Origin: an uncultured Chloroflexia bacterium
GTDB taxonomy: Bacteria; Chloroflexota; Anaerolineae; CG2-30-64-16
DNA: 64,000 bases
Reading direction: 5' to 3'
NCBI GenBank assembly: GCA_963774265.1
Contig: CAVZDU010000001.1
Span: 672,001 to 736,000 of the forward strand
A program made the position numbers and the translations under genes. Below, one piece after another: positions 1 through 64,000 of this stretch. A model generated the notes under the pieces. It had not been told where the DNA came from, did not search any database, and saw nothing but the letters and a program-made list of their open reading frames with translations. Numbering within the stretch: the stretch's first letter is position 1; every line of letters starts with the position of its first letter.

Positions 1-1107
1 CGTGCGGAGGATGTATGCGTAATCGCCCATCGCCAGGCTGAACACGCCAGGGATGGGTTCATGTTGGATCACCAGCGGATTGAATGCAGCCATGATCTCA
101 TCGTGGCTGTGGATGTAAGTCTTGTGGAATTTACGGCCCACGTAACAACAGTGGTACTTACGGGAGTAGTGATCGATGAAGCGGTTGTTCATAACGACGT
201 TGGCCCATCCCCAGTACAGGTCTACATCGCATGCGTAGTTGTACATGTCGAGGATCGGACCGCCCGGCGGCCTGACATTGACCTCCAGCGCGACGAGCTC
301 ACCATTCGGTTTGCGGAAGAACTCCAGGTGAAAGAAACGCTCTCGTAGGTCAAGCCCCTTGAGGATGCGACGGCCGGCCTCCTCCAGGTCGACCGGGATC
401 TCGCGGTGCGTGTAGAAGTAGATGTCTTGGTCTTCGTTGACGGTCTCCATAACGCCGCGGCTGTATTGGAGCGAGCCGAAAAAGACGGGATTGCCGTCCT
501 GGTCGGTCAGGCCGTCGAAGGTGCAGATGATGCCTTGGACGAATTCTTCCAACAGGTACTCGACCGGGGGCTTTGTGGCGAAGAAGCGTTCGAGGTCTGC
601 CAGGTTGTCAAGGCGGAACGTGTTCGCAGCCCCGACGCCGACGTCGGGTTTAGCAACCACGGGAAAACCCGTCTCTGCGATCAGGGTGCGGGCTTCACCA
701 AGGTTCTGGCAGATCGCCCCTTTGGCCCTTGGGACGCCCATGCGCTGGTACGCGGCTTTCATCAGCGACTTATGCTTGAACTGCGCCATTTCCGCAAGGC
801 GCGGTCCCCACACATTGAAGTCTGTGCGGAGACGGCCTTCGGTCTCCATCCAGTACTCCGTGTGGGAATCCAGGCGTGTAATCTTGCCGAAGCGGTGGGT
901 GAAGTAGCCGCAGGCGCGCAGCAAATCGTCGTAATTGTGCATGTCGCCCACCCGGTAGTAGTCCGCCAGGTGTGCGCGCAGCTCTGGCCGTAGGACATCG
1001 TACGTTTCATCGCCTAATCCCAGCACGTTGGCGCCCAGACGCGCCAGATTCACGCAGAAGAGATAGTAGTTAGGCGGAAAGTTCGGAGACAGGTACACGC
1101 AGTTCAT
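1..1107 (-). CDS. ATP-grasp domain protein (carbamoyl-phosphate-synthase-like ligase), runs off the window edge
   Basis: Not in the ORF track because it is truncated. Manual minus-strand translation from ATG 1107 (GGGAGGG RBS): MNCVYLSPNFPPNYYLF...GFPVVAKPDVGVGA...LLEEFVQG...FFHLEFF...LEVNVRPPGG, matching ATP-grasp motifs. Confidence 0.8.
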   Translation of the reverse strand, partial: MNCVYLSPNFPPNYYLFCVNLARLGANVLGLGDETYDVLRPELRAHLADYYRVGDMHNYDDLLRACGYFTHRFGKITRLDSHTEYWMETEGRLRTDFNVWGPRLAEMAQFKHKSLMKAAYQRMGVPRAKGAICQNLGEARTLIAETGFPVVAKPDVGVGAANTFRLDNLADLERFFATKPPVEYLLEEFVQGIICTFDGLTDQDGNPVFFGSLQYSRGVMETVNEDQDIYFYTHREIPVDLEEAGRRILKGLDLRERFFHLEFFRKPNGELVALEVNVRPPGGPILDMYNYACDVDLYWGWANVVMNNRFIDHYSRKYHCCYVGRKFHKTYIHSHDEIMAAFNPLVIQHEPIPGVFSLAMGDYAYILRT

Positions 1108-1158
1108 ATCCCCTCCCGGGGTGCAGCGCGGTCAATCAGTCAGTCGGAGAATGAGAGG

Positions 1159-1187
1159 ATTGTAACGTTCTTGCGTTCTCATGTCAA
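1159..1187 (-). promoter_or_regulatory. sigma70-type promoter for the ATP-grasp gene
   Basis: Minus strand TTGACA-17 bp-TACAAT. Confidence 0.7.
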
Positions 1188-1224
1188 CGCACCTCGTTCG
1201 CTTGAGAGCATGTATAATGGGCCG

Positions 1225-1911
1225 ATGCAGATGACACCATACGACACCACCGATGTGCAAGCTTGGGCCGCCGCGATTTATGACCGGCTTCTCGTCGCCT
1301 ACGGTGAGCCGTCTTGGCGTGCGTTCTATGCGCCGATGGACGAGCTGGTTCTGACGTTCCTGAGCCAGAATACCAGTGATCTGAACTCCGGGCGCGCATT
1401 TCAAGCGTTGAGGACGCGCTTCCCCGATTGGCAGGCGGTGATCGATGCGCCGGTGGAGGAGCTAGCGGAGGCGATCCGTTCGGGAGGCTTGGCGTACCAG
1501 AAGGCCCCGCGCATACAGAAGGCATTGCGACGCATCTTGGAGGAACGCGGGGACTTCAACATCGATTTCCTGGCAGATTTTCCGGTTGCCGAGGCCACAC
1601 GCTGGCTGACGTCATTCGATGGCATCGGGCATAAGACCGCATCGATCGTGATGCTGTTTTGTTTCGGTAAGGCAGCGTTTCCTGTGGACACGCACGTCGG
1701 CCGCGTGACGCGGCGTTTGGGATTAGCTGCACCTAAGGACACGGAGGAGAAGATTAAGGGACTGTGGGAGCGAATGGCGCCCCCCGAGTGGTACTATCCG
1801 CTGCATCTGAACCTGATTCGCCACGGTCGGGAGGTATGTCACGCCTCCCGACCCGAGTGTGGACGCTGTGTGCTGAGTGACCTCTGTCGCTATGAGGCGA
1901 AGAGGGACTGA
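1225..1911 (+). CDS. nth: Endonuclease III / HhH-GPD DNA glycosylase with 4Fe-4S cluster
   Basis: LSQNTSD, HhH GIGHKTA, FPVDTHVGRV, C-terminal GREVC-x6-C-xx-C-x5-C. TATAAT at 1213-1218 favours a start at ATG 1225. Confidence 0.85.
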   Translation: MQMTPYDTTDVQAWAAAIYDRLLVAYGEPSWRAFYAPMDELVLTFLSQNTSDLNSGRAFQALRTRFPDWQAVIDAPVEELAEAIRSGGLAYQKAPRIQKALRRILEERGDFNIDFLADFPVAEATRWLTSFDGIGHKTASIVMLFCFGKAAFPVDTHVGRVTRRLGLAAPKDTEEKIKGLWERMAPPEWYYPLHLNLIRHGREVCHASRPECGRCVLSDLCRYEAKRD

Positions 1912-2076
1912 GGAACAATCCTTCCCGGTCGCACAGATATGTCAACAAGAACGAAAAATCGAACCTTTACAGATTCCTGCTTTTGGGGTAAAATCCGCAA
2001 CACGGCGCGAGCCATCCCACTTGCCAGCGGTGTCCTCGCCCCACTGGAAATACACACGAGTGCCAACGGAGACGCC

Positions 2077-3570
2077 ATGCATCGGAACTACATCGCCGGC
2101 CAGTGGGTCCAGGCGGTGTCTGGCGAAACTTTCACGTCAACCAATCCGGCGAACGGACAGTTGATCGGTGAGGCGCCCAAGGGTGGGCGCGAAGATGTGG
2201 AACGAGCGGTTGCGGCGGCGGTGGAAGCATTTCCCAAATGGCGAAAAGTTCCGGCGCCCAAACGTGGGGAGATTCTTTTTCGAGTGGGCCGCCTGTTGGA
2301 AGACAACAAGGAGCGCTTGGCCCAACTCTTGACAAAGGAAATGGGCAAGGTGATCGCCGAAGCGCGCGGCGACGTCCAGGAGGCCATTGACATGGCCTAT
2401 TACATGGGCGGCGAGGGCCGGCGGCTGTTTGGCTACACAGCGCCTGTTGAGCTGCCCAACAAATTCGGAATGGCGCTGCGAGACCCTGTCGGTGTGGTTG
2501 CTGTTGTCACCCCGTGGAACTTTCCCATCGCGATTCCTAGCTGGAAGATCCTGCCCGCGCTGATTGCTGGCAATACAGTTGTTTTTAAACCGGCATCGGA
2601 TACCCCGATCCTGGCGATCGAGTTTGTACGTCTCTTCGAGGAGGCGGGGCTGCCATCTGGCGTGTTGAACATCGTGACCGGCCCCGGGGGTGCGGTCGGA
2701 GAGGCGCTGGTTTCGCACCACGCGGTCAAAGTGGTGTCTTTCACCGGCAGCACCGAAGCGGGCAAGCGCGTGTCTGCACTGGCCGCTCCCACCTTGAAAA
2801 AGGTCTGTTTGGAGCTCGGCGGCAAGAACGCCATCATCGTGATGGACGACGCCAACCTGGATCTGGCTGTGGATGGCATCCTGTGGTCCGCGTTCGGTAC
2901 TGCGGGACAGCGCTGCACTGCCTGCTCGCGGGTCATCGTTCAGAAGGGCGCGCACAAGGCGCTGATCGACCTGTTGGTGGCCCGCACCGAGAAACTCCAG
3001 GTAGGCGATGGTTTGCTGGAGGCCACCGATGTGGGCCCGATCATCAGCCGTCGCGCGCTTGAGGGCATCCACAACTATGTGGAGATCGGCCAGGCCGAAG
3101 GGGCGGTGCGTGTAACCGGCGGCAAGATCCTGGCCGACGGGGAACTGGCCAGGGGTAACTTTTACGCGCCGACGATCTTCGACGATGTGCTGCCAAACAT
3201 GCGGTTAGCCCAGGAAGAGATCTTCGGGCCGGTGCTCAGCGTGATTGAGGCGAAGGACCTGCCCGACGCAATTCGCATCAATAACGAAACGCCGTATGGT
3301 CTATCCAGCTCGATCTTCACCGCCCACGTCAATGCGGCATTCGAAGCTATCCGCGACTTGAGCACGGGGATCGTCTATATCAACGCTGGCACCATCGGTG
3401 CAGAGATCCAATTCCCCTTCGGTGGCACGCGCGGAACCGGCAACGGTCACCGCGAGGCCGGCCAGGCCGCGTTTGAGGTGTTCACCGAGTGGAAGTCAGT
3501 GTACGTCGATTACAGCGGCCGCCTCCAACGGGCGCAGATTGATACGGATAACCTGGTCGATATGGCGTGA
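2077..3570 (+). CDS. NAD-dependent aldehyde dehydrogenase family protein
   Basis: TPWNFP, FTGSTE, LELGGKN, catalytic GQRCTA, EEIFGPV, PFGG; GGAG RBS before ATG 2077. Confidence 0.92.
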   Translation: MHRNYIAGQWVQAVSGETFTSTNPANGQLIGEAPKGGREDVERAVAAAVEAFPKWRKVPAPKRGEILFRVGRLLEDNKERLAQLLTKEMGKVIAEARGDVQEAIDMAYYMGGEGRRLFGYTAPVELPNKFGMALRDPVGVVAVVTPWNFPIAIPSWKILPALIAGNTVVFKPASDTPILAIEFVRLFEEAGLPSGVLNIVTGPGGAVGEALVSHHAVKVVSFTGSTEAGKRVSALAAPTLKKVCLELGGKNAIIVMDDANLDLAVDGILWSAFGTAGQRCTACSRVIVQKGAHKALIDLLVARTEKLQVGDGLLEATDVGPIISRRALEGIHNYVEIGQAEGAVRVTGGKILADGELARGNFYAPTIFDDVLPNMRLAQEEIFGPVLSVIEAKDLPDAIRINNETPYGLSSSIFTAHVNAAFEAIRDLSTGIVYINAGTIGAEIQFPFGGTRGTGNGHREAGQAAFEVFTEWKSVYVDYSGRLQRAQIDTDNLVDMA

Positions 3571-3586
3571 TCTAAGGAGACCATTC

Positions 3587-3808
3587 ATGACTGATGTGCC
3601 GACCCCGACCGTGATGCGTGACGCGGAATACCGCCAGCTCAAGCAGATTACGATTCGGGAAGATGATGACATTGCGAAAGTCAATGAGCTATTGGCTGAT
3701 GGCTGGCGCGTCCTGAGTATAGGGCAACGGAGCGACGCGACAGTGTACGTTTTGGGCCGGACGGAAGAGAAGCAAAGGTCGCGCACGGGATTTTTGCCCG
3801 CCAATTGA
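3587..3808 (+). CDS. Small hypothetical protein (73 aa)
   Basis: AAGGAG RBS, ATG 3587; NELLADGWRVLSI resembles small beta/alpha domains (DUF4177-like). Confidence 0.6.
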   Translation: MTDVPTPTVMRDAEYRQLKQITIREDDDIAKVNELLADGWRVLSIGQRSDATVYVLGRTEEKQRSRTGFLPAN

Positions 3809-3847
3809 CGCTCTCATTACACACTTGCGCCGCGGTGCGGTGAGGAA

Positions 3848-4513
3848 GTGGCTCTTATGAAGATTGATGACGCCGCGATGCGGATAGAAAATGACCTGCC
3901 CGAAGAGCTGAAGAAAAGCGTCTTTTTGACCACGGTCGACAATGTCTACAATTGGGGCCGTGCCCGTTCCATGTGGCCGATGATGTTCGGCCTGGCCTGC
4001 TGCGCCATCGAGATGATCGCAGTGCAGGCCGCGCGCTTCGATCTGAGCCGCTTTGGCATGGAGATCATGCGCGCCTCGCCGCGACAGGCCGACCTGATGA
4101 TTGTCTCCGGCACGGTCACCAAAAAGATGATGCCCAACATCGTGCGCCTCTACAACCAGATGGCCGAGCCCAAATACGTGCTGGCCATGGGCGCATGTGC
4201 GACATCGGGCGGTCCTTTCAAAGAGGGTTACAACGTCGTCTCCGGCGTCGACAAGTTCGTCCCGGTTGACGTTTATGTGCCTGGCTGCCCGCCCACACCC
4301 GAGGCGTTGCTGTATGGGGTCATGCAGGTGCACAAGAAGGTGTTCCGGCAGTCGGTCAAGACGGCGCCCTGGTACCGCAAAGACGAGCTTAACGAGCCAC
4401 TGCCCGTGCCCGTGTTGGGGCCGGATTTGTATAACCCGAAGGACCGCGAGGCGCTGAAGAAGCTGGCCGACCAGCGCACCAGTCCTGTGGACGCGGCCCG
4501 TGAGCAGGCGTGA
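3848..4513 (+). CDS. nuoB: NADH:quinone oxidoreductase subunit B
   Basis: [35 protein letters not shown]. Confidence 0.95.
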
Positions 4514-4525
4514 GGGAGACGTGTA

Positions 4526-6267
4526 ATGACTGCACCCGTTGAGACCGTGATGCAAACCCTCCCGTACAATGATGCCATCCCTGGCGCGGTCCTGGAACAG
4601 GTCAAGACCGGCCTGGTTGTGGCGCCGGATCGTGTTACGGAGTTGGCGCGTTATCTGCGCGACCAGCAAGGCTATGACTACTGCTCGATGGTGACGAGTG
4701 TTGATTGGCCGCAGTACTTCGAAGTGGTGTATTACCTGTTTGGCGTGGCCCAGCCCAAGGACGCGCTCGTGCTCCGCGTCCGGCTGACCGACAAGGCCAA
4801 CCCCGTCATGCCTTCGCTGACGTCCAATTTGGCCCGGCGCAGACTTCCAGGAACGCGAAGTCTACGACATGATGGGGATTCGCTTCGAGGGACACCCCAA
4901 TCTGCGGCGCATTCTCCTTTGGGACGGGTTTGAAGGCTATCCCCTGCGTAAGGATTACAAGGAATCGTACTACGAGGAGGATTTCAAGCCTTTCAAGAGC
5001 CGGCATCCCGATGGTCACCACGCTTGGGCCGAAGACCGCGTACCCTGGAAAGACAACGTGAGCTATCCGGTAGACTGGGATCCGGATCTGTGGACCTCCC
5101 CCCAGGTGGAATACCGTCGGATCATGGGCGTGGACAAACTCGCCAGGAATGGTGCGGATATCCGCACCGAGCGCATCCTGGTCAATATGGGGCCCCAGCA
5201 CCCCACGACGCATGGCGTGTTCCGTATGATCATCGCGATCGAAGGCGAGAACGTAGTGGGGCTGGAGCCGGAGATAGGCTACCTGCACCGCTGCCACGAG
5301 AAGATCGGCGAGCGCAACACCTACGTCATGAATATCCCCTTTACCGACCGCTTGGATTACATCAGTTCCATGTCCAACAACCTGGGCTACGTGTTGGCGG
5401 TGGAGAAACTGATGGGTCTTCAGGTCCCGGAACGGGCTGAGTATCTCCGCATTATCATGGCGGAGTTCACCCGGATCATCAGCCACTTCATCGCGGTGGG
5501 CTTCCTGTTCAACGATCTGGGCGCGTATTTCACGCCCGCCCTCTATGGTATGCGAGAGCGCGAGCTGATCCTCGACCTCTTCGAGGGGGTCGCGGGCAGC
5601 CGGATGATGTGCAACTACATGCGCTTTGGTGGCGTCGCGGGTGATCTGCCCGAGGGTTGGATCGAGCGTGCGCGCGAACTGGTGTGGAACCGCCTGCCCC
5701 GCGTGATGGGGGACTTCGAGAATCTGCTTTCAGGCAACGAGATCTTCCTGACCCGCACCCGGGGAACTGGCGTGCTCACCAGGGAGGAAGCCATCGCCTA
5801 CAGCATGGCGGGACCGATGTTGCGCGCCTCGGGTGTGCCGTACGATCTTCGTAAGGTTGCGCCATACTCGATCTACGACCGTTTTGAGTTTGATGTGTGT
5901 AGCAGACCAGAGGGCGACGTATGGGCCCGCTTCCGTGTTCGCATGGACGAGATCTACCAGAGTCTGCGCATCCTGAAGCAAGCCATCGAGCAACTGCCCG
6001 AGGGTCCGATCATGCCCCCGGGCAAGAAGCAGCACCAGGTTCGGGTGCCGGCGGGCGAGGCCTACTCGCGCGATCGAAGGACCAAAGGGCGAACTCGGCT
6101 TTTTCGTTGTGTCTGATGGCAAGCCCAACCCATACCGTTACCATGTTCGCGCCCCAACCTTTATCAACTTGACCAGCCTCGAGAAGATGACCATCGGCCA
6201 CAAGATTGCCGACGCCGTGGTGATTCTCGGTGCAATCGACATCGTGCTGGGCGAAGTGGATCGGTAG
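4526..6267 (+). CDS. nuoCD: Fused NADH:quinone oxidoreductase subunit C/D; indels near 4830 and 6070
   Basis: Nuo[24 protein letters not shown] continuous with Nuo[17 protein letters not shown] and C-terminal [14 protein letters not shown] (6265-6267); no NiFe CxxC motifs. Confidence 0.9.
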
Positions 6268-6276
6268 GAGGCAACC

Positions 6277-7393
6277 ATGTTTGGATCCGGGGTGCTCAAG
6301 GGCCTGGGCGTCACGCTCAAAGAGTTCTTGGCGACTTATATCGACGACATCAAGCAGATCCCCAGCCGGTATTCTGGCGGCAAGGAAGTGATCGATCAGA
6401 GCAAGGTCGGGGAGCAGGAGGGTCTGTTCACGATCCAGTACCCGGAAGAGCGGCGCAAGTTGCCCGAGCGCTTCCGGTACATCCCCATGCTGCTCTACGA
6501 GACCAACGCTGAGACGGGGGTCAAAGAGGACCGCTGCACCGCGTGCGGCATCTGCGCCAAGGTCTGCCCGCCGCAATGTATCTGGATCGTGCGCGACAAG
6601 GACGAGAACGGCAAACCGATCACTCGGCCGGCTGAATTCTATATTGATTCGTCGATCTGCATGAACTGCGGCCTGTGTGCGGAGTTCTGCCCGTTCGACG
6701 CGATCAAGATGAACCATGACTTCGAGATTGCGGCATATAAACGGATGCCGCATCTGGTCTTCGATCTCGAAGAACTCAGCGTGCCGGTCAGCTACTATGC
6801 CGCGTATCCGGCCTACCGACTACGCAGACGAGGAGGCGGCCCGGAAGGCTAAGGAGAGCGAAAAGGCGGCAGCAAAGCCAGCGAAACCCGCTGCAACAGC
6901 GGCAGCGCCGGCCGCGGTGCGCGAGACGCCCGCTGCTCCGCCCCCCCCTGCGGTCATCGAACTGGTGCCTGCAGCACCTGCCAGGCGGACTCCCGAAGAG
7001 ATCGAGCGCCTGAAGGCCGAGGCTGCGGCCCGACGCGCCGCCAAGGCCGAGGGTGACGAGGCTGCGACAACGGCGGCCGCACCTGCGGCTGCACCTGCAG
7101 CTGCGCCTGCAGGCGAAGCTCCTGCTGGCGTCGGTGGCAAGCGGTCACCTGAAGAGATCGAGCGCTTGAAGGCCGAGGCGGCCGCTCGCCGCGCAGCGAA
7201 GGCCGCTGGCGAAGCACCGCCTGCAGCCGAGACCGCACCTGCGCCTGAACCCGCTGCCCCACCGCCACCATCGCCAACACCGGCAGCCTCAGCGGGCCGC
7301 AACCGTTCACCCGAGGAAATCGAGCGGTTGAAAGCCGAAGCGGCCGCACGGCACGCGGCCAAGGCTGCCCAGGGCGGTGATGAACAGAAGTAG
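6277..7393 (+). CDS. nuoI: NADH:quinone oxidoreductase subunit I with long Ala/Pro-rich repeat tail; indel near 6805
   Basis: [35 protein letters not shown]; tail continues in frame 6716..7393. Confidence 0.85.
6985..7372 (+). repeat. Three coding repeats R(T/S)[14 protein letters not shown](R/H)AAKA
   Basis: Copies begin near 6986, 7142 and 7304, separated by Ala/Pro-rich linkers. Confidence 0.9.
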
Positions 7394-7434
7394 TCTGGGC
7401 GAGAGCCCATGACGGTTGGATAAGGAGTGATTGG

Positions 7435-7902
7435 ATGGCAACTGCCGCACTGATCATCGCAATTTTGGCGCTGCTCGTCGCCTTTCTTGCCTTTCAGCGG
7501 GTCCGTGGCCTGCAGGAACGGCTAGAGCGCACGACGAGCCAGCTTTTTGAGTTACGAAATACCGTCAGCGCCACAAGTGAAGCGCTGGAGAGCCGCCTGA
7601 CCGATGTGCGTCTGGGCTTGCGCCGTCAGAGCGGCGAAACGATCTTCAACCCCGCGATGACGATCGCTGAAGCGATGAGTGTGCATCCGCGCGTCTCTGA
7701 GGTATTGGCGAGTTTCCAGCTGGGCGGCTGCTCGCATTGCGCTGTGAGCGACGTGGATACCATCCAGGGCGCGTGCCAGACATACGGCATCGACCAGGCC
7801 GCGTTGATGGACGCCCTTAACGGACTGGTATTAGGCAGCAGTGGCGGCGCGGCCGGACCCGCGGGTAGTGGCAAGATTTCAAATGTGAAGGTGAGTTTCT
7901 AA
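7435..7902 (+). CDS. Membrane-anchored coiled-coil protein with C-terminal DUF1858-like (redox CxxC) domain
   Basis: N-terminal TM helix; [11 protein letters not shown]...GGCSHC...[12 protein letters not shown] pattern of DUF1858/ScdA-N. Confidence 0.7.
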
Positions 7903-7908
7903 GATTCG

Positions 7909-8280
7909 ATGTATCCAAAAGCAGAGCTTCTATTCCCACCAAGGCTGATCCCAGTCCTGAAGAACCTGCGCGGTCCGGAGTGGGCCGCGCTCGTCGATCG
8001 CGTGGCGAAACTACCGGAGACGGAACCGGACAGCCTGGCGTTTTCACTGATGATGATCCGCCTTGATGGCTGCGTGAAATGCCATGAGGGCAGCTTCAAG
8101 TACATGCGCGGTTGCCACCTGTGTGCGACGCAAACGGTCATGCAGTTCAAAGGGACCGACAATGACCTGGTTCTGCTCTATCTCAAAGCCCGGCGCGACA
8201 TCGATTCGTATCTTTCGGGTGAGCCGGTTATGGAAGACGACGTGCCAGAGGTGCTGACCGAAGAACCCGATCAGATATAG
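7909..8280 (+). CDS. Hypothetical protein with two CxxC motifs
   Basis: CVKCH and CHLC; 6 bp after the upstream gene. Confidence 0.65.
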
Positions 8281-8288
8281 GACGCATC

Positions 8289-9582
8289 ATGAGAATTGCA
8301 ATCGTCGGCGCAGGTATGGCTGGCCTGGCAGCTGCATACGACCTGAACAAGGCAGGTCACGAGGTCACTGTCTACGAGGCTGCTCCGGAGGTGGGCGGCC
8401 TCGCTTCTGGTTTTAAGGCCCCCCATTGGGATTGGACCCTTGAGAAGTTCTATCACCACTGGTTTGCGGGGGATAAGGACATGCTCGGCCTGATCGCTGA
8501 GCTCGGCTGGAGCGACAAGGTTATCTTCCGCCGGCCATACACCGTCGTGCTGCTACAATGGCAAGTTCCAGGCCTTGGACTCTTATGTCGAGGCGGTCAA
8601 GTTCACTCTGCGCAACTTCGGCGTGGTTGACCTCGTCCGATTTGGGTTGGTCGGCGTTTATCTCAAATTGACGTCTGACTGGCGGCCCCTGGAACGAGTG
8701 ACGGCGGATTCCTGGCTGCGCAAGTGGGTCGGTCCGCGTATCTACAACGCGATCTGGCGGCCGATGCTCGTCGGCAAGTTCGGCGAAGAAAATCTGAACG
8801 TTGTCAACATGGCCTGGTTCTGGGCGCGCATCAAGGCGCGCACGACTCGGCTTGGGACGTTCGCCGGCGGGTTCCAGCCGTTCCTCGACATGTTTGCAGA
8901 GGATCTTCGGCGTCGGAATGTCGACATCCGCCTGAAGTCGCCGATCACGGGTATCCGCAAGCAGGACGACGGCCTCCGGGTTGAAACCGCGGGTGGGGCG
9001 GAGACATACGATGCGGTCATTTCCACCAGTTCACCTGCGCTCATGGCGAAGCTCGCGCCCGATCTCCCCGACAGTTACTCGGCTGCCCTGCGTAATCTCA
9101 AGTCGATGGGTGCGGTGGTGCTTGTCGTCACGCTCGACCGCTCCCTCTCCCCGTACTACTGGCATAACCTGCCCAAAGAGGCCGGTTTTCCATTCCTGGC
9201 CCTGGTGGAGCACACCAACTTCATGGACCGGGAGCACTATGGCGGCGATCACATCATCTACTGCGGCGACTACCTGCAGCCGGATCACGAGTACTTCTCG
9301 CTGAGCAGGGATCAGCTCCTCGATCGATTCCTGCCCGCATTTCAGCGCGTCAATCCCGATTTCGATCGCAGCTGGGTCAGGGATGCATGGCTTTGGAAGA
9401 CACCCTACGCTCAGCCGGTGCCTCCCCTCAATCACTCGCAAAACATACCGCCATTACGCACACCCGTGCCGGGCCTCTACTTTGCCAGCATGAGCCAGGT
9501 GTACCCGTGGGATCGCGGCACGAATTATGCCGTGGAGATCGGGCGACGCGTCGCGCGAATGGTGTTGGAAGATTTCGCATAA
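8289..9582 (+). CDS. FAD-dependent oxidoreductase (amine oxidase/HemY-like); indel near 8550
   Basis: IVGAGMAGL Rossmann motif, EVGGLA, EKFYHH, C-terminal [11 protein letters not shown]. Confidence 0.8.
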
Positions 9583-9596
9583 GAAACGGAGACGAA

Positions 9597-10697
9597 ATGC
9601 TTTTCGGAAAGTCGAAAGACGTCACCTCTGACATGGTGCTCGGTGCACTCAAGCGCGTACAGGAGCCCGAGTTGCACCAAGACCTGGTGACGCTCAGTAT
9701 GGTGAAGGATATCCAGATGCAAGACGGCGACGTGACCTTTACCGTCACGTTGACGACTCCGGCTTGCCCTTTGAAATCGCAGATCGAGAGTGAAGCGAAG
9801 GCTGCAGTCCTGCAAGTCCCCGGCGTGAAGAACGTCACGGTGAAGTTTGACGCACAGGTGCGAGCGGATCATCGCATCAACTCCAAGCTGGACGTTCCGA
9901 TCAAGAACATCATCGCGGTGGCCAGCGGTAAGGGCGGCGTGGGCAAGACCACGATCGCGGCCAACCTGGCTGTGGCCTTGGCCCAGATGGGCGCCAAGGT
10001 CGGCATCCTTGATGCGGATATCTATGGCCCGAACGTGCCTATCGTCATGGGCGTCAACCACTTGGATGATGTCCAGTCGGATCAGATGGTGCCGCCCTAC
10101 GCGCACGGCATCCAGGTCATGTCCATCGGCTTCCTGGTGCCCGACGGCGAGGCGTTGGTCTGGCGCGGGCCGATGCTGCACAAGGCCATCGGGCAGTTGC
10201 TCACCGACGTCGCCTGGGGCGATCCCCAGGGGAAGACGCCGGACGAGCGGGAGCTCGACTATCTGATTGTGGATCTGCCCCCGGGAACGGGCGATGCGCA
10301 GATGAGCCTGGCCCAACTCGTGCCGCTGACGGGTGCGGTGATCGTGACCACGCCCCAGAATGTGGCCCTGGCCGACGCGACCCGCGGCATCACCGCCTTC
10401 AACCGGCTCGAAGTGCCTGTGCTTGGCTTGATTGAGAACATGGCTGGCGACGTGTTTGGCGTAGGCGGCGGTGAAACGGCTGCGAACAAGCTCAACATCC
10501 CGTTTTTGGGCCGTGTGAACCTGGCATCCGTTGTCCGCGAGAGCGGTGACAACGGTGAACCCGTCGTTGCCTGCTGCCCGGATACGGAACAGGCCGCAGT
10601 TTTCCGGCTGATCGCCCAACGAATTGCGGCGACCGTCAGCGTCCTGAACGCGCAGCGTCCTGCTGCACCGCGCACACCGATTAAGCTCGAACTTTAG
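9597..10697 (+). CDS. mrp: Mrp/ApbC/NBP35 P-loop ATPase with N-terminal DUF59 domain
   Basis: [46 protein letters not shown]. Confidence 0.9.
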
Positions 10698-10794
10698 GAT
10701 GGTGACCGTTTAGCGACTGAGGACACAGTGGGCTCGGAGCTTCCAGGACCTCCGGGCCCTAATTCCTGAAGTCTCTTGCAAAGGAGCAGAGGAA

Positions 10795-12957
10795 ATGGAA
10801 CACGCATCGCTTTGTCCTCCCGACGTACCTTGCCACTTGAGCTGGTGGAACATCCCCGTTCCCCTCCGCATCGTCTTCTTCGTTATCATCGGTCTGACCC
10901 TGGCTTTGATGATCTGGGGCATCGGTCGTCGCATTCAGTTGTGGCGCCGCGGCCTGGCGGAGTTCGGCCTGGACCGCCCGCTCGAACGGCTGGGCCGGAC
11001 GATCAAGTACGGCATTGCGCAGACCAGGGTTTTGCGCCAACGCTATCCTGGCGTGTTCCACTTCGCCATATTCTGGGGCATGGTGCTGCTTTTCATTGGT
11101 ACGGTCTTGGGGGCAGCGGACACCGATATTTTTGAGCTGATCTTTAAGACAAAGCTCCTCTATGGCAACTTGTACTTTTTCTACAAGGTCGTGCTCGATC
11201 TGGCCGCGTTGGGGGTGCTGATCGGCCTCGGCATGGCCATGTGGCGGCGTTATGTCATCCGACCTGCACGGCTGAACATCGACTGGCGCTTCAACCTCAC
11301 CCTGCCGCTGCTCGGCTTCATCATCCTGACCGGCCTCTTCATCGGTGCACTCCGGCTGGCGGTGCAAAATCCTGCATGGGGCCAAGCGCAGGTGATCGCC
11401 TATCCGCTGAGTTTCCTGTTCCGCGGCGGTGACGAACAGGCGCTTCTGATCGCACATCGAGTGATATGGATCGTGCACTTCCTTGCGGTCGGGGCATTTT
11501 TCGTCACCCTGCCCTTCACCAACTTGTTCCACATCTTCAGCTCGCCGGCCAACATCTTTGTTGCGCCGTTCCGCAACAAGGGCGCGTTGTGGCCGATCAA
11601 GGACCTGGAGCAGGCGGAACGACTCGGCGCGGCCAAGTTGACGGATTTTCCGCAGCCTCGCCTGGTGAACTTCGACGCCTGCACGGAGTGCGGCCGCTGT
11701 CAGGATGTGTGCCCCGCGTACGCCGCAAAGCAACCATTGAACCCGAAGTACGTCATCCTGGACCTGCGCAACTACATGACCGAGGTCAGCCCGGAGCTGC
11801 GCGCGCTGCCGCCTGCCAAGCGGCTCGCGGCCAGTGGCGCTGGCGCCCAGGCCGCGCCGGCTGCCTCCTCGAACGGTGACGGCGCGGACCAGCGAAGCAG
11901 TCCGGCGGATAAGAGCAACGGTCGCAAGATGGTGGGCGACATCATCAAGCACGAGACGCTGTGGGCGTGCACGACCTGCTTCCATTGCGTGTACGAGTGT
12001 CCGGTCCTCATCGAGCACGTCGACGCGATCGTGGATATGCGCCGATACCTGGCCCTGATGGAGGGCGACATCCCATCCAGCCTCGCGACCACGCTGACCA
12101 ACATCGAGCGTGCGGGGAATCCGTGGAAACAGTCCAAACGCAAGCGCGCGGCCTGGACGCAGGCGTTGGACTTCGAGGTGCCCATCATGGCAAACGTCGG
12201 CGAGGTGGACGTTCTGTGGTGGGTGGGCTGCGCGGGGTCCTATGATCCGCGCAACCAGAAAGTCAGCCGGGCGATGGCGACGATCCTGCACGAGGCGGGC
12301 GTCAACTACGCCATCCTGGGCGAGGAAGAGACCTGCAACGGCGACCAGGCGCGGCGCGCGGGCAATGAGTACCTGTTCCAGCAGTTAGCCGGGCAGAACA
12401 TTGAGACGCTGAATCAGTACAAGTTCAAGACCATCGTCACGCAGTGCCCCCATTGCTACAACGTGCTGCTGAACGAGTACCCGCAGCTGGGCGGAAAATA
12501 CAACGTGGTGCACCACTCGCAGTTCATCCAGAAGCTGTTGGCTGACGGCGCCATCCGCGTGCGCCGGGAGGCCGGCAGCGGTGAATCCCTGACCTACCAC
12601 GATCCATGTTACCTGGGTCGCTACAACGACGTATACGACGCGGGGCGCGAAGTGGTGACCGCCGGTGGCAAGTCGCTGGTCGAGATGGCGCGCTCGCGCG
12701 ACATGGCGATGTGCTGCGGCGGAGGCGGGGCGCGGGTCTGGATGGAGGACGAGGGCAAAGTGCGCATCAACTACAACCGCATGGGCCAGATCCTCGAAAC
12801 CGGGCAGGCGGAGGTGGCGGTGGCTTGCCCATTCTGTATGATCATGCTCGAGGATGCGCGTGGCGCGATGGACGTGGAGCAGGTCCAGATCCGTGACATC
12901 GCGGAGATCGTCGCCGAGAATCTGATCATCCAACCACGCGAACAGATCAACGCTTGA
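10795..12957 (+). CDS. Membrane-bound Fe-S oxidoreductase (NarI-like TM domain + 2x[4Fe-4S] + two CCG domains; FadF/HdrD-like)
   Basis: About 6 TM helices, CTECGRCQDVCP, CTTCFHCVYECP, YHDPCYLGR, CCGGGG, ACPFC. Confidence 0.88.
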   Translation: MEHASLCPPDVPCHLSWWNIPVPLRIVFFVIIGLTLALMIWGIGRRIQLWRRGLAEFGLDRPLERLGRTIKYGIAQTRVLRQRYPGVFHFAIFWGMVLLFIGTVLGAADTDIFELIFKTKLLYGNLYFFYKVVLDLAALGVLIGLGMAMWRRYVIRPARLNIDWRFNLTLPLLGFIILTGLFIGALRLAVQNPAWGQAQVIAYPLSFLFRGGDEQALLIAHRVIWIVHFLAVGAFFVTLPFTNLFHIFSSPANIFVAPFRNKGALWPIKDLEQAERLGAAKLTDFPQPRLVNFDACTECGRCQDVCPAYAAKQPLNPKYVILDLRNYMTEVSPELRALPPAKRLAASGAGAQAAPAASSNGDGADQRSSPADKSNGRKMVGDIIKHETLWACTTCFHCVYECPVLIEHVDAIVDMRRYLALMEGDIPSSLATTLTNIERAGNPWKQSKRKRAAWTQALDFEVPIMANVGEVDVLWWVGCAGSYDPRNQKVSRAMATILHEAGVNYAILGEEETCNGDQARRAGNEYLFQQLAGQNIETLNQYKFKTIVTQCPHCYNVLLNEYPQLGGKYNVVHHSQFIQKLLADGAIRVRREAGSGESLTYHDPCYLGRYNDVYDAGREVVTAGGKSLVEMARSRDMAMCCGGGGARVWMEDEGKVRINYNRMGQILETGQAEVAVACPFCMIMLEDARGAMDVEQVQIRDIAEIVAENLIIQPREQINA

Positions 12958-13212
12958 GGACGCCGGTCGAAACCGGCGCCTGTTGGAGGATGAAGAACAT
13001 CTGACCACGCTCGCCACGCGCGGGTACGAACGGTGGGCAGCAAACTGGACGACACGTTGCTGCTCACGGCTGCCTGGTTTCATGACGGCCTCGGCTCGCG
13101 CTTTGCGGGACGCGGGCAAAAGAAAAAGTGTCGCCATTCTTCAACGCGCGCTGGGTGAACCCGGTCCGGGAAAATGAAGCTGTCTTGGCCAGTTCCAACT
13201 CCGAGGGACAGT

Positions 13213-15056
13213 TTAGAGTCGCAACCCAAACCCATATGGGTATAGCGGCGCCTCCGAATCGTAGGGTAAATCAGCTTTCTGGGCTCGCACGGCTGCCATC
13301 GACGCGGGCAGTTCGAAGGGGAGCTTGCCTTGCGGATATGCTCTCCCAAAGATCACATCCAGCACCGCAGCGTCGCTGGCGCCGTAGTCGGCGAGCAGAA
13401 CCTGGCTGGCCTCGCTGATTTCAGGGATGACCGCGGGGCGATCCAGGTAGATCACCACGATTGTCGGCGCCGTGCGCAGCAGGGCCAGGATCTCCCCCAA
13501 CTCCGTCCCCTTGAAGTCCAGGTCGCCGTGATGGAAACCCCGGGCAAACGGGTTCTTAGTCTCCACGGGATACCAGGGCGTCTGCAGACGCAGGACCGCG
13601 AAATCGGCCTCTCCTGGCGTGGCGACCACCTCGCCATAGCCTGCTGCGACGGACGCATCCAGGTTCTTGACGAACAGCTTCGGCCGGCCCCTCAGCGGGA
13701 GGGTCGGGCCGGCATTCTTCAGTAGCGTCATGGCCCGGCGCTGGCTGGCCGCGCCGGCCGCGTGGGAGGCCGCCGGGCCGAACGCCTCCGGCACGGCAAG
13801 GGGGTCCACAAAGGGGTCCTCGAACAGGCCCAGCTGGAACTTCTGGCGCAGCAGCCGCCGCACCGAGCGGTCGATGCGCGCCTCGGACACCAGGCCGCCT
13901 TCCACCAGTTCCACCACCAGCTCCGGCCGGCTCTCCCCGCCGAATTGATCGACCCCCGCTTCCAGCGCCTTGAGCACCCGTTCGGCCTCGCTGAGGTGTT
14001 CCACGCCCCACGCCCGCGCGGGCCAGATGGTTTCGGGGAGGTGGGCATCCGTGATCAGGCCCCAGTCCGTGCATACCACGCCGTCGTACCCGTATTTCTC
14101 GCGCAGCAGGCCCGTAATGATCGCCTTGTTGAAGGACATGGCGACGTTCTCGTCGGTCTGGTCCATCGGCACGCCGTAGTAGGGCATGATGGACGCAGTG
14201 CCTGCCGCGATTGCAGCCTCAAAAGGGATGAGGTGGTAGGCGAAGTTGTTGCCTGGGTAGATCTGGCCGCGATGGAACTCGAAGTGCGGATCCAGTCCCT
14301 CGTTCTGCGGGCCGCCGCCCGGGAAATGCTTGGTCATGCACGCGACGCTGTTAGGGCCGAGCCGAGTGCCCTGAAAGCCTTCGATGTAGGCTACGGCCAA
14401 GCGCGGCGGTGAGCTGGGCGTCCTCTCCGAAGGTGCCACTGATGCGCGCCCAGCGCGGCTCGGTCGCGAGGTCGATCTGGGGATGGAGCGCCACCCGAAT
14501 CCCCACCGCCAGGTATTCCTGCCGGACGATGTCGGCGAAGCTGCCGGACCAGATCGACGTCCCCGATCGCACCGAAGCCCAGCGTCTCGCACCACTGCGA
14601 GAAGTCGGTGGCGGCCATCGCGAAGATATTGTGGCTGAAGTGGTTGCGCGGATCGGAGGCGATCGTCACTGGGATGCCCAGCCGGGTGCTTTCGGCGAAC
14701 CGCTGGAGGTTGTTGTTCCAGGTTGCCACTGCCTGCGCGCTCGGAATCTCCCAGAGGTTGAAGTGGGTCATCTGCTGGTCGACCATCTGGGTCATGGCGC
14801 TTCGACCTGCAAGCCCCGGGGCGCCGGGCCGCTCCTCGATGGAGCCATCCTCGTTGACGATCGCGCCGTTGATGAAGAGGTGCCCCGCTTTCTCTGCGAG
14901 CGTCATCTGGCTCAGCAGATCCTCAACCCGGGCTGCGATGGGCTGGCGTGGGTCTTCGTAGACGTCCAGCCGGCCGTTCTTGTTGAGGTCACGAAAGGGG
15001 ATCCCGTCCTCTGACGACAACAAAGTGGATTGTTGGGCGTTGGTTCCTGCGGTCAT
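13213..15056 (-). CDS. Glycoside hydrolase family 3 (beta-glucosidase); indels near 14400 and 14545
   Basis: DLNKNGRLDVYED, RLGIP, TKHFPGGG, nucleophile CTDWG, PLYPYGFGL; GGAGG RBS. Confidence 0.88.
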
Positions 15057-15138
15057 CCTACCTCCGTGTTGGTCAGCTCATGATGAGCCATAGTGTAGCT
15101 GCCTGCAGCCCGTCCTGCAAGGCTGGCGGTCAAGCACG

Positions 15139-16953
15139 CTAGCGTAAGTTTTGTGCAATCAGAGCCGGAGTCATGGAAATCGGCTCGAAATGACAACTTT
15201 GGAAGAGCGGCAGGCTGAGCTGGACGACCCAGCTGCCGACCTGAATGATGCGACCGGCATGGAGACTATCATCCGAGAACCTTAACAAGCAACCGTTGGG
15301 TAGCCACTGGACACTGGCAGGCGTGTGAGCAGCAACCTGGACCAGCGTTTTGATGCTCGCTGTGACCGGTACGAGCCACTGGTTAGGCACTTGTCCGCAG
15401 TCATGGCACAACCAATGGGCGGCCCAGCGCAGGAAGTTGGCCGCAAAGGCGGCGAACTGTTCTTGCAGCCAGAGCGCCGGTAGGGAACGCACCTTGAGAT
15501 GGTGCATCTGGAACACGCCCTTACCTTCCTTGATGCCCGCCTCGACCGTCTGGCGACCATTGTAGAAGGCAAACCAGCCACCCAGATCTTTGGTGACAGC
15601 GTCCGACCCGAAGTGTAGGAGCGCGCCGTACCGCTCGGTCTTGCCTGTATAGAAGTGCTCAAGGGCAACATCGACCGGGTAGGGGTTGCCCTTGAAGAGC
15701 ACGCCAGACCAGGCGATCATCTCGGCATTGGCACCTACGCGCACCCAGGGCGTCGTATCCTCGATCCTATGCAGCAAACTGGCCTTGACCTTCTGACTGT
15801 AGGGTCGGGTGTAGACCTCGTAGCCCAGTTCGATCAAGCGGGCGACGTTTTCCCAGGTGCCGAACCCGGCATCCAATCGAAAGACGGCATGGATGGGGGC
15901 CGGATTGGCAGCATTCTCCCGGTTGAAGTCGTCAAGCCGCTGGCCTAAGGTCCGCTCCATAGCCCGCAAGGCCGCGAACCGCACCTGCTCACGCGCGACG
16001 CTACGCTGAGCCTGCAGAAAGCGCTGCTGCTGGCGCTGCAAGCGGCGTTCGCAGGCGGCGAGATGCGCCTGAGCCTGTGCCAGACGGCAATGCGGTCGCC
16101 CCTTGCGCTGCGCGGCCTGCTCGCTGGCGGCCATCAGGCCAGTCAAGGCGGCATTCGCCTGACCTACCTGCTCGCTGCGAGCCTGCATCAACGCCTGTGC
16201 TGCGCTGAACGCCTGGCAGCGTTGCTGAAGGCGCTGCTCAACCAGCGCCCGCTCTTGGCTCACGGCGTGCAGGCGCTGGCCCAGTAATTCGGTACGCCGT
16301 CGGGGACGCACCCCGGTCTGGCCTTCTGCAGCCAGCACCATCTCTTCGGCTACTTGACAGGAAAGCACGTTGCCCGGATGCGGCTTGACTGAGAGCCACA
16401 GTCGACCATAGGTCGGGCTCTTTAGGCTGACGACAGCCGCTTGGTAGCCGAGGCGTACCGCATCGTCCATGTGGCCAAAGGCAGCCCCGGGGTAGCTCGT
16501 GCTGGTATTGGAGACGGGTCGGCCGGTAAGATCGCCGTCGTAAATGAGCCGGCCCTCCTGGAGCAGCGCCTGCGCCACCTGATCGTCAATGAAGGGATGG
16601 CTGATTTGGCTTAAGGCAGCGGCGATCCGTTCCGCTTCCGGTTGAGTGAGCGCCTGTAAGGTCCGCCCAACGCCACTGTAGTCGGCCCAGCCGTCCTGCT
16701 GCCAGGCAGTCGCCACAACCAGGTCTTGGTCCAACGGCCGCGCATCGCGACTGATGTCCTCGAGATGCGGCAGGCCAGCCAGAATCGCCACCAGGAACTC
16801 GACCACCTTGGTTTGTGGCTGATGCGTGCGGGTCTTCTGATGCAGAGATGCCGCCATCAGGACCTGAATGAGCCCGAGATGCTGGGCGTACTGGCCCAGA
16901 AGTACCAAGAGCGCATGCTCCGTATGGCTCGGTTGAGTGGCGACTTCACGCAT
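15139..16953 (-). CDS. DDE transposase with coiled-coil insertion
   Basis: IYDGDLT, FRLDAGF, FYNGRQTVEAGIKEGK motifs; AAGGAGGA RBS before ATG 16953; stop TAG lies in the CTAG duplication. Confidence 0.85.
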   Translation of the reverse strand: MREVATQPSHTEHALLVLLGQYAQHLGLIQVLMAASLHQKTRTHQPQTKVVEFLVAILAGLPHLEDISRDARPLDQDLVVATAWQQDGWADYSGVGRTLQALTQPEAERIAAALSQISHPFIDDQVAQALLQEGRLIYDGDLTGRPVSNTSTSYPGAAFGHMDDAVRLGYQAAVVSLKSPTYGRLWLSVKPHPGNVLSCQVAEEMVLAAEGQTGVRPRRRTELLGQRLHAVSQERALVEQRLQQRCQAFSAAQALMQARSEQVGQANAALTGLMAASEQAAQRKGRPHCRLAQAQAHLAACERRLQRQQQRFLQAQRSVAREQVRFAALRAMERTLGQRLDDFNRENAANPAPIHAVFRLDAGFGTWENVARLIELGYEVYTRPYSQKVKASLLHRIEDTTPWVRVGANAEMIAWSGVLFKGNPYPVDVALEHFYTGKTERYGALLHFGSDAVTKDLGGWFAFYNGRQTVEAGIKEGKGVFQMHHLKVRSLPALWLQEQFAAFAANFLRWAAHWLCHDCGQVPNQWLVPVTASIKTLVQVAAHTPASVQWLPNGCLLRFSDDSLHAGRIIQVGSWVVQLSLPLFQSCHFEPISMTPALIAQNLR

Positions 16954-17074
16954 GGCGGATTCCTCCTTAACTGAGCGGAGATTCGCCCCGAGCATAACGG
17001 TTGCCTGTCGATTATAAAAGTTCGAATTTCGGGCCGTTTTCTATGATTCGACCGCTGATTGCACAAAACCTGCG
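15143..17074 (-). mobile_element. Insertion sequence, DDE type (IS1380/IS4-superfamily-like), 1932 bp
   Basis: TIRs CGTAAGTTTTGTGCAATCAG (15143-15162) and CTGATTGCACAAAACCTGCG (17055-17074), 18/20 identical; flanked by CTAG at 15139-15142 and 17075-17078. Confidence 0.9.
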
Positions 17075-17259
17075 CTAGCGTAGGTCGCAGCTGTAAGATT
17101 TCGCGTTTTTCGACTATGCCCACTGGTATGCTGGCGCTGATGAACAACGCGACTGAGGGCTTCTGGCGATTCGGACCGGGATTCTATGCTTGTCGTCCGC
17201 CTCAAGGGGTGCTAAAATCTCATTCAATGACTGAGCGGAGTGTTGATAGAGGTGAAGCC

Positions 17260-17572
17260 ATGACAAATACCTGGAAACAGGCTCAGGTTAACATCGGGCA
17301 ACTGATCGTGGCATCGCCTGAAATCCGGGGCAACCGGGCGCGTATTGCCGGCACGGGTGTCACGGTGCAACGCGTGGTCGGATGGTATAAGCTCGGCCTG
17401 ACGCCGGAAGAGATCAGCGATCGCGTCGGCCACCTGAACCTGGCGCAGGTGCATGCGGCGCTCGCCTACTATCATGCGAATCGCGAGCAGGTGGAGGCCC
17501 GAACTTGCGGCCGAGGAGGCCGAAGACGACCAGGCAGAGCAGGCCTTCCTCGCGCGCCGGCGGGCAGCCTGA
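17260..17572 (+). CDS. DUF433 family antitoxin; indel near 17500
   Basis: PEIRGNRARIAGTGVTV, LAQVHAALAYY; corrected frame ends at TGA overlapping the toxin ATG (TGATG). Confidence 0.8.
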
Positions 17573-17928
17573 TGTTTCAGCTCTACGTCGACGAAGACTC
17601 CGGGGATCGGAACCTGGTGCAGGCGCTCCGGGCGCGCGGGGTGGACGTGATCACGGCCCAGGAGGCCGGCATGATTGAGCGGACCGACGACGAGCATCTG
17701 CAGTTTGCCACGACCCGAGATCGTGTCCTCTACAGCTTCAACCGTGGCGACTTCCTGCGCCTTCACTCGCAGTACCTTGCAGAAGGCAAAGACCATGCGG
17801 GCATGCTGCTCGCGCGCCAGCAGCATTACTCGGTGGGTGAGCAGATGCGGAGGGTGCTCAAGGTCATGGCGCTCAAATCCGCGGCCGACATGCGCAACTG
17901 CGTCGAGTTCCTCAGCGCCTGGGGCTGA
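17572..17928 (+). CDS. PIN-domain toxin (DUF5615/VapC45-like)
   Basis: MFQLYVDED, DDEHLQFA, RVLYSFNRGDF, HAGMLL. Confidence 0.82.
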   Translation: MFQLYVDEDSGDRNLVQALRARGVDVITAQEAGMIERTDDEHLQFATTRDRVLYSFNRGDFLRLHSQYLAEGKDHAGMLLARQQHYSVGEQMRRVLKVMALKSAADMRNCVEFLSAWG

Positions 17929-18237
17929 TCCGCTCTGATACTTCCCTGAAGCGTGAGCTGGCCAACCGGTTTGTCGACCACATGTTGGACAGACTGATGA
18001 AGCGTGCTCTCGTAGAAGTTGAGCGTATTCTGAGCGTGCCGTCGGCCTCACGCTGCCGCAAGAGCATCTCTATCGTTTCAGTTATGGTTAGCATTTTGCG
18101 GTCCCTGCCATAAACTTAGCCATGAGATACCTCCTTCATACTAAGAACAGGCGGCATTCCAGTCCGTACGAAAACGGCAAAGCGAGTTACAGACGCTTTG
18201 CGCTCTTTGCTTTAAGCTCCTCAGTGGAGGACGCGCC

Positions 18238-19268
18238 ATGCCCGCACTGACTGCTCAGCAGTTCGTCACTCGTGACCACGCCGCATCCCTTACCGTCGAG
18301 CAGCTGCTCGACATGTACGAGGTGATGCTGCTCGCGCGCAAGCTCGACGAGCGTATGTGGGTGCTGCACCGCCAGGGGAAGGTCGCCTTTCACATCTCCG
18401 GCATGGGCCAGGAGGCCTGCCAGGTCGGCGCTGCGTTCGCGATGGAGCGCGGCAAGGACTGGCTGCACCCGTATTACCGGGATATGGCCTTTGTCCTGGC
18501 CCTCGGGATGACCGCCGCGCCACCTCATGCTGGCGCTGTTCGGCAAGGCTGAGGACCCCAGCTCCGGCGGCCGCCAGATGCCTTCGCACTTCGGCTACGC
18601 TCCCTCGCCGCATCGTCTCCGGTTCCAGCCCGGTGGCGACCCAGATGCCCCAGGCCGCGGGCATTGCCTTTGCAGCGAAGCTGCGCGGGCTGGATGAGGT
18701 GGTTGTCGTCACCCTGGGCGAGGGCAGCACCAGCCAGGGCGACTTTCACGAGGCGCTCAACTGGGCCGGCATCCACTGCCTGCCGCTCATCACCCTGGTG
18801 GAGAACAACCAGTACGCCATCTCCGTGCCCCTGGAGAAGCAGATGCCCGTACCGAACGTGGCCGACCGCGGCGATGCGTACGGGATGCCGGGCGTGATGT
18901 ACGACGGCAACGACATCTTCGAGAGCTACAACGTCACGCGCGAGGCGGTTCTGCGTGCCCGCCACGGCGAGGGTGCGACCTTGCTCGAGGCGAAGACCTA
19001 TCGCCCCACGCCTCATTCCTCCGATGATGATGACCGCTCTTATCGGAGCCGCGACGAGGTGGAAATGTGGAAGAAGCGAGACCCGATCCTCGGCATGGAG
19101 AAGGTCTTGCGCAGCCGAGGAATCCTGGACGACGCGGAGGCCCAGCGCATCCGTGATCGGGTGGGGGCCAAGGTGGACGATGCAACCGAATACGCCCAAC
19201 GCGCGCCCTATCCTCGCGCCGAAGACGCGCTGCACCCGGTGTTCGGAGCGCTGCTCCATGCCGATTAG
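18238..19268 (+). CDS. 2-oxoacid (branched-chain/pyruvate) dehydrogenase E1 alpha; frameshifted
   Basis: GQEACQVG, PYYRD, TPP motif GEGSTSQGDFHEALN...ENNQYAIS, HSSDDD. Confidence 0.9.
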
Positions 19269-20242
19269 GACCGACATCGAGGCGCTGCGCGAGACAATGG
19301 CCGCAGAGATGCGCCGGGATCCCGCGATCATCATCACCGGCGAGGACGTCGGCCAGCGCGGCGGCGTGTTCCGAGCCACTGAAGGGCTGTACGCCGAGTT
19401 TGGGCCCAGCCGGGTCATCGATAGCCCTCTTTCCGAGCTGTCCATCGTCGGCGTCGGCATCGGCATGGCGCTCAACGGCATCCGGCCTATCTGCGAGATC
19501 CAGTTCGCCGACTTCATCCATCCGGCCTTCAATCAGATCGTCAACGAAGCCGCGAAGATGCGCTATCGCTCCAACGCGACCTTCAGCGTGCCGATGGTCA
19601 TCCGCGCGCCCTATGGCGGCGGCGTCAGCGGCGCGCTTTATCATTCGCAATCGATCGAGGCGTTCTTCTGCCACGTGCCGGGCCTGTACGTCCTTGCGCC
19701 CAGCACGCCGTACGACACCGCCGGCCTCTTGCGCGCCGCACTGCGCAGCCCCGATCCGGTGCTCTTTCTGGAGCACAAGAAGCTGTACCGCTCGATCAAG
19801 GGTGAGGTGCCAGACGGTGAGTTCCTCGTGCCGATCGGCAAGGCCGATGTGAAGCGCGCGGGCGACGACCTGACGATCATCTGCTATGGCTTGATGCTGC
19901 ACGAATCGCTGAAGGCCGCGGAGACCCTGGCTCGTGAGGACATCTCGGTCGAGGTGATCGACCTGCGCACGCTCTCTCCGCTGGACAAGACCGCCATATT
20001 GACCTCGGTCAAGAAGACCGGCAAGGTCCTGATCGTCCATGAGGACAACCTGACCGGCGGCCTGGGTGGGGAGATCGCCGCGATCATCGCGGAGGAGGCC
20101 TTCGAGTATCTGGACGGGCCGATCACGCGTGCTCGCCGGGCCGGATGTTCCGGCCATGCCCTTCAGCCATCCGATGCAGGACTTCTTCATGCCCAACGCC
20201 GAGAAGATCGCCGCGGCCGCACGGTCGCTCGCGGCCTATTAG
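19258..20242 (+). CDS. 2-oxoacid dehydrogenase E1 beta; indel near 20135
   Basis: GEDVGQRGGVFRAT, EIQFADF, YHSQS, VIDLRTLSPLD. Confidence 0.9.
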
Positions 20243-20251
20243 GAGCCCATC

Positions 20252-21874
20252 ATGCCAACCCAGGTCGTTATGCCCAAGCTCGGTGAGTCGGTTGTCGAAG
20301 GCACCGTCGGTCGTTGGCTGATCCAGGAAGGGCCAGCCTGTCAAGGAGTACGAGCCCTTGCTCGCGGTGACGACGGACAAGGTCGACACCGAGATGCCCG
20401 CGCCTGCGACCGGCATCCTTCTGAAGATCTACGTGGCCGAAGGTCAGACCGTGGCCGCCGGCGCACTCCTGGCGGAGATCGGGGCGGACGGTGAACAGCC
20501 CGCAGGCGGTGTGGGGACCGCGGGTGACCATGGTGGCGGCGCCCCCGCATCCGCAGGGAAGGCGCAGCCAGTTGGCAGGGTCAGTGCCTCCCCCCTGGCG
20601 CAACGCCTGGCCGCGGAACACGGGATTGATCTGGCGGATGTGCCTGTTGTGGCCCCAGGCGGGAGAGTCACCAGGGAGGATGTGGAGGCCTTCCTCGCAG
20701 CGACCGGCTCGGCCGAGGAGGCCGATCTGAGGGCTTCCGGCCCGCGCAGCCTTGGCTTTATCTCGCCAGCCGTCGGGCGTCTGGCCGCCGAGCTCAGTGT
20801 GGACCTTGCCCAGGTGGTGGGCACGGGTGCCGGTGGGCGGATCACGAAGAAGGACGTCCTGGCTTACGTGGCGGCGCCTGCGCCGCGCGACGGAGAACCG
20901 TTGGGCCGCCCTTCGGCGGTCGAGGGCCTTCCTCCCTGGGAGCGCCCTGGCTCAGGAGATCTGTTCAAGCCTACCGAGGAGATAGGGGGTCGGGAGCCGT
21001 CTCCAGTGCTGCGCAGCGCACCGACCCCGGCGCTGGATTCTGAGCTGGTGCCCATGTCCGTGATCCGCCGCAGCATCGCGAAGCACATGGTGGTCAGCAA
21101 GCAGACCTCGCCGCACGTGACCACGGTCATGGAGGCCGATCTGACGCGCGTGGTGCAGGCGCGTGAGCGGCTCGCGGCGAATTCGAGCGCCAGGGTGTCC
21201 GCCTCACCTTCACGCCCTTCTTCGTCCAGGCGATCGTCGCCGGGCTGAAGGCCGTGCCTGAGGCAAACAGCACCTTCACGCGAGGACGCGCTGCTGGTTC
21301 ACCGGCGCATTCACCTCGGCATGGCGGTGGCGATCGCCGATGGGTCTGATCGTGCCGGTGATTCGCGACGCCGACGAGAAGAGTCTGCTGGGGCTGGCGC
21401 GGGCGGTCAACGATCTGGCGGAACGCGCACGGACGAAGCAGCTCGCGCCCGACGACGTGCAGGGCGGCACGTTCACGCTGACCAACCACGGCACGGCCGG
21501 CAGTCTGCTTCGCCACGCCGATCATCAACCAACCGCAGGCGGGCATCCTGGGCGTAGGCGCCATCCAGAAACGCGCGGTGGTGCTCACCAAGGGGCATCC
21601 GCTTCTGCCCGACGCCGAGGACGCCATCGCCATCCGGCCCATGGTCTATCTGAGCTTCACCTTCGATCATCGCGTGCTCGACGGCCGTAGCGCCGATGCG
21701 TTTCTGGCCGCAGTCGAGGCGTTTCTGGAGAACCTCCAGGGATCCGGGAGCGATGCTGGCGGCCCGCTCTATTCGAAACTCCGACCTACTGTTGTTTCGT
21801 TGCACAAAGCGGGCGGGCCTGCTACACTGCGATACCGTAATTGCGTTTACACATTCGCCGCAAAAGGAGCTTGA
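20252..21874 (+). CDS. Dihydrolipoamide acyltransferase E2; several indels, true end probably near 21740
   Basis: Lipoyl domain MPKLGESVVEG..TDKV, two E3-binding domains (GGRVTREDV, GGRITKKDV), catalytic FDHRVLDG. Confidence 0.85.
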
Positions 21875-21880
21875 TCGACT

Positions 21881-23297
21881 ATGGCTGATGCCACTTCATA
21901 TGATGTCATCGTCATTGGCGGCGGGCCGGGCGGCTATGTGGCCGCCATCCGAGCCGCGCAGTTGGGCCAAAAGGTGGCCTGCGTCGAGCGCGAGAGCCTG
22001 GGCGGCGTCTGTCTGAACTGGGGCTGCATCCCCACCAAGTCGCTGTTGCGCAACGCCGAGCTCGCAAGCATCCTGACGAACGAGAGCAAGGAGTTCGGCT
22101 TCAGCTTCGACAACCTGAAGCTGGACTATGCTGTCGCGCAGAAGCGCAGCCGCCAGGTCTCCGACCGGCTGGTCAAAGGCGTCGGCTTCCTCTTCCGCAA
22201 GAACAACGTGACGCATGTGCAGGGCACGGCGACGCTGACCGGCACAAAACCAGGTGACGGTCGAACCGGCCGGCCAGGTGCTCGAGGCCAAGACGATCAT
22301 CATCGCCACCGGCGCGCGGCCGCGCTCTCTGCCCGGCATGACCATCGACGGGCAGAAGATCATCACCTACCGCCAGGCGTTGGAGCTGACGACGGTTGCC
22401 CCCAAGCGGCTGGTGGTCGTCGGCGCGGGCGCCATCGGCATGGAATTCGCCTACGTCTTCCGCTCTTACGGCGCGGAAGTGACCATGATCGAGATGCTGC
22501 CCCACGTCCTGCCGCTGGAAGATGAGGAAACCGCGGCCGAGGTCGCAAGGCGTTCAAGAAGCAGGGCATCAAGATGCTGGTCAACACCAAGCACCGAGGG
22601 CGTCGAGGCGACCGGCGCCGGTGTCACCGTGCGCGTGAAGGATCAGGCCACCAGCCAGGGCCAGACCCTCGAGGCCGACGTGGTGCTGGTCGCGATCGGC
22701 GTGCAGGCCAACACCGACGGCATCGGGCTGGAGGCAGCCGGCGTGCAGACGGACAAGCGCGGCTTCATCCCAGTGGACGAGTACATGCGGACCAACGTCC
22801 CCGGCGTCTACGCCATCGGCGACGTGACGGGCAAGCTGATGCTGGCGCATGTCGCCAGCGCGCAGGGCATCGTCGCCGCCGAGCACCTCGCCGGCCACGA
22901 AACCCGGCCGCTGCGCGACGCCGACTACGTGTTCATGCCGCGCTGCACCTACTGCAAGCCGCAGGTGGCCAGCCTGGGCTACACCGAGGCGCAGGCGAAG
23001 GAGAAGGGCTACGAGATCAAGGTCGGCAAGTTCCCCTTCATCGCCAACGGCAAGGCGCTGGGCCTGAACGAGAAGGAAGGCTTCGTCAAGATCATCGCCG
23101 ACGCGAAGTACGGCGAAATCCTGGGCGCGCACCTGGTCGGCCCCGAAGTCACCGAGCTGCTGCCCGAGCTGGCCCTGGCGCGCACATGGGAGCTGACGAC
23201 GGAAGAGATTGCCCGCACGGTCCATGCGCACCCGACCCTCTCGGAGGCGTTGATGGAGGCCGCGCACGCGGTGCAGGGTCAGGCAATCCATATCTAG
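21881..23297 (+). CDS. lpdA: Dihydrolipoamide dehydrogenase E3; frameshifted
   Basis: [37 protein letters not shown]; putative own promoter TTGCAC-17-TACACT at 21800-21828. Confidence 0.92.
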
Positions 23298-23381
23298 TTC
23301 CTTGCGACGGCCTCTGCCAGATGCTATACTGCGAGGAGATAGGACCGGCTGCGTCAAGCAGCCGGTGTAAATGAGTGAGTC

Positions 23382-24374
23382 ATGCAAGGTAAGGTAACAT
23401 TCGATCCGATCCCCCAGGAGCTGCAAGAGGTTAGTAAGCCGCGTAATGCACCGAAGCGTGCGCGGCTTGTCGAGCGGCCCGAAACGCCTGAGGCGACCGC
23501 TGGCCGGCGGCCTGACTGGCTCCGGGTCAAGCTCAGCCAAAACGACAGCTATTGGGAGATCAAGAAACTGATGCGCGGGCAGACCCTGCACACGGTATGT
23601 GAAGAGGCGTTCTGCCCGAATCTGGGGGAGTGTTGGAGCCGCGGCACCGCCACCTTCCTCCTCATGGGAGACATCTGCACTCGCTCGTGCAAGTTCTGCA
23701 ACGTCAAGAGCGGTAAGCCGCTGCCGCTCGACGAGGACGAGCCGCGCCGCATCGCGGAGTCGGTCCACCACATGGCGCTGCGCCACGTGGTGCTCACCAG
23801 CGTCGATCGCGACGATCAGCCCGATGGCGGCGCGCACATCTTCGCCAACACCATTCGGGAGATTCGCGGGTTCTTGCCCAACTGCACCATCGAAGTGCTG
23901 ATTCCTGACTTCAAGGCCGACCCCGATGCGCTGCGCCTGGTCATGGACGCGCATCCCGAGATTCTGAACCACAATACCGAGACGGTTCCGCGCCTATCGC
24001 GCACCGTTCGTCCGCAGGCGCGGCCTGAGCGCAGCCTGGCCGTCCTGCGGATGGCCAAGGAGATGGACCCCGCCGCGCTCACCAAGAGCGGTGTGATGGT
24101 GGGCCTGGGCGAGACGTGGGATGAGCTGTTGGAGGTGATGGACGAGCTGCGCACGGTGGATGTGGACATTCTGACGATTGGCCAGTACCTGCAGCCCACC
24201 AAGGACCACCTGCCCATCGAGCGATACTACCATCCCGATGAGTTTGATCAGTTGGCCGAGGAAGCCTACAGTCGTGGTTTCAAATGGGTTGAATCTGCAC
24301 CGCTCGTGCGCTCTTCGTATCATGCCGACGGTCAGGCGCGGATCATTCCGCCGCGCAATCCGGCCTCCTCCTGA
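23382..24374 (+). CDS. lipA: Lipoyl synthase
   Basis: [28 protein letters not shown]; promoter TTGCGA-17-TATACT at 23302-23330. Confidence 0.95.
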
Positions 24375-24396
24375 TTGACCCATAGATTGGAAGCCC

Positions 24397-25524
24397 ATGC
24401 AGATCCTCGCCGTCGACATCGGCACCGGCACCCAGGATATCCTGCTCTTCGATAGCGAGCGGACGCCTGAGAATTGCCTCAAACTGGTCATGCCCTCGCC
24501 CACGCTCCGGCTGAGCCAGCAGGTGCGTGCGGCGACTGCGGCGCGCGTGCCCCTCCTGATCACCGGTATCCTGATGGGCGGTGGCCCCGTTTCGTGGGCT
24601 GTCGAGGCTCACCATCGCGCCGGCCTGCCGATCCTCGCCACTCCCGACGCGGCGCGGACCTTCAATGACGACCTTGACGCAGTACAGGCCGACTTGGGCG
24701 TCGAGCTTGTCGACGACGCCGAGGCGGCCCGTCTCCTGGTGCGGAACAGCCACGCGCACATCGAGTTTCGCGATTTTGACTACGCGTCGATCCATCGGGC
24801 CTTCGGCGCCTTTGGCCTGAGCTTGCAGCCTGATGCGGTCGCGCTGGCTGTGTTCGACCATGGCAACGCGCCCCCGCACATCAGTGACCGCCAGTTCCGC
24901 ATGGATTATCTGGCCGAACGCCTCCGTCGCGACCGCCGTCTGAGCGCGCTGGCCTTTCGCGGAGATGCAGTTCCCACCGACATGACGCGCCTGGTCGCGC
25001 TGGCAGACACCGCGCAGGCCGACACCGGCGTTCCCGTCGTGGTCATGGACACGGCGCCCGCGGCGGTGCTTGGTGCGCTGGAAGATCCCGTTGTCGCCGC
25101 GCAGCCCGCCCCGATCGTCGTCAACATAGGCAATTTCCATACGCTCGCCTTCCAGTTCGCCCGGGGCAACTTCCTGCGCTTGTTCGAGCATCACACGGGA
25201 GAGCTGACCCAGGGCGAATTGGTGGCGTGGCTGCGTGCGCTGGCCGATGGCTCAATCCGCCACGAAGCGGTCTTCGACAACAAAGGCCACGGCGCGTTAG
25301 TGTTGGACGACGAACCCCAGGCGATGACGCATGTGGCAGTCGTCGGACCGCGGCGTGCGCTCCTGCGTGATGCAGGCCTGCCCGTCTACTTCGCGGTGCC
25401 GCATGGCGATCAGATGCTTGCCGGCTGCTTTGGCTTGCTGCGTGCCTGCGCAGATGTCGAGCCGTCCTGGCGCGAACCGATCGAGGCTTCTCTCGGTGGG
25501 AAGATCCACCGGAGCCTGTGGTAA
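24397..25524 (+). CDS. DUF1786 family protein (actin-like fold)
   Basis: ILAVDIGTGTQD, AVFDHG, VNIGNFHT, FEHHT, AGCFGL. Confidence 0.75.
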   Translation: MQILAVDIGTGTQDILLFDSERTPENCLKLVMPSPTLRLSQQVRAATAARVPLLITGILMGGGPVSWAVEAHHRAGLPILATPDAARTFNDDLDAVQADLGVELVDDAEAARLLVRNSHAHIEFRDFDYASIHRAFGAFGLSLQPDAVALAVFDHGNAPPHISDRQFRMDYLAERLRRDRRLSALAFRGDAVPTDMTRLVALADTAQADTGVPVVVMDTAPAAVLGALEDPVVAAQPAPIVVNIGNFHTLAFQFARGNFLRLFEHHTGELTQGELVAWLRALADGSIRHEAVFDNKGHGALVLDDEPQAMTHVAVVGPRRALLRDAGLPVYFAVPHGDQMLAGCFGLLRACADVEPSWREPIEASLGGKIHRSLW

Positions 25525-25544
25525 CGAATTCTGGGGAGGTTGCA

Positions 25545-26030
25545 TTGGCGGATCCCGACACGATCAAAGCGATCATGCGCATGTTTAACTACGGCCTGTT
25601 CGTCGCCACCTGTTCGGGCGATGAGGGGCCGCGTGCTGCGACGGTGAGTTGGGCCGGCCAGGTCTCATTCGAGCCCAAGCAGATTGCTGTCGCGATGCGA
25701 AAGGGAACGAGCATCTGTGAGGGCGTGCAAAAGTGCGGCAGATTCGGCCTCCACGTAGTGGGCGAAAACCAGCCGGAGTTCGCACGTGCATTCTTCAAGG
25801 TGTCGCAGACCGGCCCGACTGAAATCGCGGGCTTTCGTTATTCGGTTTCACCCACTGGCGTCCCGATCCTCGGCGCGGCGACTGCGTGGCTGGAGTGCGA
25901 GGTGGTGGAACAAGCCGGCCATTCAGGCGATCATGTGGTCTTCATCGCTGCGGTGGTCGAGGGTGATATCCAGGCGCCGGGCATTCGGTCTCTGGCCTTG
26001 CGCGATACAGTGTGGCATTACGGAGGATAG
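25545..26030 (+). CDS. Flavin reductase-like FMN-binding protein
   Basis: QVSFEP, AWLECEV, GDHVVFIA, WHYGG; GGAGG RBS before TTG. Confidence 0.85.
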   Translation: MADPDTIKAIMRMFNYGLFVATCSGDEGPRAATVSWAGQVSFEPKQIAVAMRKGTSICEGVQKCGRFGLHVVGENQPEFARAFFKVSQTGPTEIAGFRYSVSPTGVPILGAATAWLECEVVEQAGHSGDHVVFIAAVVEGDIQAPGIRSLALRDTVWHYGG

Positions 26031-26033
26031 GGT

Positions 26034-26060
26034 GTAGGGGCGAAAAACACCTCACCCTAC
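26034..26060. repeat. GTAG-type REP-like palindrome
   Basis: GTAGGGGCGAAAAACACCTCACCCTAC, intergenic imperfect hairpin with GTAG/CTAC ends. Confidence 0.5.
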
Positions 26061-26082
26061 GCTTTCCAATGAGGAGGTGGTG

Positions 26083-26589
26083 ATGGCGCCGGAGATCCCC
26101 ATCGACGTGCGCGCGGAAGCGTTGCACCTCTTGTCGAACGGCGTTTACGTCTTGACCGCGGCAGTTACTGACGTGGTTCACGCGGCGACCGTCACGTGGG
26201 CCAGCCAGGTTTCGTTTCAGCCCGCGCTCGTAGTGGTCGCGCTGCGGCGCAACTCCTATTTGGCGCAGGCAGTGCGAAAAGCGCACCGTTTTGCACTGAA
26301 TGTCATGGCTGACGATCAGCAGGAGAACGTGGTCCGCTACTTCGAACACTACACCGGCCCCCTGGAAGGTGTACGTGGCTCTGAATCGCCCTTCCGCCTG
26401 ACCTTGGGCAAGTGTCCCTTGCTGACCGATGGATTGGGGTGGCTGGAGTGCAAGCTCGTGGCGGAGCCCCCCTCGCCCGGCGACCATGCGCTCATGCTGG
26501 GCGAAGTGACTGGTGCGGGTATCCGGCGTGAGGGCCGGCCAATGGTGTTGCGAGACACCCCATGGTCGTATGGTGGGTTGCGAGAATGA
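26083..26589 (+). CDS. Second flavin reductase-like protein (tandem paralog)
   Basis: QVSFQP, GWLECKL, GDHALMLG, WSYGG. Confidence 0.85.
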   Translation: MAPEIPIDVRAEALHLLSNGVYVLTAAVTDVVHAATVTWASQVSFQPALVVVALRRNSYLAQAVRKAHRFALNVMADDQQENVVRYFEHYTGPLEGVRGSESPFRLTLGKCPLLTDGLGWLECKLVAEPPSPGDHALMLGEVTGAGIRREGRPMVLRDTPWSYGGLRE

Positions 26590-26604
26590 GGACAGGGTAA
26601 CATC

Positions 26605-27801
26605 ATGACCTTACCCAACTTCCGTGCCGAGGCGGAGATCCTGGCCGCGCAACTAACTGCCTGGCGTCGCGATTTGCACGCGCACCCCGAACTGGCCTTC
26701 GAGGAGCACCGCACCGCAGGCATCGTGGCGGCCATATTGGGTGAGCTTGACTGCGAGGTACGAACCGGGGTGGGTCAGACAGGCGTGATCGGCCTCATCT
26801 CGGGCGGGAAACCCGGGCCCACGGTCATGCTGCGCGTCGACATGGACGCGCTGCCGATCAGCGAGATCAGTGAGGCGCCCTATGTCTCGCAGGTCGCAGG
26901 CGTGATGCACGCGTGCGGCCACGACGGCCATATTGCCATCGGACTGGGTGCAGCGACCCTGCTGGCGCGCCACGCTGCAGAGTTGCCCGGCCAGGTCCTC
27001 CTGCTCTTCCAGCCTGCAGAGGAGGGCCTGGGGGGCTCACGCGCGGTGATCGCCGACCGCGCGCTCGAGAACCCCTCGCCCGCGGCCGCGTTCGGATTGC
27101 ACCTGTGGAACACCATGCCGCTGGGCCGCGTGGTCGCACAGGCCGGCCCAATCATGGCCGCATCCGATGTGCTGCGCATCGTCATCCACGGCAAGGGCGG
27201 TCACGGCGCACTGCCCCACGAAGCAGTGGACGCGATTGCGGTCAGTGGCCAGGTATTATCTGCACTTCACACGATCGTCAGTCGCAATGTGGACCCCCAG
27301 GAGACGGCTGTGCTGACGATTGGTACGGTGCATGGCGGCGCCAAGTACAATGTGATTGCGGAGACGGTGGAAATGCAGGGCACGATCCGGACGTTTTCCG
27401 CCACGGTGCGTGAAACCGTCGTGACCCGTCTCAGGGTGCTGTTGGATGGAGTGACTGCCGGCTTTGGGGCTCGCTACACCCTGGAGATCCTGGATGTAAC
27501 GCGCGCGGTGATCAACGATCAGGCAATGGCGGAAATCGCGCGTAAATCAGCGATCCAGGTGGTGGGCGCCACGAATGTCGTCTGGCGGCCGCCGTTTATG
27601 GTGTCTGAAGACTTTTCTGAGTACGCAGAGCGCATGCCCGCGTGTTTCATGTTGCTGGGATCGGGCAATCCGGGTCTGGGGCTTTCGGCGCCCCATCACA
27701 GCCCGCGCTTCGACTTCGATGAAGATGCGCTGCCCTTGGGCGCCGCCTTATTGGCTGCAGTGGCGGCCAGATTCTTGCACGAGAGTGCGGCCAAGGGCTG
27801 A
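26605..27801 (+). CDS. M20D amidohydrolase
   Basis: RRDLHAHPELAFEE, RVDMDAL, MHACGHDGH, QPAEE, SEDF. Confidence 0.92.
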   Translation: MTLPNFRAEAEILAAQLTAWRRDLHAHPELAFEEHRTAGIVAAILGELDCEVRTGVGQTGVIGLISGGKPGPTVMLRVDMDALPISEISEAPYVSQVAGVMHACGHDGHIAIGLGAATLLARHAAELPGQVLLLFQPAEEGLGGSRAVIADRALENPSPAAAFGLHLWNTMPLGRVVAQAGPIMAASDVLRIVIHGKGGHGALPHEAVDAIAVSGQVLSALHTIVSRNVDPQETAVLTIGTVHGGAKYNVIAETVEMQGTIRTFSATVRETVVTRLRVLLDGVTAGFGARYTLEILDVTRAVINDQAMAEIARKSAIQVVGATNVVWRPPFMVSEDFSEYAERMPACFMLLGSGNPGLGLSAPHHSPRFDFDEDALPLGAALLAAVAARFLHESAAKG

Positions 27802-27848
27802 ACTGGTATCCTCAAGGGGGTTGTCCGCTAGTCCGCAGACTTAAAAAT

Positions 27849-27879
27849 CGACGCCGCAGACAACGCTGTCTGCGGCGTC
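27849..27879. terminator. Hairpin between the convergent amidohydrolase and htrA genes
   Basis: GACGCCGCAGACA-ACGC-TGTCTGCGGCGTC with an A-run on the left (U-tract on the minus strand). Confidence 0.65.
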
Positions 27880-27898
27880 TCGCAGTATTACGGCAGGA

Positions 27899-30022
27899 TC
27901 AGTCTTGCGGCCGCCTGGCCAGCGTCACCACAACCGTTTCCTCTTTTCCGTCGCGCAGGATGGTCAGTGTCAGGTCGTCCCCGGCCTGCTTAGCCTGGAC
28001 CACTTTCGTCAATGCGTCCATCGTCGCCACATCCTGGCCATCCGCGGCCACGATGAGGTCCGCATCCACCATGCGCCCTCTTCCGAGCCCCAGGCCCAGG
28101 CCAGCGCCTTTCAAGCCCGCTTTGGCCGCGGGGCTGTTGTCGGCGACGCTCAGGATCATGACGCCGCTCTGGTCGCCCCAGCCCATCATCTGCGCCATCT
28201 CGGCTGAGACAGAGACACCGTTGACGCCCAGCCATGCGCCGTCCTCAGCGGGCGCAGTCCGCGCCTCGGGCGTCACCTTGCTTTTTGGCTCCTCAGGGGT
28301 CGTCCGCGGTTGGGCAGGCTGTGCACCCTGCCCCGTCCCGGGCCGGATCGCCAGTTCCGCGGTCACGGTCTCTTCTTTACCGTCGCGCAGGATTGTCACC
28401 TCGATCTTGTCGCCGGCCTTCTTTGCCTGCACCGCGTTGACCAGTTCCTCGATGGTGGTGATCGTCTCGCCATCGACCGCAGTGATTACATCGCCACCGG
28501 CCATCAGCTGTTGCCCGTTCAGGTCAAGCGGCTGGTCGCTCCCGCGCAGGCCAGCCTGAGCTGCCGGGCTGTCCTCCACCACTTCGGCCACCAGCACACC
28601 GGCCTGCTCGCCCAGGTCCATCGCCTCAGCCATCGCAGGCGTTAACGTCATGCCGGTCACGCCCAGGTAGACGGTTCCTGTCCTCGGCGCGGTCTCTACC
28701 TCCGGCGTCGCTTCGGTTCGCGGCGTCACCGCGGTCTCGGTCTCGCTCGGCCGCGCGGCCAGCGTCACCGTCACGAACTGGACAACGCCGCTGCGCAGGA
28801 TGCTCAGATTGACCTTTTGGCCCACCCGGCCCTGGCGCGCCAGATACGTCGTCAGATCTTCAAAATCTCGGACCGTTTGGCCCTCGATTGCGGTGATCAC
28901 GTCGCCGCCAACTACCGTGTCGATGCCATCAATCTGCACCGCCTTAGTGGAACCCTCCAGCCCGGCCTTGGCCGCCGGGCTTCCCTCGGTCACTTCGGCC
29001 ACCAGCGCGCCGCGTGTGGTCGTGGGCAAGCCCATCGCCTCAGCGACTGCTGAGGTCAAGGTGCCGCCCCGGATGCCGATGTATGGGTGCTCGAACTTGC
29101 CGTTGAGGATCAACTCGGGCACGACCTTCTGCACGATGACAGACGGCACCGCAAAGCCGACGCCCGCAGAACTGCGCGTCGATGATTCGATCGCGGTGGG
29201 CACGCCGACCAGCCGGCCGGACATATCGAGCAGCGCACCACCCGAGTTGCCCGGATTAACCGACGCGTCCGTCTGGATGATGTCCGGGATGCTGTACGAG
29301 CCGCCCGTGGATAGCAGGGTGCTATTCACGGGGAGCGTGCGGCCCAACGCGCTCACAATACCGAAGGACATCGACCCTTCCAGGCCAAAAGGATTGCCGA
29401 TGGCGACAACAAACTGGCCCACCTTCAGTTGGGTCGAATCGCCCACGGTCAGGGGTTGGAGGTTGGTCGCCTTCTTCGGGTCCACTTTTATCACGGCCAA
29501 ATCGCTGTTCGCATCGCCGCCTACAAGCTCGGCAGGCACGGTCAGGCCGTCGGCGAAGGTGACCGAGATGCGGGTGGCGCCATCGACCAAATGGTTATTG
29601 GTCACGATGTGGCCTTGCTTATCCCACACAAAGCCCGATCCCAACCCCTCGGCGCCGAACCCTTTCGGCAAATCGGGTAATTGGGGTATGTCGAGGCCTT
29701 CCGGGACATCCGGCAGCATGGGCAGTGCATTAGTCTTGCCCATTACGACATTAACGTTCACGACTGAGGGTGAGACCGCCTCGTACAGGTTCGAGAGGGC
29801 GTTCTGCAGATCCAGGATCCCCGCGGGCACGTCCAGTATGACGGGCGCCGCCGGCTGTGTGCTCGTGACGGCCGTGATCGGTGTCGGGGTGGCCTCCGCC
29901 TGCGCGACCGGCGCAACGCTGCGGCCCAGGCTGAGGGTGCCGGACACAGCTCCGGGCAAGGCCGCGCAACCGCTCAAGCTCACCACGACGATGAGCGACA
30001 GCATCAGCATGACTTTCTTCAT
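27899..30022 (-). CDS. htrA: HtrA/DegP-family serine protease lipoprotein with three PDZ domains
   Basis: Lipobox LSGC; triad TNNHLV, DLAV, GNSGG; three (Y/W)(I/L)G(I/V)...SPAA(K/Q)AGL PDZ repeats. Confidence 0.9.
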   Translation of the reverse strand: MKKVMLMLSLIVVVSLSGCAALPGAVSGTLSLGRSVAPVAQAEATPTPITAVTSTQPAAPVILDVPAGILDLQNALSNLYEAVSPSVVNVNVVMGKTNALPMLPDVPEGLDIPQLPDLPKGFGAEGLGSGFVWDKQGHIVTNNHLVDGATRISVTFADGLTVPAELVGGDANSDLAVIKVDPKKATNLQPLTVGDSTQLKVGQFVVAIGNPFGLEGSMSFGIVSALGRTLPVNSTLLSTGGSYSIPDIIQTDASVNPGNSGGALLDMSGRLVGVPTAIESSTRSSAGVGFAVPSVIVQKVVPELILNGKFEHPYIGIRGGTLTSAVAEAMGLPTTTRGALVAEVTEGSPAAKAGLEGSTKAVQIDGIDTVVGGDVITAIEGQTVRDFEDLTTYLARQGRVGQKVNLSILRSGVVQFVTVTLAARPSETETAVTPRTEATPEVETAPRTGTVYLGVTGMTLTPAMAEAMDLGEQAGVLVAEVVEDSPAAQAGLRGSDQPLDLNGQQLMAGGDVITAVDGETITTIEELVNAVQAKKAGDKIEVTILRDGKEETVTAELAIRPGTGQGAQPAQPRTTPEEPKSKVTPEARTAPAEDGAWLGVNGVSVSAEMAQMMGWGDQSGVMILSVADNSPAAKAGLKGAGLGLGLGRGRMVDADLIVAADGQDVATMDALTKVVQAKQAGDDLTLTILRDGKEETVVVTLARRPQD

Positions 30023-30106
30023 CTTACCTCCACATCAGGGGTCACACTCGCGCCGTTTACACGGCAAGCAAATACCTTAGGCGGCATTGGCCGTCTATTT
30101 GCGCCA

Positions 30107-30173
30107 ATTATAGCCCCAAGGCGCGAAAATAGCTTTAAAGGTCTGTAAGGGATAGCTTAAAGGAAGATTAACA
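30107..30173 (-). promoter_or_regulatory. htrA promoter with ~11-bp-spaced tandem boxes
   Basis: TATAAT on minus at 30107-30112; plus-strand TTAAAG/GTAAGG/TTAAAG/TTAACA at 30135/30145/30157/30168. Confidence 0.5.
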
Positions 30174-30381
30174 CCGGAGCCTTAACGCGCGAGCACCGAG
30201 GCTGCCCTTACCTCGGTGCTCATCAAAAGGAGGAGAAGGAGAGAACTCTTTTTTTCATCTCTCGTGCGATAGTGTAACATGACTGAGCGTACAATACTGG
30301 ACGTTACCCCCATGAAATAGATACTTCTTTTTAACGTTAACCCTACGCTTACCCTACGATTATCATACGGAGGCCTTGCAG

Positions 30382-30834
30382 ATGAGCGCGGATGACGGAC
30401 AAAATTGCGACGTGGAGATTCTGGAACCAGGAGACTATGCGGACATTCTGGCGTTGTGGGGCCGTGCGGGGCTGCCTGCACGCCCCGAAGGCCGCGATGC
30501 GCCGGAAGCTTTTCGACGTCAACAGGAATCCGGCCTCCAGCGCAGCCTGGGAATCCGGGTGGATGGTCAGCTCGTGGCCGTGGTCATCCTCACGCACGAT
30601 GGCCGCAAAGGCTGGATCAACCGGCTCGCCGTAGACCCGGCGTATCGCCATCGCGGTTACGCCAGCCAACTGGTTGCAGCCAGTGAACGTTGGTTCACCG
30701 ACGAGAACGGCATAGAGGTGATTGCAGCGCTGATTCATGCACATAACGGCGCCTCGCGGATGCTGTTCGACGCGCTGGGCTATGAAGTGACCGATGTGGT
30801 CTACGTGCGCAAGTTGGCTCGGCCAGGCGCGTGA
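30382..30834 (+). CDS. GNAT acetyltransferase
   Basis: HDGRKGWINRLAVDPAYRHRGYA (motif A), HNGASRMLF. Confidence 0.88.
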   Translation: MSADDGQNCDVEILEPGDYADILALWGRAGLPARPEGRDAPEAFRRQQESGLQRSLGIRVDGQLVAVVILTHDGRKGWINRLAVDPAYRHRGYASQLVAASERWFTDENGIEVIAALIHAHNGASRMLFDALGYEVTDVVYVRKLARPGA

Positions 30835-30838
30835 CGTG

Positions 30839-30864
30839 TGCAACTAAACCGTGAGCGCTGCGTA
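30839..30864 (+). promoter_or_regulatory. ECF-sigma (SigW/SigM-like) promoter upstream of pspC
   Basis: TGCAAC-16 bp-CGTA. Confidence 0.6.
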
Positions 30865-30939
30865 GAGTAGGGTGAAAGAGGCGAGCACCGGCCCACCATG
30901 GCCCCCGCATAGCTCGCCAACATGGAGGGAGATTTCACC

Positions 30940-31131
30940 ATGGAAGGCAAGAAGCTCTATCGCAGCAAGACTGACAAGATGATCGCCGGCGTATGCGGCG
31001 GATTGGCCCAGTATTTCGGCGTCGATACGACGCTGGTCCGACTGATCTTCGCCCTGTTAGTTTTCTTCGGCGTGGGTTCGGGCCTTGTGCTCTACATCGT
31101 TCTGGCCATCGTGATGCCGCTGGAACCGTAG
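30940..31131 (+). CDS. pspC: PspC domain protein
   Basis: [29 protein letters not shown]...[10 protein letters not shown]. Confidence 0.92.
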
Positions 31132-31141
31132 GGAGGTGTAC

Positions 31142-31672
31142 ATGAATTCCTCGCAACGGTCTGCCTTGGGCGGTGGGCTGGTCCTGATCCTGATCGGTGC
31201 GCTGCTCCTGGTGGGCCAGCTCGTCCCCGGCGTTTGGTCGTGGCTTGATGCTTTTAGCTGGCCCCTCATCATCGTCGGCGTTGGCGTGCTCCTGTTGATC
31301 ATCGGCGTGCTGACGAATACGCCCGGCATGGCAGTTCCCGCTTGTATCGTCGGCGGGATTGGACTGCTGCTGTACTGGCAAAACCGCACGGGCGACTGGG
31401 GCAGTTGGGCCTATGCCTGGTCGTTGATCCCCGGCTTTGTCGGCATCGGAACGATCGTCATGGGGTTGTGGGAACGCAAGGGATCTGAAGTGCGCGGCGG
31501 GTTGTGGCTGGTGCTGATCAGCGCGATCATGTTCGTCGTCTTCGGCTCCTTCCTGGGTGGCCTGTTCGGCGGCAGCCTGGGGTTCATAGGCCGATGGTGG
31601 CCGGTGCTGTTGATCCTTGTCGGGGTGCTAAGCCTGGTCGACCACCTCGTCAAGGCCCGGCGTGCGGCGTGA
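31142..31672 (+). CDS. Polytopic membrane protein, LiaI/LiaF-TM-like
   Basis: About 6 hydrophobic helices with recurring GxxLIxIG and WP motifs; GGAGG RBS. Confidence 0.7.
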   Translation: MNSSQRSALGGGLVLILIGALLLVGQLVPGVWSWLDAFSWPLIIVGVGVLLLIIGVLTNTPGMAVPACIVGGIGLLLYWQNRTGDWGSWAYAWSLIPGFVGIGTIVMGLWERKGSEVRGGLWLVLISAIMFVVFGSFLGGLFGGSLGFIGRWWPVLLILVGVLSLVDHLVKARRAA

Positions 31673-31684
31673 GGAGATCCGAAC

Positions 31685-32485
31685 ATGCGAAATGGTTCCG
31701 CTTTTTGGGCGATTGTCCTGATCGGGGGCGGCTGCCTGCTTCTGCTGGATAACTTCGGTCTGTTCAGTGGTTTGCGGTTCGGTATCTGGAACCTGATATG
31801 GCCGCTCTTTCTGATCCTGTTGGGCCTTTGGTTCATCTCGCGCATCTTCTGGCGCCCGGCGCCGACTGAGGCCGAGCATGTGAGCGTGCCTTTGGAAGGC
31901 GCAAGTCGCGCGGCGGTGGAATTGTCGCACGGGGCTGGTCAGTTGTCCCTGTCCGCGGGCGCGGATTCCGAGGTGCTAATGGCAGGCGACTTCGGTGGTG
32001 GGCTCCGCTACCAGGCCAGGCGCCGCGGAGAGTCGCTCGACCTCGAAATGAAAATGCGAGCCGAGCCGATCGCGTTCTTGAACTGGTCGCCGGGCAGCCT
32101 CGACTGGAACGTACGCCTCAACCCGGGCGTGCCGTTGAGCCTGAAGTGTGAGACGGGCGCGAGCGAGAGTGTGCTCGATTTGCGTGACCTGAAGGTGACT
32201 GAACTTAAGCTTGAGACCGGCGCCAGTAAGCTCCAGGTGACGCTGCCCGCGAGTGCGGGTTTCACGCGGGTCAAGGTGGAAGCCGGCGCTGCGCGGGTGG
32301 ATCTCCGCGTCCCGGGTGGGGTTGCCGGTCGGATCCGGACCAGCGCAGGCCTTTCCTCCGTGACGGTGGACGAGACCCGCTTCCCCGGTTTTGACAACCG
32401 CTATCAGTCGCCGGACTACGAGACCGCGGCCAACAAAGTCGACATCGATATCGAAACCGGTGTCGGTTCGGTGTCGGTGAGCTGA
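31685..32485 (+). CDS. LiaF/LiaG-like protein (2TM + DUF2154/toast-rack beta-solenoid)
   Basis: N-terminal TMs with WPL motif; repeated xxxGA(S/G)xxxLDL units. Confidence 0.72.
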   Translation: MRNGSAFWAIVLIGGGCLLLLDNFGLFSGLRFGIWNLIWPLFLILLGLWFISRIFWRPAPTEAEHVSVPLEGASRAAVELSHGAGQLSLSAGADSEVLMAGDFGGGLRYQARRRGESLDLEMKMRAEPIAFLNWSPGSLDWNVRLNPGVPLSLKCETGASESVLDLRDLKVTELKLETGASKLQVTLPASAGFTRVKVEAGAARVDLRVPGGVAGRIRTSAGLSSVTVDETRFPGFDNRYQSPDYETAANKVDIDIETGVGSVSVS

Positions 32486-32494
32486 ACGAGTGCA

Positions 32495-32562
32495 GAAGCA
32501 GAGCATCCTGAGCGAAGGTCGGCACTGTTTGCCGACCGGAGTCGAAGGACGCTCTGCGCTTC
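32495..32562. repeat. Intergenic palindromic element (CCTGAGCGAAG...GTCGAAGG type)
   Basis: Outer stem GCAGAGC/GCTCTGC, inner stem GGTCGGCA/TGCCGACC, purine-rich internal loop. Confidence 0.5.
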
Positions 32563-32620
32563 GTTGACGGATCCATTACGATTAAAGTATACTTCTCCCA
32601 CATTCAGGGAGGAGACGTCA

Positions 32621-33674
32621 ATGAAGACCTCAACCAGATGCTCCGTCCTCGCTCTCGTCCTTGCGATGGTTCTCGCCATCCTCTCAACCGCGGCCCGCCC
32701 CACAGAAGCAGTGTCGACCACTATCGTGATAAGTCAGGTGTATGGCGGCGGTGGCAACGTGGGCGCCACCTACACGCATGACTTTGTCGAGTTGTTCAAC
32801 CGTGGCACGGCCACCGAGTCGCTGGATGGCTGGTCGATTCAGTACGCCAGCTCGACCGGCTCCAGTAACTTCGGCGCAAGCGCCACCCAGATCACGCCGC
32901 TCAGCGGCTCCCTGGACCCGGGCCATTATCTGCTCGTTCAAGGCGCGTCGACGGCCGCGGTCGGTGCACCGCTGCCCATGCCCGATATCACGGATGAGAA
33001 TCCGATCACGTTGTCGGGAACGACGGGGAAGGTGGCCCTGGCGACCACTGCTGAGTCTCTCGGCTGCAACGGCGGATCCACGCCCTGCACGCCTGCGCAG
33101 CTTGCCTTGATCGTGGACCTGGTGGGCTATGGTACGGCGAACTTCTTCGAGGGAAGTGTTGCGCCTGCGCCGAGTAACACCACCTCGATCTCGCGGTGTG
33201 ACGAATGGCTGCACCGACACCGACGACAACGGTGCCGACTTCGCGACAGGTGCGCCCGCACCGCGCAGCACCGCGTCGCCGATCACGAGCTGCTCCGTTG
33301 TGGACGCGGGTCCGACAGTCATCTCCACCGTTCCCGCTGATAGCGCCGTTGGCGTGGCGCCCGACGCCGACATTTCCGTCACCTTCAGCGAACCCGTGGA
33401 CGTGACCGGCGCCTGGTTCGACCTGGCCTGCAGCCTCAGCGGTTCGCATACGGCGGGCGTCAGCGGCGGCCCGCTGGTCTTCGTTCTCGATCCCCCTGCG
33501 AGCTTCGTGGACGGCGATGCGTGCACCCTGACAATCTTGGCAGCCATGGTCATAGACCAGGACTCGAATGACCCGCCGGACAACATGGAGGCGAATTTCG
33601 TGGCCGGATTCAGCGTGAGCGCTCCGCACCTGATGAAGTTTGCCTTCATCCCCTACGTTATCGCGTCTCAGTAA
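32621..33674 (+). CDS. Secreted lamin-tail-domain + Ig-like (Big_5) protein; indel near 33198
   Basis: Signal peptide; [18 protein letters not shown] (LTD); [18 protein letters not shown] (Big_5); ends [11 protein letters not shown]; promoter TTGACG-18-TATACT at 32564-32593. Confidence 0.78.
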
Positions 33675-34713
33675 TCTTATGCAGCGCTCGCGGCCGGTCG
33701 GGGTCCAGGTCGCGCGAGTTGGCAAGGTGCATGGCGAGCAACTGGCCCGGCACGATTGCACAAAGGGGTGAAAGCCATTCGGGGACACCGCGGGGCAGCG
33801 TAAGGGCCACCCGGCCGAGCGCAAGCGCCTCGTCATCATCGCTGATCACAATCAGTTCGGCCCCTCGCTCTTTGGCCGTCCCCATGAAGCTCTTCAGCTC
33901 GGGCAGCATTGTCCCGGAAGGGGCAATGACGATGACCGGAAAACCCGGTGCGATCACTGCCAGCGGACCGTGCAGGAAATCGGCGCTGGAGTACGGCTCG
34001 ACGACGGTGTAGGTCATCTCCTTTAGTTTCAGCGCGAGCTCGAAGGCGGTGGAATAGTTATAACCCCGACCGATGGTGACACACGACTGCATGTAGCGGT
34101 AGCGCTCCGCAATGCCATCGAGCGCGCTGTTCATCATCAATGCCTGGCGCACCTGTCCTGAAATGGCCTCCAGGGCCTCGCTCTGCCGCCGATCGCCGCT
34201 CAGTGCGACGCTCAGCAGCGCGATCGCTCCCAGCTCTGCCGTGTAGGTCTTGGTGGCCGCCACGGCTTTTTCTTCGCCGGCGTGCAGGTCGATCCCGAAT
34301 TCGGCCGCCTGGCCCAGATCGGACCCCGAGAAGTTCGTGATCGCTGCGGTCAAAGCTCCCTGGCGTCTCGCCTCGCTCACCACCGAAACGATATCCGGGC
34401 TCTTGCCGCTCTGGCTGATCCCCAGCACCAGCGCATGGGGTCCGAAGTTCGGCGGCGCGTCGTAGATCGTGAACAGGCTGGGTGTGGCCAGTCCGACGTA
34501 CAGCCGGTTGACCGACCCCAGCAGATACTGGGCATAGCGACCTGCGTTGTCGCTCGTGCCGCGCGCAGCGATCACAACGTATTGGATCTCACGCCGCTTC
34601 ATCTCGGACGCCAGCGCTTCCGCTGCATCGCGTTCGGCTTGGTAGAGTCGAGCCAGCACGTCCGGCTGCTCGTGGATCTCCTGGTGCACGTAGGTGGTTT
34701 GTAGTTCAATCAT
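33658..34713 (-). CDS. SIS-domain sugar-phosphate isomerase/deaminase (GlmS isomerase-like)
   Basis: [37 protein letters not shown]. Confidence 0.88.
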
Positions 34714-34738
34714 GGGTGCCTCGCTGCCTGTCTGTAGC

Positions 34739-36130
34739 CTATGCTCGTCGTAAGGGCGGCAGGCTGGCCGCCGCGATCGATTGCCCGACGCGACGGCTCT
34801 TCTCGTCTGGCAACTGGATGTTGATGGCCGCGGCAATCTCGGGAAACTCGGCTGCCCATACCGCCTTAGCGCCGTCCAGGATCAGGTTGCCGCCACGACC
34901 CGAGGTGACCCTGCCCAGGATCAATACGTGCTTGAGGTCGTAGAAACTGGCGTAGTGGGCCAGCCCGTACCCGAGATAGATGCCGATGCTCTCCCAGATC
35001 TGTTGCGCGCCGGCATGACCCGCTTCGAGGTAGTTCTGGACATGCTTCAGCTTCTCGGCCTTGGTGGCGCCCTCGGGCAAATCAATGCCCACGCGGGGCG
35101 CCAGGCGGAAGACGCACTGCTGCGAGAAGTATTGCGATCCCACGCCGATGTCGCCCGACCATTCGTCCGCGGGTGCGGCCGGGTTGTAGTCGACGGGCGC
35201 GAAGGCGAGTTCGTTCAGCCAGCCGGTGATTGATCCGTGCAGGTCCACGTACCCCGCGGCCTCGCTGGAGCCCAGCGCCATGCCCAACACGCCATCATCT
35301 TCCAGCGACATGGCGCCGGCCAGCGCAGTCACGTCGCCGTCATTGATCACTTCGAGCGGCGCCCCGAACTCGTCCCGGAGCCGCAGGAACATGGTGCGGA
35401 TTTCACCGTAGCGCTCGGCAGGCACGCCGCGAAAAAGCGAGGCCACCATGGGCTGGTTGTCCACGTAGATGCCCGCGGAGCTGCCGCCGATGGCATCGAG
35501 CCGTGTCAGTTTCGACTGGGCCAACTGTAACGCAGCGCGGATTCGGGAATAGTGATAGTTTGGATCCGCCTGTTCGACAGGTTCCCAGACGATCTCCTCG
35601 CTGAAGATCGGTTCACCGTCGACCACGGCCGACACTTTCAGATCGGATGCACCCAGATCGAAACCGATGCGGCAGCCGTCGAGATGACGGCCCAACGCCT
35701 GGCCGCCCTCCCGGGCCGGAGGAACCTCGTCGGCTGTGCACGGGACCACCGTGAATGGCCGTTGGTAGACCTGTTCGCCCAGGAAGCGGTAGTCGAACTG
35801 CCGTACGCCGTTTGGGGCGTAGACCCCGGTGATATGCTCGCCGATCGCCTGTGGGCCGCCGACAAAGAGCTGCCACCCTCCGCGTGCCCAGAGCAAGAAC
35901 TTGACCAGGCGCTCGACATGCTGCAGGTTGGCAGTGAAACGCGGGTGTCCTTGGGGGAAGACCCGCGTCGCAAAGCGTGACAGTTCGCCGTTAGCTCGTT
36001 CTAACCCCAGCACCAGGGGAGCGCCCCCGCCAGCCGCCGCGACCTCCGCGTTGAACGCGCGAATCGCCAGGACTGCCGGCCGGAAATCGGGGTCCAATGG
36101 TGGGGTGAAGCGCGGTTGGGGAAGAATCAT
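34739..36130 (-). CDS. ROK-family sugar kinase with N-terminal extension
   Basis: [27 protein letters not shown]; adjacent to the SIS gene. Confidence 0.75.
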
Positions 36131-36225
36131 GGATGTCAACTCTGCAACTCCGTCATCAGCTTCCAGCATATCCCTAAACAGTGGCTATCCGGGCCGTTTG
36201 TTCGCTGGCCGCCCGCCGCCGGAAT

Positions 36226-36252
36226 CAAAAAGCCCCCTATCTCAGAGGGCTT
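36226..36252 (-). terminator. Intrinsic terminator after obgE-nadD
   Basis: Minus strand AAGCCCTCT-GAGAT-AGGGGGCTT followed by TTTGATT. Confidence 0.6.
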
Positions 36253-36272
36253 CGCTTTCGGACCAGTGATCT

Positions 36273-36911
36273 CTAGGCCCTGGCGCTCGACCGGTACAAT
36301 CTGCGTTCCTCGATGTACATACGCACCGGCTCCGTCACCATATACCGGATGCTGCGGCCCTTGCCCACTCGCTCGCGTAGGTCGTGCGATGCGATCTCAA
36401 GCTCCGGCATATCCAACAGCGTCACCCGCTGGCGGACTCCGGGCAGCTTCTCCTCCAGGGTGTCCCAATGGATCGGGATGTCGGGCCGGGTGAGCGCCAC
36501 CAGGTGCGCGGTGCGGATGAGTTGTGCGGGCTCGCGCCACTTTGGCAGATCGCGCAGGCTGTCGAAGCCCATCAGGAAGAATAGCTCCGCATCGGGCGGC
36601 AACTGGTCCCGCACGAGCTTCACCAGGTCGATCGTGTAGTGGGGACCGGGCCGGTCCGCATCGACGCGGGAGAGTCGGAAGCACGGGTTGTCGGCGATGG
36701 CCAGCTCGGTCATGCGCACGCGATCCGCCACCGGCGTCATCGCCAGGTCGAGCTTGTGCGGCGGCTGGCCGGCGGGCGCCAGATGCACCTCCGACAGCCC
36801 AAGCTGATCGCGTGCTTCCTCGGCCAACAGCAGATGGCCTATGTGTGGCGGATCGAAGCTGCCGCCCAGCAGTCCCACGCGCAACGTGCGCGACGCGGGC
36901 CGTGCGCTCAT
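36273..36911 (-). CDS. nadD: Nicotinate-nucleotide adenylyltransferase
   Basis: GGSFDPPHIGH, PPHK, LMGFDS, IASHDLR. Confidence 0.93.
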   Translation of the reverse strand: MSARPASRTLRVGLLGGSFDPPHIGHLLLAEEARDQLGLSEVHLAPAGQPPHKLDLAMTPVADRVRMTELAIADNPCFRLSRVDADRPGPHYTIDLVKLVRDQLPPDAELFFLMGFDSLRDLPKWREPAQLIRTAHLVALTRPDIPIHWDTLEEKLPGVRQRVTLLDMPELEIASHDLRERVGKGRSIRYMVTEPVRMYIEERRLYRSSARA

Positions 36912-36912
36912 C

Positions 36913-38181
36913 TCAGTCGCTCCACTCGAGCTCCTTGTCTCCGATGCGCACCGTGTCGCCGACCTCGACCCCGCGTTGTACTAGTGCATCCGTGATTCCG
37001 AGCGCCTTCATGATCCGTTGGAACCGCATCACGGCATCGTAGTACTCCCAGCGCGTCATCTTCACGATGCGCTCGATGCGCCGGCCGCGGACGCGCCACG
37101 TGCCGTCCATGTCGTGCTCGATGGAGAAGCTCATGTCCTCTTCGCGCGTCGGCGGCGACAGTGGCTGCACATCTCCCAACTTGGGTGGTGGGGGCAGCTC
37201 AGCAAGGGTGTCGGCTGCGCGGCGCAACAACGCCTGCACCCCCTCGCCCGATACCGCCGAGATCGCCATTGGTTCGGGCACGCCTCTCTGTTTCAGCCCA
37301 GCCGCCAGCGTCGGCCAGCGCACCTGAACGTCTGACAGATCCATCTTGTTCACCACGACGATCTGAGGTTTCTCGGCCAGCAGCGTGTTGAACAACTGGA
37401 GTTCCTGGTTGATGACTCCATAATCCCCCAGGGGGTCGGGGCTCATGCCATCCAGTAGATGGACAACCAGCCGCGTGCGCTCGATGTGGCGTAGAAATTT
37501 CAGGCCGAGCCCTACACCGTCGTGCGCGCCCTCAATCAGCCCGGGGATATCGGCCCACACCATATCGCGGTTGTCGATCAGCACCGTGCCCAAACTTGGC
37601 TCCAGCGTGGTGAAGGGGTAATCCGCGATCTTCGGCCGCGCAGCGCTGATCCGGCTCAGCAGCGTCGATTTCCCTGCATTCGGGATGCCCACGATTCCGA
37701 CGTCGGCCAGCAACTTCAACTCCAGCCGTAAGGCGCGCTCCTCGCCCGGCTCACCGTTTTCCGCAATGCGCGGGGCCTGTTGGACAGGCGAGCGGAACGT
37801 CCAGTTGCCGCGGCCGCCGCGACCTGCGCTCGCCACCAGCACGCGTTGGCCTGGTTCGGTGAGGTCAGCCACCAGCATGCCGCTTTCGGTCTCATAGGCC
37901 ACTGTGCCCACGGGGACCTTGATGATCAGGTCCTCGCCGCTCGCGCCGGTTTGGTTTTTCCCGCTGCCGTGACTGCCGTCTGTAGCCTTGAAGTACATCT
38001 TGTGGGTGAACGCAATAAGGGTGTTCGCCTGCGTGTCCGCCTCCAGATACACGTCCCCGCCTTTTCCGCCGTTGCCCCCACTGGGACCGCCGCGCGGGAC
38101 GTGTGCCTCGCGCCGAAATGCGACCGCGCCATTTCCGCCGTCGCCTGCTTTAACGTTGATCCTGGCTTCATCGATAAACAT
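36913..38181 (-). CDS. obgE: GTPase ObgE/CgtA
   Basis: MFIDEA..AGDGGNG, GIPNAGKST, DYPFTT, DIPG, NKMD, C-terminal DUF1967. Confidence 0.96.
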   Translation of the reverse strand: MFIDEARINVKAGDGGNGAVAFRREAHVPRGGPSGGNGGKGGDVYLEADTQANTLIAFTHKMYFKATDGSHGSGKNQTGASGEDLIIKVPVGTVAYETESGMLVADLTEPGQRVLVASAGRGGRGNWTFRSPVQQAPRIAENGEPGEERALRLELKLLADVGIVGIPNAGKSTLLSRISAARPKIADYPFTTLEPSLGTVLIDNRDMVWADIPGLIEGAHDGVGLGLKFLRHIERTRLVVHLLDGMSPDPLGDYGVINQELQLFNTLLAEKPQIVVVNKMDLSDVQVRWPTLAAGLKQRGVPEPMAISAVSGEGVQALLRRAADTLAELPPPPKLGDVQPLSPPTREEDMSFSIEHDMDGTWRVRGRRIERIVKMTRWEYYDAVMRFQRIMKALGITDALVQRGVEVGDTVRIGDKELEWSD

Positions 38182-38187
38182 GATGAG

Positions 38188-38216
38188 AGAATACACGCGT
38201 TGACAAGCCCTGTCAA
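38188..38216 (-). promoter_or_regulatory. sigma70 promoter of obgE (probably leaderless)
   Basis: Minus strand TTGACA-17-TATTCT, 6 nt before ATG 38181, no SD sequence. Confidence 0.6.
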
Positions 38217-38328
38217 AGCATCGCGCTTACACACTTCTAACATTTGTCCAATGCGGTTCTAACGTCCGTCTCCTATCATGGTGAATGTAAGCAATGTATT
38301 GAATTGAAAGCGATAGGAGGGATATCGT

Positions 38329-38784
38329 ATGGCAAATCTAGTGCGTTTGGAGCCGGCTCGCGAAATGTTGAGCCTGCGCGAAGCCATGGATCGGCTTTTT
38401 GAGGAGAGCTTCCTGCGACCCGGTTCGTTCGGCGTTGGCGATTCTGCCGCCGCCGTGCTGCCGCTGGACATGTACGAGACCGAAAACGACGTCGTCGTCA
38501 AGGCGGCCATTCCGGGTGTCCAGCCGGAAGACATCGAAGTCACCGTGACGGGCGATCTGCTCAGCATCAAGGGCGAGTTCCGGTCCGAAACCGAGCAGAA
38601 AGACGAGAAGCGCAATTACCATCGGCAAGAGCGCCGCTACGGGAGCTTCTCCCGGCAGGTTACCTTGCCGTCGGGGGTCAACGCGGATGCGTGCGCCGCT
38701 GACTTTGAGAACGGGGTCCTGACCCTGAAGCTGCCCAAGGTCGAAGAGGCCAGGGTTAAGAAAGTTCAGATTCAGAGCAAGTAA
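38329..38784 (+). CDS. Hsp20/alpha-crystallin small heat-shock protein
   Basis: LREAMDRLFE, ERRYGSFSRQVTLP, ENGVLTLKLPK, KVQIQ. Confidence 0.93.
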   Translation: MANLVRLEPAREMLSLREAMDRLFEESFLRPGSFGVGDSAAAVLPLDMYETENDVVVKAAIPGVQPEDIEVTVTGDLLSIKGEFRSETEQKDEKRNYHRQERRYGSFSRQVTLPSGVNADACAADFENGVLTLKLPKVEEARVKKVQIQSK

Positions 38785-38799
38785 CGGAGGATTGAAGAG

Positions 38800-39261
38800 A
38801 TGGCTGAGATGACACGTTGGGATCCATTCCGCGAGGCAGTGACGTTGCGTGAGGCGATGGATCGCCTTTTTGAGGATAGCTATACACCCGCGCGTCGCAG
38901 CGATCAGGCGGCTGCGCAAGTCTGGCGGCTGCCGCTAGACGCCTATGTAACGGCTGAGGAAATCATCGTTCTGGCCAACATGCCAGGCGTCAAGCCGGAA
39001 GAGGTCGAGATCACGATCGAGGGCGACACCCTCACCATTCGCGGCGAGCGTCCGATGCCCATCGAAAATGTCAACTATGTGATGCAGGAGCGCACGTTCG
39101 GAAAGTTCCAGCGCACGCTCAACATCAATATCCCAGTAGACGCTAACCGGGCCGAAGCTCGTTACGACAACGGGCTGTTGACCCTGGTCATTCCGAAGGC
39201 CGAAGCTGCCAAGCCGAAAGTGATTCAGGTAGCGACAAAGCAAGCACAGCCGGCAGCGTAA
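38800..39261 (+). CDS. Second Hsp20 (tandem paralog)
   Basis: WDPFRE..LREAMDRLFE, ERTFGKFQR, DNGLLTLVIPK. Confidence 0.93.
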   Translation: MAEMTRWDPFREAVTLREAMDRLFEDSYTPARRSDQAAAQVWRLPLDAYVTAEEIIVLANMPGVKPEEVEITIEGDTLTIRGERPMPIENVNYVMQERTFGKFQRTLNINIPVDANRAEARYDNGLLTLVIPKAEAAKPKVIQVATKQAQPAA

Positions 39262-39303
39262 GTGGATAGACAGTAGTGATCAGAGGTTGAGTTGACTACA
39301 CAG

Positions 39304-39341
39304 TAAGACGAGGGCCGTTCAGACCCTCGTCTTGCTATTTT
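39304..39341. terminator. Terminator between convergent hsp20 and thioesterase genes
   Basis: AAGACGAGGG...CCCTCGTCTT followed by GCTATTTT. Confidence 0.65.
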
Positions 39342-39798
39342 ACGGCCGTTCGATCCGTATTCCTTGTTTCGCTTCTATCATCTTAATGATCTCCTCCGGC
39401 ACTATCTGGCTTACGCCTGTTCGATAGTCATACCACACCTGCGTGCTGCATCCGTCGGCGAGCAGCCGGCCCGTCTTTTCATCTAGCATCCGGTACTCAA
39501 ATACGAAGCTCTTGCGCCCCACCTGCGACACCCAGGTCTCCACCACAGGTGTATCCTCCAGCGTCACCGGTGAGCGATAGTGACACGTGACTTCGGCCAG
39601 GATGAACTGAAAATCTACCGGCAGCATCGTTTGGCGATCGATCGGTGCGTCCGGTCCCAGTAGCTCCCGGATATAGGCCAGACGCGCGTGCTCGAAATAG
39701 GTGATGAAGACCGCATTGTTGACGTGGCCCAGCGCGTCCAGATCGCGCCAACGAATCTGCACGCGCACCCGAATTGGTGTGGGAACGACTTCAACCAT
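39340..39798 (-). CDS. Acyl-CoA thioesterase (4HBT/FadM hotdog fold)
   Basis: RWRDLDALGHVNNAVFITYFEHAR. Confidence 0.9.
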   Translation of the reverse strand: MVEVVPTPIRVRVQIRWRDLDALGHVNNAVFITYFEHARLAYIRELLGPDAPIDRQTMLPVDFQFILAEVTCHYRSPVTLEDTPVVETWVSQVGRKSFVFEYRMLDEKTGRLLADGCSTQVWYDYRTGVSQIVPEEIIKMIEAKQGIRIERP

Positions 39799-39924
39799 AA
39801 CAGCGTCTCCAAGCGTGAGGCGATAACGATAGCACGTTATCGCACGTTACTCGGCGCCTGTCAAAACCGGCGATTGTTTGGTAATTCACCCGGCCGCGTG
39901 ATAAAATGACTTGAAGGAGTCTGC

Positions 39925-40591
39925 ATGGATTTACGCGCCTATCTCAATATTCTGAAGCGTCGTGGCTGGATTATTCTTGTCACCGCAGTCCTTGCCATGG
40001 TCCTTGCCGGTGGCCTCAGCCTGATCCAAACCAAAACATACCGCGCCACCGCGCGGCATCAGCGCAGTCCCCGCGCGACCTGATTGGGGCCTGGGTTCCA
40101 GCGCTAAGGACCTTCTTCGCAACTTCGTGCTCAACATCAACACGCACGAAATGGCCAACGAAGTGATTTCGACCGCGCGGCTCGACATGAGTTCTTATGA
40201 CCTATTGGCCAAGCTCACCGTCAGCGCGGAGCCGGATAACTTCGCGATTCGCATCGACGCGGTGGATGAGGACCCCCAGGTGGCGACGAAGATTGTGCTC
40301 ACCCTGGGCGAATTGTTCGTCCGCGAGCGGACAGCGTACTACAACACGCAGGACAAGGCCAATCGTATCGAGGTTGTGCTCGTGGACACCGTCATCGATG
40401 CCCCGCTCTACCGCCCGAACATCAAGATGAACCTGATTGCGGGTTTCGCGCTCGGCGTGCTGATCGGCGCATTGATTGTCCTGGCTCTCGAATGGATGGC
40501 CGGTGACATCCTGGCCACCCCTGAGCATGTCCAACGGCTAACCGGTTTACCCGTGCTCGGCGTCATTCCGTCGAGCGGCAAACGTAACTGA
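39925..40591 (+). CDS. Wzz/CpsC/YveK-type polysaccharide co-polymerase; indel near 40055
   Basis: MDLRAYLNILKRRGWII start, Y-x-A-T motif, C-terminal PLYRPNIKMNL TM and LPVLGVIP. Confidence 0.8.
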
Positions 40592-40608
40592 GGTGTGAAG
40601 GAAACTCC

Positions 40609-41265
40609 ATGACTCTGAATCTGGCAACCCTGACCGCGCCCACCTCCCCTGTGGCTGAGGCCTATCGCCGTCTGCGAGTCAACCTGATGTCCGCCGGCAA
40701 AGGCGCGCCGCTTTGCACGATCCTGGTCGTCGCGGCCAGCGAATCCAAGGATAAGGCACTTGTGGTCGCCAACCTGGCCGTTGCCTTTGCCAAGGTCGGC
40801 AAGCGGGTCATTGTGGTTGATTGTGACCTGCGCCACCCCGCCCAGCACACGCTCTTCGGCCTCGGCACGAGTGCGGGCGTCACCACCGCGGTCAATGCCG
40901 AGCAGGCTCCCCTGCCCCTGCAAGCCACCGAGGTGGAGAACCTCTTCCTGCTCGCCGGTGGACCGAACGTGGAGGTGCCGTCCGATTTGCTCGCATCCCC
41001 GGCGATGGGCCGACTGGTGCATCGCCTGGAGGGCGAAGCAGACATCGTGCTATTTGATGCGCCACCTGTCACTGTGGCCACCGATGCTGCCGAGCTGGCG
41101 GTCCAGGTCGACGGCGTGCTTCTGACCGTGACCGCTGGCGTAACCAAGCGTGATGATGCCCAGCGAGCGAAGGAACTACTGGCCCAGGTGGGCGCTCGCG
41201 TGGTCGGTGTCGCCCTGGTGAACGCCGCGGCTGAGGCGGCGGTGCGCGACTACTTGGCCGCATAG
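40609..41265 (+). CDS. CpsD/CapB-like BY-kinase with degenerate Walker A
   Basis: SPVAEAYRRLRVNL, VDCDLRHP, LFDAPP; Walker A reads AASESKDKA. Confidence 0.8.
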   Translation: MTLNLATLTAPTSPVAEAYRRLRVNLMSAGKGAPLCTILVVAASESKDKALVVANLAVAFAKVGKRVIVVDCDLRHPAQHTLFGLGTSAGVTTAVNAEQAPLPLQATEVENLFLLAGGPNVEVPSDLLASPAMGRLVHRLEGEADIVLFDAPPVTVATDAAELAVQVDGVLLTVTAGVTKRDDAQRAKELLAQVGARVVGVALVNAAAEAAVRDYLAA

Positions 41266-41360
41266 TTGGTGTAAGGCAGATGCGCTGTCCACGGGGCGAT
41301 TCCCAGTCTGAGGGCGGGTTGGCATCAACTCGCCCTTTGCTTTGAGAGGTGATGCGACTT

Positions 41361-42410
41361 ATGAAGAACATCATGGTAACCGGCGGCGCTGGCTTTATCG
41401 GCTCGAACTTCGTCCGCTATATGCTGGAACAGCACCCGGACTATAAGATTCTCGTTTACGACAAACTGACCTACGCTGGCAACCCCGATAACCTGCTCGA
41501 TGTCAACGATAACCCTCGGTTCAGATTCGTCAAGGCCGACATCTGTGACGCGCAGGCGGTAGCTGACGCCATCACCGCGCATGGGATCGACACGATCGTC
41601 AATTTCGCCGCTGAAACCCATGTCGACCGTTCCATTATGGACCCCGATGCCTTCATCCAGACCGACGTCTACGGCACCTATGTCCTGTTGGAGGCCGCGC
41701 GCAAATTCGGGCTGGAGCGCTATCATCAGATTTCCACCGACGAGGTCTACGGCCACATCCACGGTGAGCACCGGTCGCTGGAGACCGACTCCGTGGCCCC
41801 TCGCAGCCCCTATGCGGCAAGCAAGACGAGTGGTGATCTGATGGCCATTGCCTATCATGTCACCTACGACCTGCCCGTGACCATCACCCGTGGTGCTAAC
41901 AACATCGGCCCGTACCAATACCCGGAGAAGGTCATCCCACTGTTTGTAACGAACGCTATTGATAACCTGTCCCTTCCGGTATACGGTGACGGGAAGCAGC
42001 GCCGCGACTACCAGTATGTTATGGATCACTGTGAGGGCATCGACGTGGTGCTGCATCGGGGTGCGCTGGGCGAGACTTACAACGTCGGCACCGGGGGCGA
42101 GATGGAGAACCTTCGCATGGTGGAGATCCTGCTCGATGAGTTGGGCAAGCCGGACTCACTGATTCAGCACGTGGAGGACCGGCCTGGCCACGACCGGCGC
42201 TATTGCCTGAACGTGGATAAGCTCAAGGCACTTGGTTGGGCTCCGCGCCACACCCATGAGGAGGCCATCCGCATCACCGTGCGGTGGTACGTTCAAAACG
42301 AATGGTGGTGGCGCAAGATCAAGTCAGGGGAATTCAAGGAGTACTACAAGCGGCTCTACGGCGATCGCAAAGTCATCCATCCATCATCCCAAAGAGACGG
42401 TGCCCAATAA
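41361..42410 (+). CDS. rfbB: dTDP-glucose 4,6-dehydratase
   Basis: VTGGAGFIGSNF, DKLTYAGN, AAETHVDRS, STDEVYG, PYAASK, DRPGHDRRY. Confidence 0.95.
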   Translation: MKNIMVTGGAGFIGSNFVRYMLEQHPDYKILVYDKLTYAGNPDNLLDVNDNPRFRFVKADICDAQAVADAITAHGIDTIVNFAAETHVDRSIMDPDAFIQTDVYGTYVLLEAARKFGLERYHQISTDEVYGHIHGEHRSLETDSVAPRSPYAASKTSGDLMAIAYHVTYDLPVTITRGANNIGPYQYPEKVIPLFVTNAIDNLSLPVYGDGKQRRDYQYVMDHCEGIDVVLHRGALGETYNVGTGGEMENLRMVEILLDELGKPDSLIQHVEDRPGHDRRYCLNVDKLKALGWAPRHTHEEAIRITVRWYVQNEWWWRKIKSGEFKEYYKRLYGDRKVIHPSSQRDGAQ

Positions 42411-42435
42411 TCGTCAGGGGAGGCGTGCCTTGTCT

Positions 42436-43395
42436 ATGAAGATGTATGGCGATCTGATGGTCTTCAGTGGCACCGCGAACGCGCACCTGGCGCACGCGGC
42501 TGCGGCGCGCCTTGGGGCCTCGCTGGGTGGGGCCGATATCGTGCAATTTCCCAACAGCAACACCTTCGTGCGGCTGCATCAAAGCGTGCGCGCCAAAGAC
42601 GTTTTTATCATTCAACCCACGGCTGCGCCTACCAATGAAAACCTGATGGAGTTGTTGATCTTCATCGACACACTACGCCGCGACTCTGCAGGCCGGATTA
42701 CAGCGGTCGTACCCTACTACGGATATGGCCGGACTGACAAGAAAGATCAACCACGCGTGCCCATCACGGCGCGTCTGGTGGCTGACTTGATCGCCGTAGC
42801 GGGCGCGGATCGCTTCGTCACTATAGATTTGCACGCCAAGCAGATCCAGGGCTTTTTCTCGATTCCGTGCGATGAGTTGCCGGCGTTGAGCCTGTTCGTA
42901 GAGCACTTTCGCAATCACCCGGTGCCAAATGCCGTCGTTGTCTCACCCGACATCGGCGCGTTGCGCCGGGCGCGCAACTTCGCGGAGCAGCTGGAATTAC
43001 CTCTCGCGGTCATCGAGAAGCGGCGTTCGCTCGACGGCAACCGAACCGAAACGCTCAATATCATCGGCGACATTGAAGATAAACACGTCATTCTGGTCGA
43101 TGATGAGATCGATACAGCGGGCACCCTGGTGCGTGCCGCCAGCTACATTCGGGATCAGGGCGCGCTTGACATCGTCGCCTGCGCCACCCATCCCGTGCTT
43201 TCTGAGCCGGCTGTCGACCGGATTCGCGAGAGCGTACTGAGCGAGGTCATATTCTGCGACACCATCGCCATTTCCCAAGACAAATGCCGGCGCAGTGGGG
43301 GTAAGATATCTATACTCCCCGTCGCCCCGCTCCTCGCCGATGTCATGCAGCGTATCCATGAGGGGCGCTCGGTCGGCGAGCTATTCGACGAATAA
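42436..43395 (+). CDS. prs: Ribose-phosphate pyrophosphokinase
   Basis: [37 protein letters not shown]. Confidence 0.93.
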
Positions 43396-43447
43396 CGTAC
43401 TCAAGGGCGGGCAAGACCGCTCTGGCCCTAGAAACGGAACAACAACT

Positions 43448-46417
43448 GTGTTTAAGAACCTGGTCAAGAAAGTCTTTGGTGATCCCAACGACAAAGAAGT
43501 TCGGCGCATGAGTCCGGTTGTCGAGCAAATCAACGCACTCGAGCCCGAATTCGAGCGTATGAGTGACGACGAACTGCGCGAGCAGACTGAGATGTTCCGC
43601 GCTACCATCGCGCAACGTGTCGGATCGCTGCCCGAGGAGTTGGCTGTTGCGCGCGAAGCGCTGCTCCAGGAAACCGACGCAAACGACCGCATCCAGAATC
43701 AGATCGAGGTTGACCGGGTACAGAAGGAGTTGCGTCAGGCCGAAGCCGATGCGATGGATGAGATCACCCCGCGCGCGTTCGCCGCGGTGCGGGAGGCGGC
43801 CAAACGCAGTATCGGGCTGCGCCACTACGATGTCCAGATGATCGGCGGGATGGTGCTGCATCAGGGCAAGATCGCCGAAATGAAGACCGGCGAAGGCAAG
43901 ACCCTCGTTGCCACACTGCCGCTGTATCTCAACGCTCTCACCGGTCGCGGTGCGCACCTGGTCACGCCCAACGATTACCTGTCCAAGTATGGCGTGCAGT
44001 GGATGGGCCCGATCTACCACATGCTCGGCGTCAGCGTCGGCGTCATCCAGTCAGCAGCGGCCAATCCCGAGCTCGGCTCGTTCGTCTTCGATCCTGACTT
44101 CCCTGACTGCGGACGACCGCTACCGCAACCTGCGCCCGGTCAGTCGCCGTGAGGCCTATCACGCGGACATCACCTACGGCACGAATAACGAGTTTGGTTT
44201 TGACTATCTGCGCGACAACATGGTCTCGGACCTGGCCGAATGCGTCCAGCGCGACCTGCACTATGCCATTGTCGACGAGGTCGACAACATCCTTATCGAT
44301 GAGGCGCGCACTCCGCTCATTATCTCCGGACAGGCGCAGGAATCGTCCGACCTGTACTCGAAGTTCGCCCAGTTGGTGCGCCGGCTCTCGCCCGAGCGTG
44401 ACTACAAGGTCGATGAGAAGGATCGGCTCGTCACCCTCACCGACGAGGGCATCGCGCGTGTCGAGAACCTGATGGGTCTTTCTGCGGGACAGAGTCTCTA
44501 CGACCCCGAGAACTATGAGATGACTCCCTACCTGGATAATGCACTGCGCGCTAACGTCCTCTATCACCTGGACCGCGATTACATCGTCAAGGATGGTGAG
44601 GTCATCATCGTGGACGAGTTCACCGGTCGCCTGATGTACGGCCGGCGCTTCTCCGAGGGTCTCCACCAGGCCATCGAGGCCAAGGAGGGCGTGCGGGTGC
44701 AGCGCGAATCGCTGACCCTGGCTACCATCACCTTCCAGAACTACTTCCGCATGTATGAGAAGCTCGCCGGCATGACCGGCACCGCGATGACCGAGGCGGA
44801 GGAGTTCGGCAAGATCTACAACCTGGACGTGATTGCGATCCCGACTCAACGAAGCCGTCGTCCGCGAAGACTACTCCGATCAGGTTTACAAGTCGCAGCG
44901 CGCCAAGTTTCGCGCGGTGGTGAATGAAATCGAGCAGCTACATCAGAAGGGCCAGCCCGTACTCGTCGGCACCGTGGCCATCGAGACGTCCGAGATGCTC
45001 TCCGACCTGCTCAAACGCAAGGGTGTGCCGCACAACGTGCTCAACGCAAAGCAGCATGAGCGCGAGGCTGGCATCATCGCACAGGCCGGACGCCCGGGCA
45101 CCGTGACCATCGCCACTAACATGGCCGGCCGTGGCGTCGATATCTTGCTGGGCGGCAACGCGGACGGCATCGCGCGCGAGCGGCTGCGCAAGAATGGCGT
45201 CAACCTTGCCGAGCTTTCCGAGGACGACCCGGTCTGGCTGGAGGCCCTGGCCGAGGGCAAAGCTGAGGTCGAGGTCGACCGGGCGCGCGTCATCGCGGCG
45301 GGCGGCCTTCACGTCTTGGGCACCGAACGCCACGAGGCGCGGCGCATCGATAACCAGCTCCGCGGCCGTTCGGGCCGCCAGGGTGATCCGGGATCCTCGC
45401 GCTTTTTCGTCAGCCTTGATGACGACCTGATGCGCCGGTTTGGTGGTCAGAGTGTCGCGAACATCATGGATCGGTTCGGCCTGGAAGAGGACGTGCCTAT
45501 CGAACATAACATCGTCAGCAAGGCCATCGAGAACGCCCAGGTGCGTGTCGAGGGCTATAACTTCGACATCCGTAAGCACGTGCTTGAATATGATGATGTT
45601 GTTAACAAGCAACGCGAGGTCATCTACAACCAGCGCCGCCAGATCCTGAGTGAGCCGACCATGCGACCCACCATCATGGGCATGATCGAGGACGAGCTGC
45701 GCAAGTTGGTGATGCTAGTCACGTCCGATCAGGAGAATGAGCGGAACCAGCCCTTGGAACGCAGCGAGTGGGACCTGGAGTCTCTCGCCGGTGAGGTGCA
45801 TAAGATTTTGCCCCTTCCGGAGGGCGAAGACCCTGAGGCCTGGCGCAGTTTCACCGCCAATGATTTGGCAGATCATTTGGTTGCCTTGGCTGAAGCAGCC
45901 TACGACGCGCGGCGAACAGTCGATGGGCGAGGCCGACATGCGCCGGCTCGAACGCCTCGTCATGCTGCGACTCGTAGATAACCGCTGGATTCGCCACTTG
46001 ACTGATTTGGATGAATTGCGCGAAGGCATCGGATTGCGCGCGTTCGCCCAACTGGACCCGCTGGTCGCTTACAAACGCGAGGCCAGTGAGATGTATGCGG
46101 ACTTGGTCGCGTCGATTTCGCACGACATCGCCTATACGATCTTCCACATGCAGCTCATGACGAGACCCGTCGCTCCGCCGGTTCGCCAAATTCAAACCAA
46201 CCGTAGCGATGGCGCCGCCCAACCCGTGCGTGCCACCAGCAAACAGCAGCTCGGCCGTAACGACCCGTGCTGGTGCGGCAGCGGCAAGAAGTACAAACAG
46301 TGCCACATGCGCGAAGATATGGGCCGCGCACCGGCGACTGCCGCGACGGGGACGGGGGGCGGCGCCGCGGCGCCTTCCGCCTCCCGTCGGCCGGCAAAAC
46401 CGGGTAAACGCCGCTAG
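43448..46417 (+). CDS. secA: Preprotein translocase ATPase SecA; indels near 44100, 44845 and 45915
   Basis: [71 protein letters not shown]. Confidence 0.96.
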
Positions 46418-46428
46418 CATCAAACCGT

Positions 46429-46469
46429 GTTGTAGAGACGATTGCCGATACGTGCAACGTCTCTACAAC
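46429..46469. repeat. GTAG-type REP-like palindrome
   Basis: GTTGTAGAGACG-17 nt-CGTCTCTACAAC perfect 12-bp arms. Confidence 0.6.
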
Positions 46470-46493
46470 GTCTCTTTGAGATGGGATCGCACA

Positions 46494-47870
46494 ATGCCGC
46501 CAAAGCCACGCGAATGGATCTACCTTCCGCGTCACACCGACCTGACGCGCATCTTCGACGCTGCGTGCAGTATGGACTGCCTTTCCGTGGTCGGCGTGAG
46601 CAACCTCGGCAAGTCGGCCACCCTGCGCGCCCTGTGCGATCCGGCCGTGCAGACTCAGCACCTATCCGTCGATGCGCGCGATTACCTGTTTGTCTACATT
46701 GACTTCAATCAGATGCTAGTCATGAGCGACCAGGCGTTTTATGAGCTGATCCTTCGCGCATCCATCGAAGCCATTCGCAGCCAGAACATTAATGGCGATG
46801 TGCTGCGCAAGGTGGAGGCCGCTTACACCAGCCTGGTTGCGCCGGGGAGCCCGTTCGAGGTCCCTCTGGGGTTCACCCAAGGCATGGCAGCCATCGGCGA
46901 TCAACTCGAGCAGAAGGTCGTTTTTCTCTTTGACGAGGTCGATGGGCCGGTGGCCGGGATCGATGGCCGCGTTTTTCTCAATCTGCGCGGGCTGCGCGAT
47001 CGCCACCGCAATGGTCTGACCTATGTCACCGCAACCAACCGCCGGCTGGATCAAATTCGACGCGACTCGGATGTGTTGGAGTTCGCCGAGATGTTCGAGC
47101 ACAGCACGCTGTATATCTCGATGCTGCAGGAGGCCGAGATTCGCCAGCTCGCCATGCGCTATGCGGAGGAAGAAGGCCTCACTTTCAGTGAGGACGACTT
47201 CGCATATATCCGCCTGTGGAGCGGGGGACATCCAGCCCTGCTCGAAACCACGTGTCGCATCCTTGGCATGCTGACCGGCCGGCCCATGCGCGATTCTGCG
47301 CAGGACTGGATCATCCACCGCCGAGCGACTGAAGTGCTGACTCAGGATCTCAACGTGATCGGCGAGTGCCGCAAGATTTGGAACGATCTGGACGACGTTG
47401 AGCAGGAGGCGCTGTTGGCAGTCTCAGCCGGCAGTGAGAACGCCCTCGCCGGAGGGCTCGATAGCCTGATGGCGAAGCACCTGGTTACGCTCAATGGCGC
47501 AGAGTACAAGATTTTTTCGCGCTGCTTCGGGGAGTTCGTTGGTCGACAGAGTTTCTCGCGGCGGCCCGGCCCCCAGGCGTTTCGTGTCGATCCTGAAAGT
47601 GGCGATGTGTGGGTCAACGGCGAAAAGATCCCAACCCTCACGAACCTGGAGTATCGCCTCTTACTGCTCTTGTACGGCCGCATCGGCAAGATCGTTACCA
47701 AGTACGAGGTGGTGGAGGCGGTCTGGGGCGAGGATTATATCGACGACGTAGACGATGCGCGCATCGAAAAACTCGTCAGCCGTCTGCGTCAGAAGGTCGA
47801 GCCGGATCCTGCCAACCCTAAGCACCTGCAAACCGTGCGTGGACGTGGATACAAGCTCGCAGACAGCTAA
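46494..47870 (+). CDS. STAND-class NTPase fused to C-terminal OmpR/PhoB-type winged-helix DNA-binding domain
   Basis: Walker A GVSNLGKS, Walker B VFLFDE, GxP motif SGGHP; wHTH LTNLEYRLL...VWG...SRLRQKVEPDPANPKHLQTVRGRGY; no receiver domain. Confidence 0.85.
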   Translation: MPPKPREWIYLPRHTDLTRIFDAACSMDCLSVVGVSNLGKSATLRALCDPAVQTQHLSVDARDYLFVYIDFNQMLVMSDQAFYELILRASIEAIRSQNINGDVLRKVEAAYTSLVAPGSPFEVPLGFTQGMAAIGDQLEQKVVFLFDEVDGPVAGIDGRVFLNLRGLRDRHRNGLTYVTATNRRLDQIRRDSDVLEFAEMFEHSTLYISMLQEAEIRQLAMRYAEEEGLTFSEDDFAYIRLWSGGHPALLETTCRILGMLTGRPMRDSAQDWIIHRRATEVLTQDLNVIGECRKIWNDLDDVEQEALLAVSAGSENALAGGLDSLMAKHLVTLNGAEYKIFSRCFGEFVGRQSFSRRPGPQAFRVDPESGDVWVNGEKIPTLTNLEYRLLLLLYGRIGKIVTKYEVVEAVWGEDYIDDVDDARIEKLVSRLRQKVEPDPANPKHLQTVRGRGYKLADS

Positions 47871-47899
47871 TGCGAGGATGATAAAATAACGGCAGGTCC

Positions 47900-47988
47900 T
47901 GCAACCCATCGGTGTTTGTTTACGTGCAGACCTTGTCAGAATCCTGTCCGCCGCGGGTCATGCGAAGCCCGGCTGGTTGAATTATGAT
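47900..47988 (+). promoter_or_regulatory. pspA regulatory region: ECF-like promoter plus three 11-bp-spaced Pho-box-like half sites
   Basis: TGCAAC-17-CGTG (47900-47926); TGTCA/TGTCC/GGTCA at 47934/47945/47956; TATGAT at 47983. Confidence 0.55.
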
Positions 47989-48038
47989 ACTGACAGCAAG
48001 TATCTGAAATCCCATTTCTTGTTCAGGAGGCGTACGCC

Positions 48039-48725
48039 ATGGCAACCCTTCTCGAGAAGGTCCAAACGCTCATCTCGGCCAACCTGCACTACCTGGTCGA
48101 TCAGTCGCTTAAGCAGAACTCGATCGCGGTCATCAATCAATACATCCGCGAGGTAGAGAATAACCTCGATGACCTGTCGGAGGCGACCGCGACCGTCGGG
48201 GGCAATGTAAAGACCATCCGGCGTAAGTACGAGGAGTTTCAGGCCAAGGCCGCGGAACTGGATCGCAACATCGATCTGTTTCTGCGCGAGGGTCGTGATG
48301 ACCTGGCCCGAGCCGCCCAGAGCAAATACAACTCGACTCAGCGTCTGGTGGAAACCTACGCGCAGCAAATGGAACAGATGCAGCGCGAGTATCAGAACCT
48401 GATCGACGCGCGGCTCAAGTTGGAAGCCAAGCTGACCACCATCAAGCAGGAGCGCGAGGAGTTGGAGGCCCTGCTCGAGCTGGCCAAGTCCAAGGAAATC
48501 ACTGCGAAGACCATCAGGTCTCTGGACGATTTGGCCGGCGTGGGCGATGCGGACGTGGCGCGCATTGCCGACTCCATTCGCCAACGTCTGGATCGCGCCT
48601 CTGCAGAGAGCGAGATGCGCGCGGCAAGCCTGGACAAGCAGATGGACGACTTGCTGGATCGCGGCGAGCTCGACAACCAATTGACTGCCCGCAAGGCGCG
48701 GTTGGGGCTGCAGAAGGGCGGCTGA
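48039..48725 (+). CDS. pspA: PspA/IM30 family protein
   Basis: Amphipathic N-terminus MATLLEKVQTLISANL, NQYIREVE, GRDDLAR, long coiled coil, 228 aa. Confidence 0.85.
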   Translation: MATLLEKVQTLISANLHYLVDQSLKQNSIAVINQYIREVENNLDDLSEATATVGGNVKTIRRKYEEFQAKAAELDRNIDLFLREGRDDLARAAQSKYNSTQRLVETYAQQMEQMQREYQNLIDARLKLEAKLTTIKQEREELEALLELAKSKEITAKTIRSLDDLAGVGDADVARIADSIRQRLDRASAESEMRAASLDKQMDDLLDRGELDNQLTARKARLGLQKGG

Positions 48726-48735
48726 TTCGTACCCT

Positions 48736-48768
48736 GGAAGCCAGGTTTCTGTACGGAGACCTGGCTCC
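48736..48768 (+). other. Intergenic hairpin between the two pspA paralogs
   Basis: AGCCAGGTTTCTG-TA-CGGAGACCTGGCT, no U-tract. Confidence 0.5.
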
Positions 48769-48782
48769 CGTAGGAGCATCCT

Positions 48783-49466
48783 ATGGCAACTCTTCTCGAC
48801 AAAATTCAAACCCTGGTCTCTGCTGATATCAACCGGCTGGTTGACCGTGGACTGGGCGCGACCAACCAGGAGGCCATGTACCGGCATCACGTCCGCGAGT
48901 TGCAGACCATGCAGGAGCAGCTGAACAGCCAGATGGTCAGCCTGCGGGCTGAAATCACCCAGATGCACCGCCGGGCGGAAGAACAGCTAGCCGTGGTCGC
49001 GCAGCAAGACGCGGAAGTGGATCGGCTGCTCCAAGAGGGTCTCCAGGAAGATGCGTTGGCCGCGCAGGACAGGCTGAACCAGAATCGCCTGAACGCCGGG
49101 ATGCTGACCGAGCGGGTGGAACGGCTCGAGTCCGAGTATGCCCAGCTGGCTGAAGCTAAGGCCCAACTCGACACTCGTATCGACACCCTGGTGCGCAGCG
49201 AGCCGGAGGTCCGCAGCATGTTGGGCTTGTCCCGTGCCAAACAGCTCACAGCCGCGGCGCGCGAGTCGTTGGACGACCTGGAGGGTGTAGGTGACCCGGA
49301 CGCCGCCCGCGTGGTCGGCGACATCCGCACCCGGCTGGCCGAAGCTGAGGCGCAGCTCCAGGAGTTGGAGCAGCGGGGCCTTGCCCGGGGCGAAACCCCA
49401 GAAGTTCTGAAACGTAAAGAGTTAGAGGCGCAGTTGGAAGCGCGCAAGGCGCGGCTGGGCCTGTAG
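48783..49466 (+). CDS. Divergent second PspA/IM30 paralog
   Basis: Shares MATLL(E/D)K(V/I)QTL(I/V)SA start, SLDDLxGVGDxD and LxARKARLGL end with the upstream PspA. Confidence 0.78.
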   Translation: MATLLDKIQTLVSADINRLVDRGLGATNQEAMYRHHVRELQTMQEQLNSQMVSLRAEITQMHRRAEEQLAVVAQQDAEVDRLLQEGLQEDALAAQDRLNQNRLNAGMLTERVERLESEYAQLAEAKAQLDTRIDTLVRSEPEVRSMLGLSRAKQLTAAARESLDDLEGVGDPDAARVVGDIRTRLAEAEAQLQELEQRGLARGETPEVLKRKELEAQLEARKARLGL

Positions 49467-49483
49467 GCATAGAAGGAGACCCC

Positions 49484-50827
49484 ATGTCCCTGGCACCGAT
49501 CATCGGAGCGCTGGCCGTTGGCCTGATCGCGCTCGTCCTGGCAATTTACTTCTTTGCCGCGCGTAGCGGACAGCGCACGCAGGCCATCTTCTTTCTGATC
49601 GTCGGCCTGGTACTGTTGGTGGTCGGTGGCGCGCTGGGTTGGCAACGATTCAGCGCGACCAACCCGGGCGGTTCTGCACCGCTGGTCGCCACCCCCAAGG
49701 GGCCGATCCAGATCCGCATTCTCACTGCGCTCCCCATCGAACCGTGGGTGCGCGAGGCTGCCAAACAGTTCAACGAGGGCATCTTCACCCAGGACGGTCA
49801 ACCGGTCGAAGTCCAGGTGACGGCCATGGACGGGCTGACCGCGTTGGGCAAGTTCGACCGCGACGACTTTGGGTCGCTCGGCGATCGTACGCGTGATCAG
49901 CTCACCCCCGAAGAACTTACCCGTCTGGAAAGCACCTTCCCGACGGTGTGGATTCCCGACAGCCGCTATCTTGTCGAGCTGGCGAATGCGTCTTACAAGG
50001 AGCGCATCGGCCGCGATGTCTTCCTGACCGACGGCGAGTATCGCGCGCGGCCCATCGCCATCTCCCTGTTTGTATGGGGTATCTACCAAAGCCGCTCTGC
50101 CGTACTGGAGCGAAAGTTCGGCGAGATCACATGGGCAACGATTCATGATGCCGCCATCGCCAAGGGCGGCTGGCCCGAACTGGGTGGTGAAAAGAGTTGG
50201 CAATTCTTCAAGCTTGTTGTGCCCAACCCCCGGCGCAATGTCGGCGGTCTGGCCGCAATGATCGCCGCGGCCGGCGAGTATTACGACCGAACGAACATCT
50301 CGGTCGACGATGTGATGGCTCCCGAATTTCAGAAGTGGCTCGGTGAGTTGATGAGTTCACTGACGGATGTCAGCGGCGCGAGCGCGAACACGGCGGAGGA
50401 CTTCGCCCTGTTTGGCTATTCGGCCGGCGACGGCGGACAACTTCTGGAAAGCGATCTGCTCAATAACATGGAAGGTATACGCACGCGCTGGTCCGACCCG
50501 CTGGTGATCCGTTATCCCAAATACGTCACGTGGTTTGACTTCCCGTATACCGTCTGGGTCGGCCCCGAAACCACGGCGGCCGAGAAGAACGCCGCGCTTC
50601 AATTCCAGCAGTTCCTGCTGACGCCTGACATGCAACGTCTGGCCGTGCAGGCCGGCCTGCGGCCCGTGATCAACGAGGTGAACGTCACCGAGGGTCAAAA
50701 CCTCTTCACGCAGTGGCAGGCGCAGGGCGTCGAGGCGGTTGTGCCGCGCACCACGCGTATGGCCTCGCCTAGCCGCGATGTTTTGCTTGCGCTCCTGCGC
50801 TGGTTTGATCTGAACGTGGGGAAGTAA
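49484..50827 (+). CDS. 2TM-anchored solute-binding-fold protein
   Basis: Two N-terminal TMs; PTVWIPDS, FDFPY, AALQFQQFLL..AGLRP typical of VWA-associated SBP domains. Confidence 0.72.
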   Translation: MSLAPIIGALAVGLIALVLAIYFFAARSGQRTQAIFFLIVGLVLLVVGGALGWQRFSATNPGGSAPLVATPKGPIQIRILTALPIEPWVREAAKQFNEGIFTQDGQPVEVQVTAMDGLTALGKFDRDDFGSLGDRTRDQLTPEELTRLESTFPTVWIPDSRYLVELANASYKERIGRDVFLTDGEYRARPIAISLFVWGIYQSRSAVLERKFGEITWATIHDAAIAKGGWPELGGEKSWQFFKLVVPNPRRNVGGLAAMIAAAGEYYDRTNISVDDVMAPEFQKWLGELMSSLTDVSGASANTAEDFALFGYSAGDGGQLLESDLLNNMEGIRTRWSDPLVIRYPKYVTWFDFPYTVWVGPETTAAEKNAALQFQQFLLTPDMQRLAVQAGLRPVINEVNVTEGQNLFTQWQAQGVEAVVPRTTRMASPSRDVLLALLRWFDLNVGK

Positions 50828-50828
50828 C

Positions 50829-52559
50829 ATGAAGAAGACGCGGAACGATCAGCGTACCGTTGTCATCGCCCTCGTCGCGGCCTTGGCGGTCTTTCTCCTC
50901 CTATGTGTGGTGCTGGCGCTGATCTTCATCCCCGCTCGCCGGACGACAACTGTGGAGCCGGGTGTTGCGACGCAGTCCGACCCGCGCTCGGCCACCCTGG
51001 TCATTGCCCATTCGCCGGAGAAAGCTACGCTCGTTCAGTCCCTGGTGGAGCGCTTCAACCGAGAGAAGCAGCGCACAGCCGACGGGCAAACCATGCGCAT
51101 CGAGCTGCTGGAGTTGACATCCGAGGAGATGGTTAACCAGGCGCTGGCCGGCCTGAACACCTACCAGGCCATCACACCGGATTCTTCCTTGTGGCTCGAT
51201 CAGCTCAATAGGCGGTGGGCGCAAAGCCAATCCGACCAGTCGGAGCCGGGCGCAATCACATCCAGCCTGACCGGCGAGCCGGTGCGTTACGCCATCAGCC
51301 CGATCGTCATTGCAGCCTGGGAGGATCTCGCCCGATCGCTGGGTTGGCCTGACCAGCCGGTGAGTTGGAGCACTTTGCAGAGCCGTGCGCAGGGGGACGC
51401 CAACTTCCGCTGGAGCCACCCGAGCACCGCGTACGCCAGCGGCCTGCTAGCTACACTGGCCGAGTTTTACGCGGGTGCTGGCGTCCAGCGTGGGCTTACT
51501 GCCGAAATGGCTCAGGACCCGAAGACGGTCGAGTATGTCTCAGCGATTGAGAAATCGGTGAAATACTACGGCGAAGCCGAGCTGGCCGTCATCCAGCGCG
51601 TGGCGCAAGATCGCACCGCCCTTGACGCGTTTGTGGTCTCGGAACAACTTGTCATCGCCTTCAATACCGGCAAGTTCGGAAATGCTTCGCCGTCAAACAA
51701 ACTCGTCGCCCTCTATCCCGCGGAAGGCTCCTTCTGGGCTGACCATCCGCTGGCATTGCTTGAGACGCCCGCATTGACCGACAACCAGCGGCGCACCTTC
51801 CAGGCGTTTCGCGAATTCCTGGGCGGGGCCGAAACGCAAAAATCCATCATGGAAGCAGGTTATCGGCCAACGGATCTGAGCCTGTCGCTCACCGGCGAGG
51901 GCTCTCCCTTCTCCGCGACAAACGGCGTCGATCCTAAACAGCCGCAGACCACGCTCCAACTGCCCACGGCCGACGTTGTGCAGGTGGTCCAGAACGTGTG
52001 GGCTTTGACGAAGCGAAAGACGAACGTGTTTTTAGTTGTTGACACGTCCGGTTCCATGCAGGGCGACAAGCTGCGCAGCGCTAAAGCCGCACTCCGCACC
52101 TTCCTTGCGCAAATCCCGAGCGACCAGGAAAAGGTGGGACTTGTTGAATTCAATACGGCTGTGGCGAACATCATCGAATTGGACATGCTGGCCAATAACC
52201 GGGCAGTTTTGAACAGTGCCGTGGATGGGTTGACCGCAAACGGCAATACGGCTCTCCTCGACGGAGTGCGCGTGGCGTATGCACGCCTCCAACAGAATGC
52301 GGAACCCGAGCGCATCAACGCGATCGTGGCGATGACTGACGGTCGCGAGAATGCATCGATGGTCAGCCTGCGCCAACTCGTCGGCGAAATTCAAGCGAAC
52401 AACCCCAACTTGCCTGTCGTCATCTTCTGCATCGCATATGGCAGTGACGCCGACTATGCCGTACTCCAGGCTATTGCAGACGCAAGCAGCGGTCAGGTGC
52501 GCGAAGGCAACGAGGAGACGATTCGTGACTTGTACAAGATCCTGTCGAGCTATTTCTGA
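50829..52559 (+). CDS. Membrane-anchored solute-binding-fold + von Willebrand A (MIDAS) protein
   Basis: Single TM; TPDSSLW, SPIVIA, ADHPL, GYRP; VWA VVDTSGSM, GNTALLD, MTDGRE. Confidence 0.85.
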   Translation: MKKTRNDQRTVVIALVAALAVFLLLCVVLALIFIPARRTTTVEPGVATQSDPRSATLVIAHSPEKATLVQSLVERFNREKQRTADGQTMRIELLELTSEEMVNQALAGLNTYQAITPDSSLWLDQLNRRWAQSQSDQSEPGAITSSLTGEPVRYAISPIVIAAWEDLARSLGWPDQPVSWSTLQSRAQGDANFRWSHPSTAYASGLLATLAEFYAGAGVQRGLTAEMAQDPKTVEYVSAIEKSVKYYGEAELAVIQRVAQDRTALDAFVVSEQLVIAFNTGKFGNASPSNKLVALYPAEGSFWADHPLALLETPALTDNQRRTFQAFREFLGGAETQKSIMEAGYRPTDLSLSLTGEGSPFSATNGVDPKQPQTTLQLPTADVVQVVQNVWALTKRKTNVFLVVDTSGSMQGDKLRSAKAALRTFLAQIPSDQEKVGLVEFNTAVANIIELDMLANNRAVLNSAVDGLTANGNTALLDGVRVAYARLQQNAEPERINAIVAMTDGRENASMVSLRQLVGEIQANNPNLPVVIFCIAYGSDADYAVLQAIADASSGQVREGNEETIRDLYKILSSYF

Positions 52560-53440
52560 TGTCTGAATCGATCCGCGATCAACTGGAACAGGACGTCGGC
52601 AAGGCGCTGCTGCGCAATGCAATTTTCCGGGTGGAGAGTGCATTGATGGTAGGTGGCACCCTTCTGGCGACGGTATTCCTGCCAAACGTGATTCCGTGGA
52701 TCCCGTGGTTCGCCTGGCCTATCGTGGGCATCATCGGCGAGGTTGCCATCATCGTCTCCACGCTCACCGACAAGGCCGAGCAGCAGAAGGCGATCGAGGC
52801 GCTGTTCCGGGAGAAATACACCTTTTCCGGCATTCACGACCGCGCGCTCCTGTCCAAACTGAACGAGGCCGAACAGTACCGCCAGCGGATTCAGGCGCTG
52901 ATCGAGCAACATCGCGAGGGCCTGCTTCGCGATCGCATGAAAAGCACCACCGACCAGGTCTACGACTGGATTGCGAACATGGTGGCTTTGGCTCGTCGTC
53001 TGGACACGTATCGGTCCGACCGGATCCTCCGGCGGGACCTGGAGAATGTGCCGAAGGACATGGAGCGGCTCAAGGCGCGCCTTCAGATGGAGCGCGACCC
53101 ACACGTGCGCGATCAGATGAGCGAGACCCTGGAGTCGAGTCGCGAACAAGCTGCGTCGCTGAACGAACTCCGGGCGCGCATGGATCGCGCTGACCTGCAG
53201 CTTGATCACTCATTGGCTGCTTTGGGCACGGTTTACTCACAACTTCTGCTCATCGGGACGAAAGATGTCGATTCGGATCGCGCCGAGCGTCTACGTGATG
53301 ACATTCGGGGCGAAGTGCTCGCGTTGAAGGATATCGTCGATTCGCTCAACGAAGTTTACACGTCAACCTCGACAGAGCTATCTTCCGAAGAGGCCGAGGC
53401 TGCGCGCCAGCTACAGAGGACCGAACGCGCGGGTAGATAG
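52559..53440 (+). CDS. 2TM protein with long coiled-coil domain (XpaC-like architecture)
   Basis: TGATG coupling to the VWA gene; two hydrophobic helices followed by about 220 aa of heptad-rich sequence. Confidence 0.7.
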   Translation: MSESIRDQLEQDVGKALLRNAIFRVESALMVGGTLLATVFLPNVIPWIPWFAWPIVGIIGEVAIIVSTLTDKAEQQKAIEALFREKYTFSGIHDRALLSKLNEAEQYRQRIQALIEQHREGLLRDRMKSTTDQVYDWIANMVALARRLDTYRSDRILRRDLENVPKDMERLKARLQMERDPHVRDQMSETLESSREQAASLNELRARMDRADLQLDHSLAALGTVYSQLLLIGTKDVDSDRAERLRDDIRGEVLALKDIVDSLNEVYTSTSTELSSEEAEAARQLQRTERAGR

Positions 53441-53449
53441 AGTGTTGGT

Positions 53450-53524
53450 AACCACCACTAAGTCTCCAGGTAACAAAGAGCACAAAGTCTTCGTGCACCT
53501 TGGTGACTAGGTGTCTTCGTGGTT
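53450..53524. repeat. Degenerate palindromic element built from ~9-bp CAC(A/G)AAG / CTT(C/G)GTG units
   Basis: AACCAC...CACAAAG-TCTT-CGTG...CTTGGTG...CTTCGTGGTT. Confidence 0.45.
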
Positions 53525-53536
53525 TGAGGAGCCTGT

Positions 53537-54682
53537 ATGAAGCATATGCGTCTTGGGATAGTTCTTCTGGTCTTGGCCATTCTCGTTTCTGCGTGTAATG
53601 GCGGGGGGGCAGTGCCGACGAAAGGCGAGGTGACTGTCTACGTGGCCGGGCCGCTCTCAGGCTTCCAGGCCAACACGGGACAGACCGTCGCTGGGGGCGT
53701 GCGCCTCATGGCTGAGCAACTGAATCGTGCCGGTGGTCTGCTGGGTTACAAGGTAATGGTTGTCGCGCTCGACGACGAGGCCGACTCGGGTGTGGCCGTG
53801 AGCGTGGCGGAGCAGATCAAAGAGGCTGTCAACCGCGGTGAGAAGGTTGTGGGTGTGATCGGTCATCCGAACTCGGGCCCAACAGCGGCCGCGATGGGTG
53901 TCTACAAGGACCTGGACCTGGTGGTCATCACACCGACCGCCTCCGAGGTTGCGCTCACGCAGCAGGGGTATCGTAATTTCTTCCGCGTTAATGCCGCGAA
54001 CGACCTTCAGGCGCAGACTGGCGCGGAGTACCTGGTCAACAAGCTAGGCGCAAAGAAGGTCGCGGTCCTGTACAACGATGATGCGTATGGCATTGACCTG
54101 GGCAGGCTCGTCGCAGAAGACTTGCGCACGCTGGGCGCCGTGGTGCCCGTGTCACTCCAGGTGAAGGTCGAGCAGAACCGATTCGGGGATGAAGTCGCCA
54201 AGGTCAAACAGGCGGGCGTCGATGCGATTTACTACGCTGGCTACGAAGTGGAGTGCCCTTACTTGCGGGCGGATTTGCGCGATGCCGGGTTGGACAAATT
54301 GACCTTCATGGCTTCGGACGGTTGCTTCCTGTCTACCACCATTGATAGCGCAGACGGCGCGGCAGAGGGTATATACGTCACCGGCTTTGCCCCCAGTCCA
54401 AAGACCTCGGTCGATCAACAGTGGGTGTCCGCCTATCAGGCTGTCGAATTTCGCAATCCAGATACCTATTCGGTCAACGGGTATAGCGCGATGCAGGTGT
54501 TGGCTGAGGGTGTGAAAAAGGCCGGCAGCCTGACCGGATCGAAGGTGGAGGCTGCGATCCGCAGCCTCGATATTAAGACCCCGCTCGGCCAGGTCCAGTT
54601 TCAGGATAACGGCGACCTGCGCAAGGCCCAGATCTACATCTTCCAGGTGAAAGACGGTCAGTTCGCGCAGGTGGCCCCTTGA
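53537..54682 (+). CDS. Branched-chain amino-acid ABC substrate-binding lipoprotein (LivK-like)
   Basis: Lipobox LVSAC, PLSG, GGLLG, VIGHPNSG, FFRV, DDAYG. Confidence 0.88.
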   Translation: MKHMRLGIVLLVLAILVSACNGGGAVPTKGEVTVYVAGPLSGFQANTGQTVAGGVRLMAEQLNRAGGLLGYKVMVVALDDEADSGVAVSVAEQIKEAVNRGEKVVGVIGHPNSGPTAAAMGVYKDLDLVVITPTASEVALTQQGYRNFFRVNAANDLQAQTGAEYLVNKLGAKKVAVLYNDDAYGIDLGRLVAEDLRTLGAVVPVSLQVKVEQNRFGDEVAKVKQAGVDAIYYAGYEVECPYLRADLRDAGLDKLTFMASDGCFLSTTIDSADGAAEGIYVTGFAPSPKTSVDQQWVSAYQAVEFRNPDTYSVNGYSAMQVLAEGVKKAGSLTGSKVEAAIRSLDIKTPLGQVQFQDNGDLRKAQIYIFQVKDGQFAQVAP

Positions 54683-55980
54683 GCGAGCACAATTACACGA
54701 TCCTGGCGGTCTTTGCCCATCCCGATGATGAAATCGGCGCGGGATCAACCCTCGCCCACTACAGCGATGCAGGCGTTCGTATCGTCCTGGCCTGCGCCAC
54801 GCGCGGCGAAGCCGCGACGATTTACTGTGCAGATTGCGCATCGCCGGAGACGCTTGCTGAAGTGCGCACGCAGGAGCTAGCCTGCGCTTGCGAACACCTG
54901 GGCATCGATGATCTGCGTTGGCTGGACTGGCCCGATGGAAAGGTCAAAGACGTGCCGCGTCGGGATGCGATCGGCCAGGTCGTCGAGTTGATCCGCGATG
55001 TCCATCCTACCGTCGTTATCACGCACCCTGAAAACGGCCTCTACCCTCATCCGGACCATCTGGCGATCTGGGAGATCGTGCGCGCTGCCTTCAATGCCGC
55101 CGGAGATGAGGCGCAATATCCCGAGGCCGGCCCGGCCTGGCCGGTCGCTCGTTTGTTTGCCCGCGCAATGCCTCAAGGTTTCTTTGAGCGTTCACCGGGA
55201 CTCACCGATTTCCGCGTTGAGCTGAACGGTGAACTCCTGCCGTTTATGGGTACGCCTGACGCGGAAATCGACGTGGTGATGCATGTGGAGCCGTGGGTGT
55301 CGCGCCGCATGGCGGCCTGGGGTTGCCACCGCTCACAGCACAACCCGAAGGGGTTTTCCTCCGTCATGCCCGATGGGCTGCGCCAAGAGATGGCTGCCAA
55401 CGAGCACTTTCTGCTGGCCGCGGGCGAGCCGCTGCCGTCTGGCGTGCAAGATGATTTGTTTGCCGGTATTGAAGAAGGGGACACGTTTATGGTTCAGCGA
55501 CCATCATCCCGCGGGGACGGTTTCCAGGGGGGCAATGAGGGTGCGCCCGCAGAACCGCCAGCGGCAGAAGAGCCCGTCGTTTCCACCGAGTACGTACGGC
55601 TCTTGCTTGCCGAACTAACGCGCCACGTGACCCTGGCCGAAGTCCTTCGCATCTATCAGCACGATCCCCGCGAAACGAAACAGATCAACCTGTATCACGA
55701 GCTTGGTGCCGGCGAGCAAGAGATCCTCTACCGGTTGGCGCGCATACTGCGCCGGCTGGATGCCGGCGCAGGCAAAACCGAATCCGACGTGGCGGTTATC
55801 CGGGAGGCCCGCCGCCGCGAGCGCCCCGAGCCGCGCCGCGAGTTTCTCCTCAACCGTATGGAAGTTGCCTACGGCCGTCTGCAAGACAACGCTCGCAGCG
55901 CCACGATTGTGGACGAGCGAGAGACCTGGGAAGAACTGGCTGTGCTTGCGAGATCGGCCGTCGAGCTGTTGAAAGAGTAG
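54679..55980 (+). CDS. PIG-L/LmbE (MshB/BshB-like) deacetylase with C-terminal helical extension
   Basis: FAHPDDE, ATRGEA, HPDH, CHRSQ. Confidence 0.85.
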   Translation: MSEHNYTILAVFAHPDDEIGAGSTLAHYSDAGVRIVLACATRGEAATIYCADCASPETLAEVRTQELACACEHLGIDDLRWLDWPDGKVKDVPRRDAIGQVVELIRDVHPTVVITHPENGLYPHPDHLAIWEIVRAAFNAAGDEAQYPEAGPAWPVARLFARAMPQGFFERSPGLTDFRVELNGELLPFMGTPDAEIDVVMHVEPWVSRRMAAWGCHRSQHNPKGFSSVMPDGLRQEMAANEHFLLAAGEPLPSGVQDDLFAGIEEGDTFMVQRPSSRGDGFQGGNEGAPAEPPAAEEPVVSTEYVRLLLAELTRHVTLAEVLRIYQHDPRETKQINLYHELGAGEQEILYRLARILRRLDAGAGKTESDVAVIREARRRERPEPRREFLLNRMEVAYGRLQDNARSATIVDERETWEELAVLARSAVELLKE

Positions 55981-56023
55981 CAGGACCGACGAAGGCACTG
56001 CTGGTTTACCCAGCGGTGCTCTG

Positions 56024-57320
56024 TCACGGACACTGGATGACCCCTTGCGCCCACAGGCAGCCGCCGCACGCAGGCGCGGTGTTGCCCAGGCAATCCTCCA
56101 GGTTCGCCTCGGCCAGCTCGCACCCGCCGCAGAAGGTGCACGGCGCAAAGGCAAAGTCCTGGATGCGCTGGCGATAGGCCACGTATTCCGGGTCCAGCCA
56201 GAGGTCGCGCAGGCTGCGTTCGCCGCACGTTGCCCACCACATGGCGATGATTCACCCGCGGCTTGCCGTGCAGGTAGCTGATGTGGGTGTGCATCAGCGG
56301 CCAGCACGGGCTGACGTCGCCGGTCCACGCCACCGACATGGAGCCGCCCTCGATGTAGTTGCAGACGTTGCTCGCCCCGGCCCAGTTGTGGCCGGCGTAG
56401 CTGATGTTGTAGCCGGCCTGGAACGCCTCGAAAGAGCGCCGTCTCGCGTGGCATCGTCGAAGTCCATCTTGGGCAGGTTCAGGCTCGGCACGGCCGCCGA
56501 ATTGATGTAGGCCAGGTCATTCCGGGCGCGCGCGTACAGCACCTCCTCCTGCAGCTCCGGCGTGACGGGCAGGACGTTGCTGACCGAGAACTGTTTGGCG
56601 CCCAGTTCGAGCCCCAACCGCAGCACGTCGGGCAGATCGGCGATGTTGCGCTTCATGGCCACGAACGCGATGCCGAGCTCAGGCCGGGGGTGATGGCCGC
56701 CCTTGCGCATCTTGCTGAAGCGCGCCACGTTGGCGAGGACGTGCGCCAGCTCGGCGCCCAGCCGCACGTCGGCGTAGCTCTCCGGGCTCGCGCCGTCGAT
56801 GGACACCCACAGCAGATCCAACCCGGCGTCGATCAGATCGCGCGCCATCGCGCTCGTTGAGCAGCATCCCGTTGGTGATCAGCTCGGTGCGTGCGCCCAG
56901 CGCGTGCGCCCTGGCCACCCAGGCGATCGTCTGCCGGTGCGACAGCGGTTCCCCGATCCCGCCGAAGTAGACGGTGGGCAGTTCATCCAGCGCGGCCAGG
57001 CCCGTCCAGGATCGCGCAAAGGAGGCGTCGCTCATGCGACCGATCGGCTCGTCCCAGCCGTGGCGGAAGCAGGTGGCGCACTCCAGGTTGCAGGCGTTGG
57101 TCGGCTCGATGTAGAGCTTGGCCAGATGCGTCACGGGCCGGTGCAGGCGCAGGCCGTTGCGCGTCGGCTCCAGCCGCACCTGTGCGCCCGGCGCCAGGCC
57201 CAATTGGGCCGCGGCCTCCGGCGGCAGCACCAGGCGGCCTTGCTCGTCAACGTGCGCCCACGCCGTCTTTGGGGTTGGCGCGGGGGTGCCCGTGAAAAAC
57301 GCGTGGGCATCAATGGTCAT
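56024..57320 (-). CDS. Radical SAM/SPASM protein with AbrB-like N-terminus (tungsten-oxidoreductase maturase-like); frameshifted
   Basis: VDEQGRLVLP, CNLECATC, GGIGEPL, SPASM VSPCWPL..CTFCGGC..C..CGGCLWAQGVIQCP; own promoter TTGACC-17-TATACT at 57378-57406. Confidence 0.8.
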
Positions 57321-57415
57321 GCTCTGCTCCTGATCGGATTCGTGGGCGCCGGCAGCGTCTCTGCAGGAGATGGCCGTAGTATAAGTCACAGAACGAAATG
57401 GGTCAACTCGGTCAG

Positions 57416-57454
57416 AAAAAGCAGGCGGTGGAAGGCACACCTCCCACCGCCTGC
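57416..57454 (-). terminator. Intrinsic terminator after aor
   Basis: Minus strand GCAGGCGGTGG...CCACCGCCTGC-TTTTT. Confidence 0.7.
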
Positions 57455-57531
57455 AGCATGAACTAGACTCGTCCTGAGAACTCCTGATTTGCTCTGAGAG
57501 ACTCAGGGTTCTCGCTCGTTACCTCGGACTG

Positions 57532-59368
57532 CTAGATGATCTCCAGCTCCTTCAGCTTCGCCTCCGGCACCACGCCGTCCACCCAGCCGCGCAGCCGGTA
57601 GTACTCCTCCAGCATCTTGTCCAGCTCGCAGACCTGGCCCTTGGAGCCCTGCATCGTTGGAGGGCTCCTCCAGGAAGCGCTTCGGCAGGGTGTCGCTGCC
57701 TTCGCGGAAGCCGTTCAGGTTGTTGTAGTGGCGCTCCAGGTTGTAGACCCGCTCGCCCACCGTCAGCAGGTCGCCGGCGGTGCATGGCGCGCCGGTGATC
57801 GCCGCGAACTGCGCCGCAAAGCCATCCAGCGACTCGGCAGAAGGTGGAGAACTTGCACACGTCCAGGCAGTCGGTGATGGCGTGGACGTTCTGGAAGATC
57901 ATGATCAGGTTGCCCTTGCCTTCCCAGGCCAGCGGGTCAACCACCGTCGGCGGGGCCGAGCACGTTGCCGACAACCTCGGCGGCCGGCGTGTAGCCGCGC
58001 AGGTGGCACGCGCCGCGGTTCTGGTGGCGTAGCCGATGCCCATGCCCTTGATGCCGCGCGGGTCGTAGGCCGGGATGCCCTGATCCTTGCACGCCATGGC
58101 AAGCTCGGGATGGCCCAGCTTCTCCGCCGCCTTGCCGGTGCCTTCGGCCAGGATGTCGCCGATGCCCTCGCGGAACGCGATCTTGCGGGCCATCTCCACC
58201 ATGCCGTGGGTGTCGCCCCAGGCCAGGCCGTCGCCGTTGGCGTAGCCGCTTCTGGGTGTACTCCATGTACATCGCCAGCACGGTGCCGATCTCGATGGCG
58301 TCGAAGCCGTAGTCGTTGGCGCGATCGATCATGTAGGCGACCGCGGCGATGTCGTCGTTGCCGCAGATGGCGCCCACCGACCAGGCCGGCTCGTACTCGA
58401 CGCTCTCCATGTGGACCTTGAACGGCCCTTCCTTGACCTCGACCTCTTTCTTGCAGGCCACCGGGCAGGCATGGCAGGTGGGATCGTTGACCAGGATCGT
58501 GTCCTTGACGTACTCGCCGCTGAGCAGCTCGGCGCGCTCGCCGAAAGCAGGTCTCCTGGCCGTTGCGCACCGGCAGCGCGCCGATGTTGCTGGTGATGTT
58601 CATCAGCACGTTGGTGCCGTAGACCGACAGCCCGCCCTTGCGCGGCGAGGTCAGGACCCGCTCGTCCGATGAGCTGCGCCAGGGCGACCTTCTGCGCCGC
58701 CTTGAACGCCTCTTTGTCGGCCGGCCGCGGCCGGTTGGCGTGCTCGCCCTTGATCACGATCGCCTTCAGGTTCTTGCTGCCGCCCACGCAGCCGGTGCCG
58801 CCGCGGCCCGAGGAGCGATCGTTCTCGTTCATCCAGCAGGCGAACTTCACCAGGTTCTCGCCGGCCGGGCCGATGGCGATGACGCTGAGGTCCTTGGCGC
58901 CGCCGTGGCGCTCCTGCAGGATCTTGATCGTCTCATGGACGTGCTTGCCCCACAGATCGCTGGCATCGTGCAGCGTCACCTTGCCGTCCTCGACGTAGGC
59001 GTAGACCGGCTTCTCGGCCTTGCCCTTGAAGACCAGCCCGTCGAACCCGGCCCACTTGAGCCGCGCCGCCGACCAGCCGCCGTGGTGCGAGTCGGTCACG
59101 GTGCCGGTGAGCGGCGACTTGGTGCACGACGGCCATGCGGCCGCTCAGGTTCACGTCGGTGCCGGTCAGCGGCCCGTTCATGAAGCAGAGGATGTTGTCC
59201 GGCGAGAGCGGATCCACCGGCGGGCCGTTGTCGAAGACGTACTTCACTCCCAGGCCGCGCGCGCCGATGTACTTGCGCGCATCTTCGTCCGCGATCGGCT
59301 TGTACTCGATCTGGCCCTGTGGTCAGATCGATCCAAGCCACCCGATTGGTATAACCACCAAGTTCCAT
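57532..59368 (-). CDS. aor: Tungsten-containing aldehyde:ferredoxin oxidoreductase; multiple indels
   Basis: KYIGARGLG, KSPLTG, LKWAGFDG, GRGGTG..GSKNLKA, CxxCPxxC, YDPRG..NRGACH, DTLPKRF; GAGGAGG RBS. Confidence 0.9.
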
Positions 59369-59439
59369 TGATCCACCTCCTCGTGTGTGTGGGTGTAGTG
59401 AAGGGCTGGTTCTCAGTCGAAGCCCTGGCAGAAGGTAAC

Positions 59440-59485
59440 AAAAAGCCGGGGGGCGCTATGTAAAGCTGTCATAGCGTCCCCCGGC
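59440..59485 (-). terminator. Intrinsic terminator inside the aor 5' leader
   Basis: GCCGGGGGACGCTATG/CATAGCGCCCCCCGGC followed by TTTTTGTT, about 70 nt before the aor ATG. Confidence 0.7.
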
Positions 59486-59619
59486 GCTTTCAACGACCTG
59501 AGGATCAAATTGGATTTGCATCCCCGGGCCCCGCTCGCTCAAAGGCAGGAGTAGGTCTCGGAGTTTCATCTTTGAAAATTCGCAGAACGCTCAAAAGCGT
59601 AGAGTATCTTACACTTTGC

Positions 59620-59648
59620 ATCTTACACCGCTCTTGCCCGTCGCGCAA
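59620..59648 (-). promoter_or_regulatory. sigma70 promoter for aor
   Basis: Minus strand TTGCGC-17-TAAGAT. Confidence 0.55.
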
Positions 59649-59682
59649 ATTCCATCAGACAGCCACTGCCCCACATGGCCGA

Positions 59683-60042
59683 TCAAAGACCCTGGAAATG
59701 ATGCTGAAACTCGTCGCCGACCGCGGCTTCCACGGCGATCGCAAACGCGTTGAAGCGCGCAATGAGGTTGCGTCCAACAGGGGTAACAGTTGCTCCCCCG
59801 CCGCCTGCGCCGCCGACGTGTCGCTCCACCAGGCGCATGCCCAATCCCTCTTCCATCTCTTCGAGTCGTTCCCATGCGAGGCGATACTGCACTCCCATTC
59901 GTTCGGCTGCAGCGCTGATCGATCCGGTTGCCTCAACCGCTTCCAATAGCTGCACTCGCCAGTGGCTGAGCGCAACGCGGCCGCCACGCTCGATCCATAA
60001 ATTGACATGTGGGGCAAGATCGACAGGTATCTCTATGTTCAC
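59683..60042 (-). CDS. ModE-like winged-helix regulator (DNA-binding domain only)
   Basis: LLEAVEATGSISAAAERMGVQYRLAW...GGAGGGGATVT; GTG start with GAGG RBS; no molybdate-binding domains. Confidence 0.85.
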   Translation of the reverse strand: MNIEIPVDLAPHVNLWIERGGRVALSHWRVQLLEAVEATGSISAAAERMGVQYRLAWERLEEMEEGLGMRLVERHVGGAGGGGATVTPVGRNLIARFNAFAIAVEAAVGDEFQHHFQGL

Positions 60043-60069
60043 AGCGGGCACCTCACAAATTTGAAATCG

Positions 60070-60098
60070 TTGACGCAGTTGTAACGCCATGCTACAAT
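60070..60098 (+). promoter_or_regulatory. sigma70 promoter for the thioredoxin-fold selenoprotein gene
   Basis: TTGACG-17-TACAAT with extended -10 TG. Confidence 0.65.
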
Positions 60099-60224
60099 TT
60101 TCGCAACTCGCTCGACCGTTGGTTGCATCTCTGTTAAATAGTTCCGCTGTCATTGTGTAACCCACCGGATGGATATCGTATCTAATCGGAAGGTGTACTT
60201 ATATCAAGAGGAGGAACTCGGGAC

Positions 60225-60866
60225 ATGGCGTTATTGAACGCGCAGATCCGCAAGGATGTGCAACAGGCGCTTGCCGATGTGAAGACCCCGGTGGTTTTCA
60301 AAGTCTTCACCCAGGAGATCGAGTGCCAGTACTGCAAGGAGACCCGTGAACTGGTGGAGGAAGTTGCTTCGCTGTCCGACAAGCTCTCCATCGAGGTCTA
60401 CGATCTGGTCAAGGATCAGGCCATCGCGGAAGAACTCGGCGTCGACAAGGTTCCGGCCGTTGCAGTCATTGGCAAGAAGGACTACGGGATCCGCATGTTC
60501 GGCGTCCCATCGGGCTATGAGTTTGGCAGCCTGATCGAGAGCATCAAGCTCGTCTCTGAAGGCGAGTCGGGTCTCTCACCCGAAACCAAGAAGCAGGTAG
60601 CCAAGCTAACCAAGCCGGTGAAGATCCAGGTCTTCATCACCCCTACCTGACCCTACTGCCCGCGAGCCGTGTTGCTCGCGTACCAGCTGGCCATGGAGAG
60701 CGACCTCATTCAGGCGCATATGGTCGAGGTCATCGAGTTCCCCTTCCTTGGCAACAAGTATGATGTCATGGGCGTTCCCCGCACCGTGATCGATGAAACC
60801 ATCCACATCGAGGGTGCAGTGCCCGAACCGATGTTGATGCATGAGTTCGAGAAGCTGTTGAAGTAG
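60225..60866 (+). CDS. Protein disulfide oxidoreductase (AhpF-N/PDO, two Trx folds), predicted selenoprotein
   Basis: ORFs 60225..60650 and 60669..60866 are in the same frame, joined by TGA 60648-60650; first site CQYC, second FITPT-U-PYCP. Confidence 0.88.
60661..60680 (+). promoter_or_regulatory. Bacterial SECIS-like hairpin
   Basis: CGCGAGC-CGTGTT-GCTCGCG; loop starts 17 nt after the UGA and has GU near its 5' side. Confidence 0.72.
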
Positions 60867-61039
60867 ATTTTTGAGGCCGCGCCAGCCTGTCGACAGGCCG
60901 GCGCGGCCTTGCTTGGCAGGTATTGTAAGCAAGTTTCTTGACGCGTTCTATCGCCCTGCTCTATATTTGTACAATCAACTGACGAGATTCGCCCCACGCA
61001 AGACGACGTGGCGCAAGCATAACCAGTAGGAGGGGCACT

Positions 61040-62209
61040 GTGACTACGACAGCAGAGGCGACGAAGCCCGCAGCCACCAAGGGCGGCGGGCTCGCCGGCA
61101 TGGTGGTGGCTGACAGCAGCATTGGTTTCGTGGACGGCACGAACGGCATCCTCGAGTATCGTGGTTACGATATCCGGGTGTTGGCCGAGCACAGTACATT
61201 CGATGAAGTCGCTTATCTGCTGTGGAACGGCCATCTGCCTACAGCCCAGGAATTGGATGAGATGAAGCGGCAAGAACGCGCCTGCCGGTTCATGCCGCCC
61301 GAGATATTCATGGCTCTACGCAACATGCCGCGTAATGCAGATCCCATGGCCGTCATGCGCACCGCGACTTCCATGCTCGCCCACTACGATCCGGAATCCG
61401 AGGACAACGCGGCCGTAGCGCATCAGCACAAGGCGTGTCGTCTGTTGGGTCAGATTTCAGGTGTGCTGGCGGCTTACGAGCGCATGCGTCGCGGTGAAGA
61501 CCCAGTCAAACCGCGTATGGATCTGGATCATGCCGCCAATTTTCTTTGGATGTTGACGGGAGAGGATCCCGATCCGCAGGCAGCGAAGGCGCTAGACCAG
61601 TATCTGTTACTTCTGGCCGAACACGAACTTAACGCGTCGACCTTCACAGCTCGTGTCATTGCTTCGACCGGGTCCGATCTGCATTCGGCCATCACCGGCG
61701 CGATGGGCGCCCTTAAGGGTCCCGCACACGGTGCAGCAGTGCAGGAGGCGATGGAGCAGTTCCTTGAAGTGGGCACGCTGGAGAATGTCGAACCATGGTT
61801 CGAGAGCTTGCAGGGCACCGGTCGTCGCGTCATGGGCATCGGGCATCGCGTCTATAAAGTGCGTGATCCCCGTGCCGAGCCGTTGATGAAGAACGTGCTT
61901 GCCATGGTTGAGGCAACAGGCGAGCGTCAGTGGTTTGATATCGCACACAAGCTGGAAGCGTTGGCAATGGAAGACGAATACTTTCGCTCCCGCAACCTCA
62001 GTGCCAACGTCGACTTTTACTCTGCGCCGCTGCTCTACTCCATCGGAATTCCGGTGGATGCATTCACCTGCATGTTTGCGATGAGTCGTATTGTGGGCTG
62101 GACTGCGCACGTCTACGAGCAACAGGCCAACAACCGCCTGATCCGCCCGCTCTCGAATTGGGTTGGCGAGCACCAGCTCCCGTGGATCCCTATCGGGCAG
62201 CGCGGCTAA
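61040..62209 (+). CDS. Citrate / 2-methylcitrate synthase
   Basis: LEYRGY, EHELNASTF, GPAHG, MGIGHRVYK..DPR, ANVDFYS; promoter TTGACG-18-TATATT at 60938-60967. Confidence 0.93.
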   Translation: MTTTAEATKPAATKGGGLAGMVVADSSIGFVDGTNGILEYRGYDIRVLAEHSTFDEVAYLLWNGHLPTAQELDEMKRQERACRFMPPEIFMALRNMPRNADPMAVMRTATSMLAHYDPESEDNAAVAHQHKACRLLGQISGVLAAYERMRRGEDPVKPRMDLDHAANFLWMLTGEDPDPQAAKALDQYLLLLAEHELNASTFTARVIASTGSDLHSAITGAMGALKGPAHGAAVQEAMEQFLEVGTLENVEPWFESLQGTGRRVMGIGHRVYKVRDPRAEPLMKNVLAMVEATGERQWFDIAHKLEALAMEDEYFRSRNLSANVDFYSAPLLYSIGIPVDAFTCMFAMSRIVGWTAHVYEQQANNRLIRPLSNWVGEHQLPWIPIGQRG

Positions 62210-62216
62210 AGCGCGT

Positions 62217-62250
62217 ACGTGCCGGGCACCACGGAAGCGCCCGGCACGTG
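62217..62250. terminator. Hairpin between convergent citrate synthase and CoA-transferase genes
   Basis: ACGTGCCGGGC...GCCCGGCACGT. Confidence 0.55.
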
Positions 62251-62265
62251 GTGCCTGACCGCTTG

Positions 62266-63561
62266 CTAGGTCCAGTGTTGCTGTTTAGCGAAGTGCAGTA
62301 GTTCATCTCGGAACTGCGGCGCAGCGATCTTCACGAGCGCATGGACGCGCTCGCGTACGCTCCGTGCAAACAAGTCCGCTACACCATATTCTGTCACGAT
62401 GTAGCGCACATGATTGCGCGTGGTCACCACACCCGCGCCCGGTTTCAGCATCGGCACGATCCGGCTGATTGTTCCATCCTTCGCAGTTGCGGGCAGCGCG
62501 ATGATGGGCATCCCACCCGGTGAGCGCAGCGCACCGTACATGAAGTCCATCTGACCTCCCACGCCGCTATAGAACAGTGTCCCGATCGAATCAGCGCATA
62601 CCTGTCCCGTTAGATCCACTTCCAACGCCGAGTTGATAGCGACTTGCTTGTTGTTCTGAGCGATCACGAAGGGATCATTTACATAATCCTGTGGATGGAA
62701 CTCGAACAATGGGTTGTTATCCATATAGTCGTATAGCCGCTGTGAGCCCAGGGCAAACCCGGCAACGCATTTCCCCTTGTGGATTGTCTTCGCTGCGTTG
62801 GTCAGCACGCCGGTCTCGATCAGCTCGATGACTCCGTCGGAGAAGAGCTCCGTGTGAACGCCCAGGTCCTTCTTATCCTTCAGGTATAACAGCACTGCGT
62901 CCGGGATTTCGCCGATGCCCATCTGCATGGTCGCGCCATTCGGGATCAAATCGGCGATGTTGGCCGCGATCTGTTTCTGCAGCTCACCCGGCGAGCCCAT
63001 CGGGACTTCGACAATGGGATAGCTGACCGGCACGATGTGCGTCAGCCGGCTGACGTGGATGAAGCTATCACCCAGCGCGCGCGGCATCTGGTCGTTTACT
63101 TCAGCGATCACGATGTCGGCTGACTCAGCAGCCGGCTTGGTCAGACCCACTTCGACGCCAAATGTGCAATAGCCATGCTCGTCCGGCGGAGAACAGTGGA
63201 TCATCGCGACCTTTGGTTTCAGCAGGCTGGGGTCGCGAAGCGCACGCGGGATCTGGCTCAGGAAGATCGGCGTGAAATCCGCTCGTCCGTCATTGACTGC
63301 CTTGCGCACGTTGTGGCTGATGAATAAGGAATTGACGCGTAGGTGCCCTTCCATCTCCGGCGCGACATACTCGGCGGGGCCGATCGTCAGCACCTGGACG
63401 ATCTCGACATCTTCCAGCTCGGTCGCGCGGCGGACGAGCGCACCTAACAATTCCTTGGGCACACTGCAATTGCCGGTCATAAAAATGCGATCGTGCGACT
63501 TGATCTCCTGGACCGCCATGTCGGCGGAACACAACTTGTTATGGTAGGAGGGCGCTCTCAT
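62266..63561 (-). CDS. Acetyl-CoA hydrolase/transferase (4-hydroxybutyrate CoA-transferase-like)
   Basis: QMGIGEIP, HTELFSDG, SGVGGQMDF, VTEYGVA. Confidence 0.9.
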   Translation of the reverse strand: MRAPSYHNKLCSADMAVQEIKSHDRIFMTGNCSVPKELLGALVRRATELEDVEIVQVLTIGPAEYVAPEMEGHLRVNSLFISHNVRKAVNDGRADFTPIFLSQIPRALRDPSLLKPKVAMIHCSPPDEHGYCTFGVEVGLTKPAAESADIVIAEVNDQMPRALGDSFIHVSRLTHIVPVSYPIVEVPMGSPGELQKQIAANIADLIPNGATMQMGIGEIPDAVLLYLKDKKDLGVHTELFSDGVIELIETGVLTNAAKTIHKGKCVAGFALGSQRLYDYMDNNPLFEFHPQDYVNDPFVIAQNNKQVAINSALEVDLTGQVCADSIGTLFYSGVGGQMDFMYGALRSPGGMPIIALPATAKDGTISRIVPMLKPGAGVVTTRNHVRYIVTEYGVADLFARSVRERVHALVKIAAPQFRDELLHFAKQQHWT

Positions 63562-64000
63562 CCAATACCTCCGAGCGACTCGCGCAAGGCCGGGTGCACG
63601 ATTTTGCCGTCATAGGTGTTCAGCCCGTGGCGCAGGGCCCGGTCGCTGGTAAGCGCCTGGTTCAAACCTTTATTGGCGATCTCTTGGATGTAGGGCCAGG
63701 CGGCGTTGTTGACCGCGTGGGTGGTGGTGCGAGCAATCACGCCGGTCATATTTGGCACACAGTAGTGGATAACCCCTTCCTCAATGTAGGTGGGATTCTG
63801 ATAGGTGGTGGGATGGCTTGTCTCCACGCAACCGCCCTGATCGATAGAGATGTCCATGATGACAGAGCGGGGCTTCATCGTGCGCACCATCTCGCGCGTC
63901 ACGACGTGGGGCGTCCGGGCGCCGGGGATGAGCACCGCGCCCACCAGGACATCCGCTCGCTTGACCGCGCGCGCCACGTTGAAGTCATAGGCCACGATGG
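63558..64000 (-). CDS. ald: Alanine dehydrogenase, C-terminal part (start outside the window)
   Basis: GAVLIPGA, DISIDQGGCVET, HYCVPNM. Confidence 0.9.
   Translation of the reverse strand, partial: IVAYDFNVARAVKRADVLVGAVLIPGARTPHVVTREMVRTMKPRSVIMDISIDQGGCVETSHPTTYQNPTYIEEGVIHYCVPNMTGVIARTTTHAVNNAAWPYIQEIANKGLNQALTSDRALRHGLNTYDGKIVHPALRESLGGIG

Follow-up and report, generated by a model that had tools for sequence, protein, structure and literature searches.

A candidate Psp-type operon of Chloroflexota that couples PspA to an unnamed membrane partner, three surface binding proteins and its own ATPase-type switch

The window analysed here is a stretch of 64,000 nucleotides from an uncultured Chloroflexia bacterium. 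It contains a cluster of co-oriented genes situated between secA and a group of housekeeping genes, a position that is stable throughout the family. An initial annotation, made from the sequence alone, had described six co-oriented genes at 46494-53440, the last four separated by 17, 1 and -1 bp. An ORF check of the window found all six where they had been placed, on the + strand, and the coordinates yield the same gaps. The features discussed below are:

46494..47870, + strand: regulator, a P-loop NTPase with a C-terminal OmpR/PhoB-type wHTH (Trans_reg_C 68.7 bits, cut-off 26.2)
47933..47963, + strand: predicted operator, three direct repeats TGTCAG / TGTCCG / GGTCAT with an 11-bp period (footprint across loci)
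47983..47988, + strand: -10-like hexamer TATGAT, 26 nt past the start of the third repeat
48039..48725, + strand: pspA1, PspA/IM30 (bacterial ESCRT-III; PF04012 72 bits, cut-off 33.9)
48783..49466, + strand: pspA2, a diverged PspA paralogue (PF04012 31 bits, slightly below the cut-off)
49484..50827, + strand: membrane-anchored SBP-fold protein (SBP; N-terminal TM segment, weak SBP matches)
50829..52559, + strand: membrane-anchored SBP_bac_11 + VWA protein (SBP-VWA; Pfam 44.5 and 63.7 bits; MIDAS)
52559..53440, + strand: CC, a 2TM hairpin with a cytoplasmic helical bundle of about 220 aa (structure model; synteny with pspA)
53537..54682, + strand: Peripla_BP_6 (type I binding protein) lipoprotein, PBP6 (187.5 bits; lipobox)
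54679..55980, + strand: PIG-L/LmbE-type deacetylase gene (PF02585 115 bits)
30922-32485: PspC / LiaF-TM / Toastrack trio, about 15 kb upstream of the cluster and separate from it

The six genes are thus real, but the unit had been drawn too small: the PBP6 gene, directly beyond that for CC, was overlooked and is a seventh conserved member. In keeping with the reported lack of pspF, liaRS and an ABC ATPase in the cluster, no PspF-like or LiaRS-like gene was present among the 22 flanking ORFs scanned, and a crude regular-expression search of the 64-kb window found no ORF in which a Walker A motif is combined with an ABC signature.

PspA1, which has no TM segment, and its paralogue PspA2 are 36% identical over their full length. 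In the genome, 84% complete, no other gene has a PF04012 match that exceeds or approaches the cut-off. PspA1 shares 50-96% identity with the CC-adjacent PspA proteins of other loci from the same class and 21-33% with those of two loci from other classes (alignment A5); it is the conserved effector of the cluster. The pspA2 gene occurs in all 10 same-family loci and is absent from L017-L019; as judged by this comparison it is found only in the family-level clade of the window.

The regulator gene is present in one copy in the genome. Its reading frame is open from 46209, and alignment with nine orthologues favours a start at 46494. Apart from the wHTH, Pfam provides only weak matches, to AAA_16 and nSTAND. 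The Walker A/B and GxP motifs are invariant, and the residues G34..G39-K40-S41 (Walker A), D147-E148 (Walker B) and G244-G245-H246 are the same in 10/10 homologues. The structure model (pLDDT 87.7) consists of a nucleotide-binding domain, a helical domain and a winged helix (NBD-HD-WH) plus the OmpR-type wHTH. Its best Foldseek matches are ORC2, Cdc6 and the archaeal ATPases 2qen and 2fna, with Roq1 and CED-4 also among them, and those of the wHTH are VicR/YycF/KdpE. The earlier designation of this protein as a STAND NTPase fused to a wHTH is therefore only partly appropriate; the NBD-HD-WH NTPase and the wHTH are there, but a repeat sensor domain is absent and the best folds are ORC/Cdc6-like. 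More distant homologues of the NTPase part are not adjacent to pspA.

Upstream of pspA1 the pattern GTC-N8-GTC-N8-GTC is present in 22/22 loci that carry the regulator gene. These loci are essentially one clade, so that this figure represents a phylogenetic footprint and not 22 independent trials. Among the 41 loci without a detected regulator, the triple repeat appears in two, L054, where the upstream flank is too short to show a regulator, and L071, where a 6 kb flank contains none. When the 5.5-Mb genome was scanned with a position weight matrix that includes the window's own site, this site scored 37.9 bits and the runner-up 14.5, making the predicted operator the sole strong site in the genome. 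A TAnnnT hexamer lies at an offset of 26 from the third repeat in 19 of the 22 loci and of 25 in the other three, which places the third repeat at the -35 position, and an AGGAGG ribosome-binding site ahead of the pspA1 ATG is also conserved. This arrangement resembles that of PhoB, which binds at Pho boxes to direct TGTCA-like repeats, one helical turn apart, in place of a -35 element. PhoB is switched on via a receiver domain. MalT and AfsR, which are STAND-type transcription factors, share the fusion of a signal-integrating NTPase to a DNA-binding domain, with a LuxR-type HTH in MalT and an N-terminal SARP wHTH and TPR repeats in AfsR. Unlike all three, the window's regulator is an NTPase with a C-terminal wHTH and no repeat sensor domain. 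The predicted operator at the pspA1 -35 fits a role of the NTPase-wHTH as a dedicated activator in the place of PspF or LiaR, and the uniqueness and conservation of the triple repeat support the earlier suggestion that this protein replaces PspF.

CC is modelled as entirely helical (pLDDT 85) and the window's protein has no Pfam match, even at E 10. Its family comprises 1306 representatives at E<=1e-3, and where database names of homologues were found they read 'hypothetical protein'. Elsewhere the cytoplasmic domain forms fusions with Ser/Thr kinases and with a BTAD domain, the kind of partnership expected of a signalling or adaptor module. For the label XpaC-like the evidence on CC is borderline: some orthologues match the XpaC model PF10112 (E 5e-7 to 5e-5), but the window's own CC does not, and the PF10112 cut-off was reached by 1/14 scanned CC proteins, of which nine had been preselected for carrying the match. 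By Pfam CC is unrelated to LiaI, and it is not PspM, whose model PF25587 gives no match to CC.

The outside proteins are recognizable to different degrees. SBP itself matches Pfam SBP_bac_8/11 only at E about 0.01; a paralogue of its family reaches 58 bits on SBP_bac_11, and the family profile has weak PDB matches to SubI (sulfate-binding, E 0.0044), a sugar-binding protein (E 0.015) and iron-binding proteins (E 0.23-0.36). In SBP-VWA the MIDAS residues D405, S407, S409, T474 and D504 are invariant in 14/14 homologues. An N-terminal TM segment, with the domain outside the cell, was found in 10/10 SBP and 13/14 SBP-VWA homologues, and together these data bear out the original assignment of an SBP-fold and an SBP+VWA(MIDAS) protein. 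PBP6 carries the lipobox LVSAC, and eight of nine printed PBP6 N-termini show a hydrophobic signal segment with a nearby cysteine.

A census was taken of 80 CC loci from Chloroflexota genomes, each count being restricted to loci with sufficient flank. A co-oriented pspA lies within 7 kb upstream of CC in 68/69 loci. The other genes are less constant: SBP-VWA is present in 30/71, SBP in 30/67, the regulator in 21/57 and PBP6, downstream of CC and tracking SBP-VWA, in 33/73. The order regulator-PspA1-PspA2-SBP-SBPVWA-CC-PBP6 is retained in same-family loci. Three loci from other families of the class show this order minus PspA2, one of them (L019) also without a regulator, and PspA-SBP-SBPVWA-CC-PBP6 is found again in other classes (L039, L040, L041), where CC is only 23-27% identical to that of the window; PBP6 also occurs in the other-class loci L038-L041. 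Synteny thus holds within the family, extends to other families of the class and, for the core form, reaches other classes. The genes for the three binding proteins join the dyad of PspA and CC in about 40% of loci, deeply diverged ones included, and in a FastTree phylogeny of 84 CC proteins the SBP-VWA-type loci fall on either side of the midpoint root. Conversely, the dyad lacks any SBP gene in 17/51 fully flanked loci, and in 11 it is paired instead with NfeD-Band7; it follows that the binding proteins are dispensable for PspA-CC function. L081 keeps the regulator, PspA and CC with the SBP genes absent. SBP-VWA and CC with no pspA seen nearby were encountered in L035, L038 and L043, the last two with SBP as well.

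This comparison shows the constant core to be a dyad of pspA and the 2TM helical-bundle protein CC, into which much of the phylum has built three outside, membrane-tethered binding proteins; at the loci compared, the regulator and the second PspA are additions specific to particular lineages. The six-gene form of the initial annotation is real, but it is one elaboration of this dyad. The near-obligate position of CC beside pspA is consistent with a partner of the PspB/C, LiaI or PspM type; we regard CC as the hub of the cluster, predicted to partner PspA at the membrane. With a single-sequence query CC was detected in only 12/401 sampled Chloroflexota genomes, and PF04012 is present in 211/401 (207/397 minus four genomes flagged unpublished); the majority of the phylum's PspA proteins therefore operate in the absence of CC.

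It was of interest to compare this arrangement with known systems. E. coli PspF-PspABC(DE) likewise combines a PspA/IM30 effector, small membrane partner(s) linking PspA to the membrane and an adjoining gene for a dedicated NTPase-type transcription activator. The window's regulator is not, however, a sigma-54 enhancer-binding AAA+ protein, its predicted repeat operator overlaps the -35, the cluster has no PspB or PspC (a PspC gene lies 17 kb away), and the E. coli system has none of the three outside binding proteins. In LiaIH-LiaGFSR of B. subtilis a PspA homologue (LiaH) is encoded beside a small membrane anchor (LiaI) under wHTH control, whereas the window's cluster contains no LiaI/LiaF-TM, Toastrack or histidine kinase/response regulator pair, the LiaF-like/Toastrack trio sitting apart. 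The mycobacterial ClgR-PspA-PspM-PspN operon also places a 2TM protein gene (pspM) beside pspA, and the ESM Atlas cluster with a name nearest to CC is Rv2743c/PspM (score 0.92, 40% of members). In addition to the failure of PF25587 to match CC, the mycobacterial regulator differs in having a Cro-like HTH, and the PspM passages of PMC11237479 report no detectable homologues outside Actinobacteria. XpaC-TelA of Bacillota pairs XpaC, whose two TM segments are combined with a cytoplasmic part that is helical, with the soluble helical stress protein TelA, and according to PMC6811118, XpaC of E. faecium alters daptomycin binding and phospholipid domains only if TelA is intact. In the window's cluster, which carries no attached ABC transporter, the soluble partner is PspA, not TelA, and no TelA was found in the 84% complete genome. 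Finally, the association of PspA with Band-7/SPFH and NfeD proteins (ydjFGHL-like; Ravi et al. 2024) is a published theme (PMC11237479, in passages of the main text that do not mention CC). The same theme recurs in 12 of 73-75 CC loci, with NfeD and Band7 placed after the dyad, and neither SPFH nor NfeD is encoded in the window's cluster. The main texts of two large Psp surveys, PMC11237479 among them, contain no mention of VWA, OmpR or this cluster layout.

On balance we lean towards reading the cluster as an envelope-stress operon of the Psp type (PspA/ESCRT-III), its set of partners being absent from those main texts. The NTPase-wHTH would be the dedicated activator of the operon, forming a nucleotide-dependent oligomer on the three repeats and recruiting RNA polymerase as PhoB does at a Pho box. 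CC would be a membrane protein whose helical bundle extends into the cytoplasm, where it may dock PspA polymers at the membrane or nucleate them there. Its outside loop is only about 10 residues long, so that any coupling to the binding proteins would need the TM segments, and we propose that the CC hairpin touches the TM anchors of SBP and SBP-VWA. A ligand, a metal-dependent (MIDAS) contact or a wall or membrane defect outside might in this way be relayed to the PspA side, and, as a guess, the NTPase regulator may receive feedback from the balance of free and membrane-engaged PspA, much as PspF does from PspA. Among the three proposals made originally, comparative evidence supports those for CC as partner and for the regulator; a sensing role of the SBP and VWA proteins, for a ligand or for damage, is purely conjectural.

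A rather improbable interpretation is that two separate functions are merely co-transcribed, a PspA-CC membrane-maintenance dyad and orphan tethered SBPs serving ABC or other transporters encoded elsewhere, for example in oxyanion or amino-acid uptake, adjacency then reflecting shared stress regulation and not a shared complex. SBP_bac_11 and Peripla_BP_6 are indeed classical transporter families, the dyad often occurs without binding proteins, SBP + SBP-VWA pairs exist without PspA in L022 and L023 (adjoining a V4R protein and a histidine kinase, or Bax1-I), and PspA or Snf7 operons with ABC transporter parts appear in the text of PMC11237479. Against this, no ABC ATPase signature was picked up in the window by the crude search, and of 33 VWA-gene loci 26 have no ABC-signature ORF; the other seven contain eight, which for the most part lie at least 6-7 kb from CC, although those of L078 and L071, the nearest, are within 2 kb of the cluster end. 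The SBP genes are moreover placed between pspA and CC and not beside the dyad, an order kept down to 23-27% CC identity. To our knowledge, transport SBPs are not fused to VWA/MIDAS domains.

We consider it improbable that the outside proteins are instead effectors, a VWA/MIDAS tether or scaffold by which these filamentous bacteria would anchor the membrane to their wall or sheath, with PspA and CC strengthening the membrane below, the system as a whole being structural and the regulator answering something else. VWA/MIDAS domains typically act in adhesion or assembly, and by sequence the best PDB matches were to calcium-channel alpha2delta and inter-alpha-trypsin inhibitor heavy chains. Each of the outside proteins is membrane-tethered, a PIG-L-type sugar deacetylase is encoded next in closer relatives, and L035 has an SBP-like protein that matches the wall-binding OmpA family below threshold (E 1.1e-4; 23.0 bits, cut-off 27.2). 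Small ligands, however, are what SBP folds with conserved pockets usually bind, and the regulator itself shows no evident input domain, which keeps input from a membrane complex attractive.

Defence systems often employ STAND/NLR-like NTPases, PspA was discovered as a protein induced by phage, and the NLRs Roq1 and CED-4 are among the regulator's structural neighbours. A role of the cluster as an anti-phage or abortive-infection island, its STAND-like NTPase sensing infection and driving membrane-active effectors, is nonetheless very improbable, given that PADLOC models do not match the regulator, SBP or SBP-VWA and give only coiled-coil-type noise for the others, that synteny from secA to the housekeeping genes is stable across the family, unlike that of mobile defence islands, and that the NTPase carries a DNA-binding domain and is accompanied by a promoter-proximal predicted operator.

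The membership of the PIG-L gene in the cluster is doubtful. It is found downstream of CC in 22/68 loci, with a full-length high-scoring copy only in closer relatives; in the more distant L069, L072, L074 and L077 only a short, weakly matching ORF (33-40 bits) is present. In the window it starts 4 bp inside the end of the Peripla_BP_6 gene and is possibly co-transcribed with the cluster.

The six co-oriented open reading frames that the initial annotation had read as a candidate PspA envelope-stress system were all found where it had placed them, and the junctions between the last four measure 17, 1 and -1 bp, as it had stated. Comparison of sequences supports well the conclusions that this cluster is a real, conserved operon, that its core is formed by PspA and CC (a 2TM all-helical protein), and that the NTPase-wHTH protein is the dedicated regulator of the operon. 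The genes are as follows, with cut-offs here and below given as Pfam gathering scores.

46494-47870, + strand: regulator, with a C-terminal OmpR/PhoB-type winged helix (Trans_reg_C, 68.7 bits)
48039-48725, + strand: pspA1, PF04012 at 72 bits (cut-off 33.9)
48783-49466, + strand: pspA2, PF04012 at 31 bits, below the cut-off of 33.9
49484-50827, + strand: SBP, matched by SBP models at E ~0.01
50829-52559, + strand: SBP-VWA, with SBP_bac_11 and VWA domains
52559-53440, + strand: CC, without a Pfam match even at E 10

A Pfam scan of the flanking ORFs identified an epimerase, PRPP synthetase and secA upstream, and Peripla_BP_6, PIG-L, radical-SAM and AFOR genes downstream. The Peripla_BP_6 protein, which the initial annotation did not list, is a lipoprotein with a signal peptide and an LVSAC lipobox; its gene goes along with the cluster across loci and represents a seventh member. 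Scans of the cluster proteins with NCBIfam and PADLOC yielded nothing specific; the PADLOC defence models had no match to the regulator, SBP or SBP-VWA, and gave only weak, coiled-coil-type matches of the PspA proteins and CC to JetC, LmuB and JetA. PspA2 scores below the cut-off that PspA1 exceeds, but it is 36% identical to PspA1 from end to end. In an alignment of 26 PspA sequences the N-terminus, MA(S/T)LLEKV.TLI.ANLH, is almost invariant. Directly after the pspA1 stop there is a hairpin (CCTGG-AAG-CCAGG) with a T-rich tract (48733-48745, + strand), which could reduce read-through into pspA2 and the genes downstream; it is a weak match, and such sites are no commoner in this region than expected from shuffled sequence.

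Of the 24 same-family genomes searched, most have a full-length orthologue of SBP-VWA (E<1e-150), as do 6 of the 16 genomes taken from other families in the class, and 14 regions were cut out for a comparison of gene order. Nine same-family loci have the order regulator-PspA1-PspA2-SBP-SBP-VWA-CC-Peripla_BP_6 to the extent that their contigs cover it, in most cases with PIG-L next, and in a tenth (L021) the contig stops before the position of the regulator. PspA2 is absent from three other-family loci, which otherwise keep PspA1-SBP-SBP-VWA-CC-Peripla_BP_6, and the regulator is present in two of the three. The initial annotation had named a gene-neighbourhood survey as a check on its reading, and in this one the cluster is syntenic in same-family and other-family loci alike. 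One related locus, L017, has a tandem repeat with units of about 120 nt between pspA and the SBP gene, where pspA2 would be (3905-4450), followed by a small 2TM ORF (4617-5135).

CC itself was detected in 12 of 401 Chloroflexota genomes (E<=1e-5), spread over several families and classes. PspA and CC occur alone in loci L033, L034, L036 and L042. A diverged PspA, recognised by Pfam and not by BLAST, precedes SBP-SBPVWA-CC-PBP6 (PBP6 being the Peripla_BP_6 lipoprotein) in L039 (E 7.7e-18) and L041 (E 1.9e-5), and in L040 PspA was placed there by a weak tblastn match alone (27% identity, E 2e-11). In L035, L038 and L043 SBP-VWA and CC were found and no pspA was seen. L035 (315-7097) combines CC, an NMT1-like SBP, SBP-VWA and a second CC-like gene in one locus; the match of its NMT1-like SBP to OmpA, at 23.0 bits, falls below the cut-off of 27.2, and its further neighbours, an Orn/Arg-decarboxylase-like gene and an amine oxidase gene, recall the PspA-polyamine theme that is already published.

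For a broader census, a motif pattern scan with one genome per species provided 80 CC loci, which were scored by HMMs built from the sequences in hand. Because the wide CC alignment has no conserved stretch, a narrower one was used, and the census is consequently skewed to CC proteins that keep [RK]A[DEK]LQL[DE][HNQ][ST]L. All of the loci are from Chloroflexota MAGs bar L111 (JAYTNY010000739.1, 2311 bases), a contig assigned to Roseobacter sp. by binning, which carries a PspA-CC dyad typical of Chloroflexota and whose assignment is probably a binning error.

Genes near CC in the census, counted in loci with enough flank; the sample is skewed to CC proteins that keep the motif, and related loci are not independent.
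pspA, co-oriented and at most 7 kb upstream: 68/69 loci
SBP-VWA: 30/71 loci
SBP: 30/67 loci
Peripla_BP_6: 33/73 loci
regulator: 21/57 loci
NfeD and Band_7: 12 of 73-75 loci
PIG-L: 22/68 loci

Among the 51 fully flanked loci, the bare PspA-CC dyad accounts for 17, PspA-CC-NfeD-Band7 for 11 and the whole eight-gene form of the window for 14. In a FastTree phylogeny of 84 CC proteins, SBP-VWA-type loci fall on either side of the midpoint root, with at least five changes of type, so that the tie between CC and the binding proteins is either old or was made repeatedly; it is not one recent accident.

Several loci show variant neighbours of pspA and CC (L084, 5359-7689 and 8612-9961; L113, 5292-7607 and 8671-10008; L081, 5443-6792; L018, 6097-7206). 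In lineages that lack the NTPase regulator (L084, L113) a cytoplasmic REC-HisKA-HATPase(-REC) hybrid kinase is encoded directly upstream of pspA, and a protein of about 445 residues, for which the L084 copy gives a weak Zn-ribbon match alone, lies between pspA and CC. Regulator and REC-kinase are both present in L081 and L018; in L081 a Ser/Thr kinase gene separates pspA from CC, and in L018 a TPR protein is encoded ahead of CC.

The CC family comprises 1306 representatives at E<=1e-3 among 1.84 billion, and the names of the homologues among the matches listed are 'hypothetical protein', plus one stray JGI name. The AlphaFold model of CC is all helical (pLDDT 85), with a short N-terminal helix, a TM hairpin that spans approximately residues 25-70 and has a loop some 10 residues long, and then a long antiparallel helical bundle that extends to the C-terminus. 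With this model Foldseek found no match in the PDB at E<=1e-3, and the wide VIA-align search returned generic helical bundles with a best Z of 11.4, which is below the meaningful level for helical proteins. In other family members the C-terminal bundle forms a fusion protein with a Ser/Thr kinase (P0053, P0104, P0119), a BTAD domain (P0024) or pentapeptide repeats and 2TM (P0099). Prediction of a complex between PspA1 and the cytoplasmic part of CC scored 0.13 against a mark of 0.32 and is evidence neither for nor against an interaction. The window's genome encodes a 408-aa paralogue of the CC cytoplasmic domain (L032 9190-10416, equivalent to G000:C1:1051189-1052415), 34% identical over residues 103-271 and different in its N-terminal part; it is located away from pspA and adjoins a LigT-like phosphoesterase and an unknown gene.

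Two named families were considered as relatives of CC. Mycobacterial PspM (Rv2743c) is the nearest named ESM Atlas cluster (0.92), and this was the only link found: CC falls outside the PspM model, PF25587, with no hmmscan match at E<=10, and the four weak matches obtained when the window's own genome was searched with PF25587 all lie away from CC. Ravi et al. describe PspM as having no detectable homologue outside Actinobacteria (PMC11237479). For XpaC (Halogen_Hydrol, PF10112) the results are mixed. The CC protein of the window gives no match, and among 401 Chloroflexota genomes no PF10112 member exceeded the cut-off. Some CC orthologues that are 67-73% identical do match, with E values of 5e-7 to 5e-5, and the model aligns with them in register over the TM hairpin and first helices. 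Of five CC proteins taken from the loci, two reached E 1.2e-5 and 0.004, a third only 0.19, and the other two gave no match. Precomputed matches were present in 9 of the 120 CC homologues listed, and when rescanned these nine scored 23.9-30.4 bits against a cut-off of 29.8, P0210 alone being above it. 'XpaC-like' is therefore a lead for CC and not a statement of membership.

The initial annotation had called the first protein of the operon a STAND NTPase fused to a winged helix. The OmpR/PhoB-type wHTH scores above the cut-off (PF00486, 68.7 against 26.2 bits) and is nearly unchanged among ten homologues. In all ten, Walker A (GxxNxGKS, G34..GKS41), Walker B (DExD, D147-E148) and GGH(P) (GGH244-246) are invariant, as are RxxLNxRxLxD and a sensor-1-like AT. 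The model (pLDDT 87.7) shows an NBD, a helical domain, a winged helix and the OmpR wHTH, and in structure it comes closest to ORC2/Cdc6 and to 2qen and 2fna, two archaeal ATPases, with the NLRs Roq1 and CED-4 lower in the ranking. The P-loop motifs and the NBD-HD-WH layout thus agree with the STAND label. The family models do not, with nSTAND1/2 and AAA_16 at E 0.005-0.03, all under their cut-offs; nor was a C-terminal repeat sensor (TPR, WD40 or LRR) found, the wHTH following directly on the WH domain. Since the repeat sensor is missing, 'STAND-like' is a fair description and full STAND membership is not shown. The regulator gene is single-copy in the genome, and distant homologues of its NTPase part (about 29% identical, from another class) are not beside pspA. 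An alternative start at 46209 was rejected, as it overlaps the secA C-terminus and has no support from orthologues.

A likely target for this protein emerged when the 250 nt upstream of pspA1 were aligned from 22 regulator-bearing loci. The spacer has otherwise diverged; what is kept is TGTCAG, GTC(C/G/A)G and GTCA(A/T)G, a TAnnnT hexamer and an AGGAGG ribosome-binding site. Three GTC units 11 bp apart are present in 22 of the 22 loci. Among 41 pspA upstream regions whose loci had no detected regulator, two carry this pattern as well: that of L054, where the flank is too short to show a regulator gene, and that of L071, which has 6 kb of flank and no regulator. The hexamer begins 26 nt past the third GTC in 19 of the 22 loci, and the third repeat therefore lies at the -35 position. 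PhoB-type activators bind direct repeats that are one helical turn apart and replace the -35 element. We conclude, with good support from these comparisons, that the three repeats, at 11-bp period, form the predicted 31-bp operator of the regulator. A PWM built from the 22 sites, applied to the whole 5.5-Mb assembly, found a single site (window 47933-47963, 37.9 bits), the next best scoring 14.5; because the PWM contains the window's own site, the informative point is that there is no second one. The initial annotation had placed the STAND-wHTH protein in the stead of PspF, and the comparative evidence and the predicted operator agree with such a dedicated role.

The binding proteins are predicted by the positive-inside rule to present their domains to the outside. 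An N-terminal TM anchor is found in 10 of 10 SBP homologues and in 13 of 14 SBP-VWA homologues, and the Peripla_BP_6 proteins begin with a lipoprotein-type signal. The VWA domain of SBP-VWA (63.7 bits) has the intact MIDAS that had been attributed to it, with D405, S407, S409, T474 and D504 invariant in 14 of 14 homologues (29-64% identity). A single SBP sequence gave nothing useful against the PDB; the family profile found weak matches to type II binding proteins, namely sulfate-binding SubI (E 0.0044), a sugar-binding protein (E 0.015) and iron-binding proteins (E 0.23-0.36), and an SBP-family paralogue scores 58 bits on SBP_bac_11. The absence of an ABC ATPase, as initially claimed, was confirmed, inasmuch as no ORF in the 64-kb window has both a Walker A motif and an ABC signature. 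In 33 related loci eight such ORFs were found, within seven loci, mostly at least 6-7 kb from CC, with the nearest less than 2 kb from the end of the cluster. No cognate permease or ATPase was thus found in the same operon; the binding proteins may serve transporters encoded elsewhere. The SBP_bac_11-VWA architecture is common, with clusters in Chloroflexota, Pseudomonadota, Actinomycetota and Bacillota. Paralogous SBP and SBP-VWA genes also form pairs or triplets without PspA or CC, in L022 (7892-15297), next to a V4R-domain protein and a HAMP-GAF histidine kinase, and in L023 (6482-15210), next to a Bax1-I family protein.

The cluster differs from the classical Psp systems. When the six proteins were scanned with Pfam together with 22 ORFs from the flanks, neither PspF nor PspB/PspC was detected with pspA, and no LiaI/LiaF-TM, Toastrack or LiaRS pair; the initial annotation had noted the absence of pspF/pspB and liaRS. 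The sigma-54 enhancer-binding PspF and PspB/PspC that characterise PspF-PspABC, and the gene set that lies beside the PspA homologue in LiaIH-LiaFSR, are thus missing from the cluster. PspC-domain genes of this genome are at window 30922-31131 and on contig C3. The first of these belongs to a trio (30922-32485, + strand) that encodes a PspC-domain protein (69 aa, 96 bits), a LiaF-TM-like protein and a LiaI-LiaF-TM protein with Toastrack/LiaF-C, a published kind of Psp-related module; it lies 15 kb upstream of the pspA operon, from which it is separate, and constitutes a second module of Psp/Lia type. In the 84%-complete genome the two pspA genes are the sole PF04012 matches near or above the cut-off, and TelA was not found. 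Across the phylum PF04012 occurs in 211 of the 401 sampled genomes (207 of 397 without the four flagged as unpublished, G078, G266, G212 and G382), as against 12 for CC, so that the CC-linked form of PspA is a minority one; in the window's own class PspA is present in six sampled genomes and CC in five of those six.

The initial annotation knew of no described Psp system with this architecture, and the searched text of two surveys contains none. The text of Ravi et al. (PMC11237479), as far as consulted, has no vWA, OmpR or SBP, mentions Chloroflexi once, for a PspAA fusion, and gives ABC/PBPB-OmpA, Band-7, two-component and PspM contexts for PspA, and its supplementary tables may list such neighbourhoods. 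The terms Chloroflex, VWA, von Willebrand, solute, coiled and OmpR are all absent from the main text of Popp et al. (PMC9239133), whose supplementary tables may differ. A full-text literature search that combined PspA with VWA found no paper.

These findings may be assembled into a model in which PspA would be docked at the membrane by CC, the three tethered binding proteins would supply outside input through TM contacts with CC, and PspA would feed back on the regulator. PspA/Vipp1 proteins are the bacterial ESCRT-III, and to our knowledge their recruitment and the signalling of damage to the genes are understood for a few models only, PspBC-PspF, LiaI-LiaFSR and PspM-ClgR. The present cluster would be a fourth solution, and it has three parts: a large, unnamed 2TM helical family that is encoded beside pspA almost always; an NTPase-wHTH regulator whose 31-bp operator can be predicted precisely and whose regulon apparently consists of one promoter; and surface-tethered SBP-VWA and type I binding proteins in the operon, through which a PspA system would receive a ligand signal from outside.

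A further hint from the cluster is that XpaC-TelA, a poorly understood pair implicated in enterococcal daptomycin susceptibility, works on the same principle. A broader and rather doubtful extension is that CC and XpaC belong to one ancient 2TM adaptor family linking a tethered SBP-VWA sensor module to a cytoplasmic helical polymer that protects the membrane, with PspA (Chloroflexota) and TelA (Bacillota and others) as interchangeable effectors and the NTPase-wHTH switch reading PspA occupancy in the window's lineage. In Enterococcus faecium, deletion of xpaC lowers the daptomycin MIC and redistributes phospholipid domains solely when telA is intact (conference abstract, PMC6811118).

Some features of the flanks may be added. 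The secA gene (43295-46417, + strand) is broken over four reading frames (43295-44152, 43908-44927, 44833-45981 and 45737-46417) that jointly contain the SecA domains in order, whereas six relatives each encode the orthologue in one ORF (987-1024 aa). The split is more probably due to indel errors in a long-read assembly than to the death of an essential gene, and errors of this type may explain the low estimate of genome completeness. The aldehyde:ferredoxin oxidoreductase gene (57552-59099, - strand) is likewise in two pieces, AFOR_N at 58329-59099 and AFOR_C at 57552-58202. Two tandem HSP20/alpha-crystallin genes (38329-39261, + strand) are located 7 kb upstream of the cluster.
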